DNA of 62,471 bases, counting the filler. It is 6 parts of 6 records of this genome, joined end to end, with 100 filler letters (N's around TTAATTAATTAA, not from the genome) between each part and the next. Parts side by side here need not be neighbours in the genome. Positions count along the whole stretch, not along the records: positions 53,859 to 62,471 come from SRR31156797_10623; 5 more parts are not named here. One strand, given 5' to 3'. Below, piece by piece: positions 1 through 62,471 of the stretch. The position numbers were made by a program, and so were the translations under genes. The first letter of the stretch is position 1; every line of letters begins with the position of its first letter. A model generated the notes under the pieces. That model made no database searches and was not told where the DNA came from. It was given only the letters and a program-made list of their open reading frames with translations.

Positions 1-1
1 A

Positions 2-985
2 CGGACGATTCTTGAAGCGGATATCTGTGACCATGAACTCTCCCGGGGACTGATATCCGCCCTTGGCTGGCTCCCCTTTGACCGGATCACCAGGCATGTC
101 CGGCATCTGTTCTCCGGGGACGCCCCGGAACTCCGGCGCGTGGGGATTGCGGCATCCGCCGTCCATGGCCATGATCCGGGGCAGCCCCTGGAAGCCGCCC
201 TGTCGGATGATGATATCATGCTGAGGGCCCGTGCCCTCAAGGCGGTGGGAGAGCTTGGCCGGGAACGGCTCCTGCCGACACTGATGGCGCACCTGAATGA
301 CCGGGATGAAAAATGCCGTTTTTTTGCCGCCTGGTCTGCCGCAATGTTCAAGGCGCCCTCTTCCCTTCCGGTGCTGCAAAGCATTGCCGGGCAAGGGGAC
401 ATATATTCGGAAAAAGCCTGCGAAATGGCAATTCGCAACATGGCTCTCCATGACGCCCATGCCTGGCTGACGGATCTTTCCAGGCAGGAAGAGCTGCAAA
501 GGCTTGCATTAAAAGGATACGGCGCCCTGGGGGATCCCATGGCGGTACCCCTGCTGATCCGGGCAATGGAAAATCCGGAACTTGCCAGGGTTGCGGGAGA
601 ATCCATAGCCATGATAACCGGCGTGGATATCGCCTACGAAGATCTCGAGGGGGAATGGCCCCAGGGGGAGGAGGCCGTTCCCGGGGAAACAGCCGGGGAG
701 GAGGATGTGGAGATGGATCCGGATGAAGACCTTCCCTGGCCTGAACCGGAATTGATGGAACAATGGTGGAGCCAGAAAAAAAACGCATTTCAACCCGGCA
801 AACGGTATTTGCTTGGTAAACCCATATCCGTTGAACAACTGCACCAGGTACTTGGAAGCGGATTCCAGAGACAGCGGGCCCAGGCCGCAATCGAGCTTGC
901 CATGATCCATCCGGGGCAACCGCTTTTTGAAGTGCGCGCACCAGGGTTCGGGCAGCAGAGATTACTTAGACACCAGGGGCAATGA
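2..985 (+). CDS. TIGR02270-family HEAT-repeat protein (5' partial; family usually T6SS/PAAR-associated)
   Basis: Frame open from position 2 (..GLISALGWL..). Contains ARALKAVGELG, FFAAWSA, AGESIAMITG, DEDLPWPEP, RYLLG, QRQRAQAAIEL, all typical of TIGR02270. Confidence 0.75.
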   Translation, partial: RTILEADICDHELSRGLISALGWLPFDRITRHVRHLFSGDAPELRRVGIAASAVHGHDPGQPLEAALSDDDIMLRARALKAVGELGRERLLPTLMAHLNDRDEKCRFFAAWSAAMFKAPSSLPVLQSIAGQGDIYSEKACEMAIRNMALHDAHAWLTDLSRQEELQRLALKGYGALGDPMAVPLLIRAMENPELARVAGESIAMITGVDIAYEDLEGEWPQGEEAVPGETAGEEDVEMDPDEDLPWPEPELMEQWWSQKKNAFQPGKRYLLGKPISVEQLHQVLGSGFQRQRAQAAIELAMIHPGQPLFEVRAPGFGQQRLLRHQGQ

Positions 986-1012
986 AGCGCTTCCCCGGTT
1001 CAAGCCCCTCCC

Positions 1013-1933
1013 CTATTTAAAGAGTCTCTTGAACAGGGAGCGGGGTTTTTCCGGTTCCGGCTCCTTTTCCGGAGGCGCCGGAGGCGCCATATCCGCCCTG
1101 GGCTCGACAATTTCAGCAAGCCGACCACCGGCAAGGAACCGGAAGGTCGGCCCCTGGGGCGTCAGGTCAAGCCGGTCTTGCGGATTCAAGGGCGCCGCCG
1201 TTTCAATGGGCAGGGTGTTGATCCTCACCTGACTTTTACCGGTCAGATCCTTGATCCAGTAACTGCCCCCACTGAAAAAAAACTGGGCATGGCGGGCAAC
1301 AAGCATGGGATGCTCCAGTACCACCTCACAATCCGTGCCACTGCCAACGGTGACGGGAACCTCCTTGAACGACTGGAGCATGGGACCGTACTGGATCACC
1401 AGGGGTGCCATCACGACTTCCACGGCAACGCCTTCAACCTGGCCTGGCGGCGGGGCCGCCGGGGGAGGAGGAGAAACCGGGGGCGGGGCCGGGGCCGAAG
1501 GTGGAGGTGGAGCGGAAGCCGGGGCCGGAGGAGAAACCTGGACGCCGCCATTTCCGGAAACAGCCCCAACCGGTTGCGGCGACACACCCACCTCAAGCGG
1601 CGGACTCCCCTCTTCCATCCGGGTCAGGAAACTGACCTTGGGCCCGCCTTCGGTGAACATCAGCACATCGCCGTCCTTTAAAAACCCCCGGGAGACCCGC
1701 TGCCCGTTCAGATAGGTTCCGTTGGTGCTGGTATCAATAATCTCAAAACGGTTCCCCTCCCGTTTGATGCTGGCGTGCCGCCTTGAAATCACGGCAAGCT
1801 CCCGTGGAAAGCTGAGGTGACAGGAGGGGTGCCGCCCGATATCGATGGCCGGCTCACGGAACTCCTGGATGGTTCCCATCAGGGGGCCGTGGATATGGAC
1901 AAGCTGAACAATAATCCTGGGTACGGTTTTCAT
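1013..1933 (-). CDS. Dual FHA-domain protein with Pro/Ala-rich linker
   Basis: FHA1 is intact (IGRH..ISRRHA..STNGT). FHA2 is degenerate (VGSG..VARHA). PPAP/PPPP linker between them. ATG overlaps the upstream TGA. Confidence 0.85.
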   Translation of the reverse strand: MKTVPRIIVQLVHIHGPLMGTIQEFREPAIDIGRHPSCHLSFPRELAVISRRHASIKREGNRFEIIDTSTNGTYLNGQRVSRGFLKDGDVLMFTEGGPKVSFLTRMEEGSPPLEVGVSPQPVGAVSGNGGVQVSPPAPASAPPPPSAPAPPPVSPPPPAAPPPGQVEGVAVEVVMAPLVIQYGPMLQSFKEVPVTVGSGTDCEVVLEHPMLVARHAQFFFSGGSYWIKDLTGKSQVRINTLPIETAAPLNPQDRLDLTPQGPTFRFLAGGRLAEIVEPRADMAPPAPPEKEPEPEKPRSLFKRLFK

Positions 1934-3387
1934 CAATTATCACTTCTCTTGATCGTTTCCAGCCGCTGATAGAGCATTTGAGCCTTTTTGAGGTTCGGAC
2001 TCACCTCTTTGTAATCCGGGTCGAGATCCTTTACAAGCTGCCACTCGGCGATCGCCTCCTTGAGCTGCTCTTTGCCAAAGTGGTAAATGCCCATGGTATA
2101 ATGTTTATCCTTATAGGCACCCAGGGATTTCTCAATATACTCTGAACACTTTTCGCAGTCGGGATAGTTCTCCCTGGCCGCCTCGAAACTCTTTGCCGCC
2201 TCCAGGAATTCCTCCTTGGAATGGTGAATCAAGCCCTGCTGGAAATGGGCCTGGTAAAGATAGTCCAGGACCTTTGGATTGCCGGGATCCGCTTTTTTGG
2301 CCAAGTCAAACTCCAGGATGGCATCCTTATACTCCTTTTGACTAAAGAGATCCATGCCCTGGGCGAAATAGACCTCGACATCGTCAAAGCGCTCCCCGGG
2401 AGCCACCGGCGGTTCGACATCTTCCGGCACGGCCAGGGCCAGGGGCTCCTGAACGGCTTCATCAGGCTGGACCTCAGCGGCCTCGGGTTCATCAACCAGG
2501 GCCTCGTCGACCCGAGGCTCCTCAACCGGGAACTCGTCCACCGGGGGCGCCTCGACCATGGTTTCGTCAACCATGGCTTCGTCCGCCTGGATTTCCTCAT
2601 CCAGGGCCTCATCCGGGACAGGTATCACCGGTTCGACAGCCCCTTCTTCAACAACCGGTTTGCCGGTCTCCACGGGTTCAGGCGCGACCACAGGAGGCTC
2701 GGGTTTCTCTTTCTCCGGTGCGATCTCCTCCTGTGGTTTCACAGCCTTGGCTTTTTCAATAGAAGCGAGATAGGCGGCATGCCGCGTTTTAAGCTCGGCC
2801 ACGGAAATGCCGGCGATTTCGGGAATATTGACCTTCTGTCCCACGCGTACCCGGGTTGCGTTCTTCATGGCGTTGAACCTGGCGATCTGGGGATATTTTT
2901 TATAATCGCCATAGTAGCGAAGGGCGAGCCTGGAGATACTCTCTCCGGGGCGGATGGTGTGAACGATAAATTTCTTCTCCTCTACGACGGCACCGGCGCT
3001 CAGCCGCTTCTTTGCCCCGGCATGGCCCGGCCAGTTCTGGAGGGCGGCCAGGTACTCTCTCCTGGCCATCTCATATTTTCCCCGTTTGTCCAGGGCAAGG
3101 CCTCTTTCGTAATGGGCCCGTGCCCGTTGCCGCAACAACCGTTCCATCGCTTTGACCTTCCGTTTCGCGATCTCGCTCTTCGGCTTGATGGCAGCGGCAA
3201 GCTTGTACTCTTTTAGGGCGCTGGTAATGTTGTTCTCCTTTTCAAGGCGTTCGCCCGTGGAGAGATGCTGCTGGAAAAGGTTTTTATCCTCACGGGCCAG
3301 CTTTTTCTGCATTTCGGTGAGGGAGGCGCATCCGGATAGAATAAAGAGAACGAAAAGTAAGAAAACAGCACAACGCGATTTTTTCAT
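1933..3387 (-). CDS. TPR-LysM-TPR lipoprotein
   Basis: Lipobox ILSGC, TPR-like helices, LysM (HTIRPGESISRLALRYYG..VGQKVNIP), acidic linker, C-terminal TPRs. Confidence 0.8.
   Translation of the reverse strand: MKKSRCAVFLLFVLFILSGCASLTEMQKKLAREDKNLFQQHLSTGERLEKENNITSALKEYKLAAAIKPKSEIAKRKVKAMERLLRQRARAHYERGLALDKRGKYEMARREYLAALQNWPGHAGAKKRLSAGAVVEEKKFIVHTIRPGESISRLALRYYGDYKKYPQIARFNAMKNATRVRVGQKVNIPEIAGISVAELKTRHAAYLASIEKAKAVKPQEEIAPEKEKPEPPVVAPEPVETGKPVVEEGAVEPVIPVPDEALDEEIQADEAMVDETMVEAPPVDEFPVEEPRVDEALVDEPEAAEVQPDEAVQEPLALAVPEDVEPPVAPGERFDDVEVYFAQGMDLFSQKEYKDAILEFDLAKKADPGNPKVLDYLYQAHFQQGLIHHSKEEFLEAAKSFEAARENYPDCEKCSEYIEKSLGAYKDKHYTMGIYHFGKEQLKEAIAEWQLVKDLDPDYKEVSPNLKKAQMLYQRLETIKRSDN
2488..2613 (-). 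repeat. Degenerate 15-bp coding tandem repeat (VDExx pentapeptides)
   Basis: Encodes DEALDEEIQADEAMVDETMVEAPPVDEFPVEEPRVDEALVDE with 5-aa periodicity. Confidence 0.55.
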
Positions 3388-3393
3388 AACATG

Positions 3394-4389
3394 TCACCTT
3401 AACGAAACCGAATTAAAGGTTATCAACCGGGATACAAAAGATTTCATATCCCTTTTTAATATCATATCCCGCCTTAAATCAAGGGGATTTGAAAAAAAGG
3501 GGTTGGTTCCCCGCTCAACGGTAACAGCCATCTTGTATCCCGCCGTCTTTGCCATGGCAATGGTCCCGGCATCGGAGCGCCCAAAGGGAAAAGAGAAAAA
3601 GATCGTATCCTGGTCAAGTTCCCTGTCGATGATCTTTTTTGAGGTCTCAAGCTCGTGTTTCACCCGCTCCAGGAACTGCTCCCGGGTCTCGTGTACCCCG
3701 GGACGCGTCAGGTCGGAGTGGGAAACGGAATGGGAACCAATGGTGAATCCGGCGGCTTTCATCTCCCTGAGATCCTCCCAGGAGAGTGCCTTGGAGGAAA
3801 TACCGATGTAATCGGTATAGACGAAAAGGGTGGCGACAAAACCGTATCGTTTCAAAATGGGCCAGGCCACATCCCTGACTGAGCGATAACCGTCATCGAT
3901 GGTGATGATCACGGCCCGACTCGGTATCTGTTGCCGGAATTCGAGGAATCCCATGAGATCGTCCGGAGAAATCACATGGAAATTGTTCTCCTTGAGGTAA
4001 CGCATTTGCCGGTCAAATGCATGGGCCGGCATGTTCATGACAGAAGCCTTTCCTTCGCCGAACTTGTGATAACAGAGGATGGGCACCCCCTGGAACCCGT
4101 CTTCGTACAATCCGCCGGGCCGTGTCTGTTTAAGGGGAACGACCACCAGGTCGCCGGGCCTGAAACCGGTATTGCCGTTGGCCTCCCGGATGAGCCAGGC
4201 TTTACCGGCGTCGCCCCAGAAGCGCTCCGAAAGGGAGGCAAGGGTATCGTTGGTTCCCAGCCGGTAAAAAAGGTACTCATCCGATCGAAACTTGACCCCG
4301 CCCGCGGATAAACCGGTTCCGCACCCCGGCAGGACAAGGAACAGAACCCCAAAGAGCACTAGACAAAAGAGCCTTAAAGACACCATCAT
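3394..4389 (-). CDS. Polysaccharide deacetylase (NodB/CE4) lipoprotein with N-terminal LysM-like domain
   Basis: Lipobox-like VLPGC; DTLASLSERFWGD..G..VVVP LysM-like segment; PILCYH, TIDDG, GSHSVSH and FPFG CE4 motifs. Confidence 0.85.
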   Translation of the reverse strand: MMVSLRLFCLVLFGVLFLVLPGCGTGLSAGGVKFRSDEYLFYRLGTNDTLASLSERFWGDAGKAWLIREANGNTGFRPGDLVVVPLKQTRPGGLYEDGFQGVPILCYHKFGEGKASVMNMPAHAFDRQMRYLKENNFHVISPDDLMGFLEFRQQIPSRAVIITIDDGYRSVRDVAWPILKRYGFVATLFVYTDYIGISSKALSWEDLREMKAAGFTIGSHSVSHSDLTRPGVHETREQFLERVKHELETSKKIIDRELDQDTIFFSFPFGRSDAGTIAMAKTAGYKMAVTVERGTNPFFSNPLDLRRDMILKRDMKSFVSRLITFNSVSLR

Positions 4390-4700
4390 ACCGCTCCTGA
4401 AAAATCATGATTATCAAACCGAAGAGAGACACCGTCAGTCACCATAGCGATAGATCAGCCCCATGTCCAGTAAAAAGAGTCCTCCGGCGAAACAACCGCC
4501 TGAAGCCATGAAAAACGATTTCCCGAACAATTCCCCCTGGCCGGATACGATACACAATAACTAACTTGACATGAACATAGTTTTACGGGTAGTCTAAACC
4601 CAACGTTCACATCGTTTCACCAGGAAATCCATGGTATAACCGACCGGAAGGGTATTTTTATCACGGTCCAGCGCAGCAACCCTTGAAAAGGAACGTTCCG

Positions 4701-5564
4701 ATGACACTCACGAAAACCGGCGCGCCAGCCAAAACGATCAGCACCAGACTGCTGTCTGCCCTGATCATCTGGTTTTTATTTTTCACGCTCTGTTACGTTC
4801 TCCTCTTTTTAAAAGACGACCACCGCCAGGAAGAGCTGACCAAGAGCGGGATCTTTATATCAAAGGACATTGCAAGCCAGGCGGGCCTGCCCCTGCTCGA
4901 AAGGGACATAGATCGCCTGGGGGAACTTTTGAACGAGATTTCAGAGCGTCCCGGGGTGGTGTACGCCTCGATAATCGACCACAAAAACAAACTCATCGCC
5001 TACACGGACCAAAAGCAATTTTTAACCCTCAACCAGCGCGGATGGGATATCCTGGACGATGTCCAATACTCCAAGGCGATTGAAACAAACGATCGGACCG
5101 TGATCAACTTCTCTTCGGGCGTCACCTTTTCCGGGACCCGGATCGGAGAGGTCTTCATCTCCCTGGCAACCCGGAAGGTCACCGCGAAAAGACGGCTCTT
5201 CCTGGTGGCCGCGTTTTTATCCCTGACATCGATCATTGCGATATTTGTTACCTCCCGACAGGAGGCGGAACTGCCCCTGTGGATAAAGCTCAAGGCCCTG
5301 TTCCCCCCAAAGGAGGCTGCAAAGGAGGAGCCGGATCCGACACGTCTTGAAATCACCTGTCCCCTGTGCGGGGAAAAGAGCAGCGTTTCCTCAAAGGAGT
5401 TTGCACTGTTCAGCCTGAACCAGTTTCCAATTCTCAGGGCAACGACAGACGAAGAGAAACCAATTCTGTTGACCGATCTGAGCAAGGTCCGGGAGATGAC
5501 CTGGTTGAAACAAAGAATCGTGATGCAGTGTACTGAAATTATCAACAGACTCATCGCCAACTAA
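4701..5564 (+). CDS. Two-TM membrane protein with periplasmic sensor-like domain and cytoplasmic CxxC motif
   Basis: Two hydrophobic segments flank a domain resembling the kinase sensor (PLLERDI..ASIIDHK..IAYTD). CPLCG lies in the C-terminal part. Confidence 0.7.
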   Translation: MTLTKTGAPAKTISTRLLSALIIWFLFFTLCYVLLFLKDDHRQEELTKSGIFISKDIASQAGLPLLERDIDRLGELLNEISERPGVVYASIIDHKNKLIAYTDQKQFLTLNQRGWDILDDVQYSKAIETNDRTVINFSSGVTFSGTRIGEVFISLATRKVTAKRRLFLVAAFLSLTSIIAIFVTSRQEAELPLWIKLKALFPPKEAAKEEPDPTRLEITCPLCGEKSSVSSKEFALFSLNQFPILRATTDEEKPILLTDLSKVREMTWLKQRIVMQCTEIINRLIAN

Positions 5565-5578
5565 TCGGGAGAAAGTCA

Positions 5579-7207
5579 ATGTCCGTGACCGAAAAAGTAT
5601 CAACAACCATGACATGGGCAAAACAGGTGACAACCGGAACCTTCAAGAGTGTGACCGGCACCCTGCTGAAGAGCAGCTTCCTCAACAGGAACAAGAAGCC
5701 CCTGGCAATCTATGGGGCTGTGTGCCTGATCGCGGTGATCCTCTCCTGGCTCATGGTCCGCAGTGCCGCCACCGACTTTCGGCAGGAGTTCCTGAACAAA
5801 GCCGTTATCGCGGCAAATGCCATGGCGGAAAAGGTCCGCGCCCCCCTGCTGGAGAACGATATCCTGACCTTGAACGTGTCCATCGGTGAACTGGAAAAAA
5901 AGATCGCTCCGGTATTTGCGGGGATTCTGGACCATGAAGAGGTTGTCATAGCCCACAGCGACCCCGACGCCATGAACCTTAAGATGAAAGCGCCCGAAAA
6001 AACAAAAAAAATGGCCACCCTGAACGGGGTAACCGTGGAACAGGGAGTATTTCCCAAATATGGAAAAACCATCACCTTTTCCAAGGATCTCTTTTTCGCA
6101 ACGGTCAAGATCGGCACCCTTGTTTTCGGACTTGACGCCCAGATCCTTGCGAAGTCCAAGGCACGGTATCACCTGATACTCCTGGCCGTTCTGGTCCTGA
6201 TTTTCCTCATCTTCCTGATCCTGGTTTTCATAACCGACCGCCATCTCAGGAACAAGGCCGCCAAAGAACTTGAAGCCTTTGAAAATATGGAGAAGGTGGG
6301 GCCCTATATGTTGAAGAAAAAAATCGCCCAGGGCGGTATGGCCGAACTCTTTCTTGCCGACTACATCCGGGAGGACGGATTCAAGCGCACCGTTGCCATC
6401 AAAAAAATCCTGCCCCACCTGGCACAGAACCAGGACTTCGTTGCCATGTTCATCCGGGAGGCACGGCTTGCCGCCATGCTCCAGCATCCCAACATCGTCC
6501 AGATCTTTGACCTGATAAAATTGATGAACCTCCATTTCATTGCCATGGAGTATGTCAACGGAAAAACCCTGGCGGAAATCATGGCCCATGAGAAATCCGG
6601 GCTGCCCATGGACCTTGCCCTGTTCCTGATCCAGAAGATCAGCTCAGGCCTCGACTACTCCCACTCGAAAACCGATGACCAGACAGGAGCCCCCCTGAAC
6701 ATCGTCCACAGGGACATCAGTCCCCAGAACATGCTGATCTCCTTCAGGGGAGAGGTCAAAATCAGTGATTTTGGCATCTCCAAGGCCAGGAGTGAACCCA
6801 GTTTCACCCAGGCCGGGGTGATCAAGGGCAAAATTTCCTACCTCTCACCGGAGCAGGCCCTGGGCAAGGAGGTGGATCACCAGGCAGACATTTACGCCCT
6901 GGGCATCATCTTCCATGAGATTCTCACAGGAAAGCGGGTCTACAATTTCGCCAACGAACTGGAAGCCATTCGAACCATTCCCACCATTAAGATCCCGGCT
7001 GTAACGGAATTAAGGCCCGAACTGCCCCAAGCCCTGGCGGACATCATTGCCAAGTGCCTGGAAAAGAAAAAGGCCCGCAGATATCAGACGGCAAAAGAAC
7101 TCCATGACGACCTGGCAAGCCTGAAATCCGAACTTCAGATCTCGTTTGACGCAGCCAATCTTGCCGAGTTCATGGCCGAACGGTTTAAAGACGAGAACCC
7201 CTCCTGA
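5579..7207 (+). CDS. Membrane Ser/Thr (Hanks-type) protein kinase, TM-sensor-TM-kinase
   Basis: IAQGGMAEL, VAIKK, HPNIV, HRDISPQN, DFG, GKISYLSPEQ, DIYALG. Confidence 0.92.
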   Translation: MSVTEKVSTTMTWAKQVTTGTFKSVTGTLLKSSFLNRNKKPLAIYGAVCLIAVILSWLMVRSAATDFRQEFLNKAVIAANAMAEKVRAPLLENDILTLNVSIGELEKKIAPVFAGILDHEEVVIAHSDPDAMNLKMKAPEKTKKMATLNGVTVEQGVFPKYGKTITFSKDLFFATVKIGTLVFGLDAQILAKSKARYHLILLAVLVLIFLIFLILVFITDRHLRNKAAKELEAFENMEKVGPYMLKKKIAQGGMAELFLADYIREDGFKRTVAIKKILPHLAQNQDFVAMFIREARLAAMLQHPNIVQIFDLIKLMNLHFIAMEYVNGKTLAEIMAHEKSGLPMDLALFLIQKISSGLDYSHSKTDDQTGAPLNIVHRDISPQNMLISFRGEVKISDFGISKARSEPSFTQAGVIKGKISYLSPEQALGKEVDHQADIYALGIIFHEILTGKRVYNFANELEAIRTIPTIKIPAVTELRPELPQALADIIAKCLEKKKARRYQTAKELHDDLASLKSELQISFDAANLAEFMAERFKDENPS

Positions 7208-7225
7208 CCCCAAAGGTTGAGACCC

Positions 7226-7954
7226 ATGACACAGATACACTTGTTTGGACAGACGGACCCGGGACTGGTGCGCAAGAACAACGAAGACACCTTTTTCATC
7301 GATAAACAGCGGGGCTTCTGCCTGGTGGCGGACGGCATCGGCGGAACAAGCGGCGGAGAAATCGCAAGCAGGCTCTTTGTCGAGGAAAGCCTGACCGCCT
7401 TTACCATGCCCGATCCTTTGACCGAATCCCTTGCCGCGGACCTGATTCGCCAGAGTTTCCAGCGGGCCAATGCCGCCATCCTGGAGTATGCAGCGGCCAA
7501 TCCCGGCTGCCGGGGCATGGGATGCACGGCCGAACTGATCGCCTTTTTCCCGGACGGCTTTGTCCTGGGCCACATGGGGGACAGCCGCAGCTTCCGCCTG
7601 AGAAACAGCTCTTTCAAACAGCTGACCACGGACCACTCCCTGGTTCAGGAACAGCTGGACCAGGGGTTGATCACTCCAGAGGAAGCCAAGGCCCACTCTT
7701 TTAAAAACGTGATCCTCCGGGCGGTGGGCATCGAGGAACATCCCCGGCTGGACATCATCAAGGGCAAGGTGTTCCCCGGGGATCTTTTCCTCCTCTGCTC
7801 GGACGGACTCACAGACATGGTTTCACCCGACCGGATCCAGTCCCTGGTGGGCGGTCCCGGAACCCTTGAAGCAAAGACCGCGGCCCTGGTCACCCAGGCA
7901 AAGGCCAACGGCGGCAGGGACAACATCACCGTTGTGCTGGCCGAGATTCTTTGA
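7226..7954 (+). CDS. PP2C-family Ser/Thr phosphatase (Stp1/PppA-like)
   Basis: GLVRKNNED, VADGIGG, GDSR, DHSLV, LCSDGL, GGRDNIT. Confidence 0.93.
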   Translation: MTQIHLFGQTDPGLVRKNNEDTFFIDKQRGFCLVADGIGGTSGGEIASRLFVEESLTAFTMPDPLTESLAADLIRQSFQRANAAILEYAAANPGCRGMGCTAELIAFFPDGFVLGHMGDSRSFRLRNSSFKQLTTDHSLVQEQLDQGLITPEEAKAHSFKNVILRAVGIEEHPRLDIIKGKVFPGDLFLLCSDGLTDMVSPDRIQSLVGGPGTLEAKTAALVTQAKANGGRDNITVVLAEIL

Positions 7955-7968
7955 CAGGGCCGAATAAA

Positions 7969-8772
7969 TCAGACATCGAAGAGGTTTGACGTGTTTTCCA
8001 TGATCTGATCCAGGTGATCCCTCATCTGCTCCCGAAGATCCGTCAAAACCTGAAATTTGGGATGCTCCGTCTGCTCTTTCTCTTCAAGGGGCTTGAGGAG
8101 GTGAGCAAACAACTGGTCAATGGGTTGTTGAGCCTGTTGCTGAACCTTTGTCTCGTTCTTTTCCATCAACCGCGCCATTCTCTCCATGAGATTTTCACTC
8201 TGCTTGGCAATACCGGAAGCCGGGGTGGCTTCGGACCGGGGCATCCTGGTGTAGCTCTCCTGGGAGATCTCGCTCATCATGGTATAGGATCGCTGCATGT
8301 TGATATCGGCAGAAAATTCCGAGACCGTATCATACCCGGTCATGCCAAGGGCGGTTTCAACGGCCCCGTCCATGTCGCCATCCCCCATCTCAGCGAGGAT
8401 CTCATCCAGGCTTCCCAGCATGCTTTCAATATCATCCAGCTCCTGGTCGCTGAGATCGCCTTTTACCGAAAAGGTGAAGGAAGACCCGGACTCCAGGGTC
8501 ATGGTTCTGGAGCTGTAATGGGCCATGGCCCCGGAGGAACCATTGACGATCTTCCCCCTCTGGTCATAGGAAGATGCGTTCAACTCGGAAAACGAAGCAG
8601 CATTGATGGTGACCACATCCCCATCCTTGGTTTTCAGGGAAAGATCGACACTGCTGCTTTCGGATGCGGACAGGGAATGCCGCTCGGAAGACCTGAAACC
8701 TGACTCGGCCAGGGAACGGTTGGGATTGCCATGGCCGGACAATGCCTGGGAGTACGGTGAAATACTGTTCAT
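7969..8772 (-). CDS. Hypothetical Ser-rich protein, probably sigma28 (flagellar) regulon
   Basis: AGGAG RBS 8 nt before the ATG; LSLKTKDGDVVTI and FSVKGDLSDQEL motifs; FliA-like promoter upstream. Confidence 0.65.
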   Translation of the reverse strand: MNSISPYSQALSGHGNPNRSLAESGFRSSERHSLSASESSSVDLSLKTKDGDVVTINAASFSELNASSYDQRGKIVNGSSGAMAHYSSRTMTLESGSSFTFSVKGDLSDQELDDIESMLGSLDEILAEMGDGDMDGAVETALGMTGYDTVSEFSADINMQRSYTMMSEISQESYTRMPRSEATPASGIAKQSENLMERMARLMEKNETKVQQQAQQPIDQLFAHLLKPLEEKEQTEHPKFQVLTDLREQMRDHLDQIMENTSNLFDV

Positions 8773-8845
8773 GATAAACACTCCTTTTTGGGGGTCAGAA
8801 ACAAAACCACGACCCGGTATGGTCTGAATTGCGTTGCTCCCGTTT

Positions 8846-8874
8846 CTATCGGCAACTCCCCCGACAAACGTTAG
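8846..8874 (-). promoter_or_regulatory. Putative sigma28 (FliA) promoter
   Basis: Minus strand reads CTAACGTTT-N12-GCCGATAG versus consensus TAAAGTTT-N11-GCCGATAA; the spacer is 1 nt long. Confidence 0.55.
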
Positions 8875-8877
8875 CGT

Positions 8878-11310
8878 TTATCTGCTTTTTTTATAACACT
8901 CCACCAGGTTGCGCCCTTTCTTCTTTGCCCGATACAGGGCCTCATCCGCATGTTTCATCAGCTCTTCGATCTTTTCGATGCTGCTGTTCCAGGTGGCGAC
9001 CCCCAGGCTCACGGTAAACGAGATCTCGCCCTTGTCCAGGGTCACGGAACTTCGCTCACAGGCCTGCCTGAACCGTTCGGCAATGGCAAACGCCCCCATG
9101 AGGTCGGTCTCCGGAAGAAGAATGACAAACTCCTCTCCCCCGACCCGGGCGAACACGTCCGCATCCCTGAGGGCCTTGCGCCCCATATAGGCAAAGGTCT
9201 TCAGCACCAGGTCCCCTATTTCGTGGCCATGGGTGTCGTTGATCACCTTGAAATGATCCAGGTCCAGCATGATGAGAGAAAGACCGTGATGGGCGTACCG
9301 TTTCTGGCGCTCCAGTTCGATTCTTCCAAGCTCCATGAAGTGTCTTCGGTTGCACAATCCCGTCAGATAGTCGGTGGTGGCCACCTCCTTGAGCTTCTCC
9401 TGGTACGCCCGTTTTTCCGTGATGTCATCCACCATCCAGATCACCCCTTTGAACAGATCCGGTGGTGTGGCCAAATCAATGGCCTTGCCGGAGAGGGTGC
9501 ACCAAACCGGAAAGCCGTCCTTTTTCCTGAGCTGATACTCCACCTGGATCTGTTCACCATCGACCAGCCGGTTGAAATATTTTTCCCCAAACTCGGAGAA
9601 CCGCTCCTCGGAGAGATGAAGCGCCTTCATGCTCAATCCTATCATCTCTTCAGGCGTGGCATAACCAAGGATATCCGCCAGCCGGTGGTTTCCCCGATAC
9701 AGGGTCCGGCCCCCCTTTAGGAACATGATGCCCACCGGGCTGTTTTCAACAATGGCTTTCAGCTCCTCCAGGGCACTCTTCAACTTCTGCTCCATCTCCT
9801 GCCTGAAGGTAATATCCCGGAACTCCACCACCCTCAGCATGCGCCCCTTGTAGGGGAAGGGCTTGCCCTGGAGCTCAAGGGGATAGGTGGAACCATCTTT
9901 TCTCACCCCCTCGACACAATAGGGATTTTCATAGTCTGCGGCAAATTTTGACCGCACCGTATCATGCCAGGCCGGGGCGATGAGGTTATATCCGGACATG
10001 CCGATCAACTCTTGGGGAGAGTATCCGGTGATGTCGGAAAAGGCCTGGTTCACATCGATGATACACTTCTTGTCATGGATGGCAATGCCGCCGGAGGAGG
10101 CCTCGTGGAGGATGCGAAACCGCTCCTCGCTCTCCCTGAGTTCCCGCTCCGCACGCTTTCGCTTTTCAATGTCGGTTTTCAGTATTGCGTTCACCCCGGC
10201 AAGCTCGGCCGTCTGACTCTCCATCTGCTCGAGCATCCGGTCCACCTCCCTGCCGAGGGTGCCGATTTCATCTTTATGGGGAAGGGAGATCCGGGCGGAA
10301 AGGTCCCCTGTCTTTGCAACCCCCAGCACATGGCCGGTCAACGCCATGATGGGGGAGACAACAACCGTTCTTACGATAAGGAGAACCAAAAACGCCATGA
10401 ACAGGGCAAGAACGGATATCAGTGTCAACGAGTAGATAAAGGTGCTTCTCCCCTGGGCAAGGATCTGCCTTGGAATCTCAGCCCGTATCAGGAAATCCTG
10501 GCCGCCGCCGATATCCGGCAGCCTCGCATAGAGCAGAAGAGGCTTGTCCCCGCCCTTTTCCAGGATGTGAATCGCTTCAGGGTCAAGGGTTTTTGAAAGT
10601 TCCGCCTCTTCCCGGGTCAACCCGTCTTCTTCAATAGTAAGAATACTGAACTCCACCTCAACCTGTTTCGCCAGGTGTTTCATAGCAGCCGTATCTAAAA
10701 GACGGCCCAGAACAAGCACCCCCCGGACGGGCCCCCGGTTGCCGGTGGTAATGATGGGACGAAGACTTGTCAGCATGGGGCCTCTGTCGCTGTTGTAGAT
10801 CCCTGAAATCTTCACCCCGGAGAGATCCTCTTTATCCGTGGAATCAAAAGCAAGGGAATCAACTCCGGAAAACAGATATTCTGGAAAAGAGGTCAATACG
10901 GTTTTCTCCATTGTTGAGAAATCCCATTTTTCACAAAAAAGGACTTTACCCGAGATATCGATGACGCAGGCAAGGCTCAACCGGTTGTTCACCATGGTAT
11001 CGGGATTGAGATTTCTCTCAACAAAGCCGGGGGATGGAAAGGCCGCAAAACCGTAGAGATCGTCCCAGGCAGCCCAGTCGTGGCAAAGGACGTCCACATG
11101 GTGGATCTCCTCCCTGATCGCCTTGATACAGCGTTCCATGTCCTTTGTTGCCTCGCTTACCTCCAACGCTTTAAACCCCGGCAGGATGATAAGGTGATGG
11201 ATGGCATAGTTAAAAGAGGCAAAAAGGCTAAAGACCATCAACAGAATCAGGAGCAGCTTTGTTTTCAGGGGCATTCTCTCGCGTACCTTTGATCCACAAA
11301 TAGTTTTCAT
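8878..11310 (-). CDS. Diguanylate cyclase, CHASE4-HAMP-PAS-PAS-GGDEF
   Basis: DWAAWDD (CHASE4), DEIGTL HAMP, two PAS/PAC domains, DYLTGL, LDLDHFK, RDAD I-site five residues before GGEEF. Confidence 0.92.
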   Translation of the reverse strand: MKTICGSKVRERMPLKTKLLLILLMVFSLFASFNYAIHHLIILPGFKALEVSEATKDMERCIKAIREEIHHVDVLCHDWAAWDDLYGFAAFPSPGFVERNLNPDTMVNNRLSLACVIDISGKVLFCEKWDFSTMEKTVLTSFPEYLFSGVDSLAFDSTDKEDLSGVKISGIYNSDRGPMLTSLRPIITTGNRGPVRGVLVLGRLLDTAAMKHLAKQVEVEFSILTIEEDGLTREEAELSKTLDPEAIHILEKGGDKPLLLYARLPDIGGGQDFLIRAEIPRQILAQGRSTFIYSLTLISVLALFMAFLVLLIVRTVVVSPIMALTGHVLGVAKTGDLSARISLPHKDEIGTLGREVDRMLEQMESQTAELAGVNAILKTDIEKRKRAERELRESEERFRILHEASSGGIAIHDKKCIIDVNQAFSDITGYSPQELIGMSGYNLIAPAWHDTVRSKFAADYENPYCVEGVRKDGSTYPLELQGKPFPYKGRMLRVVEFRDITFRQEMEQKLKSALEELKAIVENSPVGIMFLKGGRTLYRGNHRLADILGYATPEEMIGLSMKALHLSEERFSEFGEKYFNRLVDGEQIQVEYQLRKKDGFPVWCTLSGKAIDLATPPDLFKGVIWMVDDITEKRAYQEKLKEVATTDYLTGLCNRRHFMELGRIELERQKRYAHHGLSLIMLDLDHFKVINDTHGHEIGDLVLKTFAYMGRKALRDADVFARVGGEEFVILLPETDLMGAFAIAERFRQACERSSVTLDKGEISFTVSLGVATWNSSIEKIEELMKHADEALYRAKKKGRNLVECYKKSR

Positions 11311-11433
11311 CTATAATACCTGACTTATATTCAGATCCCCCGGAAAAGTCTATGTTTTTTTACGTTGCGGGATTCTGCGTTATCGTTTATAAGGCTCTCA
11401 ACAAAGCGATATTTCACAAAAGGATTCCCAAGG

Positions 11434-12255
11434 ATGCTCAGTTTCCCCTTTACCCGAAAAAAATTCCTGTCCCTTACGCCCCAGGGCCGGCACCGCTGGA
11501 TCATCAAATGGCTATCAACGGTATACCACAAGATTTCAACCAACCGGGTGGGCCCGGAAAGCCTTGGGCTATTTGCCGGGGAGTACACCCGGGTGATGCA
11601 ATGGTGCGACACCCTTCCCAAAACCCTGCCCGATCCCGGCGACCAGCGGGCATGGCTGGAGTTCGTATCGGACGCCATCCATTGTGAACGGACCGCTTCC
11701 GGGATTGTCCCCAAGGACCAGGATCTCCTGACGGCGATAGAGACCGAGGACAGGCAGGAGGAAAAGAGCGGGGTGCCGAGGCTCGACTTCCATATCGCCC
11801 TGGACGGCCTCAGGAGCCTGTTCAATGTGGGATCGATCTTCAGGACCTGTGATGCCGCGGGCTTCTCTTCCCTGATCCTGGGCAACACCCCCGGGGGGGA
11901 ACATCCCCTGGTGCAAAAGACCTCCATGGGCGCGGCAGGCTGGATGTCCCACACCAAAACCCCGGACCTGGCCCAGACCCTCCTGGAAATGAAGGCCAAA
12001 GGGTACAGGATCACGGCCGTTGAAACGGCAAAGCAATCCCGGCCCTACAATGACAATCCCTGGCAAGCCCGGGGGGTGGTGGTGATGGGCAATGAAGAGT
12101 ATGGAATCTCCTCCCATGTGATGCGGGTGTGCGATGAGGTTGTCCACATTCCCATGTTCGGCAGGAAGAACTCCCTCAACGTTGCCAATGCGACCGCCGT
12201 GGTTCTCTTTCACATCGCGTCCACCCTGTACGCCCAGGGGCCGCAACCCGTTTAA
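11434..12255 (+). CDS. TrmH/SpoU-family RNA 2'-O-methyltransferase with N-terminal extension
   Basis: LRSLFNVGSIFRT, GNEEYG, IPMFG..SLNVA SPOUT motifs. Confidence 0.85.
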   Translation: MLSFPFTRKKFLSLTPQGRHRWIIKWLSTVYHKISTNRVGPESLGLFAGEYTRVMQWCDTLPKTLPDPGDQRAWLEFVSDAIHCERTASGIVPKDQDLLTAIETEDRQEEKSGVPRLDFHIALDGLRSLFNVGSIFRTCDAAGFSSLILGNTPGGEHPLVQKTSMGAAGWMSHTKTPDLAQTLLEMKAKGYRITAVETAKQSRPYNDNPWQARGVVVMGNEEYGISSHVMRVCDEVVHIPMFGRKNSLNVANATAVVLFHIASTLYAQGPQPV

Positions 12256-12375
12256 AATCCTGAAAATACAAAATTAATCTTGCTTTTTAGACTCTCAAGT
12301 ATATAATAAAAGACTTTTGATTGACCCCAGGGTTGGTACGCCTGGAGCAAGGTTAAAGACAACAAGGAGTAGTCA

Positions 12376-13362
12376 ATGAAAACCATAGTTACGACGGTGA
12401 TGGCCGCATTTCTGATCGCCTGTTCCGCTTTTTCGACAGCCGCGGCCCAGGACTCGGTCCTGGTCGGAATTTCAAAGATCGTTGCCCACCCGGCCCTTGA
12501 CGCCCTGGAAACCGGTGTCCAGGACGGAATAAAGGAAAGCTTCCCCAACGCACGGTTTGACCTTCAGAACGCCAACGGAGAGCTTGCAACGGCGGCCTCC
12601 ATAGCCCAGAAGTTCAAGTCCCAGAGAGTGGACCTTGCCGTGGGCATTGCAACCCCCACGGCCCAGGCCCTGGTGGGAACAATCAAAAACCGTCCGGTGC
12701 TCTTCTGCGCCGTGACCGACCCTGTGGGCGCAGGCCTGGTGGGTTCCACGGACAAAGGGGAGAAGAACGTCACCGGCACCTCGGACATGACCCCTGTGCG
12801 GGAACAGATCGCCCTTTTGAACCGGATCAAGCCCCTCAAGACCCTGGGCCATGTCTACTGCAGCAGCGAAGCCAATGCCGTTGCCCTGGCCGTGATCGCC
12901 AAACAGGTGTGCAAGGAGATGGGCATCCGGTTTGTTGAAACCACGGTGACCAACTCCGCCGAGGTGATGCAGGCGGTTCAGACCATCGCATCCCGGGTGG
13001 ACGGTATCTATCTTAGCAACGACAACACCGTATTCTCAGCCCTTTCCGCCGTTACCGCCGTTGCCATGAAACACAAGATACCGGTGATGTCCGCCGACCC
13101 GAGCTCGGCCGCTGACAACGACGTCCTGGCCGCCTGGGGATTTGACTACTACAAGATGGGCAAAGTCACCGGCCATCTTGCGGCACGGATCCTCAAGGGT
13201 GAAAAACCGGAAAACATCCCCACCCTCTTCATGACCGACCCGAGCGACGTGGATCTGTTGATCAACAAGGATGTGGCCAAAAAGCTGGGCCTTGAATTCC
13301 CGGCAGACGTCATTGAATCGGCCAACACCATCATCGAAAACGGAAACCCCACGAGAAAGTAG
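12376..13362 (+). CDS. ABC transporter substrate-binding protein (ABC_sub_bind, putative aromatic amino acid)
   Basis: Signal peptide; HPALD, IATPTAQA, AVTDPV, NVTGTSD motifs; AAGGAG RBS. Confidence 0.88.
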   Translation: MKTIVTTVMAAFLIACSAFSTAAAQDSVLVGISKIVAHPALDALETGVQDGIKESFPNARFDLQNANGELATAASIAQKFKSQRVDLAVGIATPTAQALVGTIKNRPVLFCAVTDPVGAGLVGSTDKGEKNVTGTSDMTPVREQIALLNRIKPLKTLGHVYCSSEANAVALAVIAKQVCKEMGIRFVETTVTNSAEVMQAVQTIASRVDGIYLSNDNTVFSALSAVTAVAMKHKIPVMSADPSSAADNDVLAAWGFDYYKMGKVTGHLAARILKGEKPENIPTLFMTDPSDVDLLINKDVAKKLGLEFPADVIESANTIIENGNPTRK

Positions 13363-13369
13363 AGCGACC

Positions 13370-13653
13370 ATGATAGAAGGCATATTTGTTGAAGGGCTGA
13401 TCTACTCGATCATGGCCCTGGGGGTCTTTTTTACCTTTCGAATCCTCGACTTTCCCGACCTGACCGTGGACGGCTCCTTTCCCATGGGAGCGGTGGTCAT
13501 GGCCGCCTGTCTCCACCAGGGTGTCAACCCGGTCACGGGATTGCTGCTGGCCTTTGCCGGCGGCGTCATGGCAGGCGTGGTCACAGCCGAGATCCACAAC
13601 CGGCTCAAGGTCCCCCACCTGCTGGCCGGCATCCTCACCATGACCATGCTCTA
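13370..13653 (+). CDS. ABC transporter permease (3' partial)
   Basis: FRILDFPDLTVDGSF, LLAGILTMT; cut by the contig end. Confidence 0.85.
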
Positions 13654-13753
13654 NNNNNNNNNNNNNNNNNNNNNNNNNNNNNNNNNNNNNNNNNNNNTTA
13701 ATTAATTAANNNNNNNNNNNNNNNNNNNNNNNNNNNNNNNNNNNNNNNNNNNN
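13654..13753. other. Artificial contig spacer
   Basis: N44-TTAATTAATTAA-N44 (stops in all six frames); GC content drops sharply across it. Confidence 0.98.
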
Positions 13754-15133
13754 AATAAACTCAACCTCTTCATGGTGCATATGGATAAACCCTTTCTCTT
13801 TTGCAGCTTTTACCACGGCTTCTGCAACTGGATGAAAGTAATGCTCTTCTGCACTTGCTGTAAGATTTAAAATATCCTCTTCACTCCATGCATCATCAAA
13901 ACTATTGACTTTTTCAACTTCAAGTTGTCCATAAGTTAAAGTTCCTGTTTTATCAAATACTAAAGTATCTACAGAGCTTAAAGCCTCAATAGATTTTGCC
14001 CCTTTGATCATAATTCCATCTTTTCCAGCTTTAGAAATAGAAGATTTAAAAGCAACTGGGGTTGCTAACTTCAAGGCACACGAATAATCAGCTTGTAATA
14101 CAGCTGCTACATTTTCAAAATCTCTACTAATCAAATAAGAAAGCCCAGCAAGTCCAAGGGTCACAGGCACCAACTTATCAGCTAATCTTGTAGCTTTTAA
14201 TCCAATAGCAGATTTTTCATTGAGTGAGCTGGTAATATAGTTTTTAATCCTTGCCGTTGCTGTATCTTCTCCCACATGCTCAGCCCAGATCTTTATACGA
14301 CCATCTTCTACTACTGTTCCAGAGATAACTCTATCTCCTCTTTGCTTATTGATAGGTTCAGACTCACCTGTCATAGAGACTTGATTCACAGAAGCATTTC
14401 CTGAGACTATATGCCCATCAATTGCAATAGTGTCTCCAGCTCCTACGATCACAAGATCCCCTACTTTGATATCTTTTGTATCGATAAGCTTTTGGGTCAT
14501 TTTCCCATTCTCTTCAACTTCAATCCACGCTTGTTTTACATTTGGTTTAGCAAGCTCTTTAATAAGGTCATCTGATCTATGAACGGTAGTCTCTTCTATA
14601 TATTCACCAAGTTCAAGCATCGCATTGGTTCCATTGGCTGCTAGATAATCTTTTCTTGCAAAAGAGACCCCTACAGCTGTAGCTTCTAAAACCTTTGAAG
14701 TAAGTCCTTCTGTAAATAGCTCTTTAGTACCTTCAAACAATAAAGGTTTGATAGCTGCAAGAGTTATAAGAAACTTTGCAGTTTCATTTGAAAGCATAGG
14801 TTCAACACTTAAAGCAGTTCCTGCACGTGCAACTCCAAATAAACTTGGCTTTTCGTCAACACAAGAGATACACTCCCCTAAAAATGTTTCACAGGTTTTA
14901 AACTTATTAATATCAAGATTTTTTAATAGTTCATCTATAATATCTTCAGCACTCCCATCATGTTCTATTACGATTGAACCAATCGTTTTATTGATCCGAA
15001 CACTTTTGATCCCATTGATCGATTTCATATGATTTATTAATGCTAATTGATTAAAATCTTCTTTTAAAAATTCAATTGAATATCGTACCCGTTTGGCTGT
15101 TTTATGAAGTAGTTTGATATCTTTGTTCTCCAT
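13754..15133 (-). CDS. fezB: P1B-6-type heavy-metal ATPase, ferrosome FezB-like (3' partial)
   Basis: N-terminal R-rich motif LHKTAKRVRY, TGES, ADYSCALKLATP (DYSC signature), DKTGT, EEHYFHP. Confidence 0.8.
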
Positions 15134-15141
15134 ACTAGCTC

Positions 15142-15489
15142 TTAAGCATTTTGCTCCGCTTCAAGCTCTGCTTGGGCATCTTCAAATCGTTCTTTCATCT
15201 CTTCTAAACCTGCACTAAACATTGACCCACCTTTAGCTACAGTTTTAAAGATAGCTTTTTGGGCTTTTTCATTTGTAAGTAGATATGCTCCAGCAACACC
15301 AATTAATGCTCCTATTAAAAACTGATTAGTATCGAATGAGCCTAAAAGATTTGTATTGTTTGTAGTTGTTGTATTATTGATATATGGATTTGTATTTTGT
15401 AATCCAATATCAGCATTATTCATATTCTCTACACTTTGTGTATTTTGTGCAATATAAGGGTTTGTATCGAATGGTTTATTAGTTTGCAT
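15142..15489 (-). CDS. Small GxxxG membrane protein with helical tail (FezA/YtxH-like)
   Basis: FLIGALIGVAGAYLL followed by an amphipathic helix (AGLEEMKERFEDAQAEL); immediately upstream of the P1B-6 ATPase. Confidence 0.7.
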   Translation of the reverse strand: MQTNKPFDTNPYIAQNTQSVENMNNADIGLQNTNPYINNTTTTNNTNLLGSFDTNQFLIGALIGVAGAYLLTNEKAQKAIFKTVAKGGSMFSAGLEEMKERFEDAQAELEAEQNA

Positions 15490-15494
15490 ATGTT

Positions 15495-15836
15495 TTATTC
15501 TCCTACTTCTATTTGTTTTAAATCTTCATCATTTTCATTAAATACTTTTTCATTAATTTTTTCAACTGCATAGATACCTGCAGCACCTAAAGAAAGTACT
15601 GTAAGCATCCCAAAAATATTTTTATTTGCATAATATTGTGTGGCACTAAGTGCAGATGATGTAGCAATAGCTCCTTGAACACCTAGCTTTAAAGAGTTTT
15701 TTGCAACATATGAAGGTGAGATCTCACCTTTTTTTAATTTATCATAATTGATGATTCCTGCAATTGCAGCAGCACTTGCTGCACCTTTTGCTACATCAGT
15801 AGCTGAGATTGTGGGAAGTGTTTGATTATTTGTCAT
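15495..15836 (-). CDS. MamC-like membrane protein (fez-associated)
   Basis: GAASAAAIAG-N..KLKKGEIS....K..LG.QGAIAT pattern resembling MamC-family proteins; ATG overlaps the end of the upstream ORF. Confidence 0.6.
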   Translation of the reverse strand: MTNNQTLPTISATDVAKGAASAAAIAGIINYDKLKKGEISPSYVAKNSLKLGVQGAIATSSALSATQYYANKNIFGMLTVLSLGAAGIYAVEKINEKVFNENDEDLKQIEVGE

Positions 15837-16074
15837 CCATTTTCTCCTCAACTACTACTGGTTCTTCATTTTTCTTTGGCTTTAAACAATCAACTTTTTC
15901 ACTCATTGTTGCTTTTACATCCCCTGCAATCTCTTTTGTTTTTTCATAACTAGAACTTGCAACCTCTTGTACTTTTTTGGCTCCACTTTTTACACTACTT
16001 CTGATTTTTTTATTATTGTTATATGCGACTACTGCTACAGCTCCTGCTGCTAGTCCTGCGACAAATGGTAACAT
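15826..16074 (-). CDS. Small GxxxG membrane protein
   Basis: MLPFVAGLAAGAVAVVAY plus a Lys-rich helical tail; GAGGAG RBS. Confidence 0.7.
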   Translation of the reverse strand: MLPFVAGLAAGAVAVVAYNNNKKIRSSVKSGAKKVQEVASSSYEKTKEIAGDVKATMSEKVDCLKPKKNEEPVVVEEKMDDK

Positions 16075-16077
16075 CTT

Positions 16078-16176
16078 TTACTCCTCTTTTTTTGATTTAG
16101 ATTTTTTATTTTTCTTAAGCAGATAGATCACTGCTCCACCGATAACTGCTCCAACTGCAAATGGTACTAAGGGCAT
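16078..16176 (-). CDS. Unannotated 32-aa GxxxG micro-membrane protein
   Basis: MPLVPFAVGAVIGGAVIYLLKKNKKSKSKKEE*, AGGAGG RBS; fills the gap between neighbouring genes. Confidence 0.75.
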   Translation of the reverse strand: MPLVPFAVGAVIGGAVIYLLKKNKKSKSKKEE

Positions 16177-16185
16177 ACTTTCCTC

Positions 16186-16959
16186 CTAAACATCTTCTTG
16201 GACTTCATTTTGTTTATTTATTTGAGAAAACACAGACATCCCAACAACCCCTAATAAAGCTCCTCCTATAAATGAAAGATTTGTATTACTTAGTACTTTT
16301 AAAAGATCCTCTTGAGAGATCTGGCCTGAAGCAAACTTTCCTGCTAAGTCATTAAACTCATTCATCTTATCCATCATATTTTCACCTGTTGTATGTGCTG
16401 AATACTGAGCATAGATATTGCCTAGATCGACTTGCGTATTGGAATGTTGTGCAACACACTTTCTAAATGCTGGGAGATGATTATTATAAGATGCTGCTTG
16501 AAGTTGAAAAAGTACATCTTTGATATCTGGATATTGATCCACATATAAAAGAAGATTGTCATACATCTTTATATTATCAATCTCAGCTGCCACTCCAACT
16601 TCACAACATTCAAGTAGAGTATTTGGAAGCTCTATCTTCTCATACCAATTATTTATAGGAGCAGGTACATTATATTTTACAAGGAGCGGTTCAAGGGCAC
16701 TAAAGTGTCTTACTTCTGCTTGGATAATATTTAAAAATGATGGTACATTGCCAAAAGTCTCAATCGTTTTACGATAGGTTTCATAGGCATGAAACTCATC
16801 ATACACTGCAATTCGTAGTACCTGATGTAAAATAGGTTCATTATAATTCTCATCAACACGAAGTCCAACTAAAAGTTCCTCATCAAAATTTTTTGTAGGG
16901 ATACTATTTTGTTCTGTTGTGTTATCCACCTCTTCTTTTACCTGTGGATCATTTTCCAT
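16186..16959 (-). CDS. Ferritin-like (DUF2202-type) protein with C-terminal GxxxG TM (FezD-like)
   Basis: YDEFHAYETY, AEVRH (ExxH), GVAAEIDN, ASYNNHLPAF; C-terminal FIGGALLGVVG. Confidence 0.75.
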   Translation of the reverse strand: MENDPQVKEEVDNTTEQNSIPTKNFDEELLVGLRVDENYNEPILHQVLRIAVYDEFHAYETYRKTIETFGNVPSFLNIIQAEVRHFSALEPLLVKYNVPAPINNWYEKIELPNTLLECCEVGVAAEIDNIKMYDNLLLYVDQYPDIKDVLFQLQAASYNNHLPAFRKCVAQHSNTQVDLGNIYAQYSAHTTGENMMDKMNEFNDLAGKFASGQISQEDLLKVLSNTNLSFIGGALLGVVGMSVFSQINKQNEVQEDV

Positions 16960-17279
16960 TATACCACCTCCTTTTCTAAACTATTTAAAATACCTGATAT
17001 CTGCTCTAGGTTTTTTTGAGCAAGAAGATCTTCCCAAAGCTCATATGGGAAAATGCTATTATCATAATTCACCGTGATTGAACCTATCGCTTTATTTATC
17101 TTGATATTTTGAATACCATTGATCTTCTGTGGTAAACTTTGAATATCTTCAATAGTAATACCACTTTGGGTAGCTTCGTTTTTTATCTTTGGACTCACCC
17201 TAACTCGAATCCTCCCTTTTATATGGTGAATCTTTGTAAGATATGATGAAATCTTTATGATATTGTCAACTGTAACCAT
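16959..17279 (-). CDS. Stand-alone HMA-like domain protein with R-rich motif (FezC-like)
   Basis: IHHIKGRIRVRV...GIQNIKINKAIGSITVNYD, the same pattern as the ATPase N-termini. Confidence 0.7.
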   Translation of the reverse strand: MVTVDNIIKISSYLTKIHHIKGRIRVRVSPKIKNEATQSGITIEDIQSLPQKINGIQNIKINKAIGSITVNYDNSIFPYELWEDLLAQKNLEQISGILNSLEKEVV

Positions 17280-17355
17280 TCTTTTTTATCTCTCCTCTAT
17301 CGAATTATTCTTTTTATAACTTAAAGTATTCCTTAATATAAAGTAAGAATTAGTA

Positions 17356-19566
17356 TCATGTTTTTTGTTTTGCAAGAGCTAATTTACTTGAGTTTGCCAT
17401 GATCCCTACAGTATGACCTATATGGATCGCTCCAGCAGCCACTGGACTTAAAAGTCCTACACTAGCAAAAGCAACTCCTCCTAAGTTTGTTCCTGTTCCT
17501 ATCCAGTAATTTTGATTTACTACTTTTAAGCTTTGTTGGCTCAGTTCATACAAATAGCTTACATCTTCAGGATGAGAATGAGTAATTGCAATATCAGAAA
17601 CTGCAATTGCTGCTTCACTTCCTCCTGCTGCAAAAGAGATCGCCACATCAGCTTTACTCATAGCAAAAGTATCATTCACTCCATCTCCTACCATCACTAC
17701 TTTGTTATACTTTTTCTTTAAGTCTTCAATCGCTTCAGCTTTACCATGTGGAGTTTGATTGGCATACACTGAATCAAAATGAAAATCTAAAGCAAAGGCA
17801 TTGGCTACTTTTACTTCATCTCCAGTAAGTAATGCAATATGTTTCACTCCATTTGCTCTTAAGTTTTCAATCATCTGCTTTGTTCCATCTCGTACTTCAT
17901 GCTCAAAGCTCATCAGACCTAAAAGCTCTTTATTTTTGGCTACAAAAACAACTGTTTTCCCACTATCATGAAACTGGCTCATTTGAGCTTTATACTCTTT
18001 GGTAGATATTTTATAGCGTGAAAAAAGATTTTTATTTCCTATTAAAATCTCATCTTCACCTATAGTCGCTTTTACCCCATATCCAGGGATCACTTCACTT
18101 AAAGTACATTGATCAATTGCTATTCCACAAGATTTTGCATGATCTACAATTGATTTGGCTATTGGGTGGGAGTTTCGATATTCTGCTATCGCTGCATATT
18201 TGACCAACTCTTTTTCATCCACGTTTGGCATAGTTAAAAGATCTGAGACCATTGGCTTTCCAGTAGTAAGTGTCCCTGTTTTATCAAAACAAAAAACATC
18301 AGCCTTTGAGACATTTTCCAGTGCATCTCCACCTTTAATTAAGATCCCATTTTTTGCTCCATTTGAGATCCCTGCACTTATTGCGGTTGAGGCTGCAAGT
18401 ACTGTAGCACAAGGGCAAGACATTACGATCATTACAGCAAAGGCATTGATAAGTGATCCTGTAAATAAAAAAGTTCCAACTGTTAGGGTAGTCCCTAGTT
18501 TTAAAAGTCTTGAAGCTAACTTATCAGCTTCTAGTTCACTAGAAGATTTTAAAGCAAGACTTGCCTCTACTTCTTTCATAGTACGAGAAATATAAGTGGA
18601 GTTTCCAACACCACTTACCTTGATATAAATTCGACCTTTTTCACAAATAGTCCCTGCAAATACTTCCTCATCAATTTGTTTAAAATCTGGCTCACTTCGT
18701 CCATTGATTATAGCTTCATTAATCTCCGCACTTCCATCACTAATGATTCCATCAACTGGGATCTTCTCACCACTTCTACTGACAACAATATCTCCCACAT
18801 TGATATCTTCAATATCTACTTCGATCTCCACATTATCTTGTAACACATATACTTTTTTGACATCTAATTCCACAAGTTTATGGATCTCATCTTTTGATTT
18901 TGTAGCGATATACTCTTCTAAAAGCATCCCACCTCTTAGGATATAGATGATCTCAAAAGCAGCTGTGACTTCCCCAAAGAAAATAGCTAGTACTAACGTT
19001 CCACCCATAAAAGTATGAAGGCTAAATTTTCCCTCTTGTATATCATCAAAAGATTCTTTTAAAAGTGGAAGTGCTGCTACAAGGGCAACAGCAGCTGTAA
19101 GTGAAAATGGACTAGAAGCCAAGGCAACTCCTAAAATAGTCTCTTGCACAAAAATATATACAGCATATACAGTAAGCAGTCCAAACTCTATCAGTTTTCT
19201 TTTCCAAGATTTTGAAGAGACCTCTTTTATCTCGCATCTGCTACAACTACTACTTGATCCGCAAATAGCACTTGGAGTAGCCTGTGATAATTCAATTTTT
19301 GGAAGTTTTTCATAAAAAAGAATTTTAAGTTTTGTAAGTATTTCATCTAATGAAATATTCTCTTGATAGGTAAAAACAATGGAGCTACATTTTATATTTT
19401 CTCGAAAGGTTATGAAGTGATTTTCAAGTTCACTTTGTATCTTTTCAAGATTTTTTTGACTCCCAAAAAGATCTGATTTAAGCCTTACTCTATTATTAGC
19501 AATGCTTTTAACTGTTATTCCATCTATGAGACTATATTGTTGCAGGTTATTTTGTTCAAGCTTCAT
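17356..19566 (-). CDS. Second P1B-type heavy-metal ATPase (CPC type, atypical actuator motif)
   Basis: SCPC, DKTGT, SHP, TGD, GDGVND. NGRS replaces TGES. HIGHT in the last TM; N-terminal NNRVRL. Start overlaps the fur stop. Confidence 0.88.
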   Translation of the reverse strand: MKLEQNNLQQYSLIDGITVKSIANNRVRLKSDLFGSQKNLEKIQSELENHFITFRENIKCSSIVFTYQENISLDEILTKLKILFYEKLPKIELSQATPSAICGSSSSCSRCEIKEVSSKSWKRKLIEFGLLTVYAVYIFVQETILGVALASSPFSLTAAVALVAALPLLKESFDDIQEGKFSLHTFMGGTLVLAIFFGEVTAAFEIIYILRGGMLLEEYIATKSKDEIHKLVELDVKKVYVLQDNVEIEVDIEDINVGDIVVSRSGEKIPVDGIISDGSAEINEAIINGRSEPDFKQIDEEVFAGTICEKGRIYIKVSGVGNSTYISRTMKEVEASLALKSSSELEADKLASRLLKLGTTLTVGTFLFTGSLINAFAVMIVMSCPCATVLAASTAISAGISNGAKNGILIKGGDALENVSKADVFCFDKTGTLTTGKPMVSDLLTMPNVDEKELVKYAAIAEYRNSHPIAKSIVDHAKSCGIAIDQCTLSEVIPGYGVKATIGEDEILIGNKNLFSRYKISTKEYKAQMSQFHDSGKTVVFVAKNKELLGLMSFEHEVRDGTKQMIENLRANGVKHIALLTGDEVKVANAFALDFHFDSVYANQTPHGKAEAIEDLKKKYNKVVMVGDGVNDTFAMSKADVAISFAAGGSEAAIAVSDIAITHSHPEDVSYLYELSQQSLKVVNQNYWIGTGTNLGGVAFASVGLLSPVAAGAIHIGHTVGIMANSSKLALAKQKT

Positions 19567-20020
19567 TTTTTTTACACTCTTTACAAATCCCATATAACAT
19601 CATCGTATGACTTTGAAGTTTAAATCCATTTTCATGTGCCACAAGCTCTTGGATCTTTTCAAGTTCTGCATCATAAAACTCAACAATTTTGTTACATTTT
19701 ATACATACCATATGGTCGTGGTGGGGTTTAAGATTGAGTTCATATACTTTAAAATCTTGTCCATTTATTGCTATTGCTTTTATGATATTTAACTCTTCTA
19801 AAAGACTTAATATTCTATAAACTGTTGCAATTCCTATAGTTACATTATAAGTATTTTTCACTCGTTGTAAAACTTCATCTGCATTAAGATGTCCCTGGTT
19901 ATCAAATAAAACTTTCAATACATATTCCCTTTGCACTGAATTGTTTAAACCTAATGATCTAATCATATCTTTAAATTTGTAGATAAACTCATCATATTCA
20001 AGTAGCAGTTCTTTTTGCAT
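19556..20020 (-). CDS. Fur-family transcriptional regulator (cluster-specific paralogue)
   Basis: GIATVYR, HHDHMVCIKC, YGICKEC. Confidence 0.9.
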   Translation of the reverse strand: MQKELLLEYDEFIYKFKDMIRSLGLNNSVQREYVLKVLFDNQGHLNADEVLQRVKNTYNVTIGIATVYRILSLLEELNIIKAIAINGQDFKVYELNLKPHHDHMVCIKCNKIVEFYDAELEKIQELVAHENGFKLQSHTMMLYGICKECKKNEA

Positions 20021-20087
20021 CAAATCCCCATTCTCATTTTATATAACTGGAATCATATCAACAGTTTTCTTTAAGTTTCTTTAATAG

Positions 20088-20102
20088 TGATAACAATTAT
20101 CA
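20088..20102. promoter_or_regulatory. Fur box between the fur/fez operon and the NiCoT operon
   Basis: TGATAACAATTATCA, one mismatch to the 7-1-7 TGATAATnATTATCA. Confidence 0.7.
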
Positions 20103-20224
20103 TAATATACTATTTTAGAGTATATTGATCTTGATTCTTATTTCTATTACAATTTAGGTAACCATAATGTAATTTTTACTTGCTAAGATTCGCCCACAAA
20201 ATCATCTTTTAAAGGTTCCAATGA

Positions 20225-20965
20225 GTGGATATTTATAATAATTTTTTAAATCAAATTATCAGTTGGCAACAAACTATCAATTACACTATTACAAACTATT
20301 TTGACCTTTTAGAAAGTGGAGATAGTACTATGTATTTTTATATTTTGGCTGTTGCTTTTGTCTATGGCTTAGTTCATGCTTTAGGACCTGGACATGGAAA
20401 GATGATAATAGCTAGCTATTTTTTAGTAAAAGGTGCTAAAACAGCAGAAGCTTTAAAAGCAGGTTTTTTAACAGCTCTTATCCATACCCTCTCTGCTCTT
20501 AGTATCACTGGGATATTATTTGTATTTTTTCAAAATACCATAATGGAATATTTTCAAAATATCAATGCCAATATGTATAAAGTTTCTGCTATCTTTATTA
20601 TCCTTATAGCTTTTTTTCTACTCTATGAAACAATAAAAGATAGAAATATACAAGAGGAATCTATATCAAACAATGAAGTACAAAATAAAAACATATGGAG
20701 TATCGCTTTAACTATTGGAATAGTTCCCTGTCCAGGAGTTATGACCATTGTTCTTTTTTCTATGATCTTAGGATATGTATATCTTGGGATCTTAAGTGCA
20801 ATTATGATGAGTATAGGGATGGGGATCACTATCTCCTTAGCTGCAATACTTACTACAAAAATAAGAAGAAAAAATCAAAATAACAGGTATAGAAAACTTT
20901 TTCAATGTTTAAGCTATGTTGGTATTATAGTACTTTTTTCTCTTGGAATAAGTTTACTTGTATGA
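20225..20965 (+). CDS. RcnA/HoxN-like (NiCoT) metal transporter
   Basis: YGLVHALGPGHGK, IHTLSA, IVPCPG; multiple TM segments. Confidence 0.82.
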   Translation: MDIYNNFLNQIISWQQTINYTITNYFDLLESGDSTMYFYILAVAFVYGLVHALGPGHGKMIIASYFLVKGAKTAEALKAGFLTALIHTLSALSITGILFVFFQNTIMEYFQNINANMYKVSAIFIILIAFFLLYETIKDRNIQEESISNNEVQNKNIWSIALTIGIVPCPGVMTIVLFSMILGYVYLGILSAIMMSIGMGITISLAAILTTKIRRKNQNNRYRKLFQCLSYVGIIVLFSLGISLLV

Positions 20966-21444
20966 AAAGCTTTCTTCTTTTGTCTTTATTTTTTTTACAG
21001 CTTTATGCTCATCCCCATTTTTTTATTGATGCTTCTATTGATATCCAAAAAGAAAAGATCATTCATACATGGGGATTTGATAAGATCAATTCAAGGTTAC
21101 TTATCTTTGATTTTGATACCAATAAAAATAATAGTTTTGAAAAAGAGGAGCAAGAGAAGTTTTTACAAACCCATTTTGATAAACTTCATAATGATAACTA
21201 CAACCTTTTTTTAGATATTGATGGAGAAGAGATTCAAGCACTTCCAACACAAAAAACTATTTTTATAAAAGATAGACAAGTCTGGCTCTCTTTTGAACTT
21301 CCAATACCAATTAAAAAAAATGGAGTCATTTGTACTATTGATTCCACTTTATATTTTGCCTATAAATTGCAAAATATGAATTCAATCTTTACTTATGAGA
21401 TTCAAAAAAGTGAACACGATTATTGTATAGGAGTCACAAAATGA
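20962..21444 (+). CDS. DUF1007-like periplasmic metal-binding protein
   Basis: Signal peptide then AHPHFFID; ATGA overlap with the transporter. Confidence 0.72.
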   Translation: MKSFLLLSLFFLQLYAHPHFFIDASIDIQKEKIIHTWGFDKINSRLLIFDFDTNKNNSFEKEEQEKFLQTHFDKLHNDNYNLFLDIDGEEIQALPTQKTIFIKDRQVWLSFELPIPIKKNGVICTIDSTLYFAYKLQNMNSIFTYEIQKSEHDYCIGVTK

Positions 21445-21755
21445 AAATTTTAATCACAAGTATATTGGCATCTTTATCGCTCTTTGCTCATCCTGTAAGT
21501 TATACTGTAAATTTAGAAGCAAAATATGATGAAGTAAAAAAAGAGCTAAAAATTATATGTAAAAGCAACATAAGAAATAAATGTGGCTTACATAACTTCC
21601 ATCTTCTTTCACAAGATGATAAGATTTTTCAAACTGAAAAGTTCCCTTTTTTAAAAAATGAGATTATAGTAAATAACCTAAAGTCAAAACCTTATAAAAT
21701 GATCTTTTTTCTTAGAAAAATCCCTGAACATACTTATAATGTAATAGTACAATAG
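21441..21755 (+). CDS. Hypothetical exported protein with predicted mature N-terminal His-Pro
   Basis: MKILITSILASLSLFA|HPV; ATGA overlap. Confidence 0.65.
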   Translation: MKILITSILASLSLFAHPVSYTVNLEAKYDEVKKELKIICKSNIRNKCGLHNFHLLSQDDKIFQTEKFPFLKNEIIVNNLKSKPYKMIFFLRKIPEHTYNVIVQ

Positions 21756-21757
21756 AT

Positions 21758-21856
21758 CTATTTTTTAAGACCTATTGTATTTTGTGGGATTATCCCTGCT
21801 TCTATTTTCATCTTTTGAATTTTTTTTAAAAGTTTTTCTACATCATACTGTTGCAT
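21758..21856 (-). CDS. Putative 32-aa small protein
   Basis: MQQYDVEKLLKKIQKMKIEAGIIPQNTIGLKK*, AGGGGG RBS; overlaps the end of the upstream gene. Confidence 0.4.
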   Translation of the reverse strand: MQQYDVEKLLKKIQKMKIEAGIIPQNTIGLKK

Positions 21857-22304
21857 AACATCCCCCTTGTGAACAACTTTTTACTTGTGCATCTCTTATA
21901 ATTGAGTTTAATGAATAAGGGATAATTTTGATCTTATACTCATCTTTACATTGCTCTTCTAGAGTTGGAATTTTAAGCTCGATATGTTTCATAAACTTTT
22001 CATTTTTAGGACACACGATATACACTTGTGCTATCTCATCATTTTGATCTAAAATCGCTTCTGATGCTTTATATACTTCATCATTGAGATATTGTAACTC
22101 TTGCTTATTTACCTCTTTAAAAGAGGGAATAACTCTTACAGCACTACTATTAAATGGAAGAATATCTATATACCCCTCCCCTTTTTGTACATATCTATTT
22201 TTTTGATCTCTTGCAATTTTTTTATATACAAACTCAAAAAAATTGTTTTGTTTTGACAACTCAGGATTTAATCCTATCAATACACTACACTCATTAAAAC
22301 TCAT
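21843..22304 (-). CDS. Hypothetical protein
   Basis: 153-aa ORF with AAGGA RBS, downstream of the DUF2325 gene. Confidence 0.65.
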   Translation of the reverse strand: MSFNECSVLIGLNPELSKQNNFFEFVYKKIARDQKNRYVQKGEGYIDILPFNSSAVRVIPSFKEVNKQELQYLNDEVYKASEAILDQNDEIAQVYIVCPKNEKFMKHIELKIPTLEEQCKDEYKIKIIPYSLNSIIRDAQVKSCSQGGCYATV

Positions 22305-22322
22305 TATTACTTCCTTTTAATT

Positions 22323-22646
22323 TTATCTTTGACAACTTCCATCTTTATCCATAAACTTACAAAATTCACAAAACACTGAACTACTACTTCTTTTCGAACA
22401 GATATAAGGAATATTTTTCTTTTTTGCTTCGTTTTTAAATTTATACATCACATTATGATTTAAAAAATCTGTGAGCATCAACACACAATCTGTATCTTGT
22501 GGGATATCTTTTTTACACGCACCTGTTTTTTTCCTTGTATTCCAGTGAGTTACACTATCTGCACCGAGATCTGTTAGAACTGTTTTTATAGTATTGACTT
22601 TATCACCACCAATAACAAGAACATTCATTGATTCATTAACACTCAC
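22323..22646 (-). CDS. DUF2325-family protein
   Basis: VLVIGGD..IPQDTDCVLMLTDFLNHN..AKKKNIP..SKRS; GTG start after AGGAG. Confidence 0.75.
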   Translation of the reverse strand: MSVNESMNVLVIGGDKVNTIKTVLTDLGADSVTHWNTRKKTGACKKDIPQDTDCVLMLTDFLNHNVMYKFKNEAKKKNIPYICSKRSSSSVFCEFCKFMDKDGSCQR

Positions 22647-22665
22647 AAACTCTCCTTTTTTATTT

Positions 22666-22680
22666 TGATAATCATTATCT
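22666..22680. promoter_or_regulatory. Fur box
   Basis: TGATAATCATTATCT, one mismatch to the 7-1-7 consensus, 20 bp from the DUF2325 start. Confidence 0.8.
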
Positions 22681-22723
22681 ATATGGAATAATAAATAAAA
22701 ATCTCTTAAACAATACTTAATTT

Positions 22724-22738
22724 TGATAGCAATTATCA
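22724..22738. promoter_or_regulatory. Second Fur box upstream of fur
   Basis: TGATAGCAATTATCA. Confidence 0.6.
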
Positions 22739-22797
22739 ATTTAATCTTTTTAAAAAAAATTCGATATAATTAAAGAACAATATAAAAAAGGTTTTTA

Positions 22798-23235
22798 ATG
22801 CAAAACAATTCTGAAGTTATTGATAAGTTAAAAGAAGTGATTAAACAAAAGGGATTAAAATATACAAAACAAAGAGAGATCATCCTTGAAACAATTCTTG
22901 ATAGCGATAAGCATTTAAGTGCTGAAGATCTTTATAAACTGATCCAAGAAAAACACCCAGATGAAAAAATAGGAATTGCTACAGTCTATAGAGCCGTGTC
23001 ATTTTTAGAAGACTCTGGACTTATCTCTTCTATTTCACTTGATAAAGATACAAAAAAGTTTGAGACAAACTTTAAAGAACACCATGACCATCTTATTTGT
23101 GTAAAATGCAATAAAATCGTAGAATTTGTGAATGAAAAGATTGAAAAAGAGCAAGATAAAATAGCAAAGAAAGAAGGGTTTAAACTTATGGACCATGCTA
23201 TGTATCTTTATGGTGTATGTAAAGATTGTCAATAG
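22798..23235 (+). CDS. fur: Ferric uptake regulator
   Basis: LKYTKQRE, HLSAE, IGIATVYR, HHDHLICVKC, YGVCKDC; closely resembles Campylobacterota Fur. Confidence 0.88.
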   Translation: MQNNSEVIDKLKEVIKQKGLKYTKQREIILETILDSDKHLSAEDLYKLIQEKHPDEKIGIATVYRAVSFLEDSGLISSISLDKDTKKFETNFKEHHDHLICVKCNKIVEFVNEKIEKEQDKIAKKEGFKLMDHAMYLYGVCKDCQ

Positions 23236-23303
23236 TTTTTCTCTCTAATTTATAATTTATTTTTTCGATGTAAAATTATTTATAAAATATTAAAGGAGTA
23301 CAA

Positions 23304-23909
23304 ATGATTTATGATGTACTAATAATAGGTGGAGGTGCTGCAGGATATAGCTGTGCATTAACTTTATCTTCAGTTGAAAACACCCAAGAGTGGGCAAAAG
23401 AGAAAAAGTATCTTATGCTTGATAATGGAAAGAGTGATATCTTAAAAGCGAGCTTTTTTAATGTCCCTGGGGTTGATCTTGGGATTGGAGGAGACTCTTT
23501 ACTTCACAAGATGCAAACTCAGCTTCAAAACTTTGATTCATGTGAGACAAAAAATGAAACAGTTACAAGCCTTGAAAAACAAGATGATACTTTTACAGTA
23601 ACAACTGAACTTAATAGCTATGAAACAAAGATTGTAGTTTTAGCAACAGGGATGCACTCTTTTGATATCGAAACAGACCTTGTTTCTGTACAAGAACATA
23701 CTGATGTGATGAAACCAAATAAAGTCTGTTTAAAAAACCAAGACAATCTTATAAGTGAAAACCTCTACGTAGCAGGACTTGCTAGTGGAGCAAAAACAAT
23801 GTTTGCAATCGCAAGTGGTGAGGGAAGTAAAGTTGCGTGTCAAATCTTTAAAATATGGACAGGAAAACCAGCAGTAGCTCATGATACCCTTAAAGATAGA
23901 TTACTCTAA
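23304..23909 (+). CDS. Short FAD-dependent pyridine nucleotide-disulfide oxidoreductase
   Basis: DVLIIGGGAAG, VLATG, LYVAG..FAIASGEG. Confidence 0.78.
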   Translation: MIYDVLIIGGGAAGYSCALTLSSVENTQEWAKEKKYLMLDNGKSDILKASFFNVPGVDLGIGGDSLLHKMQTQLQNFDSCETKNETVTSLEKQDDTFTVTTELNSYETKIVVLATGMHSFDIETDLVSVQEHTDVMKPNKVCLKNQDNLISENLYVAGLASGAKTMFAIASGEGSKVACQIFKIWTGKPAVAHDTLKDRLL

Positions 23910-23975
23910 TCTATCCTCTTTAGAGATTCATCAAACTTCTTATGTTATTTTATTTCAAACTAAAAAGAGGTATTT

Positions 23976-25208
23976 ATGAATTTTAAAAATCTTGTCTTCC
24001 CCATATCATCTTTATTTTTTGCTATAGCTTTTTTAGCTGTTGGATATGGGATGATCCTTACTTTTGTGGGGGTTTACCTAAAAGAGCTTCAAGTCTCAAA
24101 TACTATTATTGGTCTTATCAATGCTTCATTTTTCCTTGGAGCAATTAGCTCTTCAATTTTTAGTCAAAAAATTATTTCAAGTGTAGGGCATATACGAAGC
24201 TTTGCTGCTTTTACCTCTTTGATGGTGATCTCCTTTTTAGTTCATGCTTTATTTTATGATCCCTATCTTTGGGGAACTCTACGGTTTATCTCAGGTTTTT
24301 CTTTTTATTCTTTATTAATTATCCTTGAAAGCTGGCTCAATGAAAAAAGTGATGAAGAAAGCAGAGGAAAAATCCTTGCAATTTATACTATCATCTTTTA
24401 TCTCTCCACTGCTCTTGGGCAACTTTTTTTAAATATGGATGATAAGTTTAAATCTTTTATCTTTGTGATTGGATCAGTTTTAGTTTTATTTTCAGTGATA
24501 TTTATCTCCCTTACAAAAATAAAAGAGCCTGATCTTAAACCATTTGAGCACTACTCTTTACCAAAAGTACTCTCTGTGGTACCACTTGCTACAGTGACCA
24601 GTTTTATTGGTGGATTTTTTGTGGGCGGTTTTTTTACTATGATCCCTGTATATCTTATCATGACCTTTAATTCTATTGAGGTAGTTTCCTATTTTATGCT
24701 GATCTCAATCCTAGGAGGACTTCTTTCTCAATGGCCAATAGGTCTACTGTCAGATAAATATGGAAGAAGAAAATTGATCGCCTATTCAGCTCTTAGTACA
24801 GTATTTTCCTCTTTACTTTTTATCCTCTATCCATCTAATATAACACTTACATATATCTTTGGATTTTTACTTGGACTTACTATCTTTTCACTTTACCCAC
24901 TTGGAGTAGCACGTGCAAATGATGTAGTAGATGAGAATAAAGATATTGTAGAAATTAGTAGAACTCTACTTTTTACCTATGGGATAGGATCATTTTTAGC
25001 TCCTATTATTATAGGGTATGGTCTTGGCCTATTTAGTTGGTTTTTATTTGCTTGTTTTTTCGTACTTGGAACGTTTCTTTATTTTTACTCTTTATCAAAA
25101 GAAAAAATACCAGATGAAGACATGAGTACTTTTATCAATATTCCTGTAATTTCTGGTTCAGAACTCCCTGGTCTTGATCCAAGACAAGATGAAGAAACTG
25201 AGAAATAA
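23976..25208 (+). CDS. MFS transporter (YcaD-like)
   Basis: About 12 TM; VGHIRSFAA, ESWLNE, QWPIGLLSDKYGRR. Confidence 0.85.
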   Translation: MNFKNLVFPISSLFFAIAFLAVGYGMILTFVGVYLKELQVSNTIIGLINASFFLGAISSSIFSQKIISSVGHIRSFAAFTSLMVISFLVHALFYDPYLWGTLRFISGFSFYSLLIILESWLNEKSDEESRGKILAIYTIIFYLSTALGQLFLNMDDKFKSFIFVIGSVLVLFSVIFISLTKIKEPDLKPFEHYSLPKVLSVVPLATVTSFIGGFFVGGFFTMIPVYLIMTFNSIEVVSYFMLISILGGLLSQWPIGLLSDKYGRRKLIAYSALSTVFSSLLFILYPSNITLTYIFGFLLGLTIFSLYPLGVARANDVVDENKDIVEISRTLLFTYGIGSFLAPIIIGYGLGLFSWFLFACFFVLGTFLYFYSLSKEKIPDEDMSTFINIPVISGSELPGLDPRQDEETEK

Positions 25209-25210
25209 AA

Positions 25211-25235
25211 AAAGGTAAGCTTTACACTTACCTTT
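25211..25235. terminator. Probable bidirectional intrinsic terminator
   Basis: AAAGGTAAG..CTTACCTTT hairpin between the convergent MFS and dps genes. Confidence 0.6.
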
Positions 25236-25254
25236 ATATTTAAAATAGTTTTTA

Positions 25255-25689
25255 TTATGCTAGAGATGCTTTGATCATCCAAATATCTTTTTCAAATTTT
25301 GCAATTTGCTCATCTGCAAATCCAACTGTTGCTTTATCTCCAACACTATCTGCCTCTTCAGAAAGCTCACGAAAGTGTTTTAAAAAGTGTTCAAAATCTG
25401 CTAATACTGATTCTAATACTTCTATTGCATTAAACTCTGTTTTAGACTCCTCTTTGATACAACTATTTGCCATAACATCTGTCATTGTTACATATGGTTT
25501 TTCACCAAGTTGTAATACTCTCTCAGCTGCATCATCATATAACGTAGCCATTGAGTTATACATCCCCTCTGTCATCTCATGAATTGGGTAAAACTGCATC
25601 CCTTTAATATTCCAGTGTAAGTTGTGTAACTTTACAAACATCGTTAAAGCATCTGCTTGAATTGTTTTTAATTTTTCTATAGTTTTCAT
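25255..25689 (-). CDS. dps: Dps family DNA-protection/iron-storage protein
   Basis: KLHNLHWNIKGMQF..HEMTE..DDAAER..EKDIWM. Confidence 0.93.
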   Translation of the reverse strand: MKTIEKLKTIQADALTMFVKLHNLHWNIKGMQFYPIHEMTEGMYNSMATLYDDAAERVLQLGEKPYVTMTDVMANSCIKEESKTEFNAIEVLESVLADFEHFLKHFRELSEEADSVGDKATVGFADEQIAKFEKDIWMIKASLA

Positions 25690-25730
25690 TTTTATCTCCT
25701 TTAAAAAACTTAATCAAATTATTCCATAAA

Positions 25731-25745
25731 GGAAAATAATTATCA
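25731..25745. promoter_or_regulatory. Possible Fur/PerR box upstream of dps
   Basis: Minus strand TGATAATTATTTTCC, two mismatches to consensus. Confidence 0.45.
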
Positions 25746-25800
25746 ACTATAAAAAAATATAGTTCTTTAAATTTAGGGATCTTTAAGTAAAGGATAAATA

Positions 25801-26313
25801 TTATCCTTTATTATTGAATAGATTACGAATCCCACCAGTAAATTTTGCTAACTGTAAAGCTGAAAATCCTAAAAAGCTTTGAGATTCTAAATCAGCTCCA
25901 CGATCTACAAGATAATCTACTATTCTCTTATGTCCAAACATTGCTGCAAACATTAAAGGGGTTTTACCCCCTCCATTATCTGCATCAATATCTGCTCCAT
26001 ATTTTAAAAGGAGCTCTACCATCTCTATATTTCCTTTAAAAGCAACTCCACCTAAAGGGGTTTGTCCTCGATCGTTTCTTTTATTGACCCCTGCTCCATA
26101 TTGTAAAAGCATCTGCGCAGTTTCAAAACTCCCATTATAAGTAGAGAGCATCAAAAGGGTATTTCCTTTTTCATCTGAGAGATTGACATTAAGACCTGAG
26201 CAAATCATACTCTCTAAAGTATAAGTATCATTTGCCCTTGCTAAATCTAAAGCCATAAGCTGAAGCTCTAGATATCTTTCCTCTTCCTCTTGTGTTAATT
26301 GTATCGCTTCCAT
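25801..26313 (-). CDS. Ankyrin-repeat catalase accessory protein (Cj1386/AnkB-like)
   Basis: GNTLLMLSTY, GQTPLGGVAFKG, GKTPLMFAA ankyrin repeats, directly downstream of catalase. Confidence 0.85.
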   Translation of the reverse strand: MEAIQLTQEEEERYLELQLMALDLARANDTYTLESMICSGLNVNLSDEKGNTLLMLSTYNGSFETAQMLLQYGAGVNKRNDRGQTPLGGVAFKGNIEMVELLLKYGADIDADNGGGKTPLMFAAMFGHKRIVDYLVDRGADLESQSFLGFSALQLAKFTGGIRNLFNNKG

Positions 26314-26314
26314 T

Positions 26315-27745
26315 TTAGATCCCTAAAGCTTTTTTTACTCCAGCAGCATAGTCACTATGAACTTTTTCAAAAAGCGCTACTTGTCTTTTTACAATATCAC
26401 TTGGAACTCCATCCATCGCCTCAGCAATATTACTAAAAAGTTGCTCTTTTTGTGACTCATTCATAAGATTAAATAGTACTGTTACTTGTGAGTAATGATC
26501 CTGCGTATCTTCAAGATGATCATATCTATATCCATCACCATTTACTGGGAATGAAGGCTCAACATACTGTTTATCTTCTACAGGTCCATTAAAACTATTT
26601 GGCTCATAATACGCATCTTTTCCTATTGGGTTATCAAATCTCATTGGACCATCTGCATGATAAGTATTGACTTCACTTAATGGACGATTTACTGGAAGTG
26701 ACTCATAATGGGTTCCTATTCTATATCTATGAGCATCCGCATATGAAAATACCCTTGCTTGAAGCATCTTATCAGGGGACCAACTAATCCCTGAGACTAC
26801 ATTTGATGGACTAAATGCTGATTGCTCGATCTCTGCAAAATAGTGTTTTGGATTACGGTTAAGTTCCATCTCCCCAACTTTTATCATAGGATACTCTTTA
26901 TGTGGCCATACTTTTGTAAGATCAAAAGGATTAAATGGTGCATTTTTAGCTTGCTCTTCACTCATAATCTGGATCTCAAAACTCCACTTTGGAAAATCAG
27001 CATTTTCAATCGACTCATAAAGATCTCTTTGTGAACTCTCTCGATCTTTTGCTACAATTGCTTCTGCTTCAGCATTGCTAAGGCACTCTATCCCTTGCAT
27101 TGTTTTAAAGTGAAATTTTACCCAAAACCTCTCCCCTGCTTCATTGATAAGTGAGTAAGTATGCGATCCGTATCCATTCATATGTCGTAAAGTCTTTGGA
27201 ATACCACGATCAGACATAAGAATAGTTAACTGGTGAAGTGATTCAGGTGATAAAGACCAAAAATCCCACATAGCTGTTGCACTTCGTAGATTTGTTCTAG
27301 GGTGTCTTTTTTGAGTATGTATAAAATCTGGAAATTTGAGTGCATCTTTAATAAAAAAAACTGGTGTATTGTTTCCAACAAGATCCCAATTTCCCTCTTT
27401 CGTATAAAACTTTAAAGCAAATCCTCTTACATCTCTCTCTGCATCTGCTGCACCTTTTTCACCTGCTACTGTTGAGAATCTTGCAAGCATAGAAGTAGTT
27501 TCCCCTTTTTGTAAAGCTTGTGCTTTTGTATATTTGCTAATATCTTCAGTGATAGTAAGTGTTCCATAAGCACCACTCCCGTTAGCATGAACTACTCGCT
27601 CAGGGATTCTTTCTCTATTTTGATGTGCTAACTTTTCTAATAACTGATAGTCTTGCATCAATAAAGGCCCACGACTCCCTGCACTTAGTGAATTTTGATT
27701 GTCTCCGATTGGATTTCCTGCTGTTGTTGTCATTTGTGTTTTCAT
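26315..27745 (-). CDS. katA: Monofunctional heme catalase
   Basis: [42 protein letters not shown]. Confidence 0.96.
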
Positions 27746-27899
27746 AGATACCCCTTTTAGATTATGGAAAAATTTTATCCTTTAGAACTTTACAGGAAAG
27801 CGAGTTGTTAAATAATAAATAGAAATAGTCAGTTTAGATTTTTTATCTAGGTATAAGAAAAAATAATAATGATTCTTAAAATGAATAGATGTTTTCTTA

Positions 27900-27914
27900 T
27901 TTACTTTTATTTAC
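27900..27914. promoter_or_regulatory. OmpR/CpxR-type direct repeat
   Basis: TTTAC-N5-TTTAC (GTAAA-N5-GTAAA on the minus strand) about 70 bp upstream of the Spy-like gene. Confidence 0.4.
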
Positions 27915-27983
27915 CTTCACTTGAACTAGCAGATAACTTCATATTTTATAATTCTAATATCCAAACAAAATAAGGAGTTTCCA

Positions 27984-28409
27984 ATGAAAAAACAAATTTT
28001 AACAATCGGTTTAGCATTTTTAGTTGCTAGTAGTTCAGTATATGCATTTGGTGGATTTGACAGAGGTTCAAACTGCGGTGGAAAAATGATGAATAAATCA
28101 TTTATGAAAAGCCAAGGAAATGGTATTCATAGTGTAATGGCAATTGTGTCTGATATGGATTTAACAAGTTCACAATGGACTGAAATTAGAAAAACAATGC
28201 TTGATATGAAAAAGCAAAGACTAGATAATAGTGAAAATGTAATGTCAATCTCTTTTAATAAAGATGGATCTTTTGATAAAGAGCAGTTTGTAAAAGAGCA
28301 TACAGCTTTTTCTAAAGATATGATTGATACTCAATCAAAAGCAATTGAAAAAATCGTTTCTATTTTAAATGAATCACAAAAAGAGATACTAATCTCTAAA
28401 TTAAAATAA
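27984..28409 (+). CDS. Periplasmic Spy/CpxP-like protein
   Basis: Signal peptide, Gly/Met-rich N-terminus, LTSSQ and LNESQ (LTxxQ-like) motifs. Confidence 0.65.
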   Translation: MKKQILTIGLAFLVASSSVYAFGGFDRGSNCGGKMMNKSFMKSQGNGIHSVMAIVSDMDLTSSQWTEIRKTMLDMKKQRLDNSENVMSISFNKDGSFDKEQFVKEHTAFSKDMIDTQSKAIEKIVSILNESQKEILISKLK

Positions 28410-28425
28410 GAATCGAGACAATACT

Positions 28426-28950
28426 ATGAAACAAAGATACTCAAATAGTGCAATTTTATTGCACTTGGTATCTGGACTACTAATCTTATTTGTTCTAGTA
28501 ACAGGTAGTTTAGTATTATCAGAGCTTCCTAATACAATAGAGAAAATCAGCTCTTTTAGAGTTCATATGATTTTAGGTCTTATAATAACTCTTTTAACAA
28601 TTATTAGAATTGTAGTGATTGTAAAGTCTGAAAAACTTGAACCTTTAAAAGTAAGTAGCTTTAGACAAAAGTTAATTAAGTTTAATCATATTGCTATTTA
28701 TGTTGTTCTACTTCTAATAGGACTTAGTGGTATTTTACTCTCAAAAACATCAGGTCTTGGGGAGATAGTATTTTTTGGATCAGATGCACAGCTTTATGAG
28801 AGTTTTAAAGATTATGGTGTAGGTATTGCACATGGTGTTTTAACAAAAGTGCTACTATTTTTAATAGTGATGCATATAGTTGGTGTATTTTCTTATAAAT
28901 TTAAAACAAAAGAGAGTATTCTACAAAGAATGTGGTTTAACTCAAAATAA
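28426..28950 (+). CDS. Cytochrome b561-family protein
   Basis: RYS..AILLH, VHMILG, FNHIAIY, AHG...MHIVG; 4 TM. Confidence 0.8.
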   Translation: MKQRYSNSAILLHLVSGLLILFVLVTGSLVLSELPNTIEKISSFRVHMILGLIITLLTIIRIVVIVKSEKLEPLKVSSFRQKLIKFNHIAIYVVLLLIGLSGILLSKTSGLGEIVFFGSDAQLYESFKDYGVGIAHGVLTKVLLFLIVMHIVGVFSYKFKTKESILQRMWFNSK

Positions 28951-28960
28951 GGAGCTTTTC

Positions 28961-29650
28961 ATGATAGAGGCTAAACATCTGCAAAAAGTATATAAAGTAG
29001 GTGAACTTGATCTTACTGTTATAAAAAATTTATCTTTAGAGATAAAAAAAGGTGAATTTATTTCAATCATAGGTCCAAGTGGTAGCGGTAAATCAACGCT
29101 ATTAAATATGCTTGGATGTTTAGATACTCCATCAAGTGGAGAACTAAAGATAGACTCTAATCAGATCAGCAGTTTTAATAAAACAAAACTAGCCCAGTTT
29201 AGAGGAGATAATATAGGGTTTATCTTTCAAAGTTTCAATTTAATACCGGTTTTAAGTGTATATGAAAATATTGAATACCCTTTAATTATGATTCAAAATC
29301 TCTCTGAAGATGAAAGAAAAAAAAGAGTATTGAAACTTCTTGAAGAGGTTGGGATGATTGAACAAAAAGACAAGACTCCAGATAAAATTTCAGGGGGACA
29401 GATGCAAAGAGTTGCTATTGCAAGAGCATTGGTCACAAATCCAAAGATTGTTTTTGCAGATGAGCCAACAGCAAATCTTGATAGTAAAACAGCCCATAAG
29501 ATCATTGAACTTATGAAAAGAATCCAAAAAGAGCATAGTACAACTTTTGTATTTGCTACACATGATGAGAAGATAGTTTCAAATGTTGATAGATTGATCA
29601 CTTTGATAGATGGTGAAATTGTTGAAGATAAAAGGACAGATCATGAGTAA
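28961..29650 (+). CDS. ABC ATP-binding protein (LolD/MacB-like)
   Basis: GPSGSGKS, ISGGQMQR, ADEPTANLD. Confidence 0.9.
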   Translation: MIEAKHLQKVYKVGELDLTVIKNLSLEIKKGEFISIIGPSGSGKSTLLNMLGCLDTPSSGELKIDSNQISSFNKTKLAQFRGDNIGFIFQSFNLIPVLSVYENIEYPLIMIQNLSEDERKKRVLKLLEEVGMIEQKDKTPDKISGGQMQRVAIARALVTNPKIVFADEPTANLDSKTAHKIIELMKRIQKEHSTTFVFATHDEKIVSNVDRLITLIDGEIVEDKRTDHE

Positions 29651-30875
29651 TATTTTAAAAATCTCTTATAGAAACCTTCAAAGAAATAGAAGAAGAACAC
29701 TTTTAACAGCTTCTCTTATCACTCTTGGTGTTGTTTTTGTACTGGTTTATACCGCACTTGCAGGAAGTTTTAAAAACTATATGATAGGACAAATCACAGA
29801 TACGGCTATGGGACATCTTCAAATCCATAAAAAAGGGTATGTGGCTTCTGTGGAAAATCTTCCACTGGATAAAAACCTTAATGAAAAAGCAATTGAGTTT
29901 ATTGAAGAGCAATTAAAAAATAGCAAATATGTAGAAAGCTACTCTTTTAGAATAAAATTTGGAGCTATGTTTTCAAATTTTACTGAAACAACAAATATAA
30001 GACTTAATGCCATTGATCCAAACAGTGAATTTTCTGCACTTCCATCTTTAAAAGAAAGATTTGTAGATTTTACAACTTTTGAAAAGGGAAGCATCATCGT
30101 TCCTGAAATATTAGCAAAAGGGATGAATGTAAAAAAAGATGATACAGTTGTATTAGTAGCCAATAATAAAAACGGTTCAGTAAATGGAATCAATGTAAAA
30201 GTAGCAGGAATCGTTGAAACAATCTCAGGACCTGGTGGAAGAGATGGTTATATCCATATAGATGATGCTAAAAAAGTATTGAGAATCAAGGGGGTAGAGG
30301 TAAGTGAGATCGTTGTGAGATTAAAAGATAATTCTATGATCGAAAAAGCGATAGAGGAACTAAGTCCTATAACTCAAAAGCTGAATCAAAAAGACAAACC
30401 TGCTTTTGAGATACACTCTTGGATGCAGTTAAGTCCTTTTTATAATATTATAAAAATGTTAGATGTGATGAACATGGCTATTAAAATCATCCTTATCTCA
30501 ATAGTATTGATCTCTATTTTAAATGTTATGGTGATGAGTGTTTATGAAAGGGTAAAAGAGATAGGAACTATTGCAGCGATGGGAACTCCTCCAAGCACTA
30601 TCGTAAAACTCTTTTTAGTGGAAGGTTTACTTCTTGCTATCTTAGGAGCAATTTTAGGAAGTGTGGTTTCTTTTGGGATTATTCAAGTTATCGATATGAT
30701 GCAGATCACTTATAGCTTTGGACGAGAAAGTAACTTGATCCTTGAGCCTGTATTACATCTAAAAGATATGTTGGTTATTAGTGTTATTGTTGTGGTGATA
30801 TCATTGATAGCTTCTATAAGTCCAGCAATCAAAGCTTCAAGGCTTGATCCTGTTGAAGCATTAAGAACAAACTAG
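29643..30875 (+). CDS. ABC permease (LolC/E, FtsX-like)
   Basis: RNRRRTLLT, ERVKEIGT..MG, PAIKASRLDPVEALR. Confidence 0.9.
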   Translation: MSNILKISYRNLQRNRRRTLLTASLITLGVVFVLVYTALAGSFKNYMIGQITDTAMGHLQIHKKGYVASVENLPLDKNLNEKAIEFIEEQLKNSKYVESYSFRIKFGAMFSNFTETTNIRLNAIDPNSEFSALPSLKERFVDFTTFEKGSIIVPEILAKGMNVKKDDTVVLVANNKNGSVNGINVKVAGIVETISGPGGRDGYIHIDDAKKVLRIKGVEVSEIVVRLKDNSMIEKAIEELSPITQKLNQKDKPAFEIHSWMQLSPFYNIIKMLDVMNMAIKIILISIVLISILNVMVMSVYERVKEIGTIAAMGTPPSTIVKLFLVEGLLLAILGAILGSVVSFGIIQVIDMMQITYSFGRESNLILEPVLHLKDMLVISVIVVVISLIASISPAIKASRLDPVEALRTN

Positions 30876-30884
30876 GAAAACAAA

Positions 30885-31598
30885 ATGAAAAAACTATTAC
30901 TAGCGATTTTTACACTAAGTTCTATCTATGCACAAGATATTTTAGTGCAGATAGATAAAAACATGGCACCAGGAAGCAGTGAAAGTTATAAAAAACTTAT
31001 TAATATAGAACCTGATGGAAGTAAAAAAGAGTTTTTACTCTATCAGGCAAGAAAAGATAGTGATAAGATGGTATCTGCTTTTTTACAACCTGACTCAGAA
31101 AAAGGGAGAACCACACTAAGAGTTGGTGATAATATGTGGCTCTATCTTCCTGAAGTTGGAAAAGCGATACGGATCACTTCTATGCAAAGTGTAATAGGCG
31201 GTGTATTTAATAATGCCGATATTATGAGACTTGACTTTTCTGCTGAATATGATGTGGTAACGCAAAGCGAACAAGAAGATGAGATCACTGTTGAAACTAA
31301 AGCAAAAACTGAAACAGTAGCTTATGATAAACTGATCATCAAAGTAGATAAAAAAACAGTGACACCAAAAGAGATCAAATGTTATAGCTCAACAGGGATG
31401 CTTATTAAAACACTTTATTATAAAGATATAAAAGATTTTGGAAATGGGATCATTAGACCTGCTTTAGTTGAAACTGATAGTCCTTTATACAAAGGGTATA
31501 AATCGGTGATGATCTATGGAAAAATTACTCCAAAAGAGTTTAGTGATGAAGCTTTTACACTGGACAATCTTTCCAAAGTGGAGAACCTAAGAAGATAA
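30885..31598 (+). CDS. Outer membrane lipoprotein-sorting protein (LolA-like)
   Basis: Signal peptide; F..P.SEKG..TLR..NMWLYLP..IRI..FNNADI. Confidence 0.78.
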   Translation: MKKLLLAIFTLSSIYAQDILVQIDKNMAPGSSESYKKLINIEPDGSKKEFLLYQARKDSDKMVSAFLQPDSEKGRTTLRVGDNMWLYLPEVGKAIRITSMQSVIGGVFNNADIMRLDFSAEYDVVTQSEQEDEITVETKAKTETVAYDKLIIKVDKKTVTPKEIKCYSSTGMLIKTLYYKDIKDFGNGIIRPALVETDSPLYKGYKSVMIYGKITPKEFSDEAFTLDNLSKVENLRR

Positions 31599-31599
31599 A

Positions 31600-32481
31600 A
31601 TGAAAAAGTTTATTTTTTATAGCAGCTGTATTGCTTTAGGTTTCTCTTCACTTATTGCATCAGATAAGTATGGGTTTAGTATGAATGAGCTTAATCAGAT
31701 GGAGCTAAAAAGTTATGATTTTAGCGGTTATATAAAAGCACAACATAAACATCAAAATTTTAATAAAGATTCAATGATGTATGCTTCAAAAAATAAAGAC
31801 TCCCAAGAAACTTACTTGGGAGAGCTTTTTATCAACTATAAATATTTTCAAGATCAATTTACTTTTAATACTGATCTAGTAGCAAACTATGAAAATATAG
31901 ATAGTGTGAGTGAAGATACCTATACCATCAATCAAGCGGTAGTAACCTATAAGATCGATAATTTTAATGAACTCAATCTTGGGAAAAGAACACCAAAATG
32001 GGGAAAAGGATATTTTTCTAATCCTATCGCTTTTATTGATAGAAAAAAAGACCCAAATGAACCTGAAGCAAATAAAGAGGGATTTACAGGGATCAATTAT
32101 AAATTTAATAAAGTATATCAAGGTGATCTGCAAAATATAGGACTTGATCTTAGTTATCTTCGTACAACAGAAGATTTCAATGAAGATCTTTATGCAGACA
32201 ATAGCAATATCTTTGCCTCAAAACTTTATCTGCTTTATAAAGATATCGATATAGATATCGCTTATGTGTATAATGATAAAGATACAAATAAATTTGGAAT
32301 CGATTTTTCAACCAACCTACAAACAAATTTTGAGATACATGGAGAATATGCCAAATATGATACAGGAGAGTTTTCTTATCTATTGGGGTTAAAATATCTA
32401 ACAGATAGTGAACTTACTCTTATAAGTGAATACCTTTATAAAAGTGAAGAACAAGTTCAAAATCAACCACTTTGGGATAAT
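31600..32481 (+). CDS. Putative outer-membrane beta-barrel protein (3' partial)
   Basis: Signal peptide, LGKR..KWGKGY..NP motif, aromatic-rich alternating strands. Confidence 0.6.
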
Positions 32482-32581
32482 NNNNNNNNNNNNNNNNNNN
32501 NNNNNNNNNNNNNNNNNNNNNNNNNTTAATTAATTAANNNNNNNNNNNNNNNNNNNNNNNNNNNNNNNNNNNNNNNNNNNN
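32482..32581. other. Artificial contig spacer
   Basis: N44-TTAATTAATTAA-N44. Confidence 0.98.
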
Positions 32582-32582
32582 T

Positions 32583-34778
32583 ATGAGCCATGAGATAAGA
32601 ACGCCAATGAATGCAATAATTGGATTAAATAATCTTCTTGAACATACGAAACTAAGTTCAAAGCAGTTTGATTATGTCTCAAAAATGAGTATAGCAGCTG
32701 GAAGTTTATTAGGAATAATTAATGATATACTTGATTTTTCTAAAATAGAGGCCGGAAAACTTACTATTGAAAATATTGAATTTAGTTTAAGTAAAGTTTT
32801 GGAAAATATATCCGGTTTGCTTTCTTTTAAAGCTTATAAAAAAGGAATTGAGTTTATTATCTTGAAAGATAGAAATGTACCTGATGATCTAATAGGTGAT
32901 CCGCTTAGAGTTGGTCAAATACTGCTTAACTTGATAAATAATGCTATAAAATTTACGGAAGAGGGAGAGGTATTTGTAAAAGTATCAGCTGATAGCGTAG
33001 ATGAAAACAAAGCTGTTGTGCGTTTTGAAGTTAAAGACAGCGGAATCGGAATGACAGAGAAACAAGTTGAAAAACTTTTTGCTGCATTTACACAGGCTGA
33101 TAGCTCAACAACGAGAAAATTTGGAGGAACCGGCCTGGGACTTAGTATATCTAAACATCTGGCTGAAATGATGAAGGGTTCCATATCAGTCCAAAGTGAG
33201 TATGGAGTAGGTAGTACTTTCAGTGCTACACTGGAATTTGTTAAACTAGAGAAAAAAGAAGATAAATACTTATTGCCGGAAAAAATAGACGAGCTGAGTA
33301 TACTAATAGCCGGAGGAAATCACTCTACTTTGGAAGTAGTGAGAGAGTATCTGATTAATTTCGGTTATCAACCTAAAATGGCTTATTCAGAAGATGAAAT
33401 ATTAGAAGTAATGCAAGAATCAGATATGGATATTGATCTTTTACTTTTCGAATGGAGAAATACCAGTTTTGATGTATCTGAAATTTGGAGAAAAATAAAG
33501 AAAATGGATTTCAAGAAGAAACAACCGATGCTTCTGTTTGCAACACCGTATATTGATGATGAACTACAAAAATTACTTAAAAGAGAAATACGCAGCAGTG
33601 TGATAATTAAACCTATTTCCGAATCACAACTCTTTAATTCACTAGTAGAACTATTTGCAGAGTCTATTCCGGAAACTAGAAGATTGTCAAATAAGCTAAA
33701 ATATCCTGATGGATTTGAAAAAATAAGAGGAGCTAAAATTTTACTTGCTGAAGATAATGAAATAAATCAACAGGTAGCCAAAGAAACTCTTGAGTTTGAA
33801 GGATTTATAGTTGATATAGCAGCAGATGGTCAGGAAGCAGTTGAGAAAGTGACTCATGCCAGATCAAATTATGATCTGGTGCTAATGGATCTGCAGATGC
33901 CTTTGCTTGACGGATTTGAAGCTAGTAAAGTGATAAGAGAAGAGTATGGATTAAAAGATCTGCCAATAGTTGCATTAAGTGCAGATGCAATGAGCGAAAC
34001 GAAGCAAAAAGTTATGGAATCAGGAATTAATGATTATTTGGCTAAACCGATAGAAGTTAATAATCTGCTTAGTATACTAACAAAATGGATAGAGCCTGCT
34101 GAGAGAGCTTTTGAAATAGTTGAACTTAGTCAGAAGGATTTAATTACAATAGAAAGAATGAAAGATTTATTAGAGGAAATAGATGTAGATTCTGCTATCC
34201 AACGTATGTCCGGGAATAGACAGCTGTTTATAAATGTACTTAGAAAATTCTCTTTTTCAATAATTTTATTTGAAGATGAATTTATCAGACTCTTTAACGA
34301 AGAGGATATAGATGGTTGCAGGCGTAAACTTCATTCTATAAAAGGTGTGCTGGGAAATATCGGGGCAGATCATATAATGGAACGTGTAAATAAATTAGAG
34401 AGATTACTTTATGAGGAAATGTTGCCTGATTCTAAAATCGTAATCGATGAAATCAGAGAGATAAATACTGATCTGAGTAAACTAGCCAGAGACATAAACA
34501 TAATGCTGAGAGAGATAGAGGATAAGAGAAAACAAAATAATATCGAACATAAAATAATCTCATTAAATGAAAAATTCAGAATGTTACAAGAGATGAGAGA
34601 GTTGTTAAATGATTATGATTCACAAGCTCTTGTGATTTTCGGTAAATTAAAAGAGTATATAACTGATGAGAAAAATATCTTACTTTATGAAGAGTTGGGA
34701 AAACTGCTTAATCAATATGACTTTGAAAATGCAGTAATAATTTGTGATAAATTAATCGAAAAATACTTAACGGAATAA
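32583..34778 (+). CDS. Hybrid sensor histidine kinase HisKA-HATPase-(pseudo)REC-REC-Hpt (5' partial)
   Basis: MSHEIRTPMNAIIG, NAIKFT, DSGIGM, GGTGLGL, AEDN..DLVLMD..KP, LHSIKG. Confidence 0.92.
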   Translation: MSHEIRTPMNAIIGLNNLLEHTKLSSKQFDYVSKMSIAAGSLLGIINDILDFSKIEAGKLTIENIEFSLSKVLENISGLLSFKAYKKGIEFIILKDRNVPDDLIGDPLRVGQILLNLINNAIKFTEEGEVFVKVSADSVDENKAVVRFEVKDSGIGMTEKQVEKLFAAFTQADSSTTRKFGGTGLGLSISKHLAEMMKGSISVQSEYGVGSTFSATLEFVKLEKKEDKYLLPEKIDELSILIAGGNHSTLEVVREYLINFGYQPKMAYSEDEILEVMQESDMDIDLLLFEWRNTSFDVSEIWRKIKKMDFKKKQPMLLFATPYIDDELQKLLKREIRSSVIIKPISESQLFNSLVELFAESIPETRRLSNKLKYPDGFEKIRGAKILLAEDNEINQQVAKETLEFEGFIVDIAADGQEAVEKVTHARSNYDLVLMDLQMPLLDGFEASKVIREEYGLKDLPIVALSADAMSETKQKVMESGINDYLAKPIEVNNLLSILTKWIEPAERAFEIVELSQKDLITIERMKDLLEEIDVDSAIQRMSGNRQLFINVLRKFSFSIILFEDEFIRLFNEEDIDGCRRKLHSIKGVLGNIGADHIMERVNKLERLLYEEMLPDSKIVIDEIREINTDLSKLARDINIMLREIEDKRKQNNIEHKIISLNEKFRMLQEMRELLNDYDSQALVIFGKLKEYITDEKNILLYEELGKLLNQYDFENAVIICDKLIEKYLTE

Positions 34779-34844
34779 AGAGCTCTGCTAACTAAATCTC
34801 TTTAGATTACAGCGTTGTGCAAAGCTCTTTAGTAGGAGGTGCAT

Positions 34845-35408
34845 ATGATAGAAGAGTTGATTAAAAATACCAGATCATTTAGATCTTTTGCACAGGAGGA
34901 GATCCCAAGGTATGATCTGGTTAACATGGTAGAAGCAGCCAGGTTTTCGGGATCTACAGGAAATGTACAGGCGATCAGATATGTTTTGGTAATAGAGAAA
35001 AAAGATAGAAACTTTGTTTTCCGAAATTGTAAATTTGCAGGTTTTCTTGATTGGAATCCAAGCCTGTATGAAGCACCGACAGCATATATAATTATGTGCT
35101 ATGATGAGAATGCAAAACTAAGAGATGACTGGGTTGCGATGAATATGGGTATCGCAAGTCAAAACATTATGCTAACAGCTTCTGAAATGGGTTATGGGGG
35201 CTGTCTGATAGGAGCTTTTAATAAACCCGCGATCAACATGCACTTCGAGCTAAAAGAGAAGTGTGGTGCATATATGATTATTGCCTTAGGAAAACCTGCG
35301 GAAATTGTGGAGACAGTAGATGCTGTAGATGGGGATACAAAATATTATAGGGAAAATGGAGTTCATTATGTACCAAAACTTTCTATTGATGAGTTGATCA
35401 TAAAATAA
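34845..35408 (+). CDS. Nitroreductase family protein
   Basis: TRSFRSF, ARFSGSTGNVQ, GIASQNIML.A...GYGGC; AGGAGG RBS. Confidence 0.88.
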   Translation: MIEELIKNTRSFRSFAQEEIPRYDLVNMVEAARFSGSTGNVQAIRYVLVIEKKDRNFVFRNCKFAGFLDWNPSLYEAPTAYIIMCYDENAKLRDDWVAMNMGIASQNIMLTASEMGYGGCLIGAFNKPAINMHFELKEKCGAYMIIALGKPAEIVETVDAVDGDTKYYRENGVHYVPKLSIDELIIK

Positions 35409-35494
35409 AGCTGTAGTAATTGAATAATAAAGGTTGTTGCCTAAAAAAAATATACGTATAATATTATTGAGTAGGGCGCTTTAGTAAATAATCC

Positions 35495-35523
35495 TTGACA
35501 ATCATATGGAATTCATTTAAAAT
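35495..35523 (+). promoter_or_regulatory. Sigma70 promoter upstream of the ncRNA
   Basis: TTGACA-N17-TAAAAT. Confidence 0.7.
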
Positions 35524-35594
35524 GTATCGTGCTCTTAGCTAAGTATTTGTTGGCTGAATAAGGGTATATGAGAATATGAATTAAAATTGAATAT

Positions 35595-35781
35595 CCGAAC
35601 CTGTTTGTTAATTATTTCTATTTTTGGGCCTAATTTCGTCTACGGGGCTGGCGCTGTAGAGAGTAAATCAGATTTGTCACGACAAGACTTGTGCTTGCAC
35701 GGACCCTGTATGCTGTCTGTATTTCCGGCTACCACCTATAAGGTAGGCGACCAAAAAACCTTTAATGACGGCAGGTTGGGG
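35595..35781 (+). ncRNA. ssrS: Probable 6S RNA
   Basis: GC-richer island of about 187 nt in an AT-rich intergenic region. Ends pair (AACCTGTT/GGCAGGTT); inner stems GGCTGG/CCGGCT and TGTAGA/TCTGTA; 3' CCACCTA..TAGG hairpin then AAAAAAC..ACGGCA, like Bacillus 6S-1; followed by a T-tract. Confidence 0.7.
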
Positions 35782-36209
35782 TTTTTTTATTTTTTGACTA
35801 TTCGACTACTCGAAATAATAATGGATTTATTAAGTCATCCAAAAAAGCGACTATTGAAGTTAAGAATATATGTATGAAATTGGTGTTTTTGAGTGAAAAT
35901 TATAATTTTATATTTACTTTAGAAAAAATACCTGATTGTGGAAAAATGTATTTGAAAGTATAAAAAAATACGTGACAGAGAGTGTGGTTATTGTAATATT
36001 TGCTAGGGGGAAATATGTTTTTCAAAACACTATAAAGTGTTAAAAAAACAAATGAAAATATCAAAAAACAACCTGAATGTGTGATGAAAAAGTATAGAGT
36101 TACGAAGAGGCAGAAATAACACGTTATGTCGTTGATTTTTTACGTAATAATTTGTTGCGAAGAACAAAAAATTGAGTTATAATTGTCATGAGAAAAAGGG
36201 GGCTTTCAT

Positions 36210-37502
36210 ATGGAAAATGCAGTAAGTAAGAAAAAGCTTTTAATTTTTTTACTAATTATTTACTTTTCATTTATATCGTTTGCTCAAGAGAAAACAAAGA
36301 TAATTTTAGTGGTAGGAGCAGCAGGGCAGGAACTGGAATTAAATCAGGAAGCCGCCAGAATGTATGAGAAGGAACACCCTAATGTAGAGATAGAAGTTTG
36401 GGATACTCCAAATTCAACAACAGCAAGAACAAGACTATATCTTCAATTTTTGGAAAACGAGAGTTCTGAAATTGATATTTATCATATAGATGGTGTTTTC
36501 GTTGGTGATATTGCAGAACATCTACTTGATTTAAATGACTATGGTGTAGATAAAATTGCGCATAAATATTTCGAAGCAAATATAAAAAATAATACAATTG
36601 ATGGAAGGCTATTGGCACTTCCATGGAGAATCGGAGCCGGACTACTATATTACAGAACGGATTTATTAGAAAAATATAACTATTCTGAAGCACCTAAGAC
36701 ATGGCAAGAGCTCGAAGAGATGGCTCAAGTTATACAAGATGGTGAAAGAAAAGCCGGAAATCCTCATTTTATAGGTTACTTATGGCAGGGGGATGCATAT
36801 GAAGGTTTAACTTGTAATGCACTTGAATGGGTATATTCTAGTAATGGTGGAACTCTGATTAATAAAGAGAGAGAAATAACTGTTAATAATAGAGAGTTTA
36901 TTGAAGCAATAAATATGGCAAAATCTTGGATTGGTAAGATTTCACCTGAGAGTGTACTGGGAATGAAAGAAGAAGATGTAAGAGTAACGTGGGAAAATGG
37001 AGATGTAGCTTTTATGAGACATTGGCCGTATCCTTATTCGCTAAGTAAAAAAGAGACTAGTTTTGTTAAAGATAAATTTGATGTTGCTCCACTTCCCGGC
37101 GGAGTAGGAGGAACACCGGCTGCAACACTTGGTGGATGGCAGCTGGCTGTTAGTAAATACAGTGAAAACAAAGAGATTGCTGTTGATATACTAGAGTTTT
37201 TGACTTCTGAAAAAGTTCAAAAGATGAGAGCAGTAAAAGGCTCATTAAATCCAACGCTTAAATCACTTTATCAAGATGAAGATGTGTTAGAGCATAATGA
37301 GATGTTTGAGAAATTATATGATGTTTTTGTAAATGCGGTACCAAGACCTTCCAGTGAATCAGCGCCTAATTATCTGGAAGTGTCAGAGAGTTTTTATGAA
37401 CATGTTCATTCAGTATTAAGAGGTAAAAAAGATACTGAAGAGATGGTTATAGAATTTGAAAATGAATTAAAAGAGATAACAGGTTATCCGTCGGCTAAAT
37501 AG
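36210..37502 (+). CDS. Sugar ABC substrate-binding protein (trehalose/maltose-like, SBP_bac_1)
   Basis: LLYYRTDLL, PKTWQEL, WQGDAYEGLTC, TLGGWQLAVS, PRP. Confidence 0.87.
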   Translation: MENAVSKKKLLIFLLIIYFSFISFAQEKTKIILVVGAAGQELELNQEAARMYEKEHPNVEIEVWDTPNSTTARTRLYLQFLENESSEIDIYHIDGVFVGDIAEHLLDLNDYGVDKIAHKYFEANIKNNTIDGRLLALPWRIGAGLLYYRTDLLEKYNYSEAPKTWQELEEMAQVIQDGERKAGNPHFIGYLWQGDAYEGLTCNALEWVYSSNGGTLINKEREITVNNREFIEAINMAKSWIGKISPESVLGMKEEDVRVTWENGDVAFMRHWPYPYSLSKKETSFVKDKFDVAPLPGGVGGTPAATLGGWQLAVSKYSENKEIAVDILEFLTSEKVQKMRAVKGSLNPTLKSLYQDEDVLEHNEMFEKLYDVFVNAVPRPSSESAPNYLEVSESFYEHVHSVLRGKKDTEEMVIEFENELKEITGYPSAK

Positions 37503-37546
37503 AGAGAATTGCCGGTTTGTGTGTTTGAGTTATTAAGGGGAAAATT

Positions 37547-39232
37547 ATGTTTGAACAATTAAAATTCAAGGGTAATACGAAATTTTCAATTAGAAAAAAG
37601 CTAATGATTCCATTACTGGGATCATTTTTGCTGTTTTTGATTTTATATATTGCCGTAACTCAAATATTAATCAAATCAAACTTTAGGGAGTTCAAAAGAG
37701 GTGTTATAGAAAAGTTATTTAAACTGGAATCAAGAACAGAAGAAAATATAACAAGCTTATCTGAAAAAACCAGAGTTTATTATAATGAAGTATCAAAACA
37801 ATTAGAGGCAGAGAAAACGAATGAAATTACTAGAATTTTTGAAAATTCAATGTTCATCGGATATACATTTACTGATCAAAAATTAAATGAATTAAGTGCA
37901 AAAGCACAAGTATTAACAAATTTAAAAGAAGTAGAACACTTAATTGGTAGTGGAATAGTTGAATCCGGAAATCTGCATAAACGTGGTGAATATTATGAAC
38001 AAACATTTGTAAAAGCAAGAGGTTTAACAGCGATTTATAAATTAGTAAATAATGTTCAGAAACGAATGTGGCCAGAAGGGGATACTACAATAGATGTTAA
38101 GATCTTTCTAAAAGATGGAAAAGTTGTAGGAAAGAGTAGAAGAACAAATTATAGATCATTTTATAATATCTATAACCCTGATAATATAGAGCTGATCCTG
38201 AATGAAAATGAAGAGGTTGTTCAAGATGTTATATTTTCCTTAGAGGATGGTTTAGCGTATCAAACCTATGTACCTATTCGTGATGTTTATAATGTATTAT
38301 CTGGAGGAATGATTATAACTTATCCTCTTAATAAAGAGTATATCTCAGAACTTGCGAAATATACCGGAAATGAAGTTATGATTTTCGATGTAAACAAATG
38401 TTATGCTTCTACTTTTGAGAATGAAATAAGTAGTATTGATAAAAATGAGCTGTTTAATGAGCTGAAAAATAGGGACTTTACAACAAGAGAATTGATGTAT
38501 AAGCAAATAAAATATAGAGCGGCCTTTTATCCTATCAAAGACGTAAATGATAAAATACTGGGAGTTATAGGTTATGCTGTTAATCTTATAGGTTTAGAAG
38601 AGTCACTTGATAATATAGTAAAACAGCAGGAAACAACACTTTATTTATTACAGGGGTTAAAAGCTCAATCACTTAATTTATTTGAAAAAGATATAAAAGA
38701 ACTTGACGAATATCTACAGATATTGGAGCAGAGAATCAATAATATTACTTTTAGAATTATTGGAGTTCTTTTACTTCTTGCATTGATATACTTCCTGGGA
38801 ACAATAGCTTATATATCAAGAATAATAATTGGACCGATAACGAAATTGAATGAAGGGGTTCAAAATATACGTGCCGGAAAATACGGTTCTAAAGTTGAAG
38901 TTAATACAAATGATGAATTTGCTTATCTTGCTGAAGGTTTTAATAAAATGAACCTTGATTTAAAAAGAAACTTTGAACAGATAAATGACCAAAAAAATAA
39001 ACTGGAAGATCTCAATAAAAATCTTGAAAAAAAAGTAGCAAAAAGAACCGAAAGTATTCAAAAGCAGAAAAAAGAGTTGGAGAAGCAAAATCAAGAAATT
39101 ACAGACAGTATTTTATACGCGGAAAGTATTCAAAACTCTATCCTGCCAAAAGATCTGGATTTGGTTAAAAAAACAAAAGATCATTTTGTTATATGGCGAC
39201 CGAGAGATATAGTTGGTGGAGATTTTTATTGG
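37547..39232 (+). CDS. Membrane sensor with HAMP, coiled coil and SpoIIE/PP2C phosphatase (3' partial)
   Basis: Two TM, GPITKL..NDEFAYLAEGFNKM HAMP, SILYAESIQNSILP..WRPRDIVGGDFYW. Confidence 0.82.
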
Positions 39233-39332
39233 NNNNNNNNNNNNNNNNNNNNNNNNNNNNNNNNNNNNNNNNNNNNTTAATTAATTAANNNNNNNNNNNN
39301 NNNNNNNNNNNNNNNNNNNNNNNNNNNNNNNN
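39233..39332. other. Artificial contig spacer
   Basis: N44-TTAATTAATTAA-N44. Confidence 0.98.
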
Positions 39333-39652
39333 ATATCCCGCGTTTCATCAACCCTTTCCCGCCATTCGGTGTCTTCAATGTTCATCACCACCTGGCCGGC
39401 CTTGACCATTTCCCCTTCTTTTACTTCAGCAGGCAAAACCCGGCCTTCCATGGGCATGGTCACATGGTAAATATGGGGCAGGGTTGTACGGGCCCGCTCC
39501 TCGACATATGCTTGAATACTCCCTTGTGCGACCTGTGCGGCGTGAATCGGCGCTTTTTTGGTCAATTCACTTACAATTCCCGCCGCAACCGCCAAAATTA
39601 CCAGGATAATAACGATCCACCATCCCCAGCGAACCTTGCCTTTTTTTGCCAT
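39333..39652 (-). CDS. Efflux periplasmic adaptor (HlyD/MFP; 3' partial)
   Basis: N-terminal TM; VTMPMEGRV..VKEGEMVKAGQV lipoyl-like motif. Confidence 0.8.
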
Positions 39653-39724
39653 ATTGTTTTCTCCGCTCAAACTTATTGAAAAATCAAATTATTTCTGTTT
39701 ATTACATCGGGGAGCCCGGAATTC

Positions 39725-42103
39725 TTATTCCTTGAGACTAAGAGCCTCGACCCAGTTTTGGGCCCGGAGGCTGCGTACGACGATGATTTGGGACATCAAC
39801 ACAAACAAGACAGTCAAGGCTATGGTATAAACGTAGCTTATCGGTTCAATCGTTGCCGGAAAGGCGTAAGCGTCAGTGGCCACGCCCTTCATAGCCCCAA
39901 TGATCATGGCGCGTCCTAATGGCAGTCCCAAGAGAGCGCCAATAACGTTGTTCACCATGTTCTCACGCAAAAACAGTCTACCGACTTCAAATTCGTAATA
40001 CCCCATGGTCCTGAATGTCGCCATTTCACGGCGGCGTTCCGATATGGCTATCAGGGCGCCGTTGAGTATCGTGCCCAGAAAAATGACAGCGGCAAAAACA
40101 ATCATGACCGCTGCCGTGGAACGCATGGCCCCGTCCATCTGCCTCTGAAGGGCTTCCTTCTGTTGCCTTAGATCGGAAACTGTTTCGAGACCGGGCATGG
40201 CTTTGATCCTGGCCATGAATTTTCTTTTTTCCTCGTTATTATGCCGGACCAGGATGCGAACTTCACTGACCGAAGACTGTTCACCAACAATCCGGTTGAG
40301 CCATCGGTAATCGGCATAAACCACAAGACCCATAATTCCTGCGACTTCCTGGATCACTGGAACTTTTCTTGCTGTTTTCTCGCCCTTTACCGGCAAAATA
40401 TCAACGTAATCTCCCGCCTTGATCCCCAGCCTGTCCATCAGGCGATCGGCCATCAGCAGTCCGCTTTCCGGTATGGCAATGACCCGCCCCTGTTCATCCA
40501 GCGGGTCGGTCAACTTGCTTGAATTTATTATGCCCATGACAGCGCCTTTTTTCGTCCTGTTTCCAACCTGGAAAGTGCAGGGAACGTTGAAAACCGGTTC
40601 GGCATGAATGACGCCGGGCAACCGCCGGATTTCATCGACGCAGTCAATGCTCATTTCCTTGTTAAAGGTCAGGTGGTAATCGCTGCGAAGATTCCGGTCG
40701 AATTGCAATTCGACCATCCGGTCTATGGAGTCCACAAATCCGAAAGCCAAAACCACGATGGAACTGCCCAGGGCCGCGGCGAAAACCGCAACCAATGTGC
40801 GCCTCTTGTTGCGCAGAATGCCCCTGATAATCATCTGCCATTGCGCATCCAGGCTCAGCCAGAAAGCGCGCCATTTCTCAAGAAAAACCTGCCCCCCCAC
40901 AGGCGGCGCCGCAGTACGCATGGCTTCGGCCGGTTCAAGGTTTATGACCTGCCGCACCCCCTTGATTGTTCCCAGTATGGAGAAAACAACGGATATGGTT
41001 ACGCCGGCGAGGGCCAGCCCCGGGTAGAAACGGTTCACCAGTTTGGGGAATGAAAAATATTCCAGGTACATGCCGGTAATGGCGCCTCCCAGCCAGTAGC
41101 CCAGCAGGCAGCCCATAATACCCCCGGCAAAGCCGGCCGCGGCCGCGAATTTGAGGAAGTGGAACATCAGTTCGCGGTTGCCGTATCCCAGGGCCTTGAG
41201 CGTGCCGATTACGGTCCGCTGCTGTTCGGCCAAACGTATCATAAGCACGTTAAGCACGAGTGCGGCTACTATCAGGAAAAACGATGGCAGGGTTACGGCC
41301 ATGCTTTGGAGCCCCTTCATTTCGCCGTCCAGAACCATGGCCGAAAATTGTTCTGAGCGGGGCAGACTGACAAACACGCCATAAGGCTCGAGACGGCGGG
41401 ATAGTTCTTCAACAATGCCTTTGACATTTTTACGCGCTTCCGGCGCCAACAGGCCGACGACGCTGTTGCAGGCGCTGTTGAACCCGAAGACGTCTTCGGC
41501 AAAGCTGCGTTTAATGTACATAAGGCCGTAGCTTTCAGGCTCGTCAACCATGCTGCCCGGTGAAGACATGTAAACGAATTCCGCGCTGATGGCCGTGCCG
41601 GCCACTATCAATTCCTTGCGCTGATTGTTAAGAACCGCCGTTATTTCGTCGCCGGGTTCTATACCGCGCGCCTCGGCGAACTTTTCCGATACAATAACCT
41701 CGTTGGAGCGGCCGTGGGTGAAGTATGTCCCTTTGCGGATAATAAAGTTGTTAATCACCGGCTCCCGCTGGTCCGGCATGGATATAACCATGGCCCCCAC
41801 GGGTTTTGGCGAATCCGGCAGATCCAGAACCACCCGGAACTGGATACGGTCGCGTATTTCAGACACTCCCGGGACCGCGGCCAGCCGCTCAACTTCCTGA
41901 ACAGGGCCTTTTTTAAGATCGATCCAGAAATCGGCCATGCGGCAGGAGGAATAGTAATCGGTCTTGGCAATATGAAGGTTGCGCGATGCCGACAGCATGC
42001 CGATGAAACAGCCGATGCCAACGGCGATAATAGCGCTGACAGCCAGCAGAGTTCCCTTGCTCCGCCCTATGTCACGGCGGAGTTTGCGGTCCAGGACGCT
42101 CAT
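39725..42103 (-). CDS. Double FtsX/MacB-like ABC permease
   Basis: True start MSVLDRKLRRD (TAATG overlap); QRTVIGTLKALG and ERRREMATFRTMG repeats. Confidence 0.88.
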   Translation of the reverse strand: MSVLDRKLRRDIGRSKGTLLAVSAIIAVGIGCFIGMLSASRNLHIAKTDYYSSCRMADFWIDLKKGPVQEVERLAAVPGVSEIRDRIQFRVVLDLPDSPKPVGAMVISMPDQREPVINNFIIRKGTYFTHGRSNEVIVSEKFAEARGIEPGDEITAVLNNQRKELIVAGTAISAEFVYMSSPGSMVDEPESYGLMYIKRSFAEDVFGFNSACNSVVGLLAPEARKNVKGIVEELSRRLEPYGVFVSLPRSEQFSAMVLDGEMKGLQSMAVTLPSFFLIVAALVLNVLMIRLAEQQRTVIGTLKALGYGNRELMFHFLKFAAAAGFAGGIMGCLLGYWLGGAITGMYLEYFSFPKLVNRFYPGLALAGVTISVVFSILGTIKGVRQVINLEPAEAMRTAAPPVGGQVFLEKWRAFWLSLDAQWQMIIRGILRNKRRTLVAVFAAALGSSIVVLAFGFVDSIDRMVELQFDRNLRSDYHLTFNKEMSIDCVDEIRRLPGVIHAEPVFNVPCTFQVGNRTKKGAVMGIINSSKLTDPLDEQGRVIAIPESGLLMADRLMDRLGIKAGDYVDILPVKGEKTARKVPVIQEVAGIMGLVVYADYRWLNRIVGEQSSVSEVRILVRHNNEEKRKFMARIKAMPGLETVSDLRQQKEALQRQMDGAMRSTAAVMIVFAAVIFLGTILNGALIAISERRREMATFRTMGYYEFEVGRLFLRENMVNNVIGALLGLPLGRAMIIGAMKGVATDAYAFPATIEPISYVYTIALTVLFVLMSQIIVVRSLRAQNWVEALSLKE

Positions 42104-42822
42104 TACCAGGTCAACTCGCGAGCGGGTTTCGGGTTTTCTATTATTTTTACATCTGAAATCCGGCCGTCGGTAATAAACGCGGCGCGGTTGGCCATCTGGG
42201 CGATGGAAGGCGCATGGGTGATCATGACCACTGTTGTCCCGGTTTTTTGATTTATGTCCTGGAGCAATTCCAGAACCCTTATTGAAGTATCGTGATCGAG
42301 GGCGCCGGTGGGTTCGTCGCACAGCATCAACCTGGGCTGCTTGGCAAGGGCCCTGGCAATAGCCACCCGTTGCTGTTGACCGCCGGAAAGCTGGGACGGG
42401 AAATGGTCCAATCGGTCGCCAAGTCCGACCAGATCCAGGGCTTCGGCCGGGTCCATTGGATTATCCGCTATCTCCACGGCCGTGGCTACATTTTCAACAG
42501 CCGACAGGGTCGGCACCAGGTTATAGAACTGGAAGACAAAACCGACATTTTCCCTTCGGAACCGGGTAAGCTCCTGTTCGGCCAGTGTAGTAATATCCTG
42601 CCCGTTAAAAACAATCGACCCGCTGGTGGGCTGGTCAATGCCGCCGATCATGTTCATCAAGGTGCTTTTACCTGAACCCGATTCGCCCTGAACAATCAGC
42701 AGTTCACCTGCATGAATGTCCAGATCCACACCCCTGAGCACCCGGACTTCAACTTCGCCCAGGGTAAATACCCGGTGAATGTCCTTAAGGTGCATCAGGT
42801 AACCGTTGCCGCCCTTATCCAT
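42103..42822 (-). CDS. ABC ATP-binding protein (MacB/LolD-like)
   Basis: GESGSGKS, LSGGQQQR, CDEPTGALD; AAGGA RBS. Confidence 0.9.
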   Translation of the reverse strand: MDKGGNGYLMHLKDIHRVFTLGEVEVRVLRGVDLDIHAGELLIVQGESGSGKSTLMNMIGGIDQPTSGSIVFNGQDITTLAEQELTRFRRENVGFVFQFYNLVPTLSAVENVATAVEIADNPMDPAEALDLVGLGDRLDHFPSQLSGGQQQRVAIARALAKQPRLMLCDEPTGALDHDTSIRVLELLQDINQKTGTTVVMITHAPSIAQMANRAAFITDGRISDVKIIENPKPARELTW

Positions 42823-43023
42823 GTTGTATTTCCTTGTTGTTTCGATTCCCATGTTCAAATTAACAAATCGGATAACGAACTTCAACCGATTAAGGCGCAA
42901 TTAAACCAGTTCGGCAATTTTGATGGAATTCCGGGTATAATTTGTTGTTGTGCTGTAGATCAAGGGCCATGCCGAGGCGGTTGTCAAACCGCCCCTACAT
43001 GACAAAATGAACCATTGCCAAGA

Positions 43024-44355
43024 TTATTTTATCAGCACCGACGGCAGCCAGGTTATTGTTTGCGGGAAGATGACGCAGATGATCAGGCCAAGTTCCATGA
43101 GCCTCCAAAAGGGAAAGGCGCCCCAGTATATATCCCCGGTTTTCACTTCGGGCGGGGCCACGCCTTTTAAATAAAACAAGGCGTACCCAAAAGGCGGGGT
43201 CAGGAATGAATCCTGGAGCATGACCGCGATAATGACCACAAACCACAGTTTGTCAAAACCGAGTTCGGCGGCTATGGGCAGAAAAATGGGAAAGGTTATC
43301 ATGACTATGCCGATCCAGTCGATAAACATGCCCAGGATAAAGCAGATGAGCATCATAATGACAAAAGTTCCCCACTTGCCCAGGCCCACGCCCATTATCA
43401 TGTTCCGAACAACGTCTCCTCCTTCGAACATCATGAAAACGCCGGTAAAACAAGTGGCGCCGACCAGGACGACAATAACCATGGCTGTTGTTTTGGCCGT
43501 TTGGATGGCTGCGTGGTACAGGCTGCGCCAGCTAAAGCGGCGATAGGCCAGGATCATGAGAAAAGCCAGTAGAGCGCCCACGCCGGAAGCTTCAGTCGGA
43601 GTGGCAATGCCGGTGAATATGGAGCCCAAAACGCCGAGTATCAATATCATGGGCGGGACAAGGGATTTGAGGACCATCATCCAGATTTGCTTCCTGGTGA
43701 CCGCGGCCCTTTCTTCGATGGACAGGGACGGCCCGATTTCCGGTTTAAAGTAGCATTTTATGAGGATGTAGATGATGTAGAGACTTGATAGAATCAGCCC
43801 CGGGACAATGGCGCCGGCAAACAGTTTGCCAACGGAAATCTGGGACTGATTGCCCATGACGATGAGCATAATGCTTGGCGGGATGAGTATGCCCAGGGTT
43901 CCGCCGGCGCAGATGCATCCGGCGGCCAGCCTTTTGTCGTACCCGTATTTAAGCATGACCGGCATGGCCAGGAGCCCCATGGTCACAACGGAGGCGCCGA
44001 TGATTCCCGTGCAGGCCCCAAAGAGGGTTGAGACGACGACCACGGCCACGGCGATTCCGCCTTTTATGGGACCGAACAGGTAGCGCATGGCGTCGAAAAG
44101 ACTTTCGGCCACTCCGGAGCCGTCCAATAGCTGTGCCATGAAAATGAACAATGGAATGGCCACCAGGATATAGTTGTCCATAATGCCGTAGGTCCGGTTC
44201 ATGAACATGTAGAAGACCGAGGAACCATGACCGAGGTAGCCGAAAATGACTGCCAGGCCGCCCAGGACAAAGGCCAGGGGGTGGCCCATGAACAAACCAA
44301 TGAGCAGACCGACAAACATAAGAATCGTGGCGAGTTCCGGGCTTAATTCGATCAT
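43024..44355 (-). CDS. dctM: TRAP transporter large permease
   Basis: AIPLFIFM, GTLGILIPPSI, ATPTEASGVG, FLTPPFG. Confidence 0.92.
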   Translation of the reverse strand: MIELSPELATILMFVGLLIGLFMGHPLAFVLGGLAVIFGYLGHGSSVFYMFMNRTYGIMDNYILVAIPLFIFMAQLLDGSGVAESLFDAMRYLFGPIKGGIAVAVVVVSTLFGACTGIIGASVVTMGLLAMPVMLKYGYDKRLAAGCICAGGTLGILIPPSIMLIVMGNQSQISVGKLFAGAIVPGLILSSLYIIYILIKCYFKPEIGPSLSIEERAAVTRKQIWMMVLKSLVPPMILILGVLGSIFTGIATPTEASGVGALLAFLMILAYRRFSWRSLYHAAIQTAKTTAMVIVVLVGATCFTGVFMMFEGGDVVRNMIMGVGLGKWGTFVIMMLICFILGMFIDWIGIVMITFPIFLPIAAELGFDKLWFVVIIAVMLQDSFLTPPFGYALFYLKGVAPPEVKTGDIYWGAFPFWRLMELGLIICVIFPQTITWLPSVLIK

Positions 44356-44855
44356 AGTTCTTCACCTTTGATCAGGATCGTAAATCTGCGGATGAAAACG
44401 GAGAGCCCCTGGATAAGCAGGAGCGCCGCGGCTATGGGAATGACGGTTTTTATGGGATATAAAGGCGGAGCAAAGACGCTCCAGCTTGTTTCTTTCATTG
44501 CCCAGGAAGTCTTGGCAAAGGTTATACCTTCCGAAAACAGAATGATGCAAAACGGAAAGAAAAAAATCAGGTATGAAATAACATCGACCACGGCTTGTTT
44601 TCGCAGGCTCAATTTTTCATGAATCAGGTCGATCGCCACATGACCTTTGTGCAGCAGGGTGTAGCCGGCCAGTATCAAAAAATAGAAACCGTATAATTGC
44701 TTCACGACTTCGAAGTTCCAAATGGTCGGCCTGTTCAGGAACCTTCTCATTATCACTTCCGTTACAACCAGAATGGAAATGGCAACAATGGTCCAGGAAA
44801 AAATTCTTCCGACCCATTCGTTAATCGAGTCCAGAAAATTTAGAAAACGCCCCAC
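44352..44855 (-). CDS. dctQ: TRAP transporter small permease
   Basis: EVIMRRFLNRPTIW, HVAIDL, PLYPIK. Confidence 0.88.
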   Translation of the reverse strand: MGRFLNFLDSINEWVGRIFSWTIVAISILVVTEVIMRRFLNRPTIWNFEVVKQLYGFYFLILAGYTLLHKGHVAIDLIHEKLSLRKQAVVDVISYLIFFFPFCIILFSEGITFAKTSWAMKETSWSVFAPPLYPIKTVIPIAAALLLIQGLSVFIRRFTILIKGEEL

Positions 44856-44960
44856 CCGGAAGACCTCCTGTTGTTAATCGGACGCAACCCGGATCGTGCA
44901 ACCGGGAATGATTTATCCCGGCTGTAAGATCCGGATTCGAACGAAATGAAAATGTTAGGG

Positions 44961-44996
44961 CCGGCCGCCTGTGAGCACTGGCATAAAGGCGGCCGG
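44961..44996 (-). terminator. Stem-loop downstream of dctP
   Basis: CCGGCCGCCT...AGGCGGCCGG 10-bp stem; a second long hairpin lies at about 44888-44933. Confidence 0.5.
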
Positions 44997-45009
44997 ATTA
45001 AAGTTAAAT

Positions 45010-46101
45010 TTACTTGACCTGCTGTTTAATAGCCTCAAGGTCGGGCAGGGATGGATTGCGTCCGTAAGTAAATGGAGAAGCGATTTCTCTCCAGGCCGCT
45101 ATATCAGAGAGAAATTTAAACTGGGAGTATGCCACCTTGGCGAAAAGCGGGTTTTCCTTGGCCGATTCCACTGTGAACTTGTTGGTGATGTCCTGGGCTT
45201 TTTTGAGGTCCTCCGGTCCAAGGCGGGTTATTTTTACCTTCTTCTTGAAGTTGGCGGTGCCGTCAATTGATCCGTATTCAAAGAAAGTGAACGACCAGGT
45301 GAAATTGGCCATGGCCGCTATCTTGAGAATTTCCTGTAATTCAGGACCTAACTCGTCCCAGGCTTTTTTATTTATCATGACCCCAAGGAGGGAGGCGGGC
45401 TGATGCCAGCCAGGCGTGGCCCAGTATTCGGTGACTTCCTGGAAGCCCATTCCCCAGTCTATGCTTGGGCTGCAGAATTCGCCGGCGTCAATAACGCCTT
45501 TTTCCAGGGCCTGATAAATTTCTCCGCCGGCCATCATTACCTGGGCGGCGCCTATTTCCTGCAAAATCTTGCCCTGGGTCCGGCCGGACATACGTATTTT
45601 CAACCCTTTGAAGTCGGCCAGGGAATTAATGGGCTTGTGACCTCGAACGCCTGATTCCATGGGAGTAACGCCGAAGGGCAGGTACACGAGGCCGAACTTG
45701 CCGTAAACTTCCTGGTAAAGTTCAAAGCCGCCGCCTTGCCAGATCCAGACCATATAATCAATGGGGGTCAGACCATAAGGATAGGAACCAAGCAGGTCAA
45801 AGGCAGTGTCTTTTCCTGACCAGTAGTTGGGCCATTCGCCGCCGGCCTGCAGCGTGCCCTTGGCCACTGCGTCGAACAATTCAAAGGGCGGAACCAACGA
45901 ACCGCCTTCAAAGAATTTTATCTGCAGTTTCCCCTTGGCAAGTTTATTGACAATTTTAACAAAGTTTTTATCCGCCTCGATCAATTGGATGGCGGGGGTC
46001 CAGGTTGTGGACATTTTCCATTTAATGGGGCCGGCCGCCAGTGCGCTTTGAGCGATAACCAGAGCCATGATAACCGTGACAACCAGAATCAACCTCTTCA
46101 T
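45010..46101 (-). CDS. dctP: TRAP substrate-binding protein (TakP/FcbT1-like)
   Basis: KWKMSTTW, ELFDAV..G, YWSGK, GLKIR, EIYQALEKGVIDAGE, PGWHQP. Confidence 0.88.
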   Translation of the reverse strand: MKRLILVVTVIMALVIAQSALAAGPIKWKMSTTWTPAIQLIEADKNFVKIVNKLAKGKLQIKFFEGGSLVPPFELFDAVAKGTLQAGGEWPNYWSGKDTAFDLLGSYPYGLTPIDYMVWIWQGGGFELYQEVYGKFGLVYLPFGVTPMESGVRGHKPINSLADFKGLKIRMSGRTQGKILQEIGAAQVMMAGGEIYQALEKGVIDAGEFCSPSIDWGMGFQEVTEYWATPGWHQPASLLGVMINKKAWDELGPELQEILKIAAMANFTWSFTFFEYGSIDGTANFKKKVKITRLGPEDLKKAQDITNKFTVESAKENPLFAKVAYSQFKFLSDIAAWREIASPFTYGRNPSLPDLEAIKQQVK

Positions 46102-46378
46102 TTTGTCCTCCTTCTAACCCTCAACAAGGGCATGGTTTCTGAAGCTTGCATGGTCATTTGATCGGCTTTTTCCGATGACTCCCCGCGACTTGCCGCGGGG
46201 CAGCTCATTTAAAGAGGGAATAATTTTGAAACGTTGATAAGCTTAATTGCCGTTATTGCCCAATGATGCCTGTTCACCTCCTAGTTTTAATCTTCCAATC
46301 GTGTTTATCGAGACTATGCAATTATATTTTTTATTGAAAAGCCGACTTGAAAACGGTTCATGGAAACTTGTCGACTTC

Positions 46379-48010
46379 TCAGCGCCCTCTTTTCTCAAGT
46401 TCCATAGCCCGGAGTTCCCGGCGTTTTATCTTGCCGGTTGCAGTCATGGGCAGGCCGGAAACAAATTCAAGTTCACGGGGGTATTCATGAGCGGCCAGCC
46501 TGGTTTTGACAAAAGAGCGTATTTCGTCTTTAAGGTTTTCATTTTCTTCATACTTGGGCTGCAGCACGATAAAGGCCTTGATTATTTCACCCCGCACTTC
46601 GTCGGGAACCCCGATTACCGCGGCCAGGGCAATGGAATGATGCTTCAAAAGACAGTCTTCTATTTCTGAAGGTCCGATGCGGTATCCGGCGCTGGTGATA
46701 AGGTCGTCCTTACGGCCGACGAACCAATAGTATCCGTCTTCATCCTTGCGGGCCAGGTCGCCCGAGCAGCACCAGTCCCCGATAAACTTGGCCCTGGTGG
46801 CCTCTGGATTGCGCCAGTATTCGAGAAACATCACCGGATCGGGTCTTAAGGAGGCTACTTCTCCGACCTGTCCAACCGGAACCGGGGCGCCTTCTTCATC
46901 AATGACTTCAACAGTGTGGCCGGGAATCGGCCTGCCCATGGAGCCCGGCCTGATTTCCATTATTTCCGAACAATTGCCGACTATAAGGTTGACTTCGGTC
47001 ATGCCGTAAAATTCGTTGACCGTAACGCCCATGTTTTCCCGGGCCCAGGCGAGCAGTTCTTCACCAAGTGTTTCGCCGCCGCAACCGATGGACCTGATGT
47101 TGAAGTCGAATTTTTCCATGGGATTTTTGACCTGGCGCATCATTTTTAGCGCCGTGGGCGGCATGAAAGCATTGCGGACCCCATGTTTGGCCATCATGTA
47201 AAAAGCTTGTTCAGGGTCAAATTTTCTGGCCCTAAAAGCTAGCACGGGAACACCATGATGCCAGGACGGCAACAACACGTCCAGCAGCCCGCCGGCCCAG
47301 GCCCAGTCGGCCGGAGTCCAGAAAAAATCATTTTCCCTGGGGAAAAAATTATGCGGGAATTCCACTCCGGGCATGTGGCCCAACAGGACCCGGTGGGGGT
47401 GAAGAGCGCCTTTGGGAGGCCCGGTGGTGCCCGATGTGTATATGAGTAAGGCCGGGTCGTCGGCCCCGGTCACGGCCGCGGCGAATTCGGATGAAGCCTT
47501 TTCCAGGGAATCCCAAAAGTTTAAAACGTCGTCCGGAGCCCTGCCGCCGGTTAGAATTATCAAATTCAGATCGGGCAACTTGTCCTTGATTTCAAGAATC
47601 TTGGGCAGATTTTCCAGGTCGACGATCACACCCCGCGCTCCACTGTCGGACAGCCGGTATTCAAGTGCGTCCGGCCCGAATAGGGTGAACAAAGGCACGG
47701 TAATCGCTCCGATTTTAAAAGCCGCTATGTGAGTCAAAGCTGTTTCCGGACATTGAGGCAGGAGTATGCCCAAACGGTCGCCCCTGGTTAAACCGTGCGA
47801 AGTCAGGGTGTTGGCCAGACGGTTGGACAATTTTTGGAGTTCTTCAAAAGTGTATTTTTTAATAAGACCTTTTTCGTCTTCGTAAACAAGAGCCAGGCGG
47901 TTAGATTCTCCGGCCCACTTGTCGCAGACGTCATAACCGATGTTGTAGTTTTCAGGGATGTTCCATTGAAAGTTATCGCAAGCTTCCTGATAAGTTCGTC
48001 CCTTAAGCAC
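46379..48010 (-). CDS. Acyl-CoA synthetase (AMP-forming)
   Basis: YTSGTTGPPKG, EFYGMTE, GDLA, GRKDD..GYRIGP, TATGKI. Confidence 0.92.
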   Translation of the reverse strand: MLKGRTYQEACDNFQWNIPENYNIGYDVCDKWAGESNRLALVYEDEKGLIKKYTFEELQKLSNRLANTLTSHGLTRGDRLGILLPQCPETALTHIAAFKIGAITVPLFTLFGPDALEYRLSDSGARGVIVDLENLPKILEIKDKLPDLNLIILTGGRAPDDVLNFWDSLEKASSEFAAAVTGADDPALLIYTSGTTGPPKGALHPHRVLLGHMPGVEFPHNFFPRENDFFWTPADWAWAGGLLDVLLPSWHHGVPVLAFRARKFDPEQAFYMMAKHGVRNAFMPPTALKMMRQVKNPMEKFDFNIRSIGCGGETLGEELLAWARENMGVTVNEFYGMTEVNLIVGNCSEIMEIRPGSMGRPIPGHTVEVIDEEGAPVPVGQVGEVASLRPDPVMFLEYWRNPEATRAKFIGDWCCSGDLARKDEDGYYWFVGRKDDLITSAGYRIGPSEIEDCLLKHHSIALAAVIGVPDEVRGEIIKAFIVLQPKYEENENLKDEIRSFVKTRLAAHEYPRELEFVSGLPMTATGKIKRRELRAMELEKRGR

Positions 48011-48071
48011 GGCAGTTCCCCTTTTCTAAAAACCGCTGGACATCTTATTAATGGTATTCCCTAACAGCTTC

Positions 48072-48221
48072 TCAGTTTGACGGGGGGTAAAGCTCATTGC
48101 CCGAAGGCTTTAAAAAATATCTCCCGTCCTCGGTAACCCCTACAAAACCATGAGTGACAAGCCCTTCCATGGCTTTGGCCCGGTAATTCCGGAAGCCGAA
48201 TTTCTGCCCCCTGGTAATAAT
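48072..48221 (-). CDS. 3' end of an unknown gene
   Basis: Open frame from the contig edge: IITRGQKFGFRNYRAKAMEGLVTHGFVGVTEDGRYFLKPSG..*. Confidence 0.35.
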   Translation of the reverse strand: MITRGQKFGFRNYRAKAMEGLVTHGFVGVTEDGRYFLKPSGNELYPPSN

Positions 48222-48223
48222 CC

Positions 48224-48323
48224 NNNNNNNNNNNNNNNNNNNNNNNNNNNNNNNNNNNNNNNNNNNNTTAATTAATTAANNNNNNNNNNNNNNNNNNNNN
48301 NNNNNNNNNNNNNNNNNNNNNNN
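48224..48323. other. Artificial contig spacer
   Basis: N44-TTAATTAATTAA-N44. Confidence 0.98.
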
Positions 48324-49417
48324 CGGATAAAGTGTTCGGCCAGAAGGATCACATCCTGCCCCCTCTCACGCAGGGGGGGCAGGAAGACGGGGAAAACGCC
48401 CAGCCTGTAGTAGAGGTCCTCCCTGAATCGCCCCTCCCGCACTTCGGTCCTGAGATCCTTGTTGCTGGCGGCTATGATCCTCACGTCGCAGCGAAGGGTT
48501 TTCTCTCCCCCGATCCGCTCGAACGTCCCCTCCTGGAGGGTCCGGAGAATCTTGGGCTGTATCTCCGGAGGAAGATCGCCTATCTCATCCAGAAAAAGGG
48601 TTCCCCCGTCGGCCATCTCAAACCGTCCCTTTCTCTGGCTGAGGGCTGAAGTAAAGGCTCCCTTTTCATGCCCGAAAAGTTCGCTTTCCGCCAGAGACGC
48701 ATTGAGTGCCGAACAATTCAGGGTGATAAAAGGCCCCTCTCGGCGGGGGCTCAGCTCGTGCACGGTACGGGCAGTCTGCTCCTTTCCCGTCCCCGTCTCT
48801 CCCTGCACGAGTACGGGCAGTTCCGATGAGGCTACCGTTTTCACCAGTTCCAACACGATCTCCCAGGCGGGAGAGTCGCCGATGATGTGGCGGAACTCGT
48901 CCCTGTTGGCATTGAGGAGGAGGTTCCTCTCCAGGGTCAGGTTCTTTCTCATGGCGTCCAGATAGAGACTGGAGTCGTTCTGATCGATGATCACGGCTAT
49001 CAATCGGGAGAGGGTGCCGATAAAACGGACGATGGAGGGGGAGAAGCGACCGCAGACGGAATGATCGAAGGTCATAAGTCCGATGGGCTGATTCTGCACA
49101 TAGAGGGGGGCCACCAGACAGGAGTGCTCTTGCGGCATATCCAGCACCTCCGCATAGGTGTCCATATGCTCCTCGTGCTCTTCAAAAAGATAGGGCTCAT
49201 TGATGGAGAGCAGCCTGGCAATGTCCGTCCTCTGTCTCAGATTGATCTCGAAGCTGTGCAAATCATCATTTACCAAAGGGCCGCTGGCCTTCTGCACGAC
49301 AAGCCTCTCATCCTCAAACAATTTGAGGATAACGGCGAGCTCAAAGTCCACAAGATCGTTGACCGCTTCAAGGATCAGCTCCAATACCCTTTCCGTAGAG
49401 TTTTCCAATATTGCCAC
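48324..49417 (-). CDS. NorR-like GAF + sigma54-activator (bEBP), 3' partial
   Basis: GTG start after GGAGG; GAF with [47 protein letters not shown]. Confidence 0.88.
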
Positions 49418-49425
49418 AAGGCCTC

Positions 49426-49491
49426 CAGCCCACCGAAATATGGGTTTTAACGATATATCGTTACAAAAATAACCCATATTTCGGTGGGCTG
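49426..49491. repeat. Perfect 21-bp inverted repeat enclosing a 16-bp palindrome; probable enhancer (UAS)
   Basis: CAGCCCACCGAAATATGGGTT (49426-49446) / AACCCATATTTCGGTGGGCTG (49471-49491); inner TAACGATATATCGTTA (49448-49463). Confidence 0.85.
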
Positions 49492-49580
49492 CAAGAATAA
49501 TAAAACGGCGTTCTGAAACGATAAAACATATCTTATTTACCAATAAGGAATTAAAAAAATACGAAAAAGAATCATCATAA

Positions 49581-49596
49581 TGGCACAGCCCTTGCA
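49581..49596 (+). promoter_or_regulatory. Sigma54 (-24/-12) promoter of the peroxiredoxin gene
   Basis: TGGCAC-AGCCC-TTGCA, consensus match, 46 bp before the ATG. Confidence 0.88.
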
Positions 49597-49641
49597 ATAT
49601 GATGAGCGTAACAAAATAACAATTATCTTAGGAGAAAAACA

Positions 49642-50289
49642 ATGGAAGAAAAAAGCATCAACATGCCCCTGCTGGGAGATGACTTCCCCCAGATGAACGT
49701 ACAGACCACCCACGGCCCTATGGACCTTCCCGGCGATATGAAGGGCAGCTGGTTCGTCCTGTTCAGCCACCCCGCAGACTTCACTCCCGTCTGCACAACC
49801 GAATTCGTCGGCTTCCAGAAGAAGATGAAAGAGTTTGAAGAGATGGGCGTCAAGCTGATCGGCATGTCCGTGGATCAGGTCTTCAGCCATATCAAGTGGG
49901 TGGACTGGATCAAAGAGAAACTGGATGTGGAGATAACCTTCCCCGTCGTTGCCGCCAACGACAGCATTGCCAACAAGCTGGGCATGCTCCACCCGGGCAA
50001 AGGCAGCAACACGGTTCGCGCGGTCTTTATCGTAGATCCGGAAGGAAAGGTTCGCCTGACCCTCTACTATCCCCAGGAGATAGGACGGAACATGGCAGAG
50101 GTGGTCAGATCCGTTAAGGCTCTTCAGATTTCCGATGCCAACGGCGTGGCCGTTCCCGCCAACTGGCCGGAGAACGAGCTGATAAAAGACAGGGTGATCA
50201 TCCCTCCCGCAAGCAACCAGCAGGATGCGGCGAAAAGACTGGAACAGTACGAGGGCTTCGACTGGTGGTTCTGCCATAAGGAACTGTAA
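49642..50289 (+). CDS. Peroxiredoxin (Prx6 subfamily)
   Basis: [35 protein letters not shown]-terminal DWWFC. Confidence 0.93.
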
Positions 50290-50312
50290 AAAGCCATTGG
50301 AAGCAGGATCAA

Positions 50313-50340
50313 AAGGCGGGCCCGGGGGCTCGTCTTTATT
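50313..50340. terminator. Probable terminator between convergent genes
   Basis: AAGGCGGGCCC..GGGCTCGTCTTT hairpin. Confidence 0.5.
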
Positions 50341-50364
50341 GCGCCTCTCAAGAAGGGAATGGAA

Positions 50365-52689
50365 TCAGATCCTGTTCTGGGAAAAATCGCGGATAAAGTT
50401 CAGGGCGTCCGGCTCTCCCAGCGGTTTGCTGAAGTAGTATCCCTGAAAAATCCGACAGCCCATTTTCATCAGGCTTTCCAGCTGGTCCTTGTCTTCCACC
50501 CCTTCTGCGACCGACAGGAGAGAGAAGGTTTCGGCCAGAGAGATGATCATCTTTACCACCTGATGCTCCCTCCCCTCCAGCACGATCCTGTCTACGAAGC
50601 TCTTGTCCACTTTCATGATATCGATGGGAAGCATGGTCAGATAGTTCAGGGAAGAGTAACCCGTGCCGAAGTCGTCCAGATAGATCAGGACCCCCCTCTC
50701 CCTGAAGCGTACCAGCTGCTCGATCACAAAGTCTTTGTTCTCCATAACCGCCGTTTCGGTGATCTCAATCCCGATCATCCTGGGAGGGATCCTCATCTCG
50801 TCCAGGATCCTGAAAAAGGACTCATAGAATCCCGAGTTCAGAAGCTGTACGGCCGAGACGTTGACGGAAACCCGAAAATCCTCCAGGTCTCCGTAAAAAG
50901 CCCTTACCCTCTGCAGGAAGCGGCAGGACTCCTCAATGACAAACTCTCCCAGAGCATTGATCAGCCCAGACTGTTCCGCCAGCAGGATGAACTCGTCGGG
51001 AGGGATGAAACCGAGCCGCGGGGAGTTCCATCGAATCAGGGCCTCAAAGCCTATCACCCTGGAAGCCAGGGGATCCACCTTGGGCTGGAAGTTCAGATAG
51101 AACTCCTTCCTGACGATGGCTTCCTCCATCTCGTTCATTATCTCAAGATGACGCTGCATCTCGCTCTTCAGATCCTCGCTGTAGACGCAGACCCCGTTCT
51201 TACCCCTCTCCTTGGCCTTGTACATGGCGATTTCCGCCTTCTTGATCAGACCGTCGCCGCTGTTGTCGGCATCGGAGATATAGGCAAGGCCGAGGCTGAA
51301 GTTCAGACGGATCTCGATATCGTCCATGGAGAAAGAAGCGATATCCCTCTGCAACCTCTTGAAGAACTGGTTTTCATCCACCACCGTATCCAGATAGAGG
51401 GCGAAGATATTTCCGCTGAGACAGCTGACGGCCTTTATATAGGAGTCCGTCTTCTCTCTGAGAAGGGTTCCCACCTTGCTCAGGATGCGGTCCCCCGTCT
51501 CATAGCCGAAGGAATCGTTAAAGAAGCGGAAGTTGTCAATGTCCAGAATGGCCACACAGGAAACGAAGAAGCCCTCCCGGTTCTCCTCGATGTAGTTCAC
51601 CAGGGACTGACGATTCATCAATCCCGTAAGGTTATCCTTGTAGGCAGAATCGTATATCCTGCGGGATTGTTCATACTCCCTGCTTGTGTCCCGTATCACG
51701 ATGATCTGATGGACAGCGCCGTCCTCGACGGAGCTGTAATTTCTGACGGAGAGGCGCAGGCGTTTTCTCTCCCCCTTGAGCAGATAGAAGATCTCTTTCT
51801 CCGCTTCGCTCAGCTTCTGCGCTTTCAGCTCCGCCCAGATCCCCATCACCTCAACCGACTCTTCGGGAGCCAGATGGGACTCGAATTTCCTGTCCAGCTC
51901 CTCCATGGAGGAAGTGCTGAAACCCAGTATATCCTTGCTCCGGGGAGACATGAGAACGCTGTTCTCTTTCTGGTTGATATCGACGATGCCGTCCTCCGAC
52001 AGCTCCAAAACCTTTTCCAGGCGCTCAGTTTCAGCCCGGTACTGGGTATTCAGGCCGGAGATCTCATCCAGATGCCGTGAAATCGCCGCGATCTTTGAAT
52101 CCAGCAGCCTCTCGTGTTTTCTGTAGAGGCGGAATGCCAGAAGGCTGATCACATAGGCCGTGAGAAGGGAGACGAAAGAACCGATGTAAAATCCGGCGTT
52201 CAGAGAGGGACCGGAGGCGGGATGGAGCCAGAAGGAGTAGAGGATAAGGCAAAGGTATAATCCGCAGAGGATGGAAAGAGAAACGGTTCTGTAATTGACA
52301 TTGACTGAGATGAGAAAGGCCGTAAAGAAAACACCCATAAGGACATAGCCGTGCTCCAGGGTCAGATACTGCTGAAGGATGACCACAACGATGATGAAGG
52401 CGAAAAAAGCATGGTTCCTCAACTCCGGTTTTACGCCCAGACGTTTAAGAAGTACATGCACGAGGGTCATCAATCCCAGAGAACCGTTCCCCAGGATATA
52501 AACAAGATGTTTGTACGATCCGGCCAGCTCCGCGTAGTGGATGGTCACGGCCAACAGGATATTGACAAGTATGAGTGATAAAAGCTGAATTCGATAGTAA
52601 TAATGGAGGCGTTCCTCTCTGAGAACGCTTCCTTCATCCGGATTACCGGGCATATTATGAAATTCTCCATTCAGTTTTAGTTCTGTCAT
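50365..52689 (-). CDS. Membrane PAS-GGDEF(degenerate)-EAL c-di-GMP phosphodiesterase
   Basis: About 6 N-terminal TM; GGDEF replaced by SGNIF; FEALIRW, IEITE, DDFGTGYSS, VAEGVE intact. Confidence 0.88.
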   Translation of the reverse strand: MTELKLNGEFHNMPGNPDEGSVLREERLHYYYRIQLLSLILVNILLAVTIHYAELAGSYKHLVYILGNGSLGLMTLVHVLLKRLGVKPELRNHAFFAFIIVVVILQQYLTLEHGYVLMGVFFTAFLISVNVNYRTVSLSILCGLYLCLILYSFWLHPASGPSLNAGFYIGSFVSLLTAYVISLLAFRLYRKHERLLDSKIAAISRHLDEISGLNTQYRAETERLEKVLELSEDGIVDINQKENSVLMSPRSKDILGFSTSSMEELDRKFESHLAPEESVEVMGIWAELKAQKLSEAEKEIFYLLKGERKRLRLSVRNYSSVEDGAVHQIIVIRDTSREYEQSRRIYDSAYKDNLTGLMNRQSLVNYIEENREGFFVSCVAILDIDNFRFFNDSFGYETGDRILSKVGTLLREKTDSYIKAVSCLSGNIFALYLDTVVDENQFFKRLQRDIASFSMDDIEIRLNFSLGLAYISDADNSGDGLIKKAEIAMYKAKERGKNGVCVYSEDLKSEMQRHLEIMNEMEEAIVRKEFYLNFQPKVDPLASRVIGFEALIRWNSPRLGFIPPDEFILLAEQSGLINALGEFVIEESCRFLQRVRAFYGDLEDFRVSVNVSAVQLLNSGFYESFFRILDEMRIPPRMIGIEITETAVMENKDFVIEQLVRFRERGVLIYLDDFGTGYSSLNYLTMLPIDIMKVDKSFVDRIVLEGREHQVVKMIISLAETFSLLSVAEGVEDKDQLESLMKMGCRIFQGYYFSKPLGEPDALNFIRDFSQNRI

Positions 52690-52732
52690 AGAGTATAACG
52701 GTCAATGCCCGGGGAAACCAATCTTTTTTTGA

Positions 52733-53746
52733 TCAGCCCCTGTATCCCTTCGGGTTCTCGCTCTGCCACTTCCAGGCGGAGGAGACCATCTCGTTCAGCC
52801 CCAGTTCGGCCTTCCACTCCAGCTCCTTCTCAGCATAGGCGGGATCTCCGTAAACCGTGGCGATATCTCCGGACCGGCGGGGGCCGAACTCCCAGGAGAT
52901 CTCATGCCCGCAAACCTCCTCGAAAGCCTTGATCATCTCGAGAACGGAATAGCCTTTCCCTGTTCCCACATTGTAGATATTCACTCCCTTTTTCGCCTTG
53001 AGCTTGTCCAGAGCCTTCACATGGGCCTTGGCCAGATCGACGACGTGGATGTAGTCTCTGACGCCCGTGCCGTCGGGGGTGGGCCAGTCGTTGCCGAAGA
53101 CCATGACTTTTTCACGGACCCCCGCCGCCACCTGTGACACGAAGGGAAGGAGGTTGTTGGGATACTCGGGATCTTCGCCGATCCTGCCGGAGGGATGGGC
53201 CCCTACGGGATTGAAGTAGCGGAGGATGGTCACGTCCCAGTCCTTGGCGTTGGCCGCGTCGATCAGGATCTGCTCCATCATAAGCTTGGTCTGCCCGTAG
53301 GGATTGGTCGCCTGAAGACGGGCATCCTCTTTTACGGGCACCGATTCGGGGTCTCCGTACACCGTAGCAGAAGAAGAGAAAACAAGCTGTTTCACTCCCT
53401 TCTCATCCATCACCTTATAGAGGTTGAGGGATCCGGTAATATTGTTTTCATAGTACATAAGGGGCTTTTCAACCGACTCTCCCACGGCTTTGAGGGCGGC
53501 GAAATGGATGACCCCCGAGATCTCGGGCTCGCTGTCGAAAACCCTGCGCAGGGCGTCAACATCCTTGAGGTCCACCTCGTAGAAAGGCAGCTTCTTCCCG
53601 CTCAGTTCCTCTACACGGCGTACCGACTCCATGGAAGAGTTGCAGAAATTATCCGCAAGGACGATATCATAGCCTGCCGCCAGCAGTTCAATATTGGTAT
53701 GGGAGGCGATGTATCCGGCCCCTCCGGTAATCAAGATTTTTGACAT
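52733..53746 (-). CDS. galE: UDP-glucose 4-epimerase
   Basis: ITGGAGYIASH, HFAALKAVGES, FSSSATVYG, PYGQTK, LRYFNPVGAH. Confidence 0.96.
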   Translation of the reverse strand: MSKILITGGAGYIASHTNIELLAAGYDIVLADNFCNSSMESVRRVEELSGKKLPFYEVDLKDVDALRRVFDSEPEISGVIHFAALKAVGESVEKPLMYYENNITGSLNLYKVMDEKGVKQLVFSSSATVYGDPESVPVKEDARLQATNPYGQTKLMMEQILIDAANAKDWDVTILRYFNPVGAHPSGRIGEDPEYPNNLLPFVSQVAAGVREKVMVFGNDWPTPDGTGVRDYIHVVDLAKAHVKALDKLKAKKGVNIYNVGTGKGYSVLEMIKAFEEVCGHEISWEFGPRRSGDIATVYGDPAYAEKELEWKAELGLNEMVSSAWKWQSENPKGYRG

Positions 53747-53758
53747 GGTTCACTCCTT

Positions 53759-53858
53759 NNNNNNNNNNNNNNNNNNNNNNNNNNNNNNNNNNNNNNNNNN
53801 NNTTAATTAATTAANNNNNNNNNNNNNNNNNNNNNNNNNNNNNNNNNNNNNNNNNNNN
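53759..53858. other. Artificial contig spacer
   Basis: N44-TTAATTAATTAA-N44. Confidence 0.98.
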
Positions 53859-53859
53859 A

Positions 53860-55425
53860 AAAGATTCTAACCTTATTGGTCAATTTGGAGTAGGGTTTTA
53901 TTCTGTATTTATGGTAGCTGATAAAGTAGATGTTATCTCGAAGAGAGCTGGTGAAGAGCAAGCATACAAATGGTCAAGTGATGGATCAGGTGAGTTTGAT
54001 TTAGCACCTTGTGTAAAAGATGAAAGTGGTACAGTTATCTACATCAAACTAAAAGAAGATGAAGTGAGTGATTATACTGGAAAGTTTAGAGTAGAAAATA
54101 TTGTAAAAAAATATTCTAACCATATTGCGTATCCAATTTTCTTAAACTATTCAGAGGAAGTAACTGAAGAGTTAAGTGAAGAAGATAAAGAAGCTGGGAA
54201 AGAGCCTGCGAAAACAATTGAGAAAAAAAGAGAACAGATCAATGAAGCAACGGCACTTTGGACACTACCTAAATCAAAAGTAAAACCTGAAGAGTATGTG
54301 GAGTTTTATAAAACTATCTCTCATGATTCTGAAGAGCCAATGCTTCACGTTCATACAAAAGCTGAGGGTGTAAATGAGTATACTACATTATTCTATATCC
54401 CAGCAAAAGCTCCAATGGATATGTATAGAGTAGATTATCAACCAGGTGTAAAGCTTTATGTAAAAAGAGTATTTATCACTGACGATGAGAAAGAGTTACT
54501 TCCAACATATCTTCGATTTGTAAGAGGTATTATAGACTCGGAAGATCTTCCACTAAATGTAAGTAGAGAGATCTTACAAGAAAATAGAATTATGGCAAAT
54601 ATTAAGCAAGGTTCTGTGAAAAAGATTTTAGGTGAGATTAAAAAGCTTTCTAAAGATGAAGAAAAATATGAAAAATTCATCACTGAGTATAATAGACCTT
54701 TAAAAGAAGGTTTATACCAAGATTATACAAATAAAGATGCTATTTTAGAGCTTGTAAGATATAAATCTACAAATGATGAAGCAAAAATGACTTCATTAGC
54801 AGCATATAAAGAGAGAGCTGATAGTGAACAAAAAGCGATCTATTATATCGTAGGGGAAGATGAAAAAGTTCTTAGAAACTCTCCACTCCTTGAAGCGTAT
54901 AAGAAAAACAATATTGAAGTACTTATTTTAGATGATAAAGAGATCGATGAGATTGTAACACCAGCAATTGGTGCATACCAAGAGTGGGATCTCAAAGATA
55001 TCACTTCGTGTGAAGCTCCAAAGACTGAGCAAACAGAAGAAGAGAAAAAAGAGGTAGAGGAGAAATTCAAATCTATCGTTGAGAAAGTAAAAGAAAAGCT
55101 TGGTGAGTCTGTAAAAGAGGTAAAAACTACAAATAGACTAAGTGATTCTCCATCTTGCGTTGTAAAAGATGCAAACGATCCTATGGCTTCAATGGCGCAT
55201 ATGTTTAGACAAATGGGACAAGAGATGCCAGAGTCTGCACCAATCTTAGAGATCAATCCAGATCATGAGATCGTTCAAAAATTAAATGGATGTGAAGATG
55301 ATGCTATGATCGATGATGTAGCATGGTTACTTCTTGATCAAGCAAAAATGAGTGAAGGTATGGAGATTAAAGATCCAGTTAGCTTTACAAAACGATTAAA
55401 TCGTGTAATGGCGAAGTCTTTCTAA
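53860..55425 (+). CDS. htpG: Chaperone HtpG (Hsp90), 5' partial
   Basis: LIGQFGVGFYS, KLYVKRVFI, IDSEDLPLNVSRE, ILEINPDH. Confidence 0.96.
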   Translation, partial: KDSNLIGQFGVGFYSVFMVADKVDVISKRAGEEQAYKWSSDGSGEFDLAPCVKDESGTVIYIKLKEDEVSDYTGKFRVENIVKKYSNHIAYPIFLNYSEEVTEELSEEDKEAGKEPAKTIEKKREQINEATALWTLPKSKVKPEEYVEFYKTISHDSEEPMLHVHTKAEGVNEYTTLFYIPAKAPMDMYRVDYQPGVKLYVKRVFITDDEKELLPTYLRFVRGIIDSEDLPLNVSREILQENRIMANIKQGSVKKILGEIKKLSKDEEKYEKFITEYNRPLKEGLYQDYTNKDAILELVRYKSTNDEAKMTSLAAYKERADSEQKAIYYIVGEDEKVLRNSPLLEAYKKNNIEVLILDDKEIDEIVTPAIGAYQEWDLKDITSCEAPKTEQTEEEKKEVEEKFKSIVEKVKEKLGESVKEVKTTNRLSDSPSCVVKDANDPMASMAHMFRQMGQEMPESAPILEINPDHEIVQKLNGCEDDAMIDDVAWLLLDQAKMSEGMEIKDPVSFTKRLNRVMAKSF

Positions 55426-55630
55426 GACTTCCCATAAAAGTCTTAAAAAGTTACTTTCTTTTATAGAAATAGTAATATTAAATCATTATTTTTATATTCT
55501 TACCTATACTAAACACTATATTTTATAGGAAATAATAGTTATTAATATCTCTTTTTTTCTCATTTTAGTCTTTAAAAAGTAGTAAATTTATTTTACTTTA
55601 AGCTTACTAGTGTCATAATTCGAATAGTTA

Positions 55631-55712
55631 AATTGTTAAAGCCAAACTTATCGCGAGGTAAGGACGGAAAGCCACGGGTCTTTTGAGAAAAGACAGCCGA
55701 GTTACCAAAATA
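55631..55712 (+). ncRNA. c-di-GMP-I (GEMM) riboswitch, copy 1
   Basis: GCCAAAC-TTATC-GCGA-GGTAA-GGACGGAAAGCCACGGGTC...GACAGCCGAGTTACC matches the GEMM P2/P3 consensus. Confidence 0.88.
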
Positions 55713-55821
55713 GATCTTTTGATATCTCATATATCAAAGTATTTCAACTCGACACATTTCTTAAAAATCATTTTTCGTATTATTTTAACAGTTTAGGTTT
55801 TTTCAATTAATTGTTGAATTG

Positions 55822-55900
55822 TTTTTATTGCCAAACCTATTGCGAGATAGGGACGGAAAGCCACGGGTCTTTTAAAGAAAAGATAGCCGAGTTGCATAAA
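55822..55900 (+). ncRNA. c-di-GMP-I (GEMM) riboswitch, copy 2
   Basis: GCCAAAC-CTATT-GCGA-GATAG-GGACGGAAAGCCACGGGTC...GATAGCCGAGTTGC; P1 TTTAT/ATAAA. Confidence 0.88.
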
Positions 55901-56024
55901 TATATTGAGAAGAATTCTCTTCTTTGTAAATATATTTTTCTAAACCGCTATATCCCTTTAAATACTTTCCTGTGACATAAATCAATTTTAAATCTACATT
56001 GATAGATATTTTAAGGAGCATGTC

Positions 56025-56207
56025 ATGTTAGAGTTTTTAAAAAGAAGATTAAGAAGTGAAAAAGGTGCGATGGATAAAGTTATCGTAACTTTACTGTTAG
56101 TTGTTGTTGGTGCTATTGCAGTTGTTGGATTAAGTGGTTGGGTAACAGGAGAGTCTGCAAATATTCAGACTGCAGCTGAAACACAAATTACGAATGCTGG
56201 TGGTTGA
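56025..56207 (+). CDS. flp: Flp-type pilin with non-canonical N-terminus
   Basis: 60 aa; basic leader RRLRSEKG|A then a hydrophobic helix; AAGGAG RBS; first gene of a tad locus. Confidence 0.75.
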   Translation: MLEFLKRRLRSEKGAMDKVIVTLLLVVVGAIAVVGLSGWVTGESANIQTAAETQITNAGG

Positions 56208-56230
56208 TTTATAGCCTAATAGTATATATG

Positions 56231-56254
56231 AGCAGCCTTTAAAAGGCTGCTTTT
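56231..56254 (+). terminator. Intrinsic terminator/stabiliser after the pilin gene
   Basis: AGCAGCCTT-TAA-AAGGCTGCT-TTT. Confidence 0.75.
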
Positions 56255-56268
56255 GTAAGGTTGCAGCG

Positions 56269-56706
56269 ATGTTTAGTTTTTCTTTTTATCTTTTTGGATT
56301 TATTCTTTCATATTTAGATTTCAAATATTTTAAAGTACCAAATATCTTAGTTTTAACGTGTTTCATATTTTTACTTTTTTTTGGATTTATTGAACAACAG
56401 TTAAATATCTATTCATTCGTGATAGCTATTTTAGTGTTGTTTTTCTTTATTGTAATACTTTTATTACAGCCTAAAATGATACTAGGTGGTGGGGATATCA
56501 AATATATAATGTTGGTTGCATTATATCTTGATCCATTTGACTTCCCTTATTTTTTAATAATAACAGGGATCTTACAAACTGTATTTTTACTTTTTAAACA
56601 ACAAGTTTGTAAAAGACGAACCGCTCCTATGGTTCCAGTGATTTTCTTATCAGTAATAGTGAGTGAAGTATTAGTTTTTTGGGATTTGATTCCAGTAAAG
56701 GTGTAA
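56269..56706 (+). CDS. Prepilin peptidase (A24, TadV/CpaA-like)
   Basis: SYLDF..VPN and LGGGDIK catalytic aspartates; no methylase domain. Confidence 0.82.
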   Translation: MFSFSFYLFGFILSYLDFKYFKVPNILVLTCFIFLLFFGFIEQQLNIYSFVIAILVLFFFIVILLLQPKMILGGGDIKYIMLVALYLDPFDFPYFLIITGILQTVFLLFKQQVCKRRTAPMVPVIFLSVIVSEVLVFWDLIPVKV

Positions 56707-56709
56707 GTT

Positions 56710-57735
56710 ATGAAAAGAGCATTTGTTGATAAAATAATGTTAGGTTTTTTACTACTAGCAGGTGTTTTTGTTTTTATATCAACAAATGTCGATGATATTA
56801 GTGTAAGAAATAAACTTCTTAGTCTTAAAAAACTTACAGATGCTACAGCTTTAGGTTTAGCAAACCATTACATTGATAATCTAGATACTAATACAGCTGA
56901 AACTATAATGAATGATATATTAGATGAGAGCTCTTTAGGACAAGATGCAAAAGCATATATGAGTTTTTCTTGGGATCTTGTCAGTGATCCAAAAAATGTA
57001 ACCGTCACTATTACAAACTATGTGCATAATACCTTTTGGTATCGATTTTTATCAAAAGATGAGTTTATCTTTGAACATATAGAATCAAAAGCAAATATTG
57101 AATTACTCCCTGCAAATACTCTTCCTATAATTGATGAAGTATCAGATTTTATGCCATTTGCAGTAAATGAATGTGGACAAGATGATGGTTTTCATATAGG
57201 AGATAGTTTTTCATTTATTTATAAATCATACGGTATTTATGAAGCGGATGAGAGTTTAGGTTTTTATGGAATCTCTCCTAATGATCCAGATCCAAGAGCT
57301 GGGGATCAAAGTGATTTTGCCCACTTTAAAAATGAGGTATATGACTTTAATAGAGTTGATAATACGCAATATCTAGTGGATACTATTCAAGAGACCATAG
57401 AAAATGATGCTCAACAACTAGCAAGTGCTTTAGAGATCCATAAGTTTGAAGACCCTATGAGTATTAGTATAGCTATATTAGACTGTAGTAGTACCAAAGA
57501 TAATATCATTATATCTTCGTTGCTTCCAGTAAATATGACAAATATCTATTGTGGAGATAAAACAACTTCGACTACGAATATTGATCAAGCTTTTAGTGAT
57601 CAAACAGGGGAAGTTTTTGAAAATATCAATTGGGTTGAATGGGTTGAGAGTAAAGATTGTTCACAAAGTGGTTTATTTAGAATTGATGTTGATGTAAGAG
57701 CTCCTGAAGTAGAGACGGCAGTATTAGAGTATTAA
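56710..57735 (+). CDS. TadG-like pilus assembly protein
   Basis: N-terminal TM then D.....RNKL..L..TDATAL Tad motif; PFAVN; Cys-containing C-terminal domain. Confidence 0.6.
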   Translation: MKRAFVDKIMLGFLLLAGVFVFISTNVDDISVRNKLLSLKKLTDATALGLANHYIDNLDTNTAETIMNDILDESSLGQDAKAYMSFSWDLVSDPKNVTVTITNYVHNTFWYRFLSKDEFIFEHIESKANIELLPANTLPIIDEVSDFMPFAVNECGQDDGFHIGDSFSFIYKSYGIYEADESLGFYGISPNDPDPRAGDQSDFAHFKNEVYDFNRVDNTQYLVDTIQETIENDAQQLASALEIHKFEDPMSISIAILDCSSTKDNIIISSLLPVNMTNIYCGDKTTSTTNIDQAFSDQTGEVFENINWVEWVESKDCSQSGLFRIDVDVRAPEVETAVLEY

Positions 57736-57743
57736 AAGGATTG

Positions 57744-59327
57744 ATGATGACGTTAGAACAATATAATTCACAAATTCATGAACAAAAAGAGATTCTGTTA
57801 TTAGAAGAGAGTTTACAAGAGAGTTTAAAATATTTTGTTTTATTTTCAAATATTGAAGAGCTTTCATTTTTTCAATATGATTATGAACTCAATCAGTATG
57901 ATTATAGATATAGTGTAAATTCTTTAGAAGAGTTTCAAAAAACTGATGTAGATATGGAAAGTTTTGAATTTACTCTAATTATTGAAAATGAGAATAATAC
58001 GTTTGGAATAATCGCTTTTAATAAAAAACCTGAGAAAACTGAGATTGTAGAAAAGCTTTTATTGAAAATTAGAGAAAATCTACACAAACTTTTTTTAGTA
58101 AGACAGCAATTAATCTTAGAAGATACTGCTAAAACTGATATCTATCTTATTTCAGATGAATCTTCAAAAGAGTTTACAAGAAAGCTTAAAAATAGTCTTA
58201 AAGTGATCATCAATTCTGAACTTAAAGTGATCAAAGATATAAGAGATATATTAGCTCAGCTTAAAACAAAAACAAAAAAATCTGTTTTGATTTATCTTGT
58301 TGAAGATGAAGAGTTAATTCAAAAAGATGAAGAGATATTAAAACAGATCAATGAGTTTTTAATTGTGATTGGTCCAACCAACTTTGATCTTTCACTTTAT
58401 TGTGGGCAATTACAAGTTTATAAATATCTCTCAAAAGATCATTTTATCCCAGAGCAGATCAAAACTATTTTGAATGAATTAAAAAATAAAGTACAAAATA
58501 AATATCTTCATACTAATAAGATCATTACATTAGCAGGAATTTCAGGTGGAGTTGGAACTACAACTATTGCTATGAATCTAGCAAATTTACTATCTCAAAA
58601 AAATAGTGAGAAAAATGTCTTATATATTGATCTTTCACAAACAAAAGCGATTAGTAATCTTTTTTTAGAACAAAACCCAATGCCAAAAAAAACAATTATT
58701 GATCTTGTAAATAGTTCAAGTTTTGATATAGAAAAAAATCTTGAAAATGGATTAGTAAAAGTAAAAGAGAATTTTTATGCAATCAATGGGATACAAAAAC
58801 ATATCGATAGTGATTATTTAGAACAAGAGGTATTTATAGAAAAGTTTTTAGAATACCTTTCAAAAATGGGAGAAAGTTTTAATTATATTATTATTGATAC
58901 TGGTGAAGCAACCGCTACACCTCTTAAATCAACTCTTTATGATATCTCCAATGATCTTTGGATCCTCACAGAGATGACACTTCCTCATATCTCAAAACTG
59001 AAAACATTTTTCTCTTTGATGAAAAGAGCAGGGTTAAAAGATAAATTGACATTTTTAGTAAATCGTTATGATTCTGCTTTTGCTATATCAGTTTCAGATG
59101 TGATCTCTATTTTAAATACAGGAAATGATGAACATCTAAATTTTGATCATAAAATACCAAATGATTATGAAAAGCTTGGATATTGTTGGAACTATTGCGA
59201 ACTAGTTACCAACTCCTATCCAAGCTCACCATTTGTAGAGGTTTTAACGCAACTTCTTTATAAAAAAGAGCTGATTGAAAAAGAGGTTGTAAAAGTAAAA
59301 ACAAAAACCTTTTTTTCACTTTTTTAA
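57744..59327 (+). CDS. TadZ/CpaE-like ParA/MinD ATPase with long N-terminal extension
   Basis: SGGVGTTTIAMNLA, VLYIDL, YIIIDTG, VNRY, IPNDY. Confidence 0.78.
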   Translation: MMTLEQYNSQIHEQKEILLLEESLQESLKYFVLFSNIEELSFFQYDYELNQYDYRYSVNSLEEFQKTDVDMESFEFTLIIENENNTFGIIAFNKKPEKTEIVEKLLLKIRENLHKLFLVRQQLILEDTAKTDIYLISDESSKEFTRKLKNSLKVIINSELKVIKDIRDILAQLKTKTKKSVLIYLVEDEELIQKDEEILKQINEFLIVIGPTNFDLSLYCGQLQVYKYLSKDHFIPEQIKTILNELKNKVQNKYLHTNKIITLAGISGGVGTTTIAMNLANLLSQKNSEKNVLYIDLSQTKAISNLFLEQNPMPKKTIIDLVNSSSFDIEKNLENGLVKVKENFYAINGIQKHIDSDYLEQEVFIEKFLEYLSKMGESFNYIIIDTGEATATPLKSTLYDISNDLWILTEMTLPHISKLKTFFSLMKRAGLKDKLTFLVNRYDSAFAISVSDVISILNTGNDEHLNFDHKIPNDYEKLGYCWNYCELVTNSYPSSPFVEVLTQLLYKKELIEKEVVKVKTKTFFSLF

Positions 59328-59337
59328 AGGATAATAG

Positions 59338-60933
59338 ATGAGAAGTTTAAAAGATATTATTGAGTTTCATGAAAGTCAAGGTTCTAAAGATGATGATATT
59401 CAAGCAAACATTGTACAAAATGATAGTTTGAGTGAAAATAAAACAAAAATACAAAAGATACAAAAAAAACGTTTTAGTGAAGTATTGAAATTTCCAGATA
59501 TCTATGTTCATGAAGAGATGCTTGAACTCACTTATAAAGTATATGATCAGTTCTTACTCAATCTAAAATCTGATAAAAAAATCACAAAAGATAGTTTAGA
59601 TGAAGTATTACCTGAGTTTATCTTAAGTTTTGCAGAGTGTAGAACCCTTTCAAAAGAGCAACTTGATGATATAAAACAGTATATAACTCATAATATCATA
59701 GGACTAGGAGTAATAAGTACTATTTTTGAACTTGCGGGAGATGGTCTAAATGATGTGATCGTGAATACAAAAGACTATGTAGATATTATTTATAATGGTC
59801 AAACTCTAGAGACTCCTATGAAATTTAGAAGTGAAGAGGAGCTTCGAAAAATAATTGATAAGATGCTTGCTCAAAATAATAGAAAGATAGATGAAGCTCA
59901 TCCTATTATTTCAAGTAAACTACAAGATGGATCTCGTGTGGAGGTGCAAATCCCTCCAATTGCTGCAAATGGTGGAAGCTGTGTAACTATCAGAAAATTT
60001 AACGATCTTCCACTTTTATTAGAAACCCTTATTGATACAGAGCAGATGGATTATAAAATGGCATATTTCCTTTTAAAACTTGCAAAAGGGAAATGTAATG
60101 TGATCGTCTCAGGGGGTACTTCTAGTGGTAAAACTACCTTTTTAAATGCGGTCACACGATTTATCGATGATAATGAACAGCTTATGGTAATCGAAGATAC
60201 CAAAGAGATGCAGCCTCAGATGCCATGTCACCTTGTAAGATCTTATGAAGCAAGGATGGCAAATGAAGAGGGGAAAGGGGCTATCACTTTAGATTTTCTA
60301 CTCCGTTCAGCTCTTCGTTCAAGTCCAAGACGGATCATAGTCGGGGAGTGTAGGGGACCAGAAATTGTTGTAATGCTTAATGCTATGAATACAGGTCACC
60401 CTGGATCTATGACCACGGTGCATGCTGATGATACAAAAGAGGCTTTGGTAAGGGTAGAAAATATGTATTTAGAAGCTAGACCAACAGCAAGCATCAATTT
60501 TATCCGTTCTCAAATTGTCTCAGCTATTGATGTGATCATCCAGCTAGTACGTTTCCCTGATGGTACAAGAAAAATCATTACCATATCTGAAGTGGAGAAG
60601 AGAATGGAAGATAATGGAGTGATCTCTTTAAATCATATCTTTAAGTTTGAAAGGGATACCGAAGATCTAAAAAGTACAAAAGGGGAGTTTAAAGCAATAG
60701 CAGCTCCTAGTAGAACTATTGATCAGATGAATATGTTTGGAGTTGATCTTGATAAAAGGATTTTTAATCCAGAGTTTGAGATGACAAAAGAGATGCTTAT
60801 TGAAGAGCTTCGAAAAGATCTTCCATCTAAAATGTGTGGATGGAAAGATACTCATATTGATCAGTACCTTAGACGTGATCCTGAGCTTTTTCATAAGTGG
60901 CCGCACTTTCAAGAGATTGAAACAAAGGATTAA
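59338..60933 (+). CDS. tadA: Tad pilus assembly ATPase (TadA/CpaF)
   Basis: DGSRV..IPP, TIRKF, GGTSSGKTT, IEDTKE, IIVGECRG, AMNTGHPGSMTTVHA. Confidence 0.92.
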   Translation: MRSLKDIIEFHESQGSKDDDIQANIVQNDSLSENKTKIQKIQKKRFSEVLKFPDIYVHEEMLELTYKVYDQFLLNLKSDKKITKDSLDEVLPEFILSFAECRTLSKEQLDDIKQYITHNIIGLGVISTIFELAGDGLNDVIVNTKDYVDIIYNGQTLETPMKFRSEEELRKIIDKMLAQNNRKIDEAHPIISSKLQDGSRVEVQIPPIAANGGSCVTIRKFNDLPLLLETLIDTEQMDYKMAYFLLKLAKGKCNVIVSGGTSSGKTTFLNAVTRFIDDNEQLMVIEDTKEMQPQMPCHLVRSYEARMANEEGKGAITLDFLLRSALRSSPRRIIVGECRGPEIVVMLNAMNTGHPGSMTTVHADDTKEALVRVENMYLEARPTASINFIRSQIVSAIDVIIQLVRFPDGTRKIITISEVEKRMEDNGVISLNHIFKFERDTEDLKSTKGEFKAIAAPSRTIDQMNMFGVDLDKRIFNPEFEMTKEMLIEELRKDLPSKMCGWKDTHIDQYLRRDPELFHKWPHFQEIETKD

Positions 60934-61874
60934 TGATGAATACTGAAATTTTAATTTTTTTCTTTATCTTTTTAGTTCCTTTTATAGTGATCACTTTAGG
61001 GTACTTTTTATATCAATACTACATCCAATCAAATAAAACAAAAATGATGATCAATGTTTTATCTGATGCCTCTCATCATATTATTGATAATAAAAAACAA
61101 AGGGAATCTAAAAAAGTAAAAACAGCCAATATAATCAAAAAAAAGCTCAATCATGCAGGGTTTTTATACGATTATGCAGAATATGTTTTTTATTTTATCT
61201 CTTTAGGTTTTGGACTTTTAGCTGGGATATTTATTTTTATAGTGATGGAATCTACGATCGCTTTAGTGATCTCTTCTATTGTTTTCTCTTCTTTTCCTTA
61301 TATAGTTTTAGAAAAAATAATAGCTACTCGTCAAGAGGAGTTTAATTTTGGTCTAAAAGCGATTATCGATAAAGTGACTAGTATGATGAGAAGTGGAGTA
61401 GGGTTTGAGCAGTCTTTTAAAAAATCTATCCTTACAAGCAAATCAAAACTAACTAAAGAGATCCTTGATATCTATCTCAATGAAAAAGATATTATCGGAG
61501 AAGAGAAAGCGTTTGAAAAGATGTTTCAACTTGTAGAATCTAAAGAGTTTAGAATCTTTTATCTCACTATCACCATAGGAAGACAATCGGGAGGAAAGTT
61601 TTCAAATACTTTAGAGACTTTACGAAAAACACTTCATGATCAAGGAACTATCAAACAAGAGATCATCTCTTCTACAAGAGAGATAAAAATAGGAACGTAT
61701 ATGATTATTGTATTAACTGTTAGTATTTATCTAATGGTTAATGGAGTATTCGAAGGTGCTTTAAATAGCCATTTTTTTGGAACATCGGATGGGAAACTAC
61801 AGATGTTCTTTATAATCATTTGGGTGGCATTTGGTTTATTTGTAAACAATATGCTTACCAAGATCAAAGGATAA
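60933..61874 (+). CDS. tadB: Tad inner-membrane platform protein (T2SSF)
   Basis: SMMRSG.GF, GRQSGGKFSNTLE; directly after tadA. Confidence 0.8.
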   Translation: MMNTEILIFFFIFLVPFIVITLGYFLYQYYIQSNKTKMMINVLSDASHHIIDNKKQRESKKVKTANIIKKKLNHAGFLYDYAEYVFYFISLGFGLLAGIFIFIVMESTIALVISSIVFSSFPYIVLEKIIATRQEEFNFGLKAIIDKVTSMMRSGVGFEQSFKKSILTSKSKLTKEILDIYLNEKDIIGEEKAFEKMFQLVESKEFRIFYLTITIGRQSGGKFSNTLETLRKTLHDQGTIKQEIISSTREIKIGTYMIIVLTVSIYLMVNGVFEGALNSHFFGTSDGKLQMFFIIIWVAFGLFVNNMLTKIKG

Positions 61875-61877
61875 GTT

Positions 61878-62471
61878 ATGTGGTATATTATTATATTTGC
61901 TCCAATGGTTTTGATTCTAACAATTGTAGGGGGATTTTATCTTTTCAAAAGATATAAAAGATCAAAAAATATTATTTTACTCTCAAAACTTGATGTAACA
62001 GGGATAGTAAATCAGCAAAAAAGGATTCAAACTTCCCCTTCAAAAGATACTTTAGGAACAAAACTGATCCAAGCAGGAATCACTCTAAAAGAATATAATG
62101 AAGCAAGATTTTTATTTATGATCATTGGTTTAGTTATTATAGGAGTAATACCGTTTTTTACCCCTTTAAAAGTAGGACTTGGTGCTATTATTGTAGGACT
62201 TGTTTTTATCATCTTTGGTGGAAAAATATATCTCTCCATAGCAAAATCTGAGAGGGTAGAAAAAATAGATCGAGATCTTGGAACTTTTTTAGACCTAGTA
62301 AATGTGATCTTAGAAGCGGGTGGAAGTTTAAAAAATGCATTTTTTACCGTTTCTAAAAGAGGTGATAAGATCATTGATGAAGAGCTTTTAAAAGAGATTG
62401 CTATCTTAGAGTATGAGATGACAAACTATAGTACCAAACAAGCCTATGAAAATTTAAAAAATAGAGTTGAT
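61878..62471 (+). CDS. tadC: TadC-like T2SSF protein (3' partial; absent from the ORF track)
   Basis: MWYIIIFAPM...KLIQAG...RVEKIDRDLGTFLDLVNVILEAGGSLKNA; runs off the window end. Confidence 0.78.
   Translation, partial: MWYIIIFAPMVLILTIVGGFYLFKRYKRSKNIILLSKLDVTGIVNQQKRIQTSPSKDTLGTKLIQAGITLKEYNEARFLFMIIGLVIIGVIPFFTPLKVGLGAIIVGLVFIIFGGKIYLSIAKSERVEKIDRDLGTFLDLVNVILEAGGSLKNAFFTVSKRGDKIIDEELLKEIAILEYEMTNYSTKQAYENLKNRVD

Follow-up and report, generated by a model that had tools for sequence, protein, structure and literature searches.

The ferrosome (fez) ATPase FezB, which belongs to the P1B-6 type, was previously defined by a DYSCA-type motif, an HNxxT motif and an R-rich N-terminus (preprint 10.1101/2020.01.10.902569). 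According to the same preprint, the traits of fez clusters also include GxxxG proteins, R-rich proteins, FezH, DUF2202 proteins whose C-terminus has a GxxxG, and Fur and FeoAB encoded nearby; SMUL_2748 was among its nine reference clusters (10.1101/2020.01.10.902569). Granules were reported to depend on the six-gene fez operons, and the operon of Shewanella sufficed for them in E. coli (10.1101/2020.01.10.902569). In C. difficile, fezAB was described as repressed by Fur (PMC12574912).

Here, we analyzed a window of 62,471 nucleotides, a stretch of DNA in which contigs were strung together by N spacers. The contig that hosted the locus (13754-32481) was low in GC (~0.28-0.35), and the neighbouring contig had ~0.54. 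ORF calls on the window placed nine tightly packed genes, all co-oriented, on the minus strand at 13754-20102 (Table 1), just where the initial annotation had put them. The gaps between these genes ranged from -38 to +76 nt, as expected for an operon. We consider it likely that this was a Fur-controlled, extended, FezH-containing ferrosome operon of an uncultured bacterium within the Arcobacteraceae (Campylobacterota). This reading drew on the gene content, motifs, folds, operon packing and the Fur box, together with their conservation across relatives. Since position 13754 was the first base of the contig, the last ATPase gene (fezB) was cut by the contig edge. The remaining fragment had no internal break and its frame was open throughout; the rest of its C-terminus was not found elsewhere in the window.

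Table 1. Predicted genes and regulatory elements of the locus, from the promoter region to fezB (positions in the window)
Feature	Coordinates	Strand	Characteristics
Sigma-70-like promoter hexamers	20119..20146	-	TAGAAA-16-TATACT, 9/12; consensus match only, just upstream of the Fur box
Candidate Fur box	20088..20102	.	7-1-7 inverted repeat that differs from TGATAATNATTATCA at one position; the 201-nt intergenic region around it also borders the divergent NicO/DUF1007 genes
Fur-family regulator, 155 aa	19556..20023	-	First gene of the operon; Pfam FUR PF01475, E 5.5e-34
FezH-like P1B-ATPase, 745 aa	17356..19593	-	RVR at residues 35-37, Cys cluster before TM1, CPC in TM4, HIGHT in the last TM
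Soluble R-rich HMA_2 protein, 106 aa	16959..17279	-	GRIRVRV; Pfam HMA_2 E 8e-9, above cut-off
DUF2202 ferritin-like four-helix-bundle protein, 257 aa	16186..16959	-	C-terminal hydrophobic GxxxG helix at 226-247
GxxxG membrane micro-protein, 32 aa	16078..16176	-	GxxxG at residue 9, Lys-rich tail
82-aa protein	15826..16074	-	N-terminal GxxxG anchor (residue 7), charged helix, weakly YtxH-like
MamC-family three-helix membrane protein, 118 aa	15495..15851	-	Assigned by Atlas clusters, PF26373 in homologues and AF2 model
115-aa protein directly upstream of fezB	15142..15489	-	Low-complexity N-terminus, GALIG hydrophobic helix, amphipathic tail with conserved EEMKER, YtxH-like
FezB, P1B-6 ATPase, N-terminal 460 aa only	13754..15133	-	R-rich HMA_2 N-terminus, DYSCA at 349-353, DKTGT

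The DYSC-type motif claimed for the last ATPase was present in the fragment as DYSCA. It was invariant in an alignment of 19 sequences and occurred in 81/81 FezB-type ORFs from the related loci and the window. The genome scan kept 80 loci, all of them close relatives, and the ATPases of these loci and the window formed two classes only (81 with DYSCA and 24 with CPC), with no outgroups. HNxxT lay outside the visible FezB sequence because the contig ended before the last transmembrane helix. Full-length FezB orthologues were ~700 aa long, and all 72 of those from the related loci combined D[YF]SCA, HNxxT and RxR; the HNxxT motif was HNGTT in 71 of them and HNSTT in one. Among the 120 database matches listed, D[YF]SCA was found in 116, HNxxT in 118 and RxR in 119. 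The RVR of the fragment (residues 15-17) was located within its Pfam HMA_2 match. By its motifs, the DYSCA ATPase is a predicted FezB of the P1B-6 type. Its best named relatives were ~700-aa proteins from Halarcobacter and Arcobacteraceae (77-86% identity), in agreement with the suggestion that the contig was Campylobacterota-like.

All three R-rich strings that had been pointed out were present. The DYSCA ATPase had HKTAKRVR, the CPC ATPase NNRVRLK and the 106-aa protein HHIKGRIRVR. RxR and CPC were found together in 24/24 members of the family of the CPC pump. Its N-terminus was homologous to that of FezB (hhalign 97.9%, E 3e-13), and the two pumps were 33% identical. We matched the CPC ATPase to the published FezH by described features and refer to it as FezH-like, a putative second R-rich pump of the FezH type. 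The 106-aa protein, in which no hydrophobic segment was detected, provided the accessory R-rich N-terminus (RIRVR). Like the CPC pump, it shared homology with the N-terminal region of FezB (96.7%, E 4.6e-10 in hhalign), and RxR was kept in 67 of its 68 orthologues.

Four proteins encoded by the cluster (32, 82, 115 and 257 aa) had the GxxxG motif, including the ferritin-like protein and the two tiny proteins for which it had been claimed. In the ferritin-like protein, GxxxG was located at residue 233 and was kept in 70/70 orthologues. The window copy of this protein scored below the Pfam cut-off for DUF2202 (E 6.6e-4, 19.9 bits versus 22 bits). The family profile matched MJ0754 (3q4n, E 5e-7), and the best Foldseek matches of the AF2 model (pLDDT 79.7) were MJ0754, bacterioferritin, a Dps-like protein and ferritin. 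Although the Pfam score was just below the cut-off, profile and fold searches gave concordant results, and we assign the 257-aa protein as a DUF2202 ferritin-like protein.

Among the smaller GxxxG proteins, hhalign related the 32-aa micro-protein to the N-terminal part of the 82-aa protein (96.7%), and the 82-aa protein to the 115-aa one (92.7%, E 4e-7). The micro-protein was found in 11/69 loci, every one of which had FezH, and GxxxG was present in 12/12 of its sequences. The 82-aa protein was more widespread (62/70 loci; GxxxG in 64/64), and the 115-aa protein was found in 77/77 loci with GxxxG (residue 60) in 79/79 sequences. The family of the latter comprised 578 representatives at 50% clustering, and 26 of 30 members had weak YtxH matches. 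We call this protein FezA-like on the basis of its position and features.

The 118-aa protein lacked a strict GxxxG, and its AF2 model consisted of three helices (pLDDT 82). In the nearest Atlas clusters (score 0.95), 95-98% of the members had PF26373 MamC, and the precomputed PF26373.1 assignment was found on all 120 homologues listed for this protein. The NCBIfam MamC model NF038051 matched 28 of 30 family members (best E 2.6e-9), and the window's own copy had no match to it at E <= 1. The proposal that this protein was MamC-like held at the family level (NF038051 and PF26373), and it did not extend to an NF038051 match of the window copy itself. The family was represented in 71/71 loci.

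The regulator encoded by the first gene was below every NCBIfam equivalog cut-off (at best 129.4 bits versus 200). It was placed in a clade of cluster-adjacent Fur proteins (37/47 adjacent, support 1.0), and a second Fur at 22798-23235 fell apart from this clade. As judged from its sequence, the operon regulator is a Fur-family paralogue. The Fur box proposed upstream was recovered with a single mismatch to the 7-1-7 consensus, for which the whole window had 4 matches at <=2 mismatches versus 0.46 expected. The classical 19-mer Fur consensus had no match at this site within 3 mismatches. Boxes of the 7-1-7 type recurred upstream of the cluster in the related loci: 22/66 had one at <=1 mismatch versus 38/2000 random windows, and 38/66 had one at <=2 mismatches versus 96/2000. 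Being located between divergent operons, the box may act on the NicO/DUF1007 genes in addition to, or in place of, the fez operon. Sigma-70-like matches were no more numerous in the intergenic region than in its shuffles.

For synteny, we counted genes in the orientation of fezB that lay up to 6.5 kb upstream of it, using the loci with enough flank. In 67/67 such loci, nearly all from Campylobacterota, the core from the HMA_2 protein to FezB was syntenic, and each of these loci had both the HMA_2 and the DUF2202 proteins (67/67 for either). Since the arrangement recurred in all of them, it was far beyond chance. FezH was present in 22/57 loci and an adjacent Fur in 30/54. In the closest relative (locus L001), the genes after fezB were, in order, a STAS-like gene, feoA and feoB. 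The published sequence traits that the window allowed to be examined were all found, i.e., DYSCA, three RxR N-termini, GxxxG, a DUF2202 protein with GxxxG near its C-terminus, a FezH-type pump and the linkage to Fur, which agreed with the original reading of the locus as a fez-type cluster. No proteins from the characterised fez species were among the matches listed in the three protein searches. The novelty was modest because the cluster type with FezH and DUF2202 had already been described and SMUL_2748 had already been listed. We take the SMUL_2748 tag to denote Sulfurospirillum multivorans, another member of Campylobacterota. Since this operon type had been published, the locus was probably a well-conserved member of a known iron-storage system rather than a new system, and its two small additions were a MamC-family member and a Fur clade linked to the cluster. 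In the literature searched, we found no report of an experiment on granules in any Campylobacterota.

A possible working of the operon can be extrapolated from D. magneticus, S. putrefaciens, R. palustris and C. difficile (the last as cited in reviews). When iron falls, Fur would leave its box and the operon would be transcribed; its own Fur paralogue would be among the products, allowing negative autoregulation. The YtxH-like GxxxG proteins (32, 82 and 115 aa) may, together with the MamC-family protein, insert into a small cytoplasmic membrane vesicle and shape or coat it. FezB would use ATP to load the lumen with Fe(II) taken from the cytosol, and FezH would probably do likewise. The R-rich HMA_2 modules, one on each pump and one as the free 106-aa protein, might be common sorting or docking modules, with the free protein resembling the soluble chaperone-like FezD of Shewanella. 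The membrane-anchored DUF2202 protein may handle or nucleate iron at the vesicle, and the resulting iron-phosphate store could be used in starvation under low oxygen. By analogy with the experiments in other species, we infer that the organism would form such granules.

The same genes could also handle iron without storage vesicles. In this case, FezB and FezH would expel surplus Fe(II) across the cell membrane in a PfeT-like manner, and the ferritin-like and MamC/YtxH-like proteins would act at this membrane. P1B pumps normally export from the cytosol (10.1101/2020.01.10.902569), subcellular location is not fixed by sequence, and Pfam and NCBIfam searches identified no membrane-remodelling enzyme in the operon. 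However, deletions of homologous fez clusters in three species abolished the membrane-bound granules, and the Shewanella operon gave granules in E. coli on its own (10.1101/2020.01.10.902569). Moreover, the induction at low iron implied by Fur repression suits storage or scavenging better than detoxification of an excess. We regard vesicle-free iron handling as improbable, including specific forms of it such as the detoxification of iron in the periplasm or envelope when conditions are sulfidic and low in oxygen.

Slightly less probable still was an ordinary heavy-metal (Zn/Cd/Co/Ni) efflux and resistance operon. In that case, both P1B pumps would reside in the cytoplasmic membrane and move metal into the periplasm, with the small proteins serving as accessory membrane factors and without the formation of an organelle. 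The CPC pump passed TIGR01525 (457.7 bits versus a cut-off of 346) and the 'cadmium family' model TIGR01512 (336.9 versus 313.5). For this pump, the expectation that routine annotation would return a cadmium/zinc ATPase was therefore correct. The closest solved structures were CopA, ZntA and a Cd pump, and the divergent neighbour was a NicO-type Ni/Co transporter. However, the NCBIfam models that the pump passed were the broad subfamily ones only, and the label of a ZntA/CadA-type Zn/Cd pump was rejected with scores far below the cut-offs (249.9 versus 1240 for NF033775 and 293.1 versus 1005 for NF008262). The DYSCA of the second pump was a P1B-6 signature rather than a Zn/Cd one, and the regulator was of the Fur family rather than MerR or ArsR, with Fur boxes recurring upstream in relatives. 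NicO was not conserved beside the cluster, being among the BLAST matches in 6/80 loci and directly adjacent in none, and the ferritin-like protein together with feoAB in the closest relative pointed to iron. Finally, a decaying or incomplete remnant, non-functional because of a fezB with only 460 of ~700 codons, was very improbable, since the end of fezB coincided exactly with the contig edge and N spacer, its open frame matched the orthologue in L001 with 84.6% identity across 456 residues, and the other eight genes were intact with conserved motifs.

With the ferrosome reading thus preferred, the locus can be compared with the known systems. Similar to D. magneticus fezABC and C. difficile fezAB, it had, directly upstream of fezB, a gene for a small GxxxG protein with a single helix. 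However, these clusters are minimal, whereas the window had nine genes and a Fur-family gene of its own within the operon. In the six-gene operons of S. putrefaciens and R. palustris (FezB, C, D, E, F and G), FezB is likewise accompanied by two GxxxG proteins and by a soluble protein resembling a chaperone. Compared by description only, the 106-aa soluble R-rich protein fits FezD and the GxxxG proteins fit FezE and FezG. In comparison to these operons, the window lacked FezF and a FezC-like protein (HMA with two TM helices) and additionally had FezH, DUF2202, the MamC-like protein and the Fur gene. The magnetosome protein MamC (NF038051, PF26373) likewise belongs to an iron-mineral organelle and is a small membrane protein with several helices; no other magnetosome gene was seen in the operon and no magnetite is implied. 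The MamC-family gene and the 32-aa GxxxG micro-protein were unnamed in the text of the fez preprint ('MamC' occurs 0 times), and they may hide in its numbered groups or supplementary tables. The fez operons tested experimentally were the 3-gene and 6-gene forms. The extended clusters with FezB, FezH and DUF2202 (10.1101/2020.01.10.902569) have two pumps in common with our locus, namely the DYSCA P1B-6 pump, R-rich at its N-terminus, and another R-rich P1B pump whose transmembrane motifs differ.

The stretch was a chain of contigs joined by paired 44-N runs. At least six contigs were present across positions 1-62471. By GC content they formed one class at about 0.50-0.60 and another at about 0.28-0.35, which probably means that two organisms were mixed or that the bin was contaminated. 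The fez operon reached base 1 of the low-GC contig 13754-32481 (GC about 0.28-0.35), which was preceded by a contig with a GC content of about 0.54; only 13754-32481 was physically linked to the operon. Nine minus-strand ORFs ran from 20023 down to 13754 with intergenic gaps of -38 to +76 nt, which confirmed the nine co-oriented genes of the initial annotation. The motifs that it had listed were recovered as well. RxR was N-terminal in the two pumps and in the 106-aa protein; four proteins (ferritin-like, 32-aa, 82-aa and 115-aa) had GxxxG, and the pump truncated at the contig edge had DYSCA. The C-terminus of this ATPase was not encoded anywhere else in the window.

The truncated pump was 77-86% identical to proteins of about 700 aa from Arcobacteraceae MAGs, Halarcobacter ebronensis, H. 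anaerophilus and Candidatus Marinarcus. Among the genome loci, L001 from an Arcobacteraceae MAG was the best; it matched 3.1 kb of the operon at 76% DNA identity and also had the second Fur, the DUF2325 gene and one more neighbour in common with the window. Thus, the description of the contig as Campylobacterota-like was right, and the family was Arcobacteraceae.

Features of the fez operon, its neighbourhood and other parts of the window
Feature	Position	Strand	Basis or remark
Fur-family gene	within 13754-20023	-	Pfam FUR, E 5.5e-34
FezH-like P1B-ATPase, 745 aa	17356-19593	-	Pfam/NCBIfam models
106-aa protein	within 13754-20023	-	HMA_2, E 8e-9
257-aa protein	within 13754-20023	-	DUF2202-like
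ORFs of 32, 82 and 118 aa	within 13754-20023	-	
115-aa ORF	within 13754-20023	-	
FezB-type P1B-ATPase, first 460 codons	at contig edge 13754	-	HMA_2 N-terminus
7-1-7 Fur box	20088-20102		one mismatch
NicO-type Ni/Co transporter, DUF1007 protein, 110-aa ORF	20225-21755	+	divergent from the operon
DUF2325 gene	22323-22739		divergent from the second Fur
Fur-box-like site	22666-22680		one mismatch
Fur-box-like site	22724-22738		two mismatches
Second Fur-family gene	22798-23235	+	2.8 kb from the operon
c-di-GMP-I-GGC riboswitch aptamer, first of tandem	55632-55710	+	67.8 bits
c-di-GMP-I-GGC riboswitch aptamer, second of tandem	55821-55900	+	59.8 bits
N runs	13654-13753, 32482-32581, 39233-39332, 48224-48323, 53759-53858		

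The tandem aptamers were on another low-GC contig, and neither fell below the gathering score.

A single genome scan detected a relative in 479 species genomes, and we retained the best 80 loci. According to the accessible part of the preprint of Grant and Komeili, two motifs of the transmembrane metal site, D[Y/F]SCA and HNxxT, define the P1B-6 or FezB group, and an N-terminal RxR motif was also noted (10.1101/2020.01.10.902569). The window pump carried DYSCA and RVR, and its HNxxT region falls past the contig end. Among the 120 database matches listed, D[YF]SCA was present in 116, HNxxT in 118 and RxR in 119, while all 72 full-length orthologues from the fetched loci (best 80) had the three motifs together. 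Just two ATPase classes were found across the loci and the window, 81 with DYSCA and 24 with CPC. The PDB held no P1B-6 structure, and the closest solved chains were of the CopA type.

The other pump had RVR at residues 35-37, a conserved Cys cluster and CPC, with HIGHT at the place where FezB orthologues have HNGTT. RxR and CPC were found in 24/24 members of this FezH-like family, and its identity to FezB was only 33%. The N-terminus of FezB was nevertheless homologous to that of FezH (hhalign 97.9%, E 3e-13) and to the 106-aa protein (96.7%, E 4.6e-10). Therefore, the R-rich motif was part of one common HMA_2-type module. The FezH N-terminus and the 106-aa protein gave just 2.4% when aligned with each other, although each of them matched the FezB N-terminus. 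The Cys cluster of FezH had the family consensus C-x5-C-x2-C at residues about 105-120, between the R-rich domain and TM1. This cluster may provide an additional metal site in the cytosol, and it was not mentioned in the accessible part of the preprint text (10.1101/2020.01.10.902569).

The DUF2202 protein was a four-helix bundle of the ferritin-like kind: the profile of its family matched MJ0754 at E 5e-7, and the best Foldseek matches of its AF2 model (pLDDT 79.7) were MJ0754, bacterioferritins, a Dps-like protein and ferritins. A hydrophobic GxxxG helix was located at its C-terminal end, similar to the description in the available preprint text (10.1101/2020.01.10.902569). The 32-aa, 82-aa and 115-aa proteins were weakly YtxH-like and aligned in series, the 32-aa with the 82-aa protein at 96.7% and the 82-aa with the 115-aa protein at 92.7% (hhalign). 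The three were paralogues within one YtxH-like family. The 115-aa family comprised 578 representatives at 50% clustering, with GxxxG in all 150 of those listed. Among the matches listed in a profile search, it extended to sulfur-oxidising Gammaproteobacteria and Thiobacillus and included none of the characterised ferrosome species.

The 118-aa protein was not related to the GxxxG proteins (hhalign probabilities of 3.8% and 10.9%) and was modelled by AF2 as three helices. PF26373.1 was found on all 120 of its listed homologues, one of which was named 'magnetosome protein MamC [Aliarcobacter butzleri]', and its nearest Atlas clusters scored 0.95, with PF26373 on 95-98% of their members. NCBIfam NF038051 matched 28/30 orthologues and did not match the copy in the window. 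By these profile matches, the 118-aa gene is assigned to the MamC family.

The Fur box proposed upstream of the operon was found in the 7-1-7 form with one mismatch; the classical 19-bp consensus had no match there within 3 mismatches. A weak promoter-like match was located just upstream of the box, and the promoter scan was uninformative (44 sites against 43.6 in shuffles). Across 66 of the best 80 loci, a Fur box was present upstream of the cluster in 22 with at most one mismatch and in 38 with at most two, compared with 38/2000 and 96/2000 random windows from the same loci. We built a FastTree phylogeny with 66 Fur-family ORFs, taken from the window and the loci. The operon Fur belonged to a clade of 47 (support 1.0), 37 of them cluster-adjacent, and the second Fur to a clade of 19, 18 of them not cluster-adjacent. 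Since related sequences carried the same labels, the tree showed a linked paralogue lineage and not independent events. On this phylogeny, a distinct Fur clade travels with the operon.

Two other features were observed on the same contig. The upstream region of the second Fur contained two Fur-box-like sites and overlapped the 5' end of the divergent DUF2325 gene. The NicO and DUF1007 genes and the 110-aa ORF had the Fur-box intergenic region in common with the fez operon; this pairing next to the cluster was not kept in relatives, and L001 had the NicO and DUF1007 genes several kb off.

The best 80 loci were mostly labelled Campylobacterota (Arcobacteraceae, Sulfurospirillum, Sulfurimonas, Sulfurovum, Campylobacter). 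Synteny was counted over co-oriented genes at most 6.5 kb upstream of fezB, using only those of the 80 loci with enough flank. On this basis, the HMA_2 protein was found in 67/67 loci, DUF2202 in 67/67, the MamC-like protein in 71/71, the 115-aa protein in 77/77 and the 82-aa protein in 62/70. FezH at 45% identity or more was present in 22/57, and a Fur gene ending at most 400 nt from the first cluster gene in 30/54. The 32-aa gene was found in 11/69 of the best 80 loci, all 11 of which had FezH. Motifs of the cluster proteins were retained across orthologues, and the gene order was near-universal across Arcobacteraceae and neighbouring Campylobacterota. In L001, fezB was followed downstream by a STAS-like gene and then by feoA and feoB.

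Transcriptome assemblies from 'eukprot' with the label Anaeramoba also had close FezB and MamC-like homologues (protein matches P0021, P0027, P0122 and P0203), as did an Arcobacter MAG with the name Pygsuia-1 (L070). These matches suggest that Arcobacteraceae living with anaerobic protists have the same operon. Additionally, six loci on short MAG contigs (L016, L021, L039, L053, L055 and L079) had operons with 62-68% identical FezB under the labels Desulfurellales, Desulfosporosinus, Gammaproteobacteria, Helicobacter cetorum and Paceibacteria; they reflect mis-binning of Campylobacterota contigs or else lateral transfer.

Bacteria have few lipid-bounded organelles; ferrosomes are one of them and have been demonstrated experimentally in just a handful of species. 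According to the accessible text of the preprint, D. magneticus, S. putrefaciens and R. palustris lost their lipid-bounded Fe/P/O granules when fez genes were deleted, and E. coli formed granules when given the Shewanella fez operon (10.1101/2020.01.10.902569). In C. difficile, FezA and FezB were needed and were repressed by Fur, according to the available part of a review, PMC12574912. Our own observations were made at the sequence level, and the function that we ascribe to the window operon is carried over from these species. Low iron would lift Fur repression at 20088-20102, and a vesicle membrane would be populated by the GxxxG/YtxH-like and MamC-like proteins. Fe(II) would be pumped in by FezB and perhaps also by FezH, the R-rich modules might serve sorting or hand-over, and the anchored ferritin-like protein could act on iron at the membrane. 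Three other readings, namely plain Zn/Cd efflux, iron efflux without vesicles and a decayed remnant, agreed less well with the type of regulator, the DYSCA signature, the presence of a ferritin-like gene and the intactness of the frames. The proposal of a ferrosome-type cluster was supported, with granule formation as its prediction.

The cluster type itself is already published. We take SMUL_ to be the locus-tag prefix used for Sulfurospirillum multivorans, which belongs to the Campylobacterota. In that case, bioinformatic coverage of this phylum already exists, as SMUL_2748 is one of the nine FezB reference genes whose clusters were conserved (Extended Data Fig. 5a; accessible part of 10.1101/2020.01.10.902569). 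Among the searchable papers, none joined ferrosomes with Campylobacterota, Arcobacter or Epsilonproteobacteria. Ferrosome and Campylobacter are both named in four papers; the available part of one of them, PMC12574912, draws no link between the two, and a 2026 ferrosome preprint made no mention of FezH, DUF2202 or Campylobacterota. 'MamC' was absent from the accessible text of the earlier preprint (10.1101/2020.01.10.902569), and four papers name both MamC and ferrosome. The supplementary tables of the preprint's published version may already include a MamC-like group and Arcobacter or Sulfurospirillum entries. Our additions to the published picture are modest: a MamC-family protein, a set of GxxxG paralogues and the operon-linked Fur clade.

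It is possible, with rather less than an even chance, that Campylobacterota have their own extended ferrosome design, combining FezB and FezH with an anchored ferritin-like protein, paralogous YtxH-like GxxxG coat proteins, a MamC-family protein common with magnetosomes and a Fur paralogue travelling with the operon. Lipid-bound iron granules would then be made by free-living, protist- and animal-associated Arcobacteraceae, Sulfurospirillum, Sulfurimonas and some Campylobacter. Several cultured strains carry the cluster (Malaciobacter halophilus DSM 18005, M. canalis, Aliarcobacter vitoriensis, Arcobacter caeni and A. iocasae), so the extended FezH/DUF2202 form is directly testable. A practical point for annotation is that the current labels of such genes are 'heavy metal translocating P-type ATPase' and hypothetical protein, sometimes with 'magnetosome protein MamC'. 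If the extended design is real, the MamC-family member would mark a membrane-protein toolkit, undescribed in the text examined, that ferrosomes have in common with magnetosomes.

Follow-up and report, generated by a model that had tools for sequence, protein, structure and literature searches.

Tandem c-di-GMP-I-type aptamers ahead of a flp-like gene in a diverged Tad-like locus of a probable Arcobacteraceae contig

Tandem aptamers between htpG and flp

Two similar c-di-GMP-I-type aptamers lie in series between htpG and a small prepilin-like gene, flp, and we consider it highly probable that both sense c-di-GMP and act on flp. The locus is most closely related to sequences in Arcobacteraceae/Campylobacterota MAGs, which upholds the Campylobacterota-like affiliation given in the initial annotation; judged from these sequence relationships, the host of the contig is an Arcobacter-family (Arcobacteraceae) bacterium. 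The window, that is, the whole 62,471-nt stretch of DNA analyzed, consists of six contigs joined by N-linkers. The aptamers and the Tad-like locus are on one contig, 53859–62471 (8.6 kb, 31% GC), whose 5′ linker occupies 53759–53858; the sequence left of 53759 belongs to other contigs and is no neighbor of the aptamer locus. Because the contig comprises 53859–62471 only, htpG and tadC are cut by its ends. The 3′ part of htpG (53860–55425, + strand; Pfam HSP90, E 3.3e-116) was matched over 53860–55422 by residues 114–634 of the 634-aa HtpG of the related locus L035 (tblastn), and since its truncation is the contig start at 53859, it is no pseudogene.

By scanning the whole window against Rfam with cmscan, with the best match per clan reported, exactly two matches above the gathering score were obtained, both on the + strand: aptamer 1 at 55632–55710 (67.8 bits, E 6.5e-14) and aptamer 2 at 55821–55900 (59.8 bits, E 1.3e-11). 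The top family of both was RF03167 (c-di-GMP-I-GGC; clan CL00126, gathering score 59), a cut-off that aptamer 2 clears by 0.8 bits only. Three weaker matches of the same clan stand behind the two top ones. The aptamer starts are 189 nt apart between htpG and the flp-like gene, and the two matches thus confirm the pair of similar GEMM aptamers annotated there with this spacing.

When folded alone, each aptamer adopts the two-hairpin GEMM shape as its minimum free energy structure (−15.2 kcal/mol for aptamer 1 and −15.6 kcal/mol for aptamer 2), and the AAA linker and the GCGA loop on hairpin 1 are present in both. Across 10 aptamers, paired cells amounted to 93.8%, compared with 88.8 ± 1.3% after shuffling (0 of 500 reaching the observed value); sliding the helix partners lowered this to 31–54%, and covariation was observed as eight pairs changed on both sides.

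Since RF03167 scores best in both cases, at 67.8 and 59.8 bits, the aptamers might be placed in the variant class c-di-GMP-I-GGC and recognize another ligand in place of c-di-GMP; the meaning of this label is presumed here from the two Rfam consensus lines. The consensus reads GACGCAAAgCc in RF01051 and GACGCGAAgCc in RF03167, the only core difference being G versus A at model position 37, and the window reads GACGGAAAGCC. Model positions 10, 37, and 75, which we take to be the ligand-contacting G20, A47, and C92, are G, A, and C in both aptamers, as in the RF01051 consensus, and a G at position 37 was absent from both window aptamers and all eight relatives, each having A. The comparison of the window with the consensus letters thus places the change at the pair partner C46, with G21 turned to C in compensation, and this C–G pair beside the pocket was found in 10/10 aptamers and in 69/73 metagenome aptamers that share the core. 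Homologous aptamers from five relatives’ genomes all matched RF01051 (17/17, 49–70 bits, cut-off 35), the two models give the relatives’ aptamers about equal scores, and in L004 the orthologous aptamer was called RF01051 at 49.4 bits; for the window aptamers, whose best clan match is RF03167, RF01051 membership is assigned through these relatives and the alignment. As they carry A at the sole pocket position separating the models, they are read as ordinary c-di-GMP sensors, each probably binding c-di-GMP, and the variant class is very improbable.

Homologous loci are common in Arcobacteraceae, and among 26 relatives the flp region carried one aptamer in eight and two in none. The two copies show a mean column identity of 91%, with the similarity restricted to the aptamer core (57/64 bases), and are 0.82 identical to each other and 0.60–0.77 to the eight relatives. 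They are therefore each other’s closest copies, which indicates that the tandem is a lineage-specific duplication, in which the single aptamer found at flp in related genomes was presumably doubled. Within 300 nt, one further same-strand aptamer pair was found, at another gene, in the 53 genomes with a match out of 151 sampled, and tandems look rare in Arcobacteraceae.

The shared leader and the genes behind it

The two aptamers appear to share one leader, with a lone conserved promoter-like motif ahead of them at 55599–55619 on the + strand (TAAG-N8-TGnnAnAAT, extended −10 type); the motif ends 12 nt before aptamer 1. This was the sole match of the motif in the window, with 0.30 expected and at least one found in 26 of 100 shuffles. 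The same motif lies 7–18 nt upstream of the single aptamer in L007, L008, L020, L023, L026, L036, and L037; in the riboswitch-less L011, L012, and L013, which had been left out in deriving it, it precedes flp by 26 nt. A sigma-70 scan returned TTTACT-16-CATAAT with a TG, ending likewise at 55619. At the other end of the leader, the Shine-Dalgarno sequence AAGGAG was read at 56013–56018 (+ strand), 6 nt before the flp ATG.

Alternatively, one or both aptamers may be relics or bypassed, with flp mainly started downstream of 55900 and the leader near-inert. The promoter scan does offer candidate starts there, such as GTGACA-17-TACATT at 55972–56000 (9/12 matches), and a GACACA direct repeat near flp is common to the long leaders of L007 and L008. 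Moreover, 18 of the 26 related flp regions function without an aptamer, and 8 of these gave no Rfam family at all (118,602 bases). However, promoter-like sites in the AT-rich leader are no commoner than in shuffles (5 versus 4.4 ± 1.9), and the conserved motif occurs only upstream of aptamer 1. Further, the core of both aptamers is intact in all its conserved letters and pairs, which would be unexpected for a relic. A weak hint in the same direction is a 251-nt metatranscriptome contig of a relative, not in itself proof of transcription, which covers 55911–56135 and so extends 114 nt or more upstream of the ATG, past 55972–56000. On balance, a bypassed leader seems improbable, and a leader in which both aptamers act on flp is preferred.

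The flp-like gene (56025–56207, + strand) encodes 60 aa and stands first in 26 related loci. Its product has a basic leader ending in KG, followed by AMDK(V) and a hydrophobic stretch. Flp prepilins are processed at the motif G/xxxxEY, and the product lacks both the E at +5 and the Y at +6. No Flp model of Pfam or NCBIfam matched it (E 0.01), a weak DUF7248 match (16.5 bits, below the cut-off of 27) being the only one, and none of its 134 homologues (59–105 aa) had a Pfam domain. What stands of the original flp call is thus a small prepilin-like ORF heading the locus, while the Flp signature and model match are absent.

Downstream on the same strand are an A24 prepilin peptidase of 145 aa (56269–56706; PF01478, E 1.5e-10, its sole Pfam match being the peptidase domain), a TadG-like protein of 341 aa (56710–57735), a TadZ/CpaE-like ParA-type ATPase of 528 aa (57741–59327; AAA_31, CBP_BcsQ, and CbiA matches), a TadA-type secretion ATPase of 531 aa (59338–60933; T2SSE, E 4.5e-44), a TadB-like platform protein (60933–61874; T2SSF, E 7.2e-09), and a TadC-like platform protein (61878–62471) cut by the contig end. 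The last is 52–73% identical to relatives, and its L035 homologue (11533–12369) has T2SSF. By ORFs and Pfam, the gene order htpG, flp, peptidase, tadG-like, tadZ, tadA, tadB, tadC is as first listed. The 341-aa protein gave no Pfam or NCBIfam match; its N-terminal hydrophobic segment resembles the mature end of the pilin, and 22 of 30 ESM Atlas feature matches were PF13400 Tad clusters (score 0.94, 181 shared features), so that its TadG-like identity is a lead only. The best NCBIfam match of the TadA-type ATPase was TIGR03819 (TadA family; 232 bits, cut-off 373), and all NCBIfam equivalog scores of the locus proteins were below their cut-offs. Past tadC, L035 encodes among others a SAF/CpaB-like protein and a secretin (Secretin, E 3.2e-37). 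Taken together, the downstream genes form a diverged Tad-like pilus locus.

Between flp and the peptidase gene, a GC-rich terminator-like hairpin followed by UUGU was predicted at 56230–56252 (+ strand; −17.3 kcal/mol for the fold of 56215–56268, z −2.3), and control of the assembly genes would therefore need read-through. Only flp, which follows both aptamers and precedes this hairpin, lies clearly behind the switch, which qualifies the initially proposed control of the whole Tad locus.

Candidate platforms and the direction of the switch

A consensus scan of 55400–56300 returned zero terminators, in agreement with the earlier remark that no strong terminator follows either aptamer. Nevertheless, in predicted folds each aptamer is followed on the same strand by its own hairpin and U-run, which are candidate platforms. 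Behind aptamer 1, an AU-rich weak hairpin, T1 (55712–55744, stem 55717–55725/55731–55739, then UAUUUC), has −5.8 kcal/mol (z −1.9, equalled by 9 of 200 shuffles), and next to it a strand (55745–55769) predicted to be complementary to the second helix, P2, of aptamer 1 is followed by U5 at 55771–55775. This duplex is marginal against shuffles (−15.2 kcal/mol, z −1.5, 9% equalling it), and the composite hairpin of unit 1 (55677–55769, made of 55677–55703 and the downstream strand) reached −17.8 kcal/mol (z −2.0, 8 of 200 shuffles). Behind aptamer 2, the hairpin T2 (55898–55937, sharing 3 bases with the aptamer end, with U5 at 55935–55939) has −10.1 kcal/mol (z −3.2, equalled by 0 of 200 shuffles). 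The strand at 55942–55966 can pair with P2 of aptamer 2, taken alone at chance level (−10.1 kcal/mol, z 0.0, 45% of shuffles equalling it), and the composite hairpin of unit 2 (55866–55966) reached −21.4 kcal/mol (z −3.1), mostly by the contribution of T2. According to these models, a long hairpin that excludes the second helix is available to each aptamer as an alternative fold. Pairing of the aptamer 3′ part with downstream sequence also beat shuffles in L026, L020, L023, L060, and L007 (z −2.3 to −3.0), and one compensatory change was found, L026 having U at the place of C92, matched downstream by UACAAC.

Based on this layout, we propose that the mRNA would start a few bases past the motif at 55599–55619 and that its leader of about 400 nt would consist of two complete c-di-GMP-I (GEMM-I) units in series, followed by flp. 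Binding of c-di-GMP would lock P2 of an aptamer; without ligand, P2 would be captured in an alternative hairpin, at 55677–55769 with U5 directly after it in unit 1 and at 55866–55966, including T2 and its U5, in unit 2, and this hairpin would end or disable the transcript. Both units would thereby be ON switches and RNA polymerase would face two independent checkpoints, so that pilin would rise steeply only at high c-di-GMP, with the assembly genes expressed via read-through of the post-flp hairpin. Our confidence in this full proposal of serial ON switches is evenly divided. An arrangement with such pairing of the aptamer 3′ part and downstream sequence was read as ON by Weinberg et al., 2007 (PMC1950547). 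Weakening the case for ON are the pairing of P2 with downstream sequence in the window, marginal in unit 1 and at chance in unit 2, the empty terminator scan of the leader, set against a canonical GC-rich hairpin after flp on the same contig, and the accessibility drops in L026 and L036 described below, which point to OFF in those relatives. In addition, T1 and T2 are present in predicted folds with and without the forced aptamer and, if terminators, would be under no obvious ligand control.

With the same sensors and ligand, the sign could also be the opposite, c-di-GMP turning pilin OFF, in which case cells seeking a surface at low c-di-GMP would make pili and, once attached, shut them off. 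Bound aptamers might either leave T1 and T2 free for termination or free a pyrimidine-rich strand (55952–55964) to pair with the ribosome-binding site. For the first route, T1 and T2 each precede U-rich runs without overlapping P2, and a possible T1 anti-terminator was found (55703–55710 with 55717–55724, 7/8 positions pairing), but it is weaker than T1 and none equivalent was found for T2. For the second route, Shine-Dalgarno accessibility fell in 7 of 9 leaders when the aptamer was forced, in L026 (0.74 to 0.34) and L036 (0.91 to 0.25) beyond all 25 shuffled linkers, and the predicted bound fold of L026 pairs CUUC...ACA with GGAG and AUG. By contrast, the change in the window (−0.10) is inside the shuffle range, 16% of shuffles being as low, L020 went in the opposite direction (+0.17), and L008 was unchanged. 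Unit 1, some 300 nt away from the ribosome-binding site, thus could not act directly on translation, and adhesion factors are generally more often induced than repressed by c-di-GMP. We therefore regard OFF as possible but doubtful, and keep ON as the working direction with a confidence midway between acceptance and doubt.

Comparison with known systems

As in GEMM-I of RF01051, of which Vibrio cholerae Vc2 is the type example, the window aptamers are two-hairpin structures with an AAA linker and the pocket letters G, A, and C. Unlike the consensus, their pocket-adjacent pair is C–G instead of G–C, the common natural form noted above (69/73). Two further differences from the type are a short, AU-rich outer closing helix and the lack of a canonical terminator after either aptamer in the consensus scan.

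Known Tad/Flp (type IVc) loci include flp-tadV-rcpCAB-tadZABCDEFG of Aggregatibacter and pilA-cpaA-F of Caulobacter. Like these, the window has a prepilin, a short A24 peptidase, a TadG-like protein, a TadZ-like ParA, TadA, and two T2SSF proteins, and L035 carries the CpaB/SAF-like protein and the secretin further downstream. In contrast to them, the pilin lacks the G/xxxxEY signature and a Flp model match, most components fall below NCBIfam cut-offs, and the secretin genes follow tadC, as seen in L035. Control of a type IV pilin gene by c-di-GMP is also known in Clostridioides difficile, where pilA1 is preceded by a c-di-GMP-II riboswitch.

GEMM RNAs have been defined by two adjacent covarying hairpins joined by an AAA linker, the first of them closed by a GNRA/GYRA loop; the same study describes GEMM in tandem and GEMM upstream of pilus genes, Table 2 listing cpaA, pilM/O/Q, pulF, and others (Weinberg et al., 2007; PMC1950547). 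The window aptamers agree with that description in the GYRA tetraloop GCGA without a receptor and in the bulged A near the base of hairpin 2. Like the pilus cases listed there, a c-di-GMP-sensing leader would precede a type IV filament cluster; the target here is the pilin of a Tad-like locus in Campylobacterota. In the passages of Sherlock et al., 2022 (PMC9481103) on tandems, 347 c-di-GMP-I doublets and 12 triplets are counted, a triple tandem of Bacillus thuringiensis is cited, and a steeper, more digital response is expected from tandem units with separate platforms. The window resembles those tandems in having same-class aptamers in one leader, each followed by a separate predicted hairpin and U-run, and differs from them, as there described, in its Arcobacteraceae host and its weak, AU-rich candidate platforms. 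Our literature search found no paper on GEMM before a Tad-like pilin gene in Campylobacterota. The design is less unusual than initially rated: tandem and pilus-associated GEMM are already in print in these two sources (PMC1950547, PMC9481103), and the window tandem is a real, fairly ordinary example of a known design.

The riboswitch contig and its Tad-like pilus locus

The window is composed of six contigs joined by five 100-nt linkers, each of N runs around a stop-codon spacer (13654-13753, 32482-32581, 39233-39332, 48224-48323 and 53759-53858), and the contigs are of two kinds by GC content, one at 0.52-0.55 and the other at 0.31-0.32. At least two kinds of genome are thus mixed in the window, and the adjacency of genes on either side of a linker carries no meaning. 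The contig carrying the riboswitches and flp is the last of the six (53859-62471, 8613 nt, GC 0.31), and the Campylobacterota-like assignment of the initial annotation holds for this contig only, not for the window as a whole with its mixed contigs. Its bounds cut both htpG and tadC. The HSP90 gene htpG, ending at 55425, accordingly encodes 504 aa, compared with 634 aa in a relative, and a reading of the short gene as a pseudogene was rejected because the contig start truncates it. Also rejected as a neighbour of the riboswitches was the gene of a 774-aa GGDEF-EAL protein on the minus strand (50365-52689), a c-di-GMP enzyme by appearance, which lies on a separate contig of 53% GC.

A flp-like ORF of 60 aa (56025-56207) is followed by genes for an A24 prepilin peptidase, a 341-aa protein, a ParA-type ATPase of 528 aa, a T2SSE ATPase and a T2SSF protein, and by an ORF open at the window end; ORFs and Pfam matches thus confirmed the gene list previously read from the sequence. 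The T2SSE ATPase was closest to the TadA family. The 341-aa protein had no Pfam match, and its resemblance to TadG-like proteins in language-model features serves as no more than a lead. L035, the relative closest to this locus, encodes a CpaB/SAF-like protein and a secretin downstream of tadC. The basic leader of the pilin ends in KG and its mature end is hydrophobic; the protein carries no Flp signature and was matched by no Flp model, and its 134 homologues are unnamed or bear plainly automatic names. Between flp and the peptidase gene lies a canonical GC-rich hairpin with a U-run (56230-56252, −17.3 kcal/mol), which is probably an attenuator setting the ratio of pilin to machinery. This hairpin shows that the organism uses standard terminators, unlike the weak hairpins of the leader, and its position after flp indicates that the switch acts first on the pilin.

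Class and fold of the two aptamers

Scanning the whole window with Rfam gave exactly two matches over the gathering score, both on the plus strand and both to the variant model c-di-GMP-I-GGC (RF03167): aptamer 1 at 55632-55710 (67.8 bits) and aptamer 2 at 55821-55900 (59.8 bits). The same two were returned by a repeat scan of the 1-kb region, and their placement between htpG and flp, 189 nt apart from start to start, is that proposed in the initial annotation. Three ORFs of 45-54 aa overlapping the aptamers had no support and were taken as chance frames.

The variant label was examined at the hairpin junction, where the consensus reads GACGCGAAgCc in RF03167 and, as aligned on the orthologous aptamer of the related locus L004, GACGCAAAgCc in the standard c-di-GMP-I (GEMM-I) model RF01051 of the same clan. 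The only core difference between the two consensus lines is G in RF03167 for A in RF01051 at A47 (Vc2 numbering), the base that stacks between the ligand's two guanines in Vc2 structures. Both window aptamers read GACGGAAAGCC and keep A at A47; the changed letter is instead the pair partner preceding A47, C46 to G, compensated on the opposite side by G21 to C, and the pocket letters G20 and C92 are standard in both. All 10 aptamers of this gene family have C-G as the flipped pair, and the partner is C in 69 of 73 metagenome aptamers sharing the core, which identifies it as a common natural form. At 17 places in the genomes of five relatives, RF01051 scored 49-70 bits, in every case over its cut-off of 35, and RF03167 scored 47-71 bits, with 11 of the 17 over its cut-off of 59; judged by these scores and consensus lines, the GGC label is a near-tie settled by clan competition. 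Since the distinguishing base of RF03167 is absent, the window aptamers were filed as ordinary c-di-GMP-I, the meaning of GGC being taken from the two consensus lines. Clan competition can thus put the c-di-GMP-I-GGC label on aptamers lacking that model's distinguishing base. No ligand is stated for the GGC variant in three papers in which it is named. In five of the 73 metagenome aptamers with the same core, A replaces G at the G20 place (alignment A4, loci L074-L145), the change known from c-AMP-GMP-sensing variants.

Across ten aptamers, the window's two and eight of relatives, base pairs were kept in 93.8% of 241 pair cells, a level reached by none of 500 shuffles (88.8 ± 1.3% paired), and slid partners gave 31-54%. 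Changes on both sides were seen in eight of 25 pairs, a number also attained in 49 of the 500 shuffles. Folded alone, each window aptamer adopted the two-hairpin shape as its minimum free energy structure. The window aptamers agree with the 2007 description of GEMM (PMC1950547) in their AAA linker, in a GYRA loop that lacks a receptor, and in a bulged A.

Related loci, promoter-like motif and origin of the tandem

A protein search with TadA retrieved 40 loci from Campylobacterota, with identities of 64-87% and titles that mostly name Arcobacteraceae, Aliarcobacter or Halarcobacter, as well as three distant gammaproteobacterial matches. The 26 loci in which flp directly precedes the peptidase gene and more than 100 nt of upstream sequence is present were used further. 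With models built from the aptamers, one aptamer was found before flp in eight of these (L004, L007, L008, L020, L023, L026, L036 and L037), two in none of the 26, and none in the other 18, eight of which (118,602 bases) were without any Rfam family. In L035, the interval from htpG to flp, which holds the riboswitches in the window, is occupied by an ORF of 200 aa with a cyclic-nucleotide-binding domain (4795-5397). The locus L036/L045 has two flp-like genes in a row, of 62 and 61 aa, after its single aptamer.

Immediately upstream of the aptamer, the leaders of the relatives have a motif in common, TAAG-N8-TGnnAnAAT. The window as a whole contains a single copy of this motif, at 55599-55619 and 12 nt ahead of aptamer 1, against a chance expectation of 0.30 matches and at least one match in 26 of 100 shuffles. 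In seven of the eight relatives with one aptamer, the motif precedes that aptamer by 7-18 nt; in the aptamer-less loci L011 (1663-1683), L012 (5490-5510) and L013 (5524-5544), all three of which had been left out when the motif was derived, it precedes the flp start by 26 nt. Taken together, these positions are good evidence for the motif as the flp promoter and for insertion of the aptamers between promoter and gene. No second copy of the motif was found downstream of either aptamer in the whole window; a generic promoter scan gave a weaker site at 55972-56000, of a kind no commoner here than in shuffles. In the RNA-library run X7, one contig lay on 55911-56135 at a depth of 3.3, and for the public runs, uncovered parts, or runs holding a small share of the stretch, were not read as absence. 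The long leaders of L007 (~1780-1810) and L008 (~5250-5280) have in common a GACACA direct repeat with a spacing of ~11 nt close to flp, which may be bound by a regulator that takes effect downstream of the aptamer.

The two window aptamers are 0.82 identical to each other compared with 0.60-0.77 to those of relatives, and the similarity ends at the aptamer edges; we interpret the tandem as having arisen when the aptamer was duplicated within this lineage. In the mat metagenome X3, contigs of a close relative cover 55539-55774 with aptamer 1 and 55813-56575 with aptamer 2 and flp; conservation of the tandem in this relative is only suggested, because no X3 contig bridges the gap between the two pieces. 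A metagenome scan with a 23-base aptamer core found 72 loci with 73 aptamers, including three same-strand tandems (L079, L085 and L101), none of which has the window's leader beyond the aptamer or a flp-like ORF by motif, so that no platform covariation could be drawn from them. In record 3 of the sequencing run X1, whose sample may be the one from which the window derives, another contig of 1704 nt holds an aptamer core and, 100 letters apart from it, a flp-like start; this contig represents either another flp locus or another organism, with one aptamer.

Among 151 sampled genomes of the family, 53 contained at least one aptamer of the same type (86 matches by the sum of the table), and one same-strand pair within 300 nt was found, preceding a 133-aa secreted-looking protein. 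This pair (L044, ~1340-1590, G003:C18) has a third aptamer on the opposite strand ~140 nt upstream. The first ORF was flp-like in seven of the best 30 loci of the genome sample, two of them loci already in the set and one with the leader of L020, and in the remainder of the best 30 the aptamers precede small membrane proteins, a flagellin-like gene and others. In these Arcobacteraceae loci, the gene after the aptamer encodes a member of a family of 51-60-aa proteins, characterised by a WSF-x-KK motif and a hydrophobic tail at the C terminus, in L049, L050, L058, L064, L065, L066 and L072; it encodes a member of a family of ~80-aa proteins with an N-terminal membrane segment in L046, L051, L052 and L071, and it is the flagellin-like gene in L070.

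Downstream hairpins and the direction of the switch

Each aptamer is followed by a small hairpin and then a U-rich run, the hairpins being T1 at 55712-55744 (−5.8 kcal/mol, z −1.9) and T2 at 55898-55937 (−10.1 kcal/mol, z −3.2). In an alternative fold of each unit, the aptamer's second helix (P2) and a downstream strand are paired with the small hairpin at the tip: in unit 1 at 55677-55769 (−17.8 kcal/mol, z −2.0), with a run of five U (U5) directly after, and in unit 2 at 55866-55966 (−21.4 kcal/mol, z −3.1). Pairing of this type was beyond shuffles in five relatives, with a compensatory change in one; in the window the pairing taken alone was marginal for unit 1 and at chance level for unit 2. 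L026 (6633-6713, the same place as L047) has U for C at the letter pairing one ligand guanine, and its downstream complementary strand is changed to match (UACAAC instead of UGCAAC).

T1 and T2 were present in both modelled states, free and aptamer-forced, and thermodynamic comparison of the two states gave no consistent window-specific direction. When the aptamer was forced, the accessibility of the ribosome site fell in seven of nine leaders, clearly in L026 and L036 and not in the window; in these models the drop points to an OFF switch, in which c-di-GMP would lower flp expression. As the pairing in the window is weak, T1 and T2 form in both states and the accessibility drop runs towards OFF, we give the ON direction, in which c-di-GMP would raise flp expression, only about an even chance, and regard OFF as possible but doubtful.

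It is very improbable that the two units form a band-pass pair with opposite signs or clearly different thresholds. In such a pair, unit 1 would work as an ON switch by anti-termination, given an alternative hairpin that overlaps P2 and has U5 directly after it, and unit 2 would lower expression at high c-di-GMP, either through a strand freed to pair the ribosome-binding site or by allowing T2; if so, pilin production would be confined to intermediate c-di-GMP, as cells change from swimming to attachment. Between the two aptamers, the joining strand beside the pocket differs (AAAG in one, AUUG in the other), which could shift affinity. We know of no natural same-ligand tandem with band-pass logic. 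None is described in the accessible part of a tandem-riboswitch account (PMC9481103).

Our literature searches found no description of a tandem c-di-GMP riboswitch-pilin design in Arcobacter or Campylobacterota, and none of c-di-GMP riboswitches or of how Tad is regulated in Arcobacteraceae; among 20 of 70 papers on riboswitches with Tad pili, judged by title and the start of the abstract, this design did not appear. With this arrangement, c-di-GMP would act directly, at the RNA level, on the pilin gene of a Tad-like pilus carried by many Arcobacteraceae, an environmental and animal-associated group of Campylobacterota. Loci with zero, one or two aptamers before the same gene and with the same promoter motif form a natural series, which provides a comparison set for the effect of the second aptamer. 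Existing knowledge of how such switches work is left unchanged by these findings. Already in 2007, GEMM was reported upstream of pilus genes, cpaA and pulF among them, and one third of the deltaproteobacterial copies were in tandem (PMC1950547); 347 doublets were counted in 2022 (PMC9481103).
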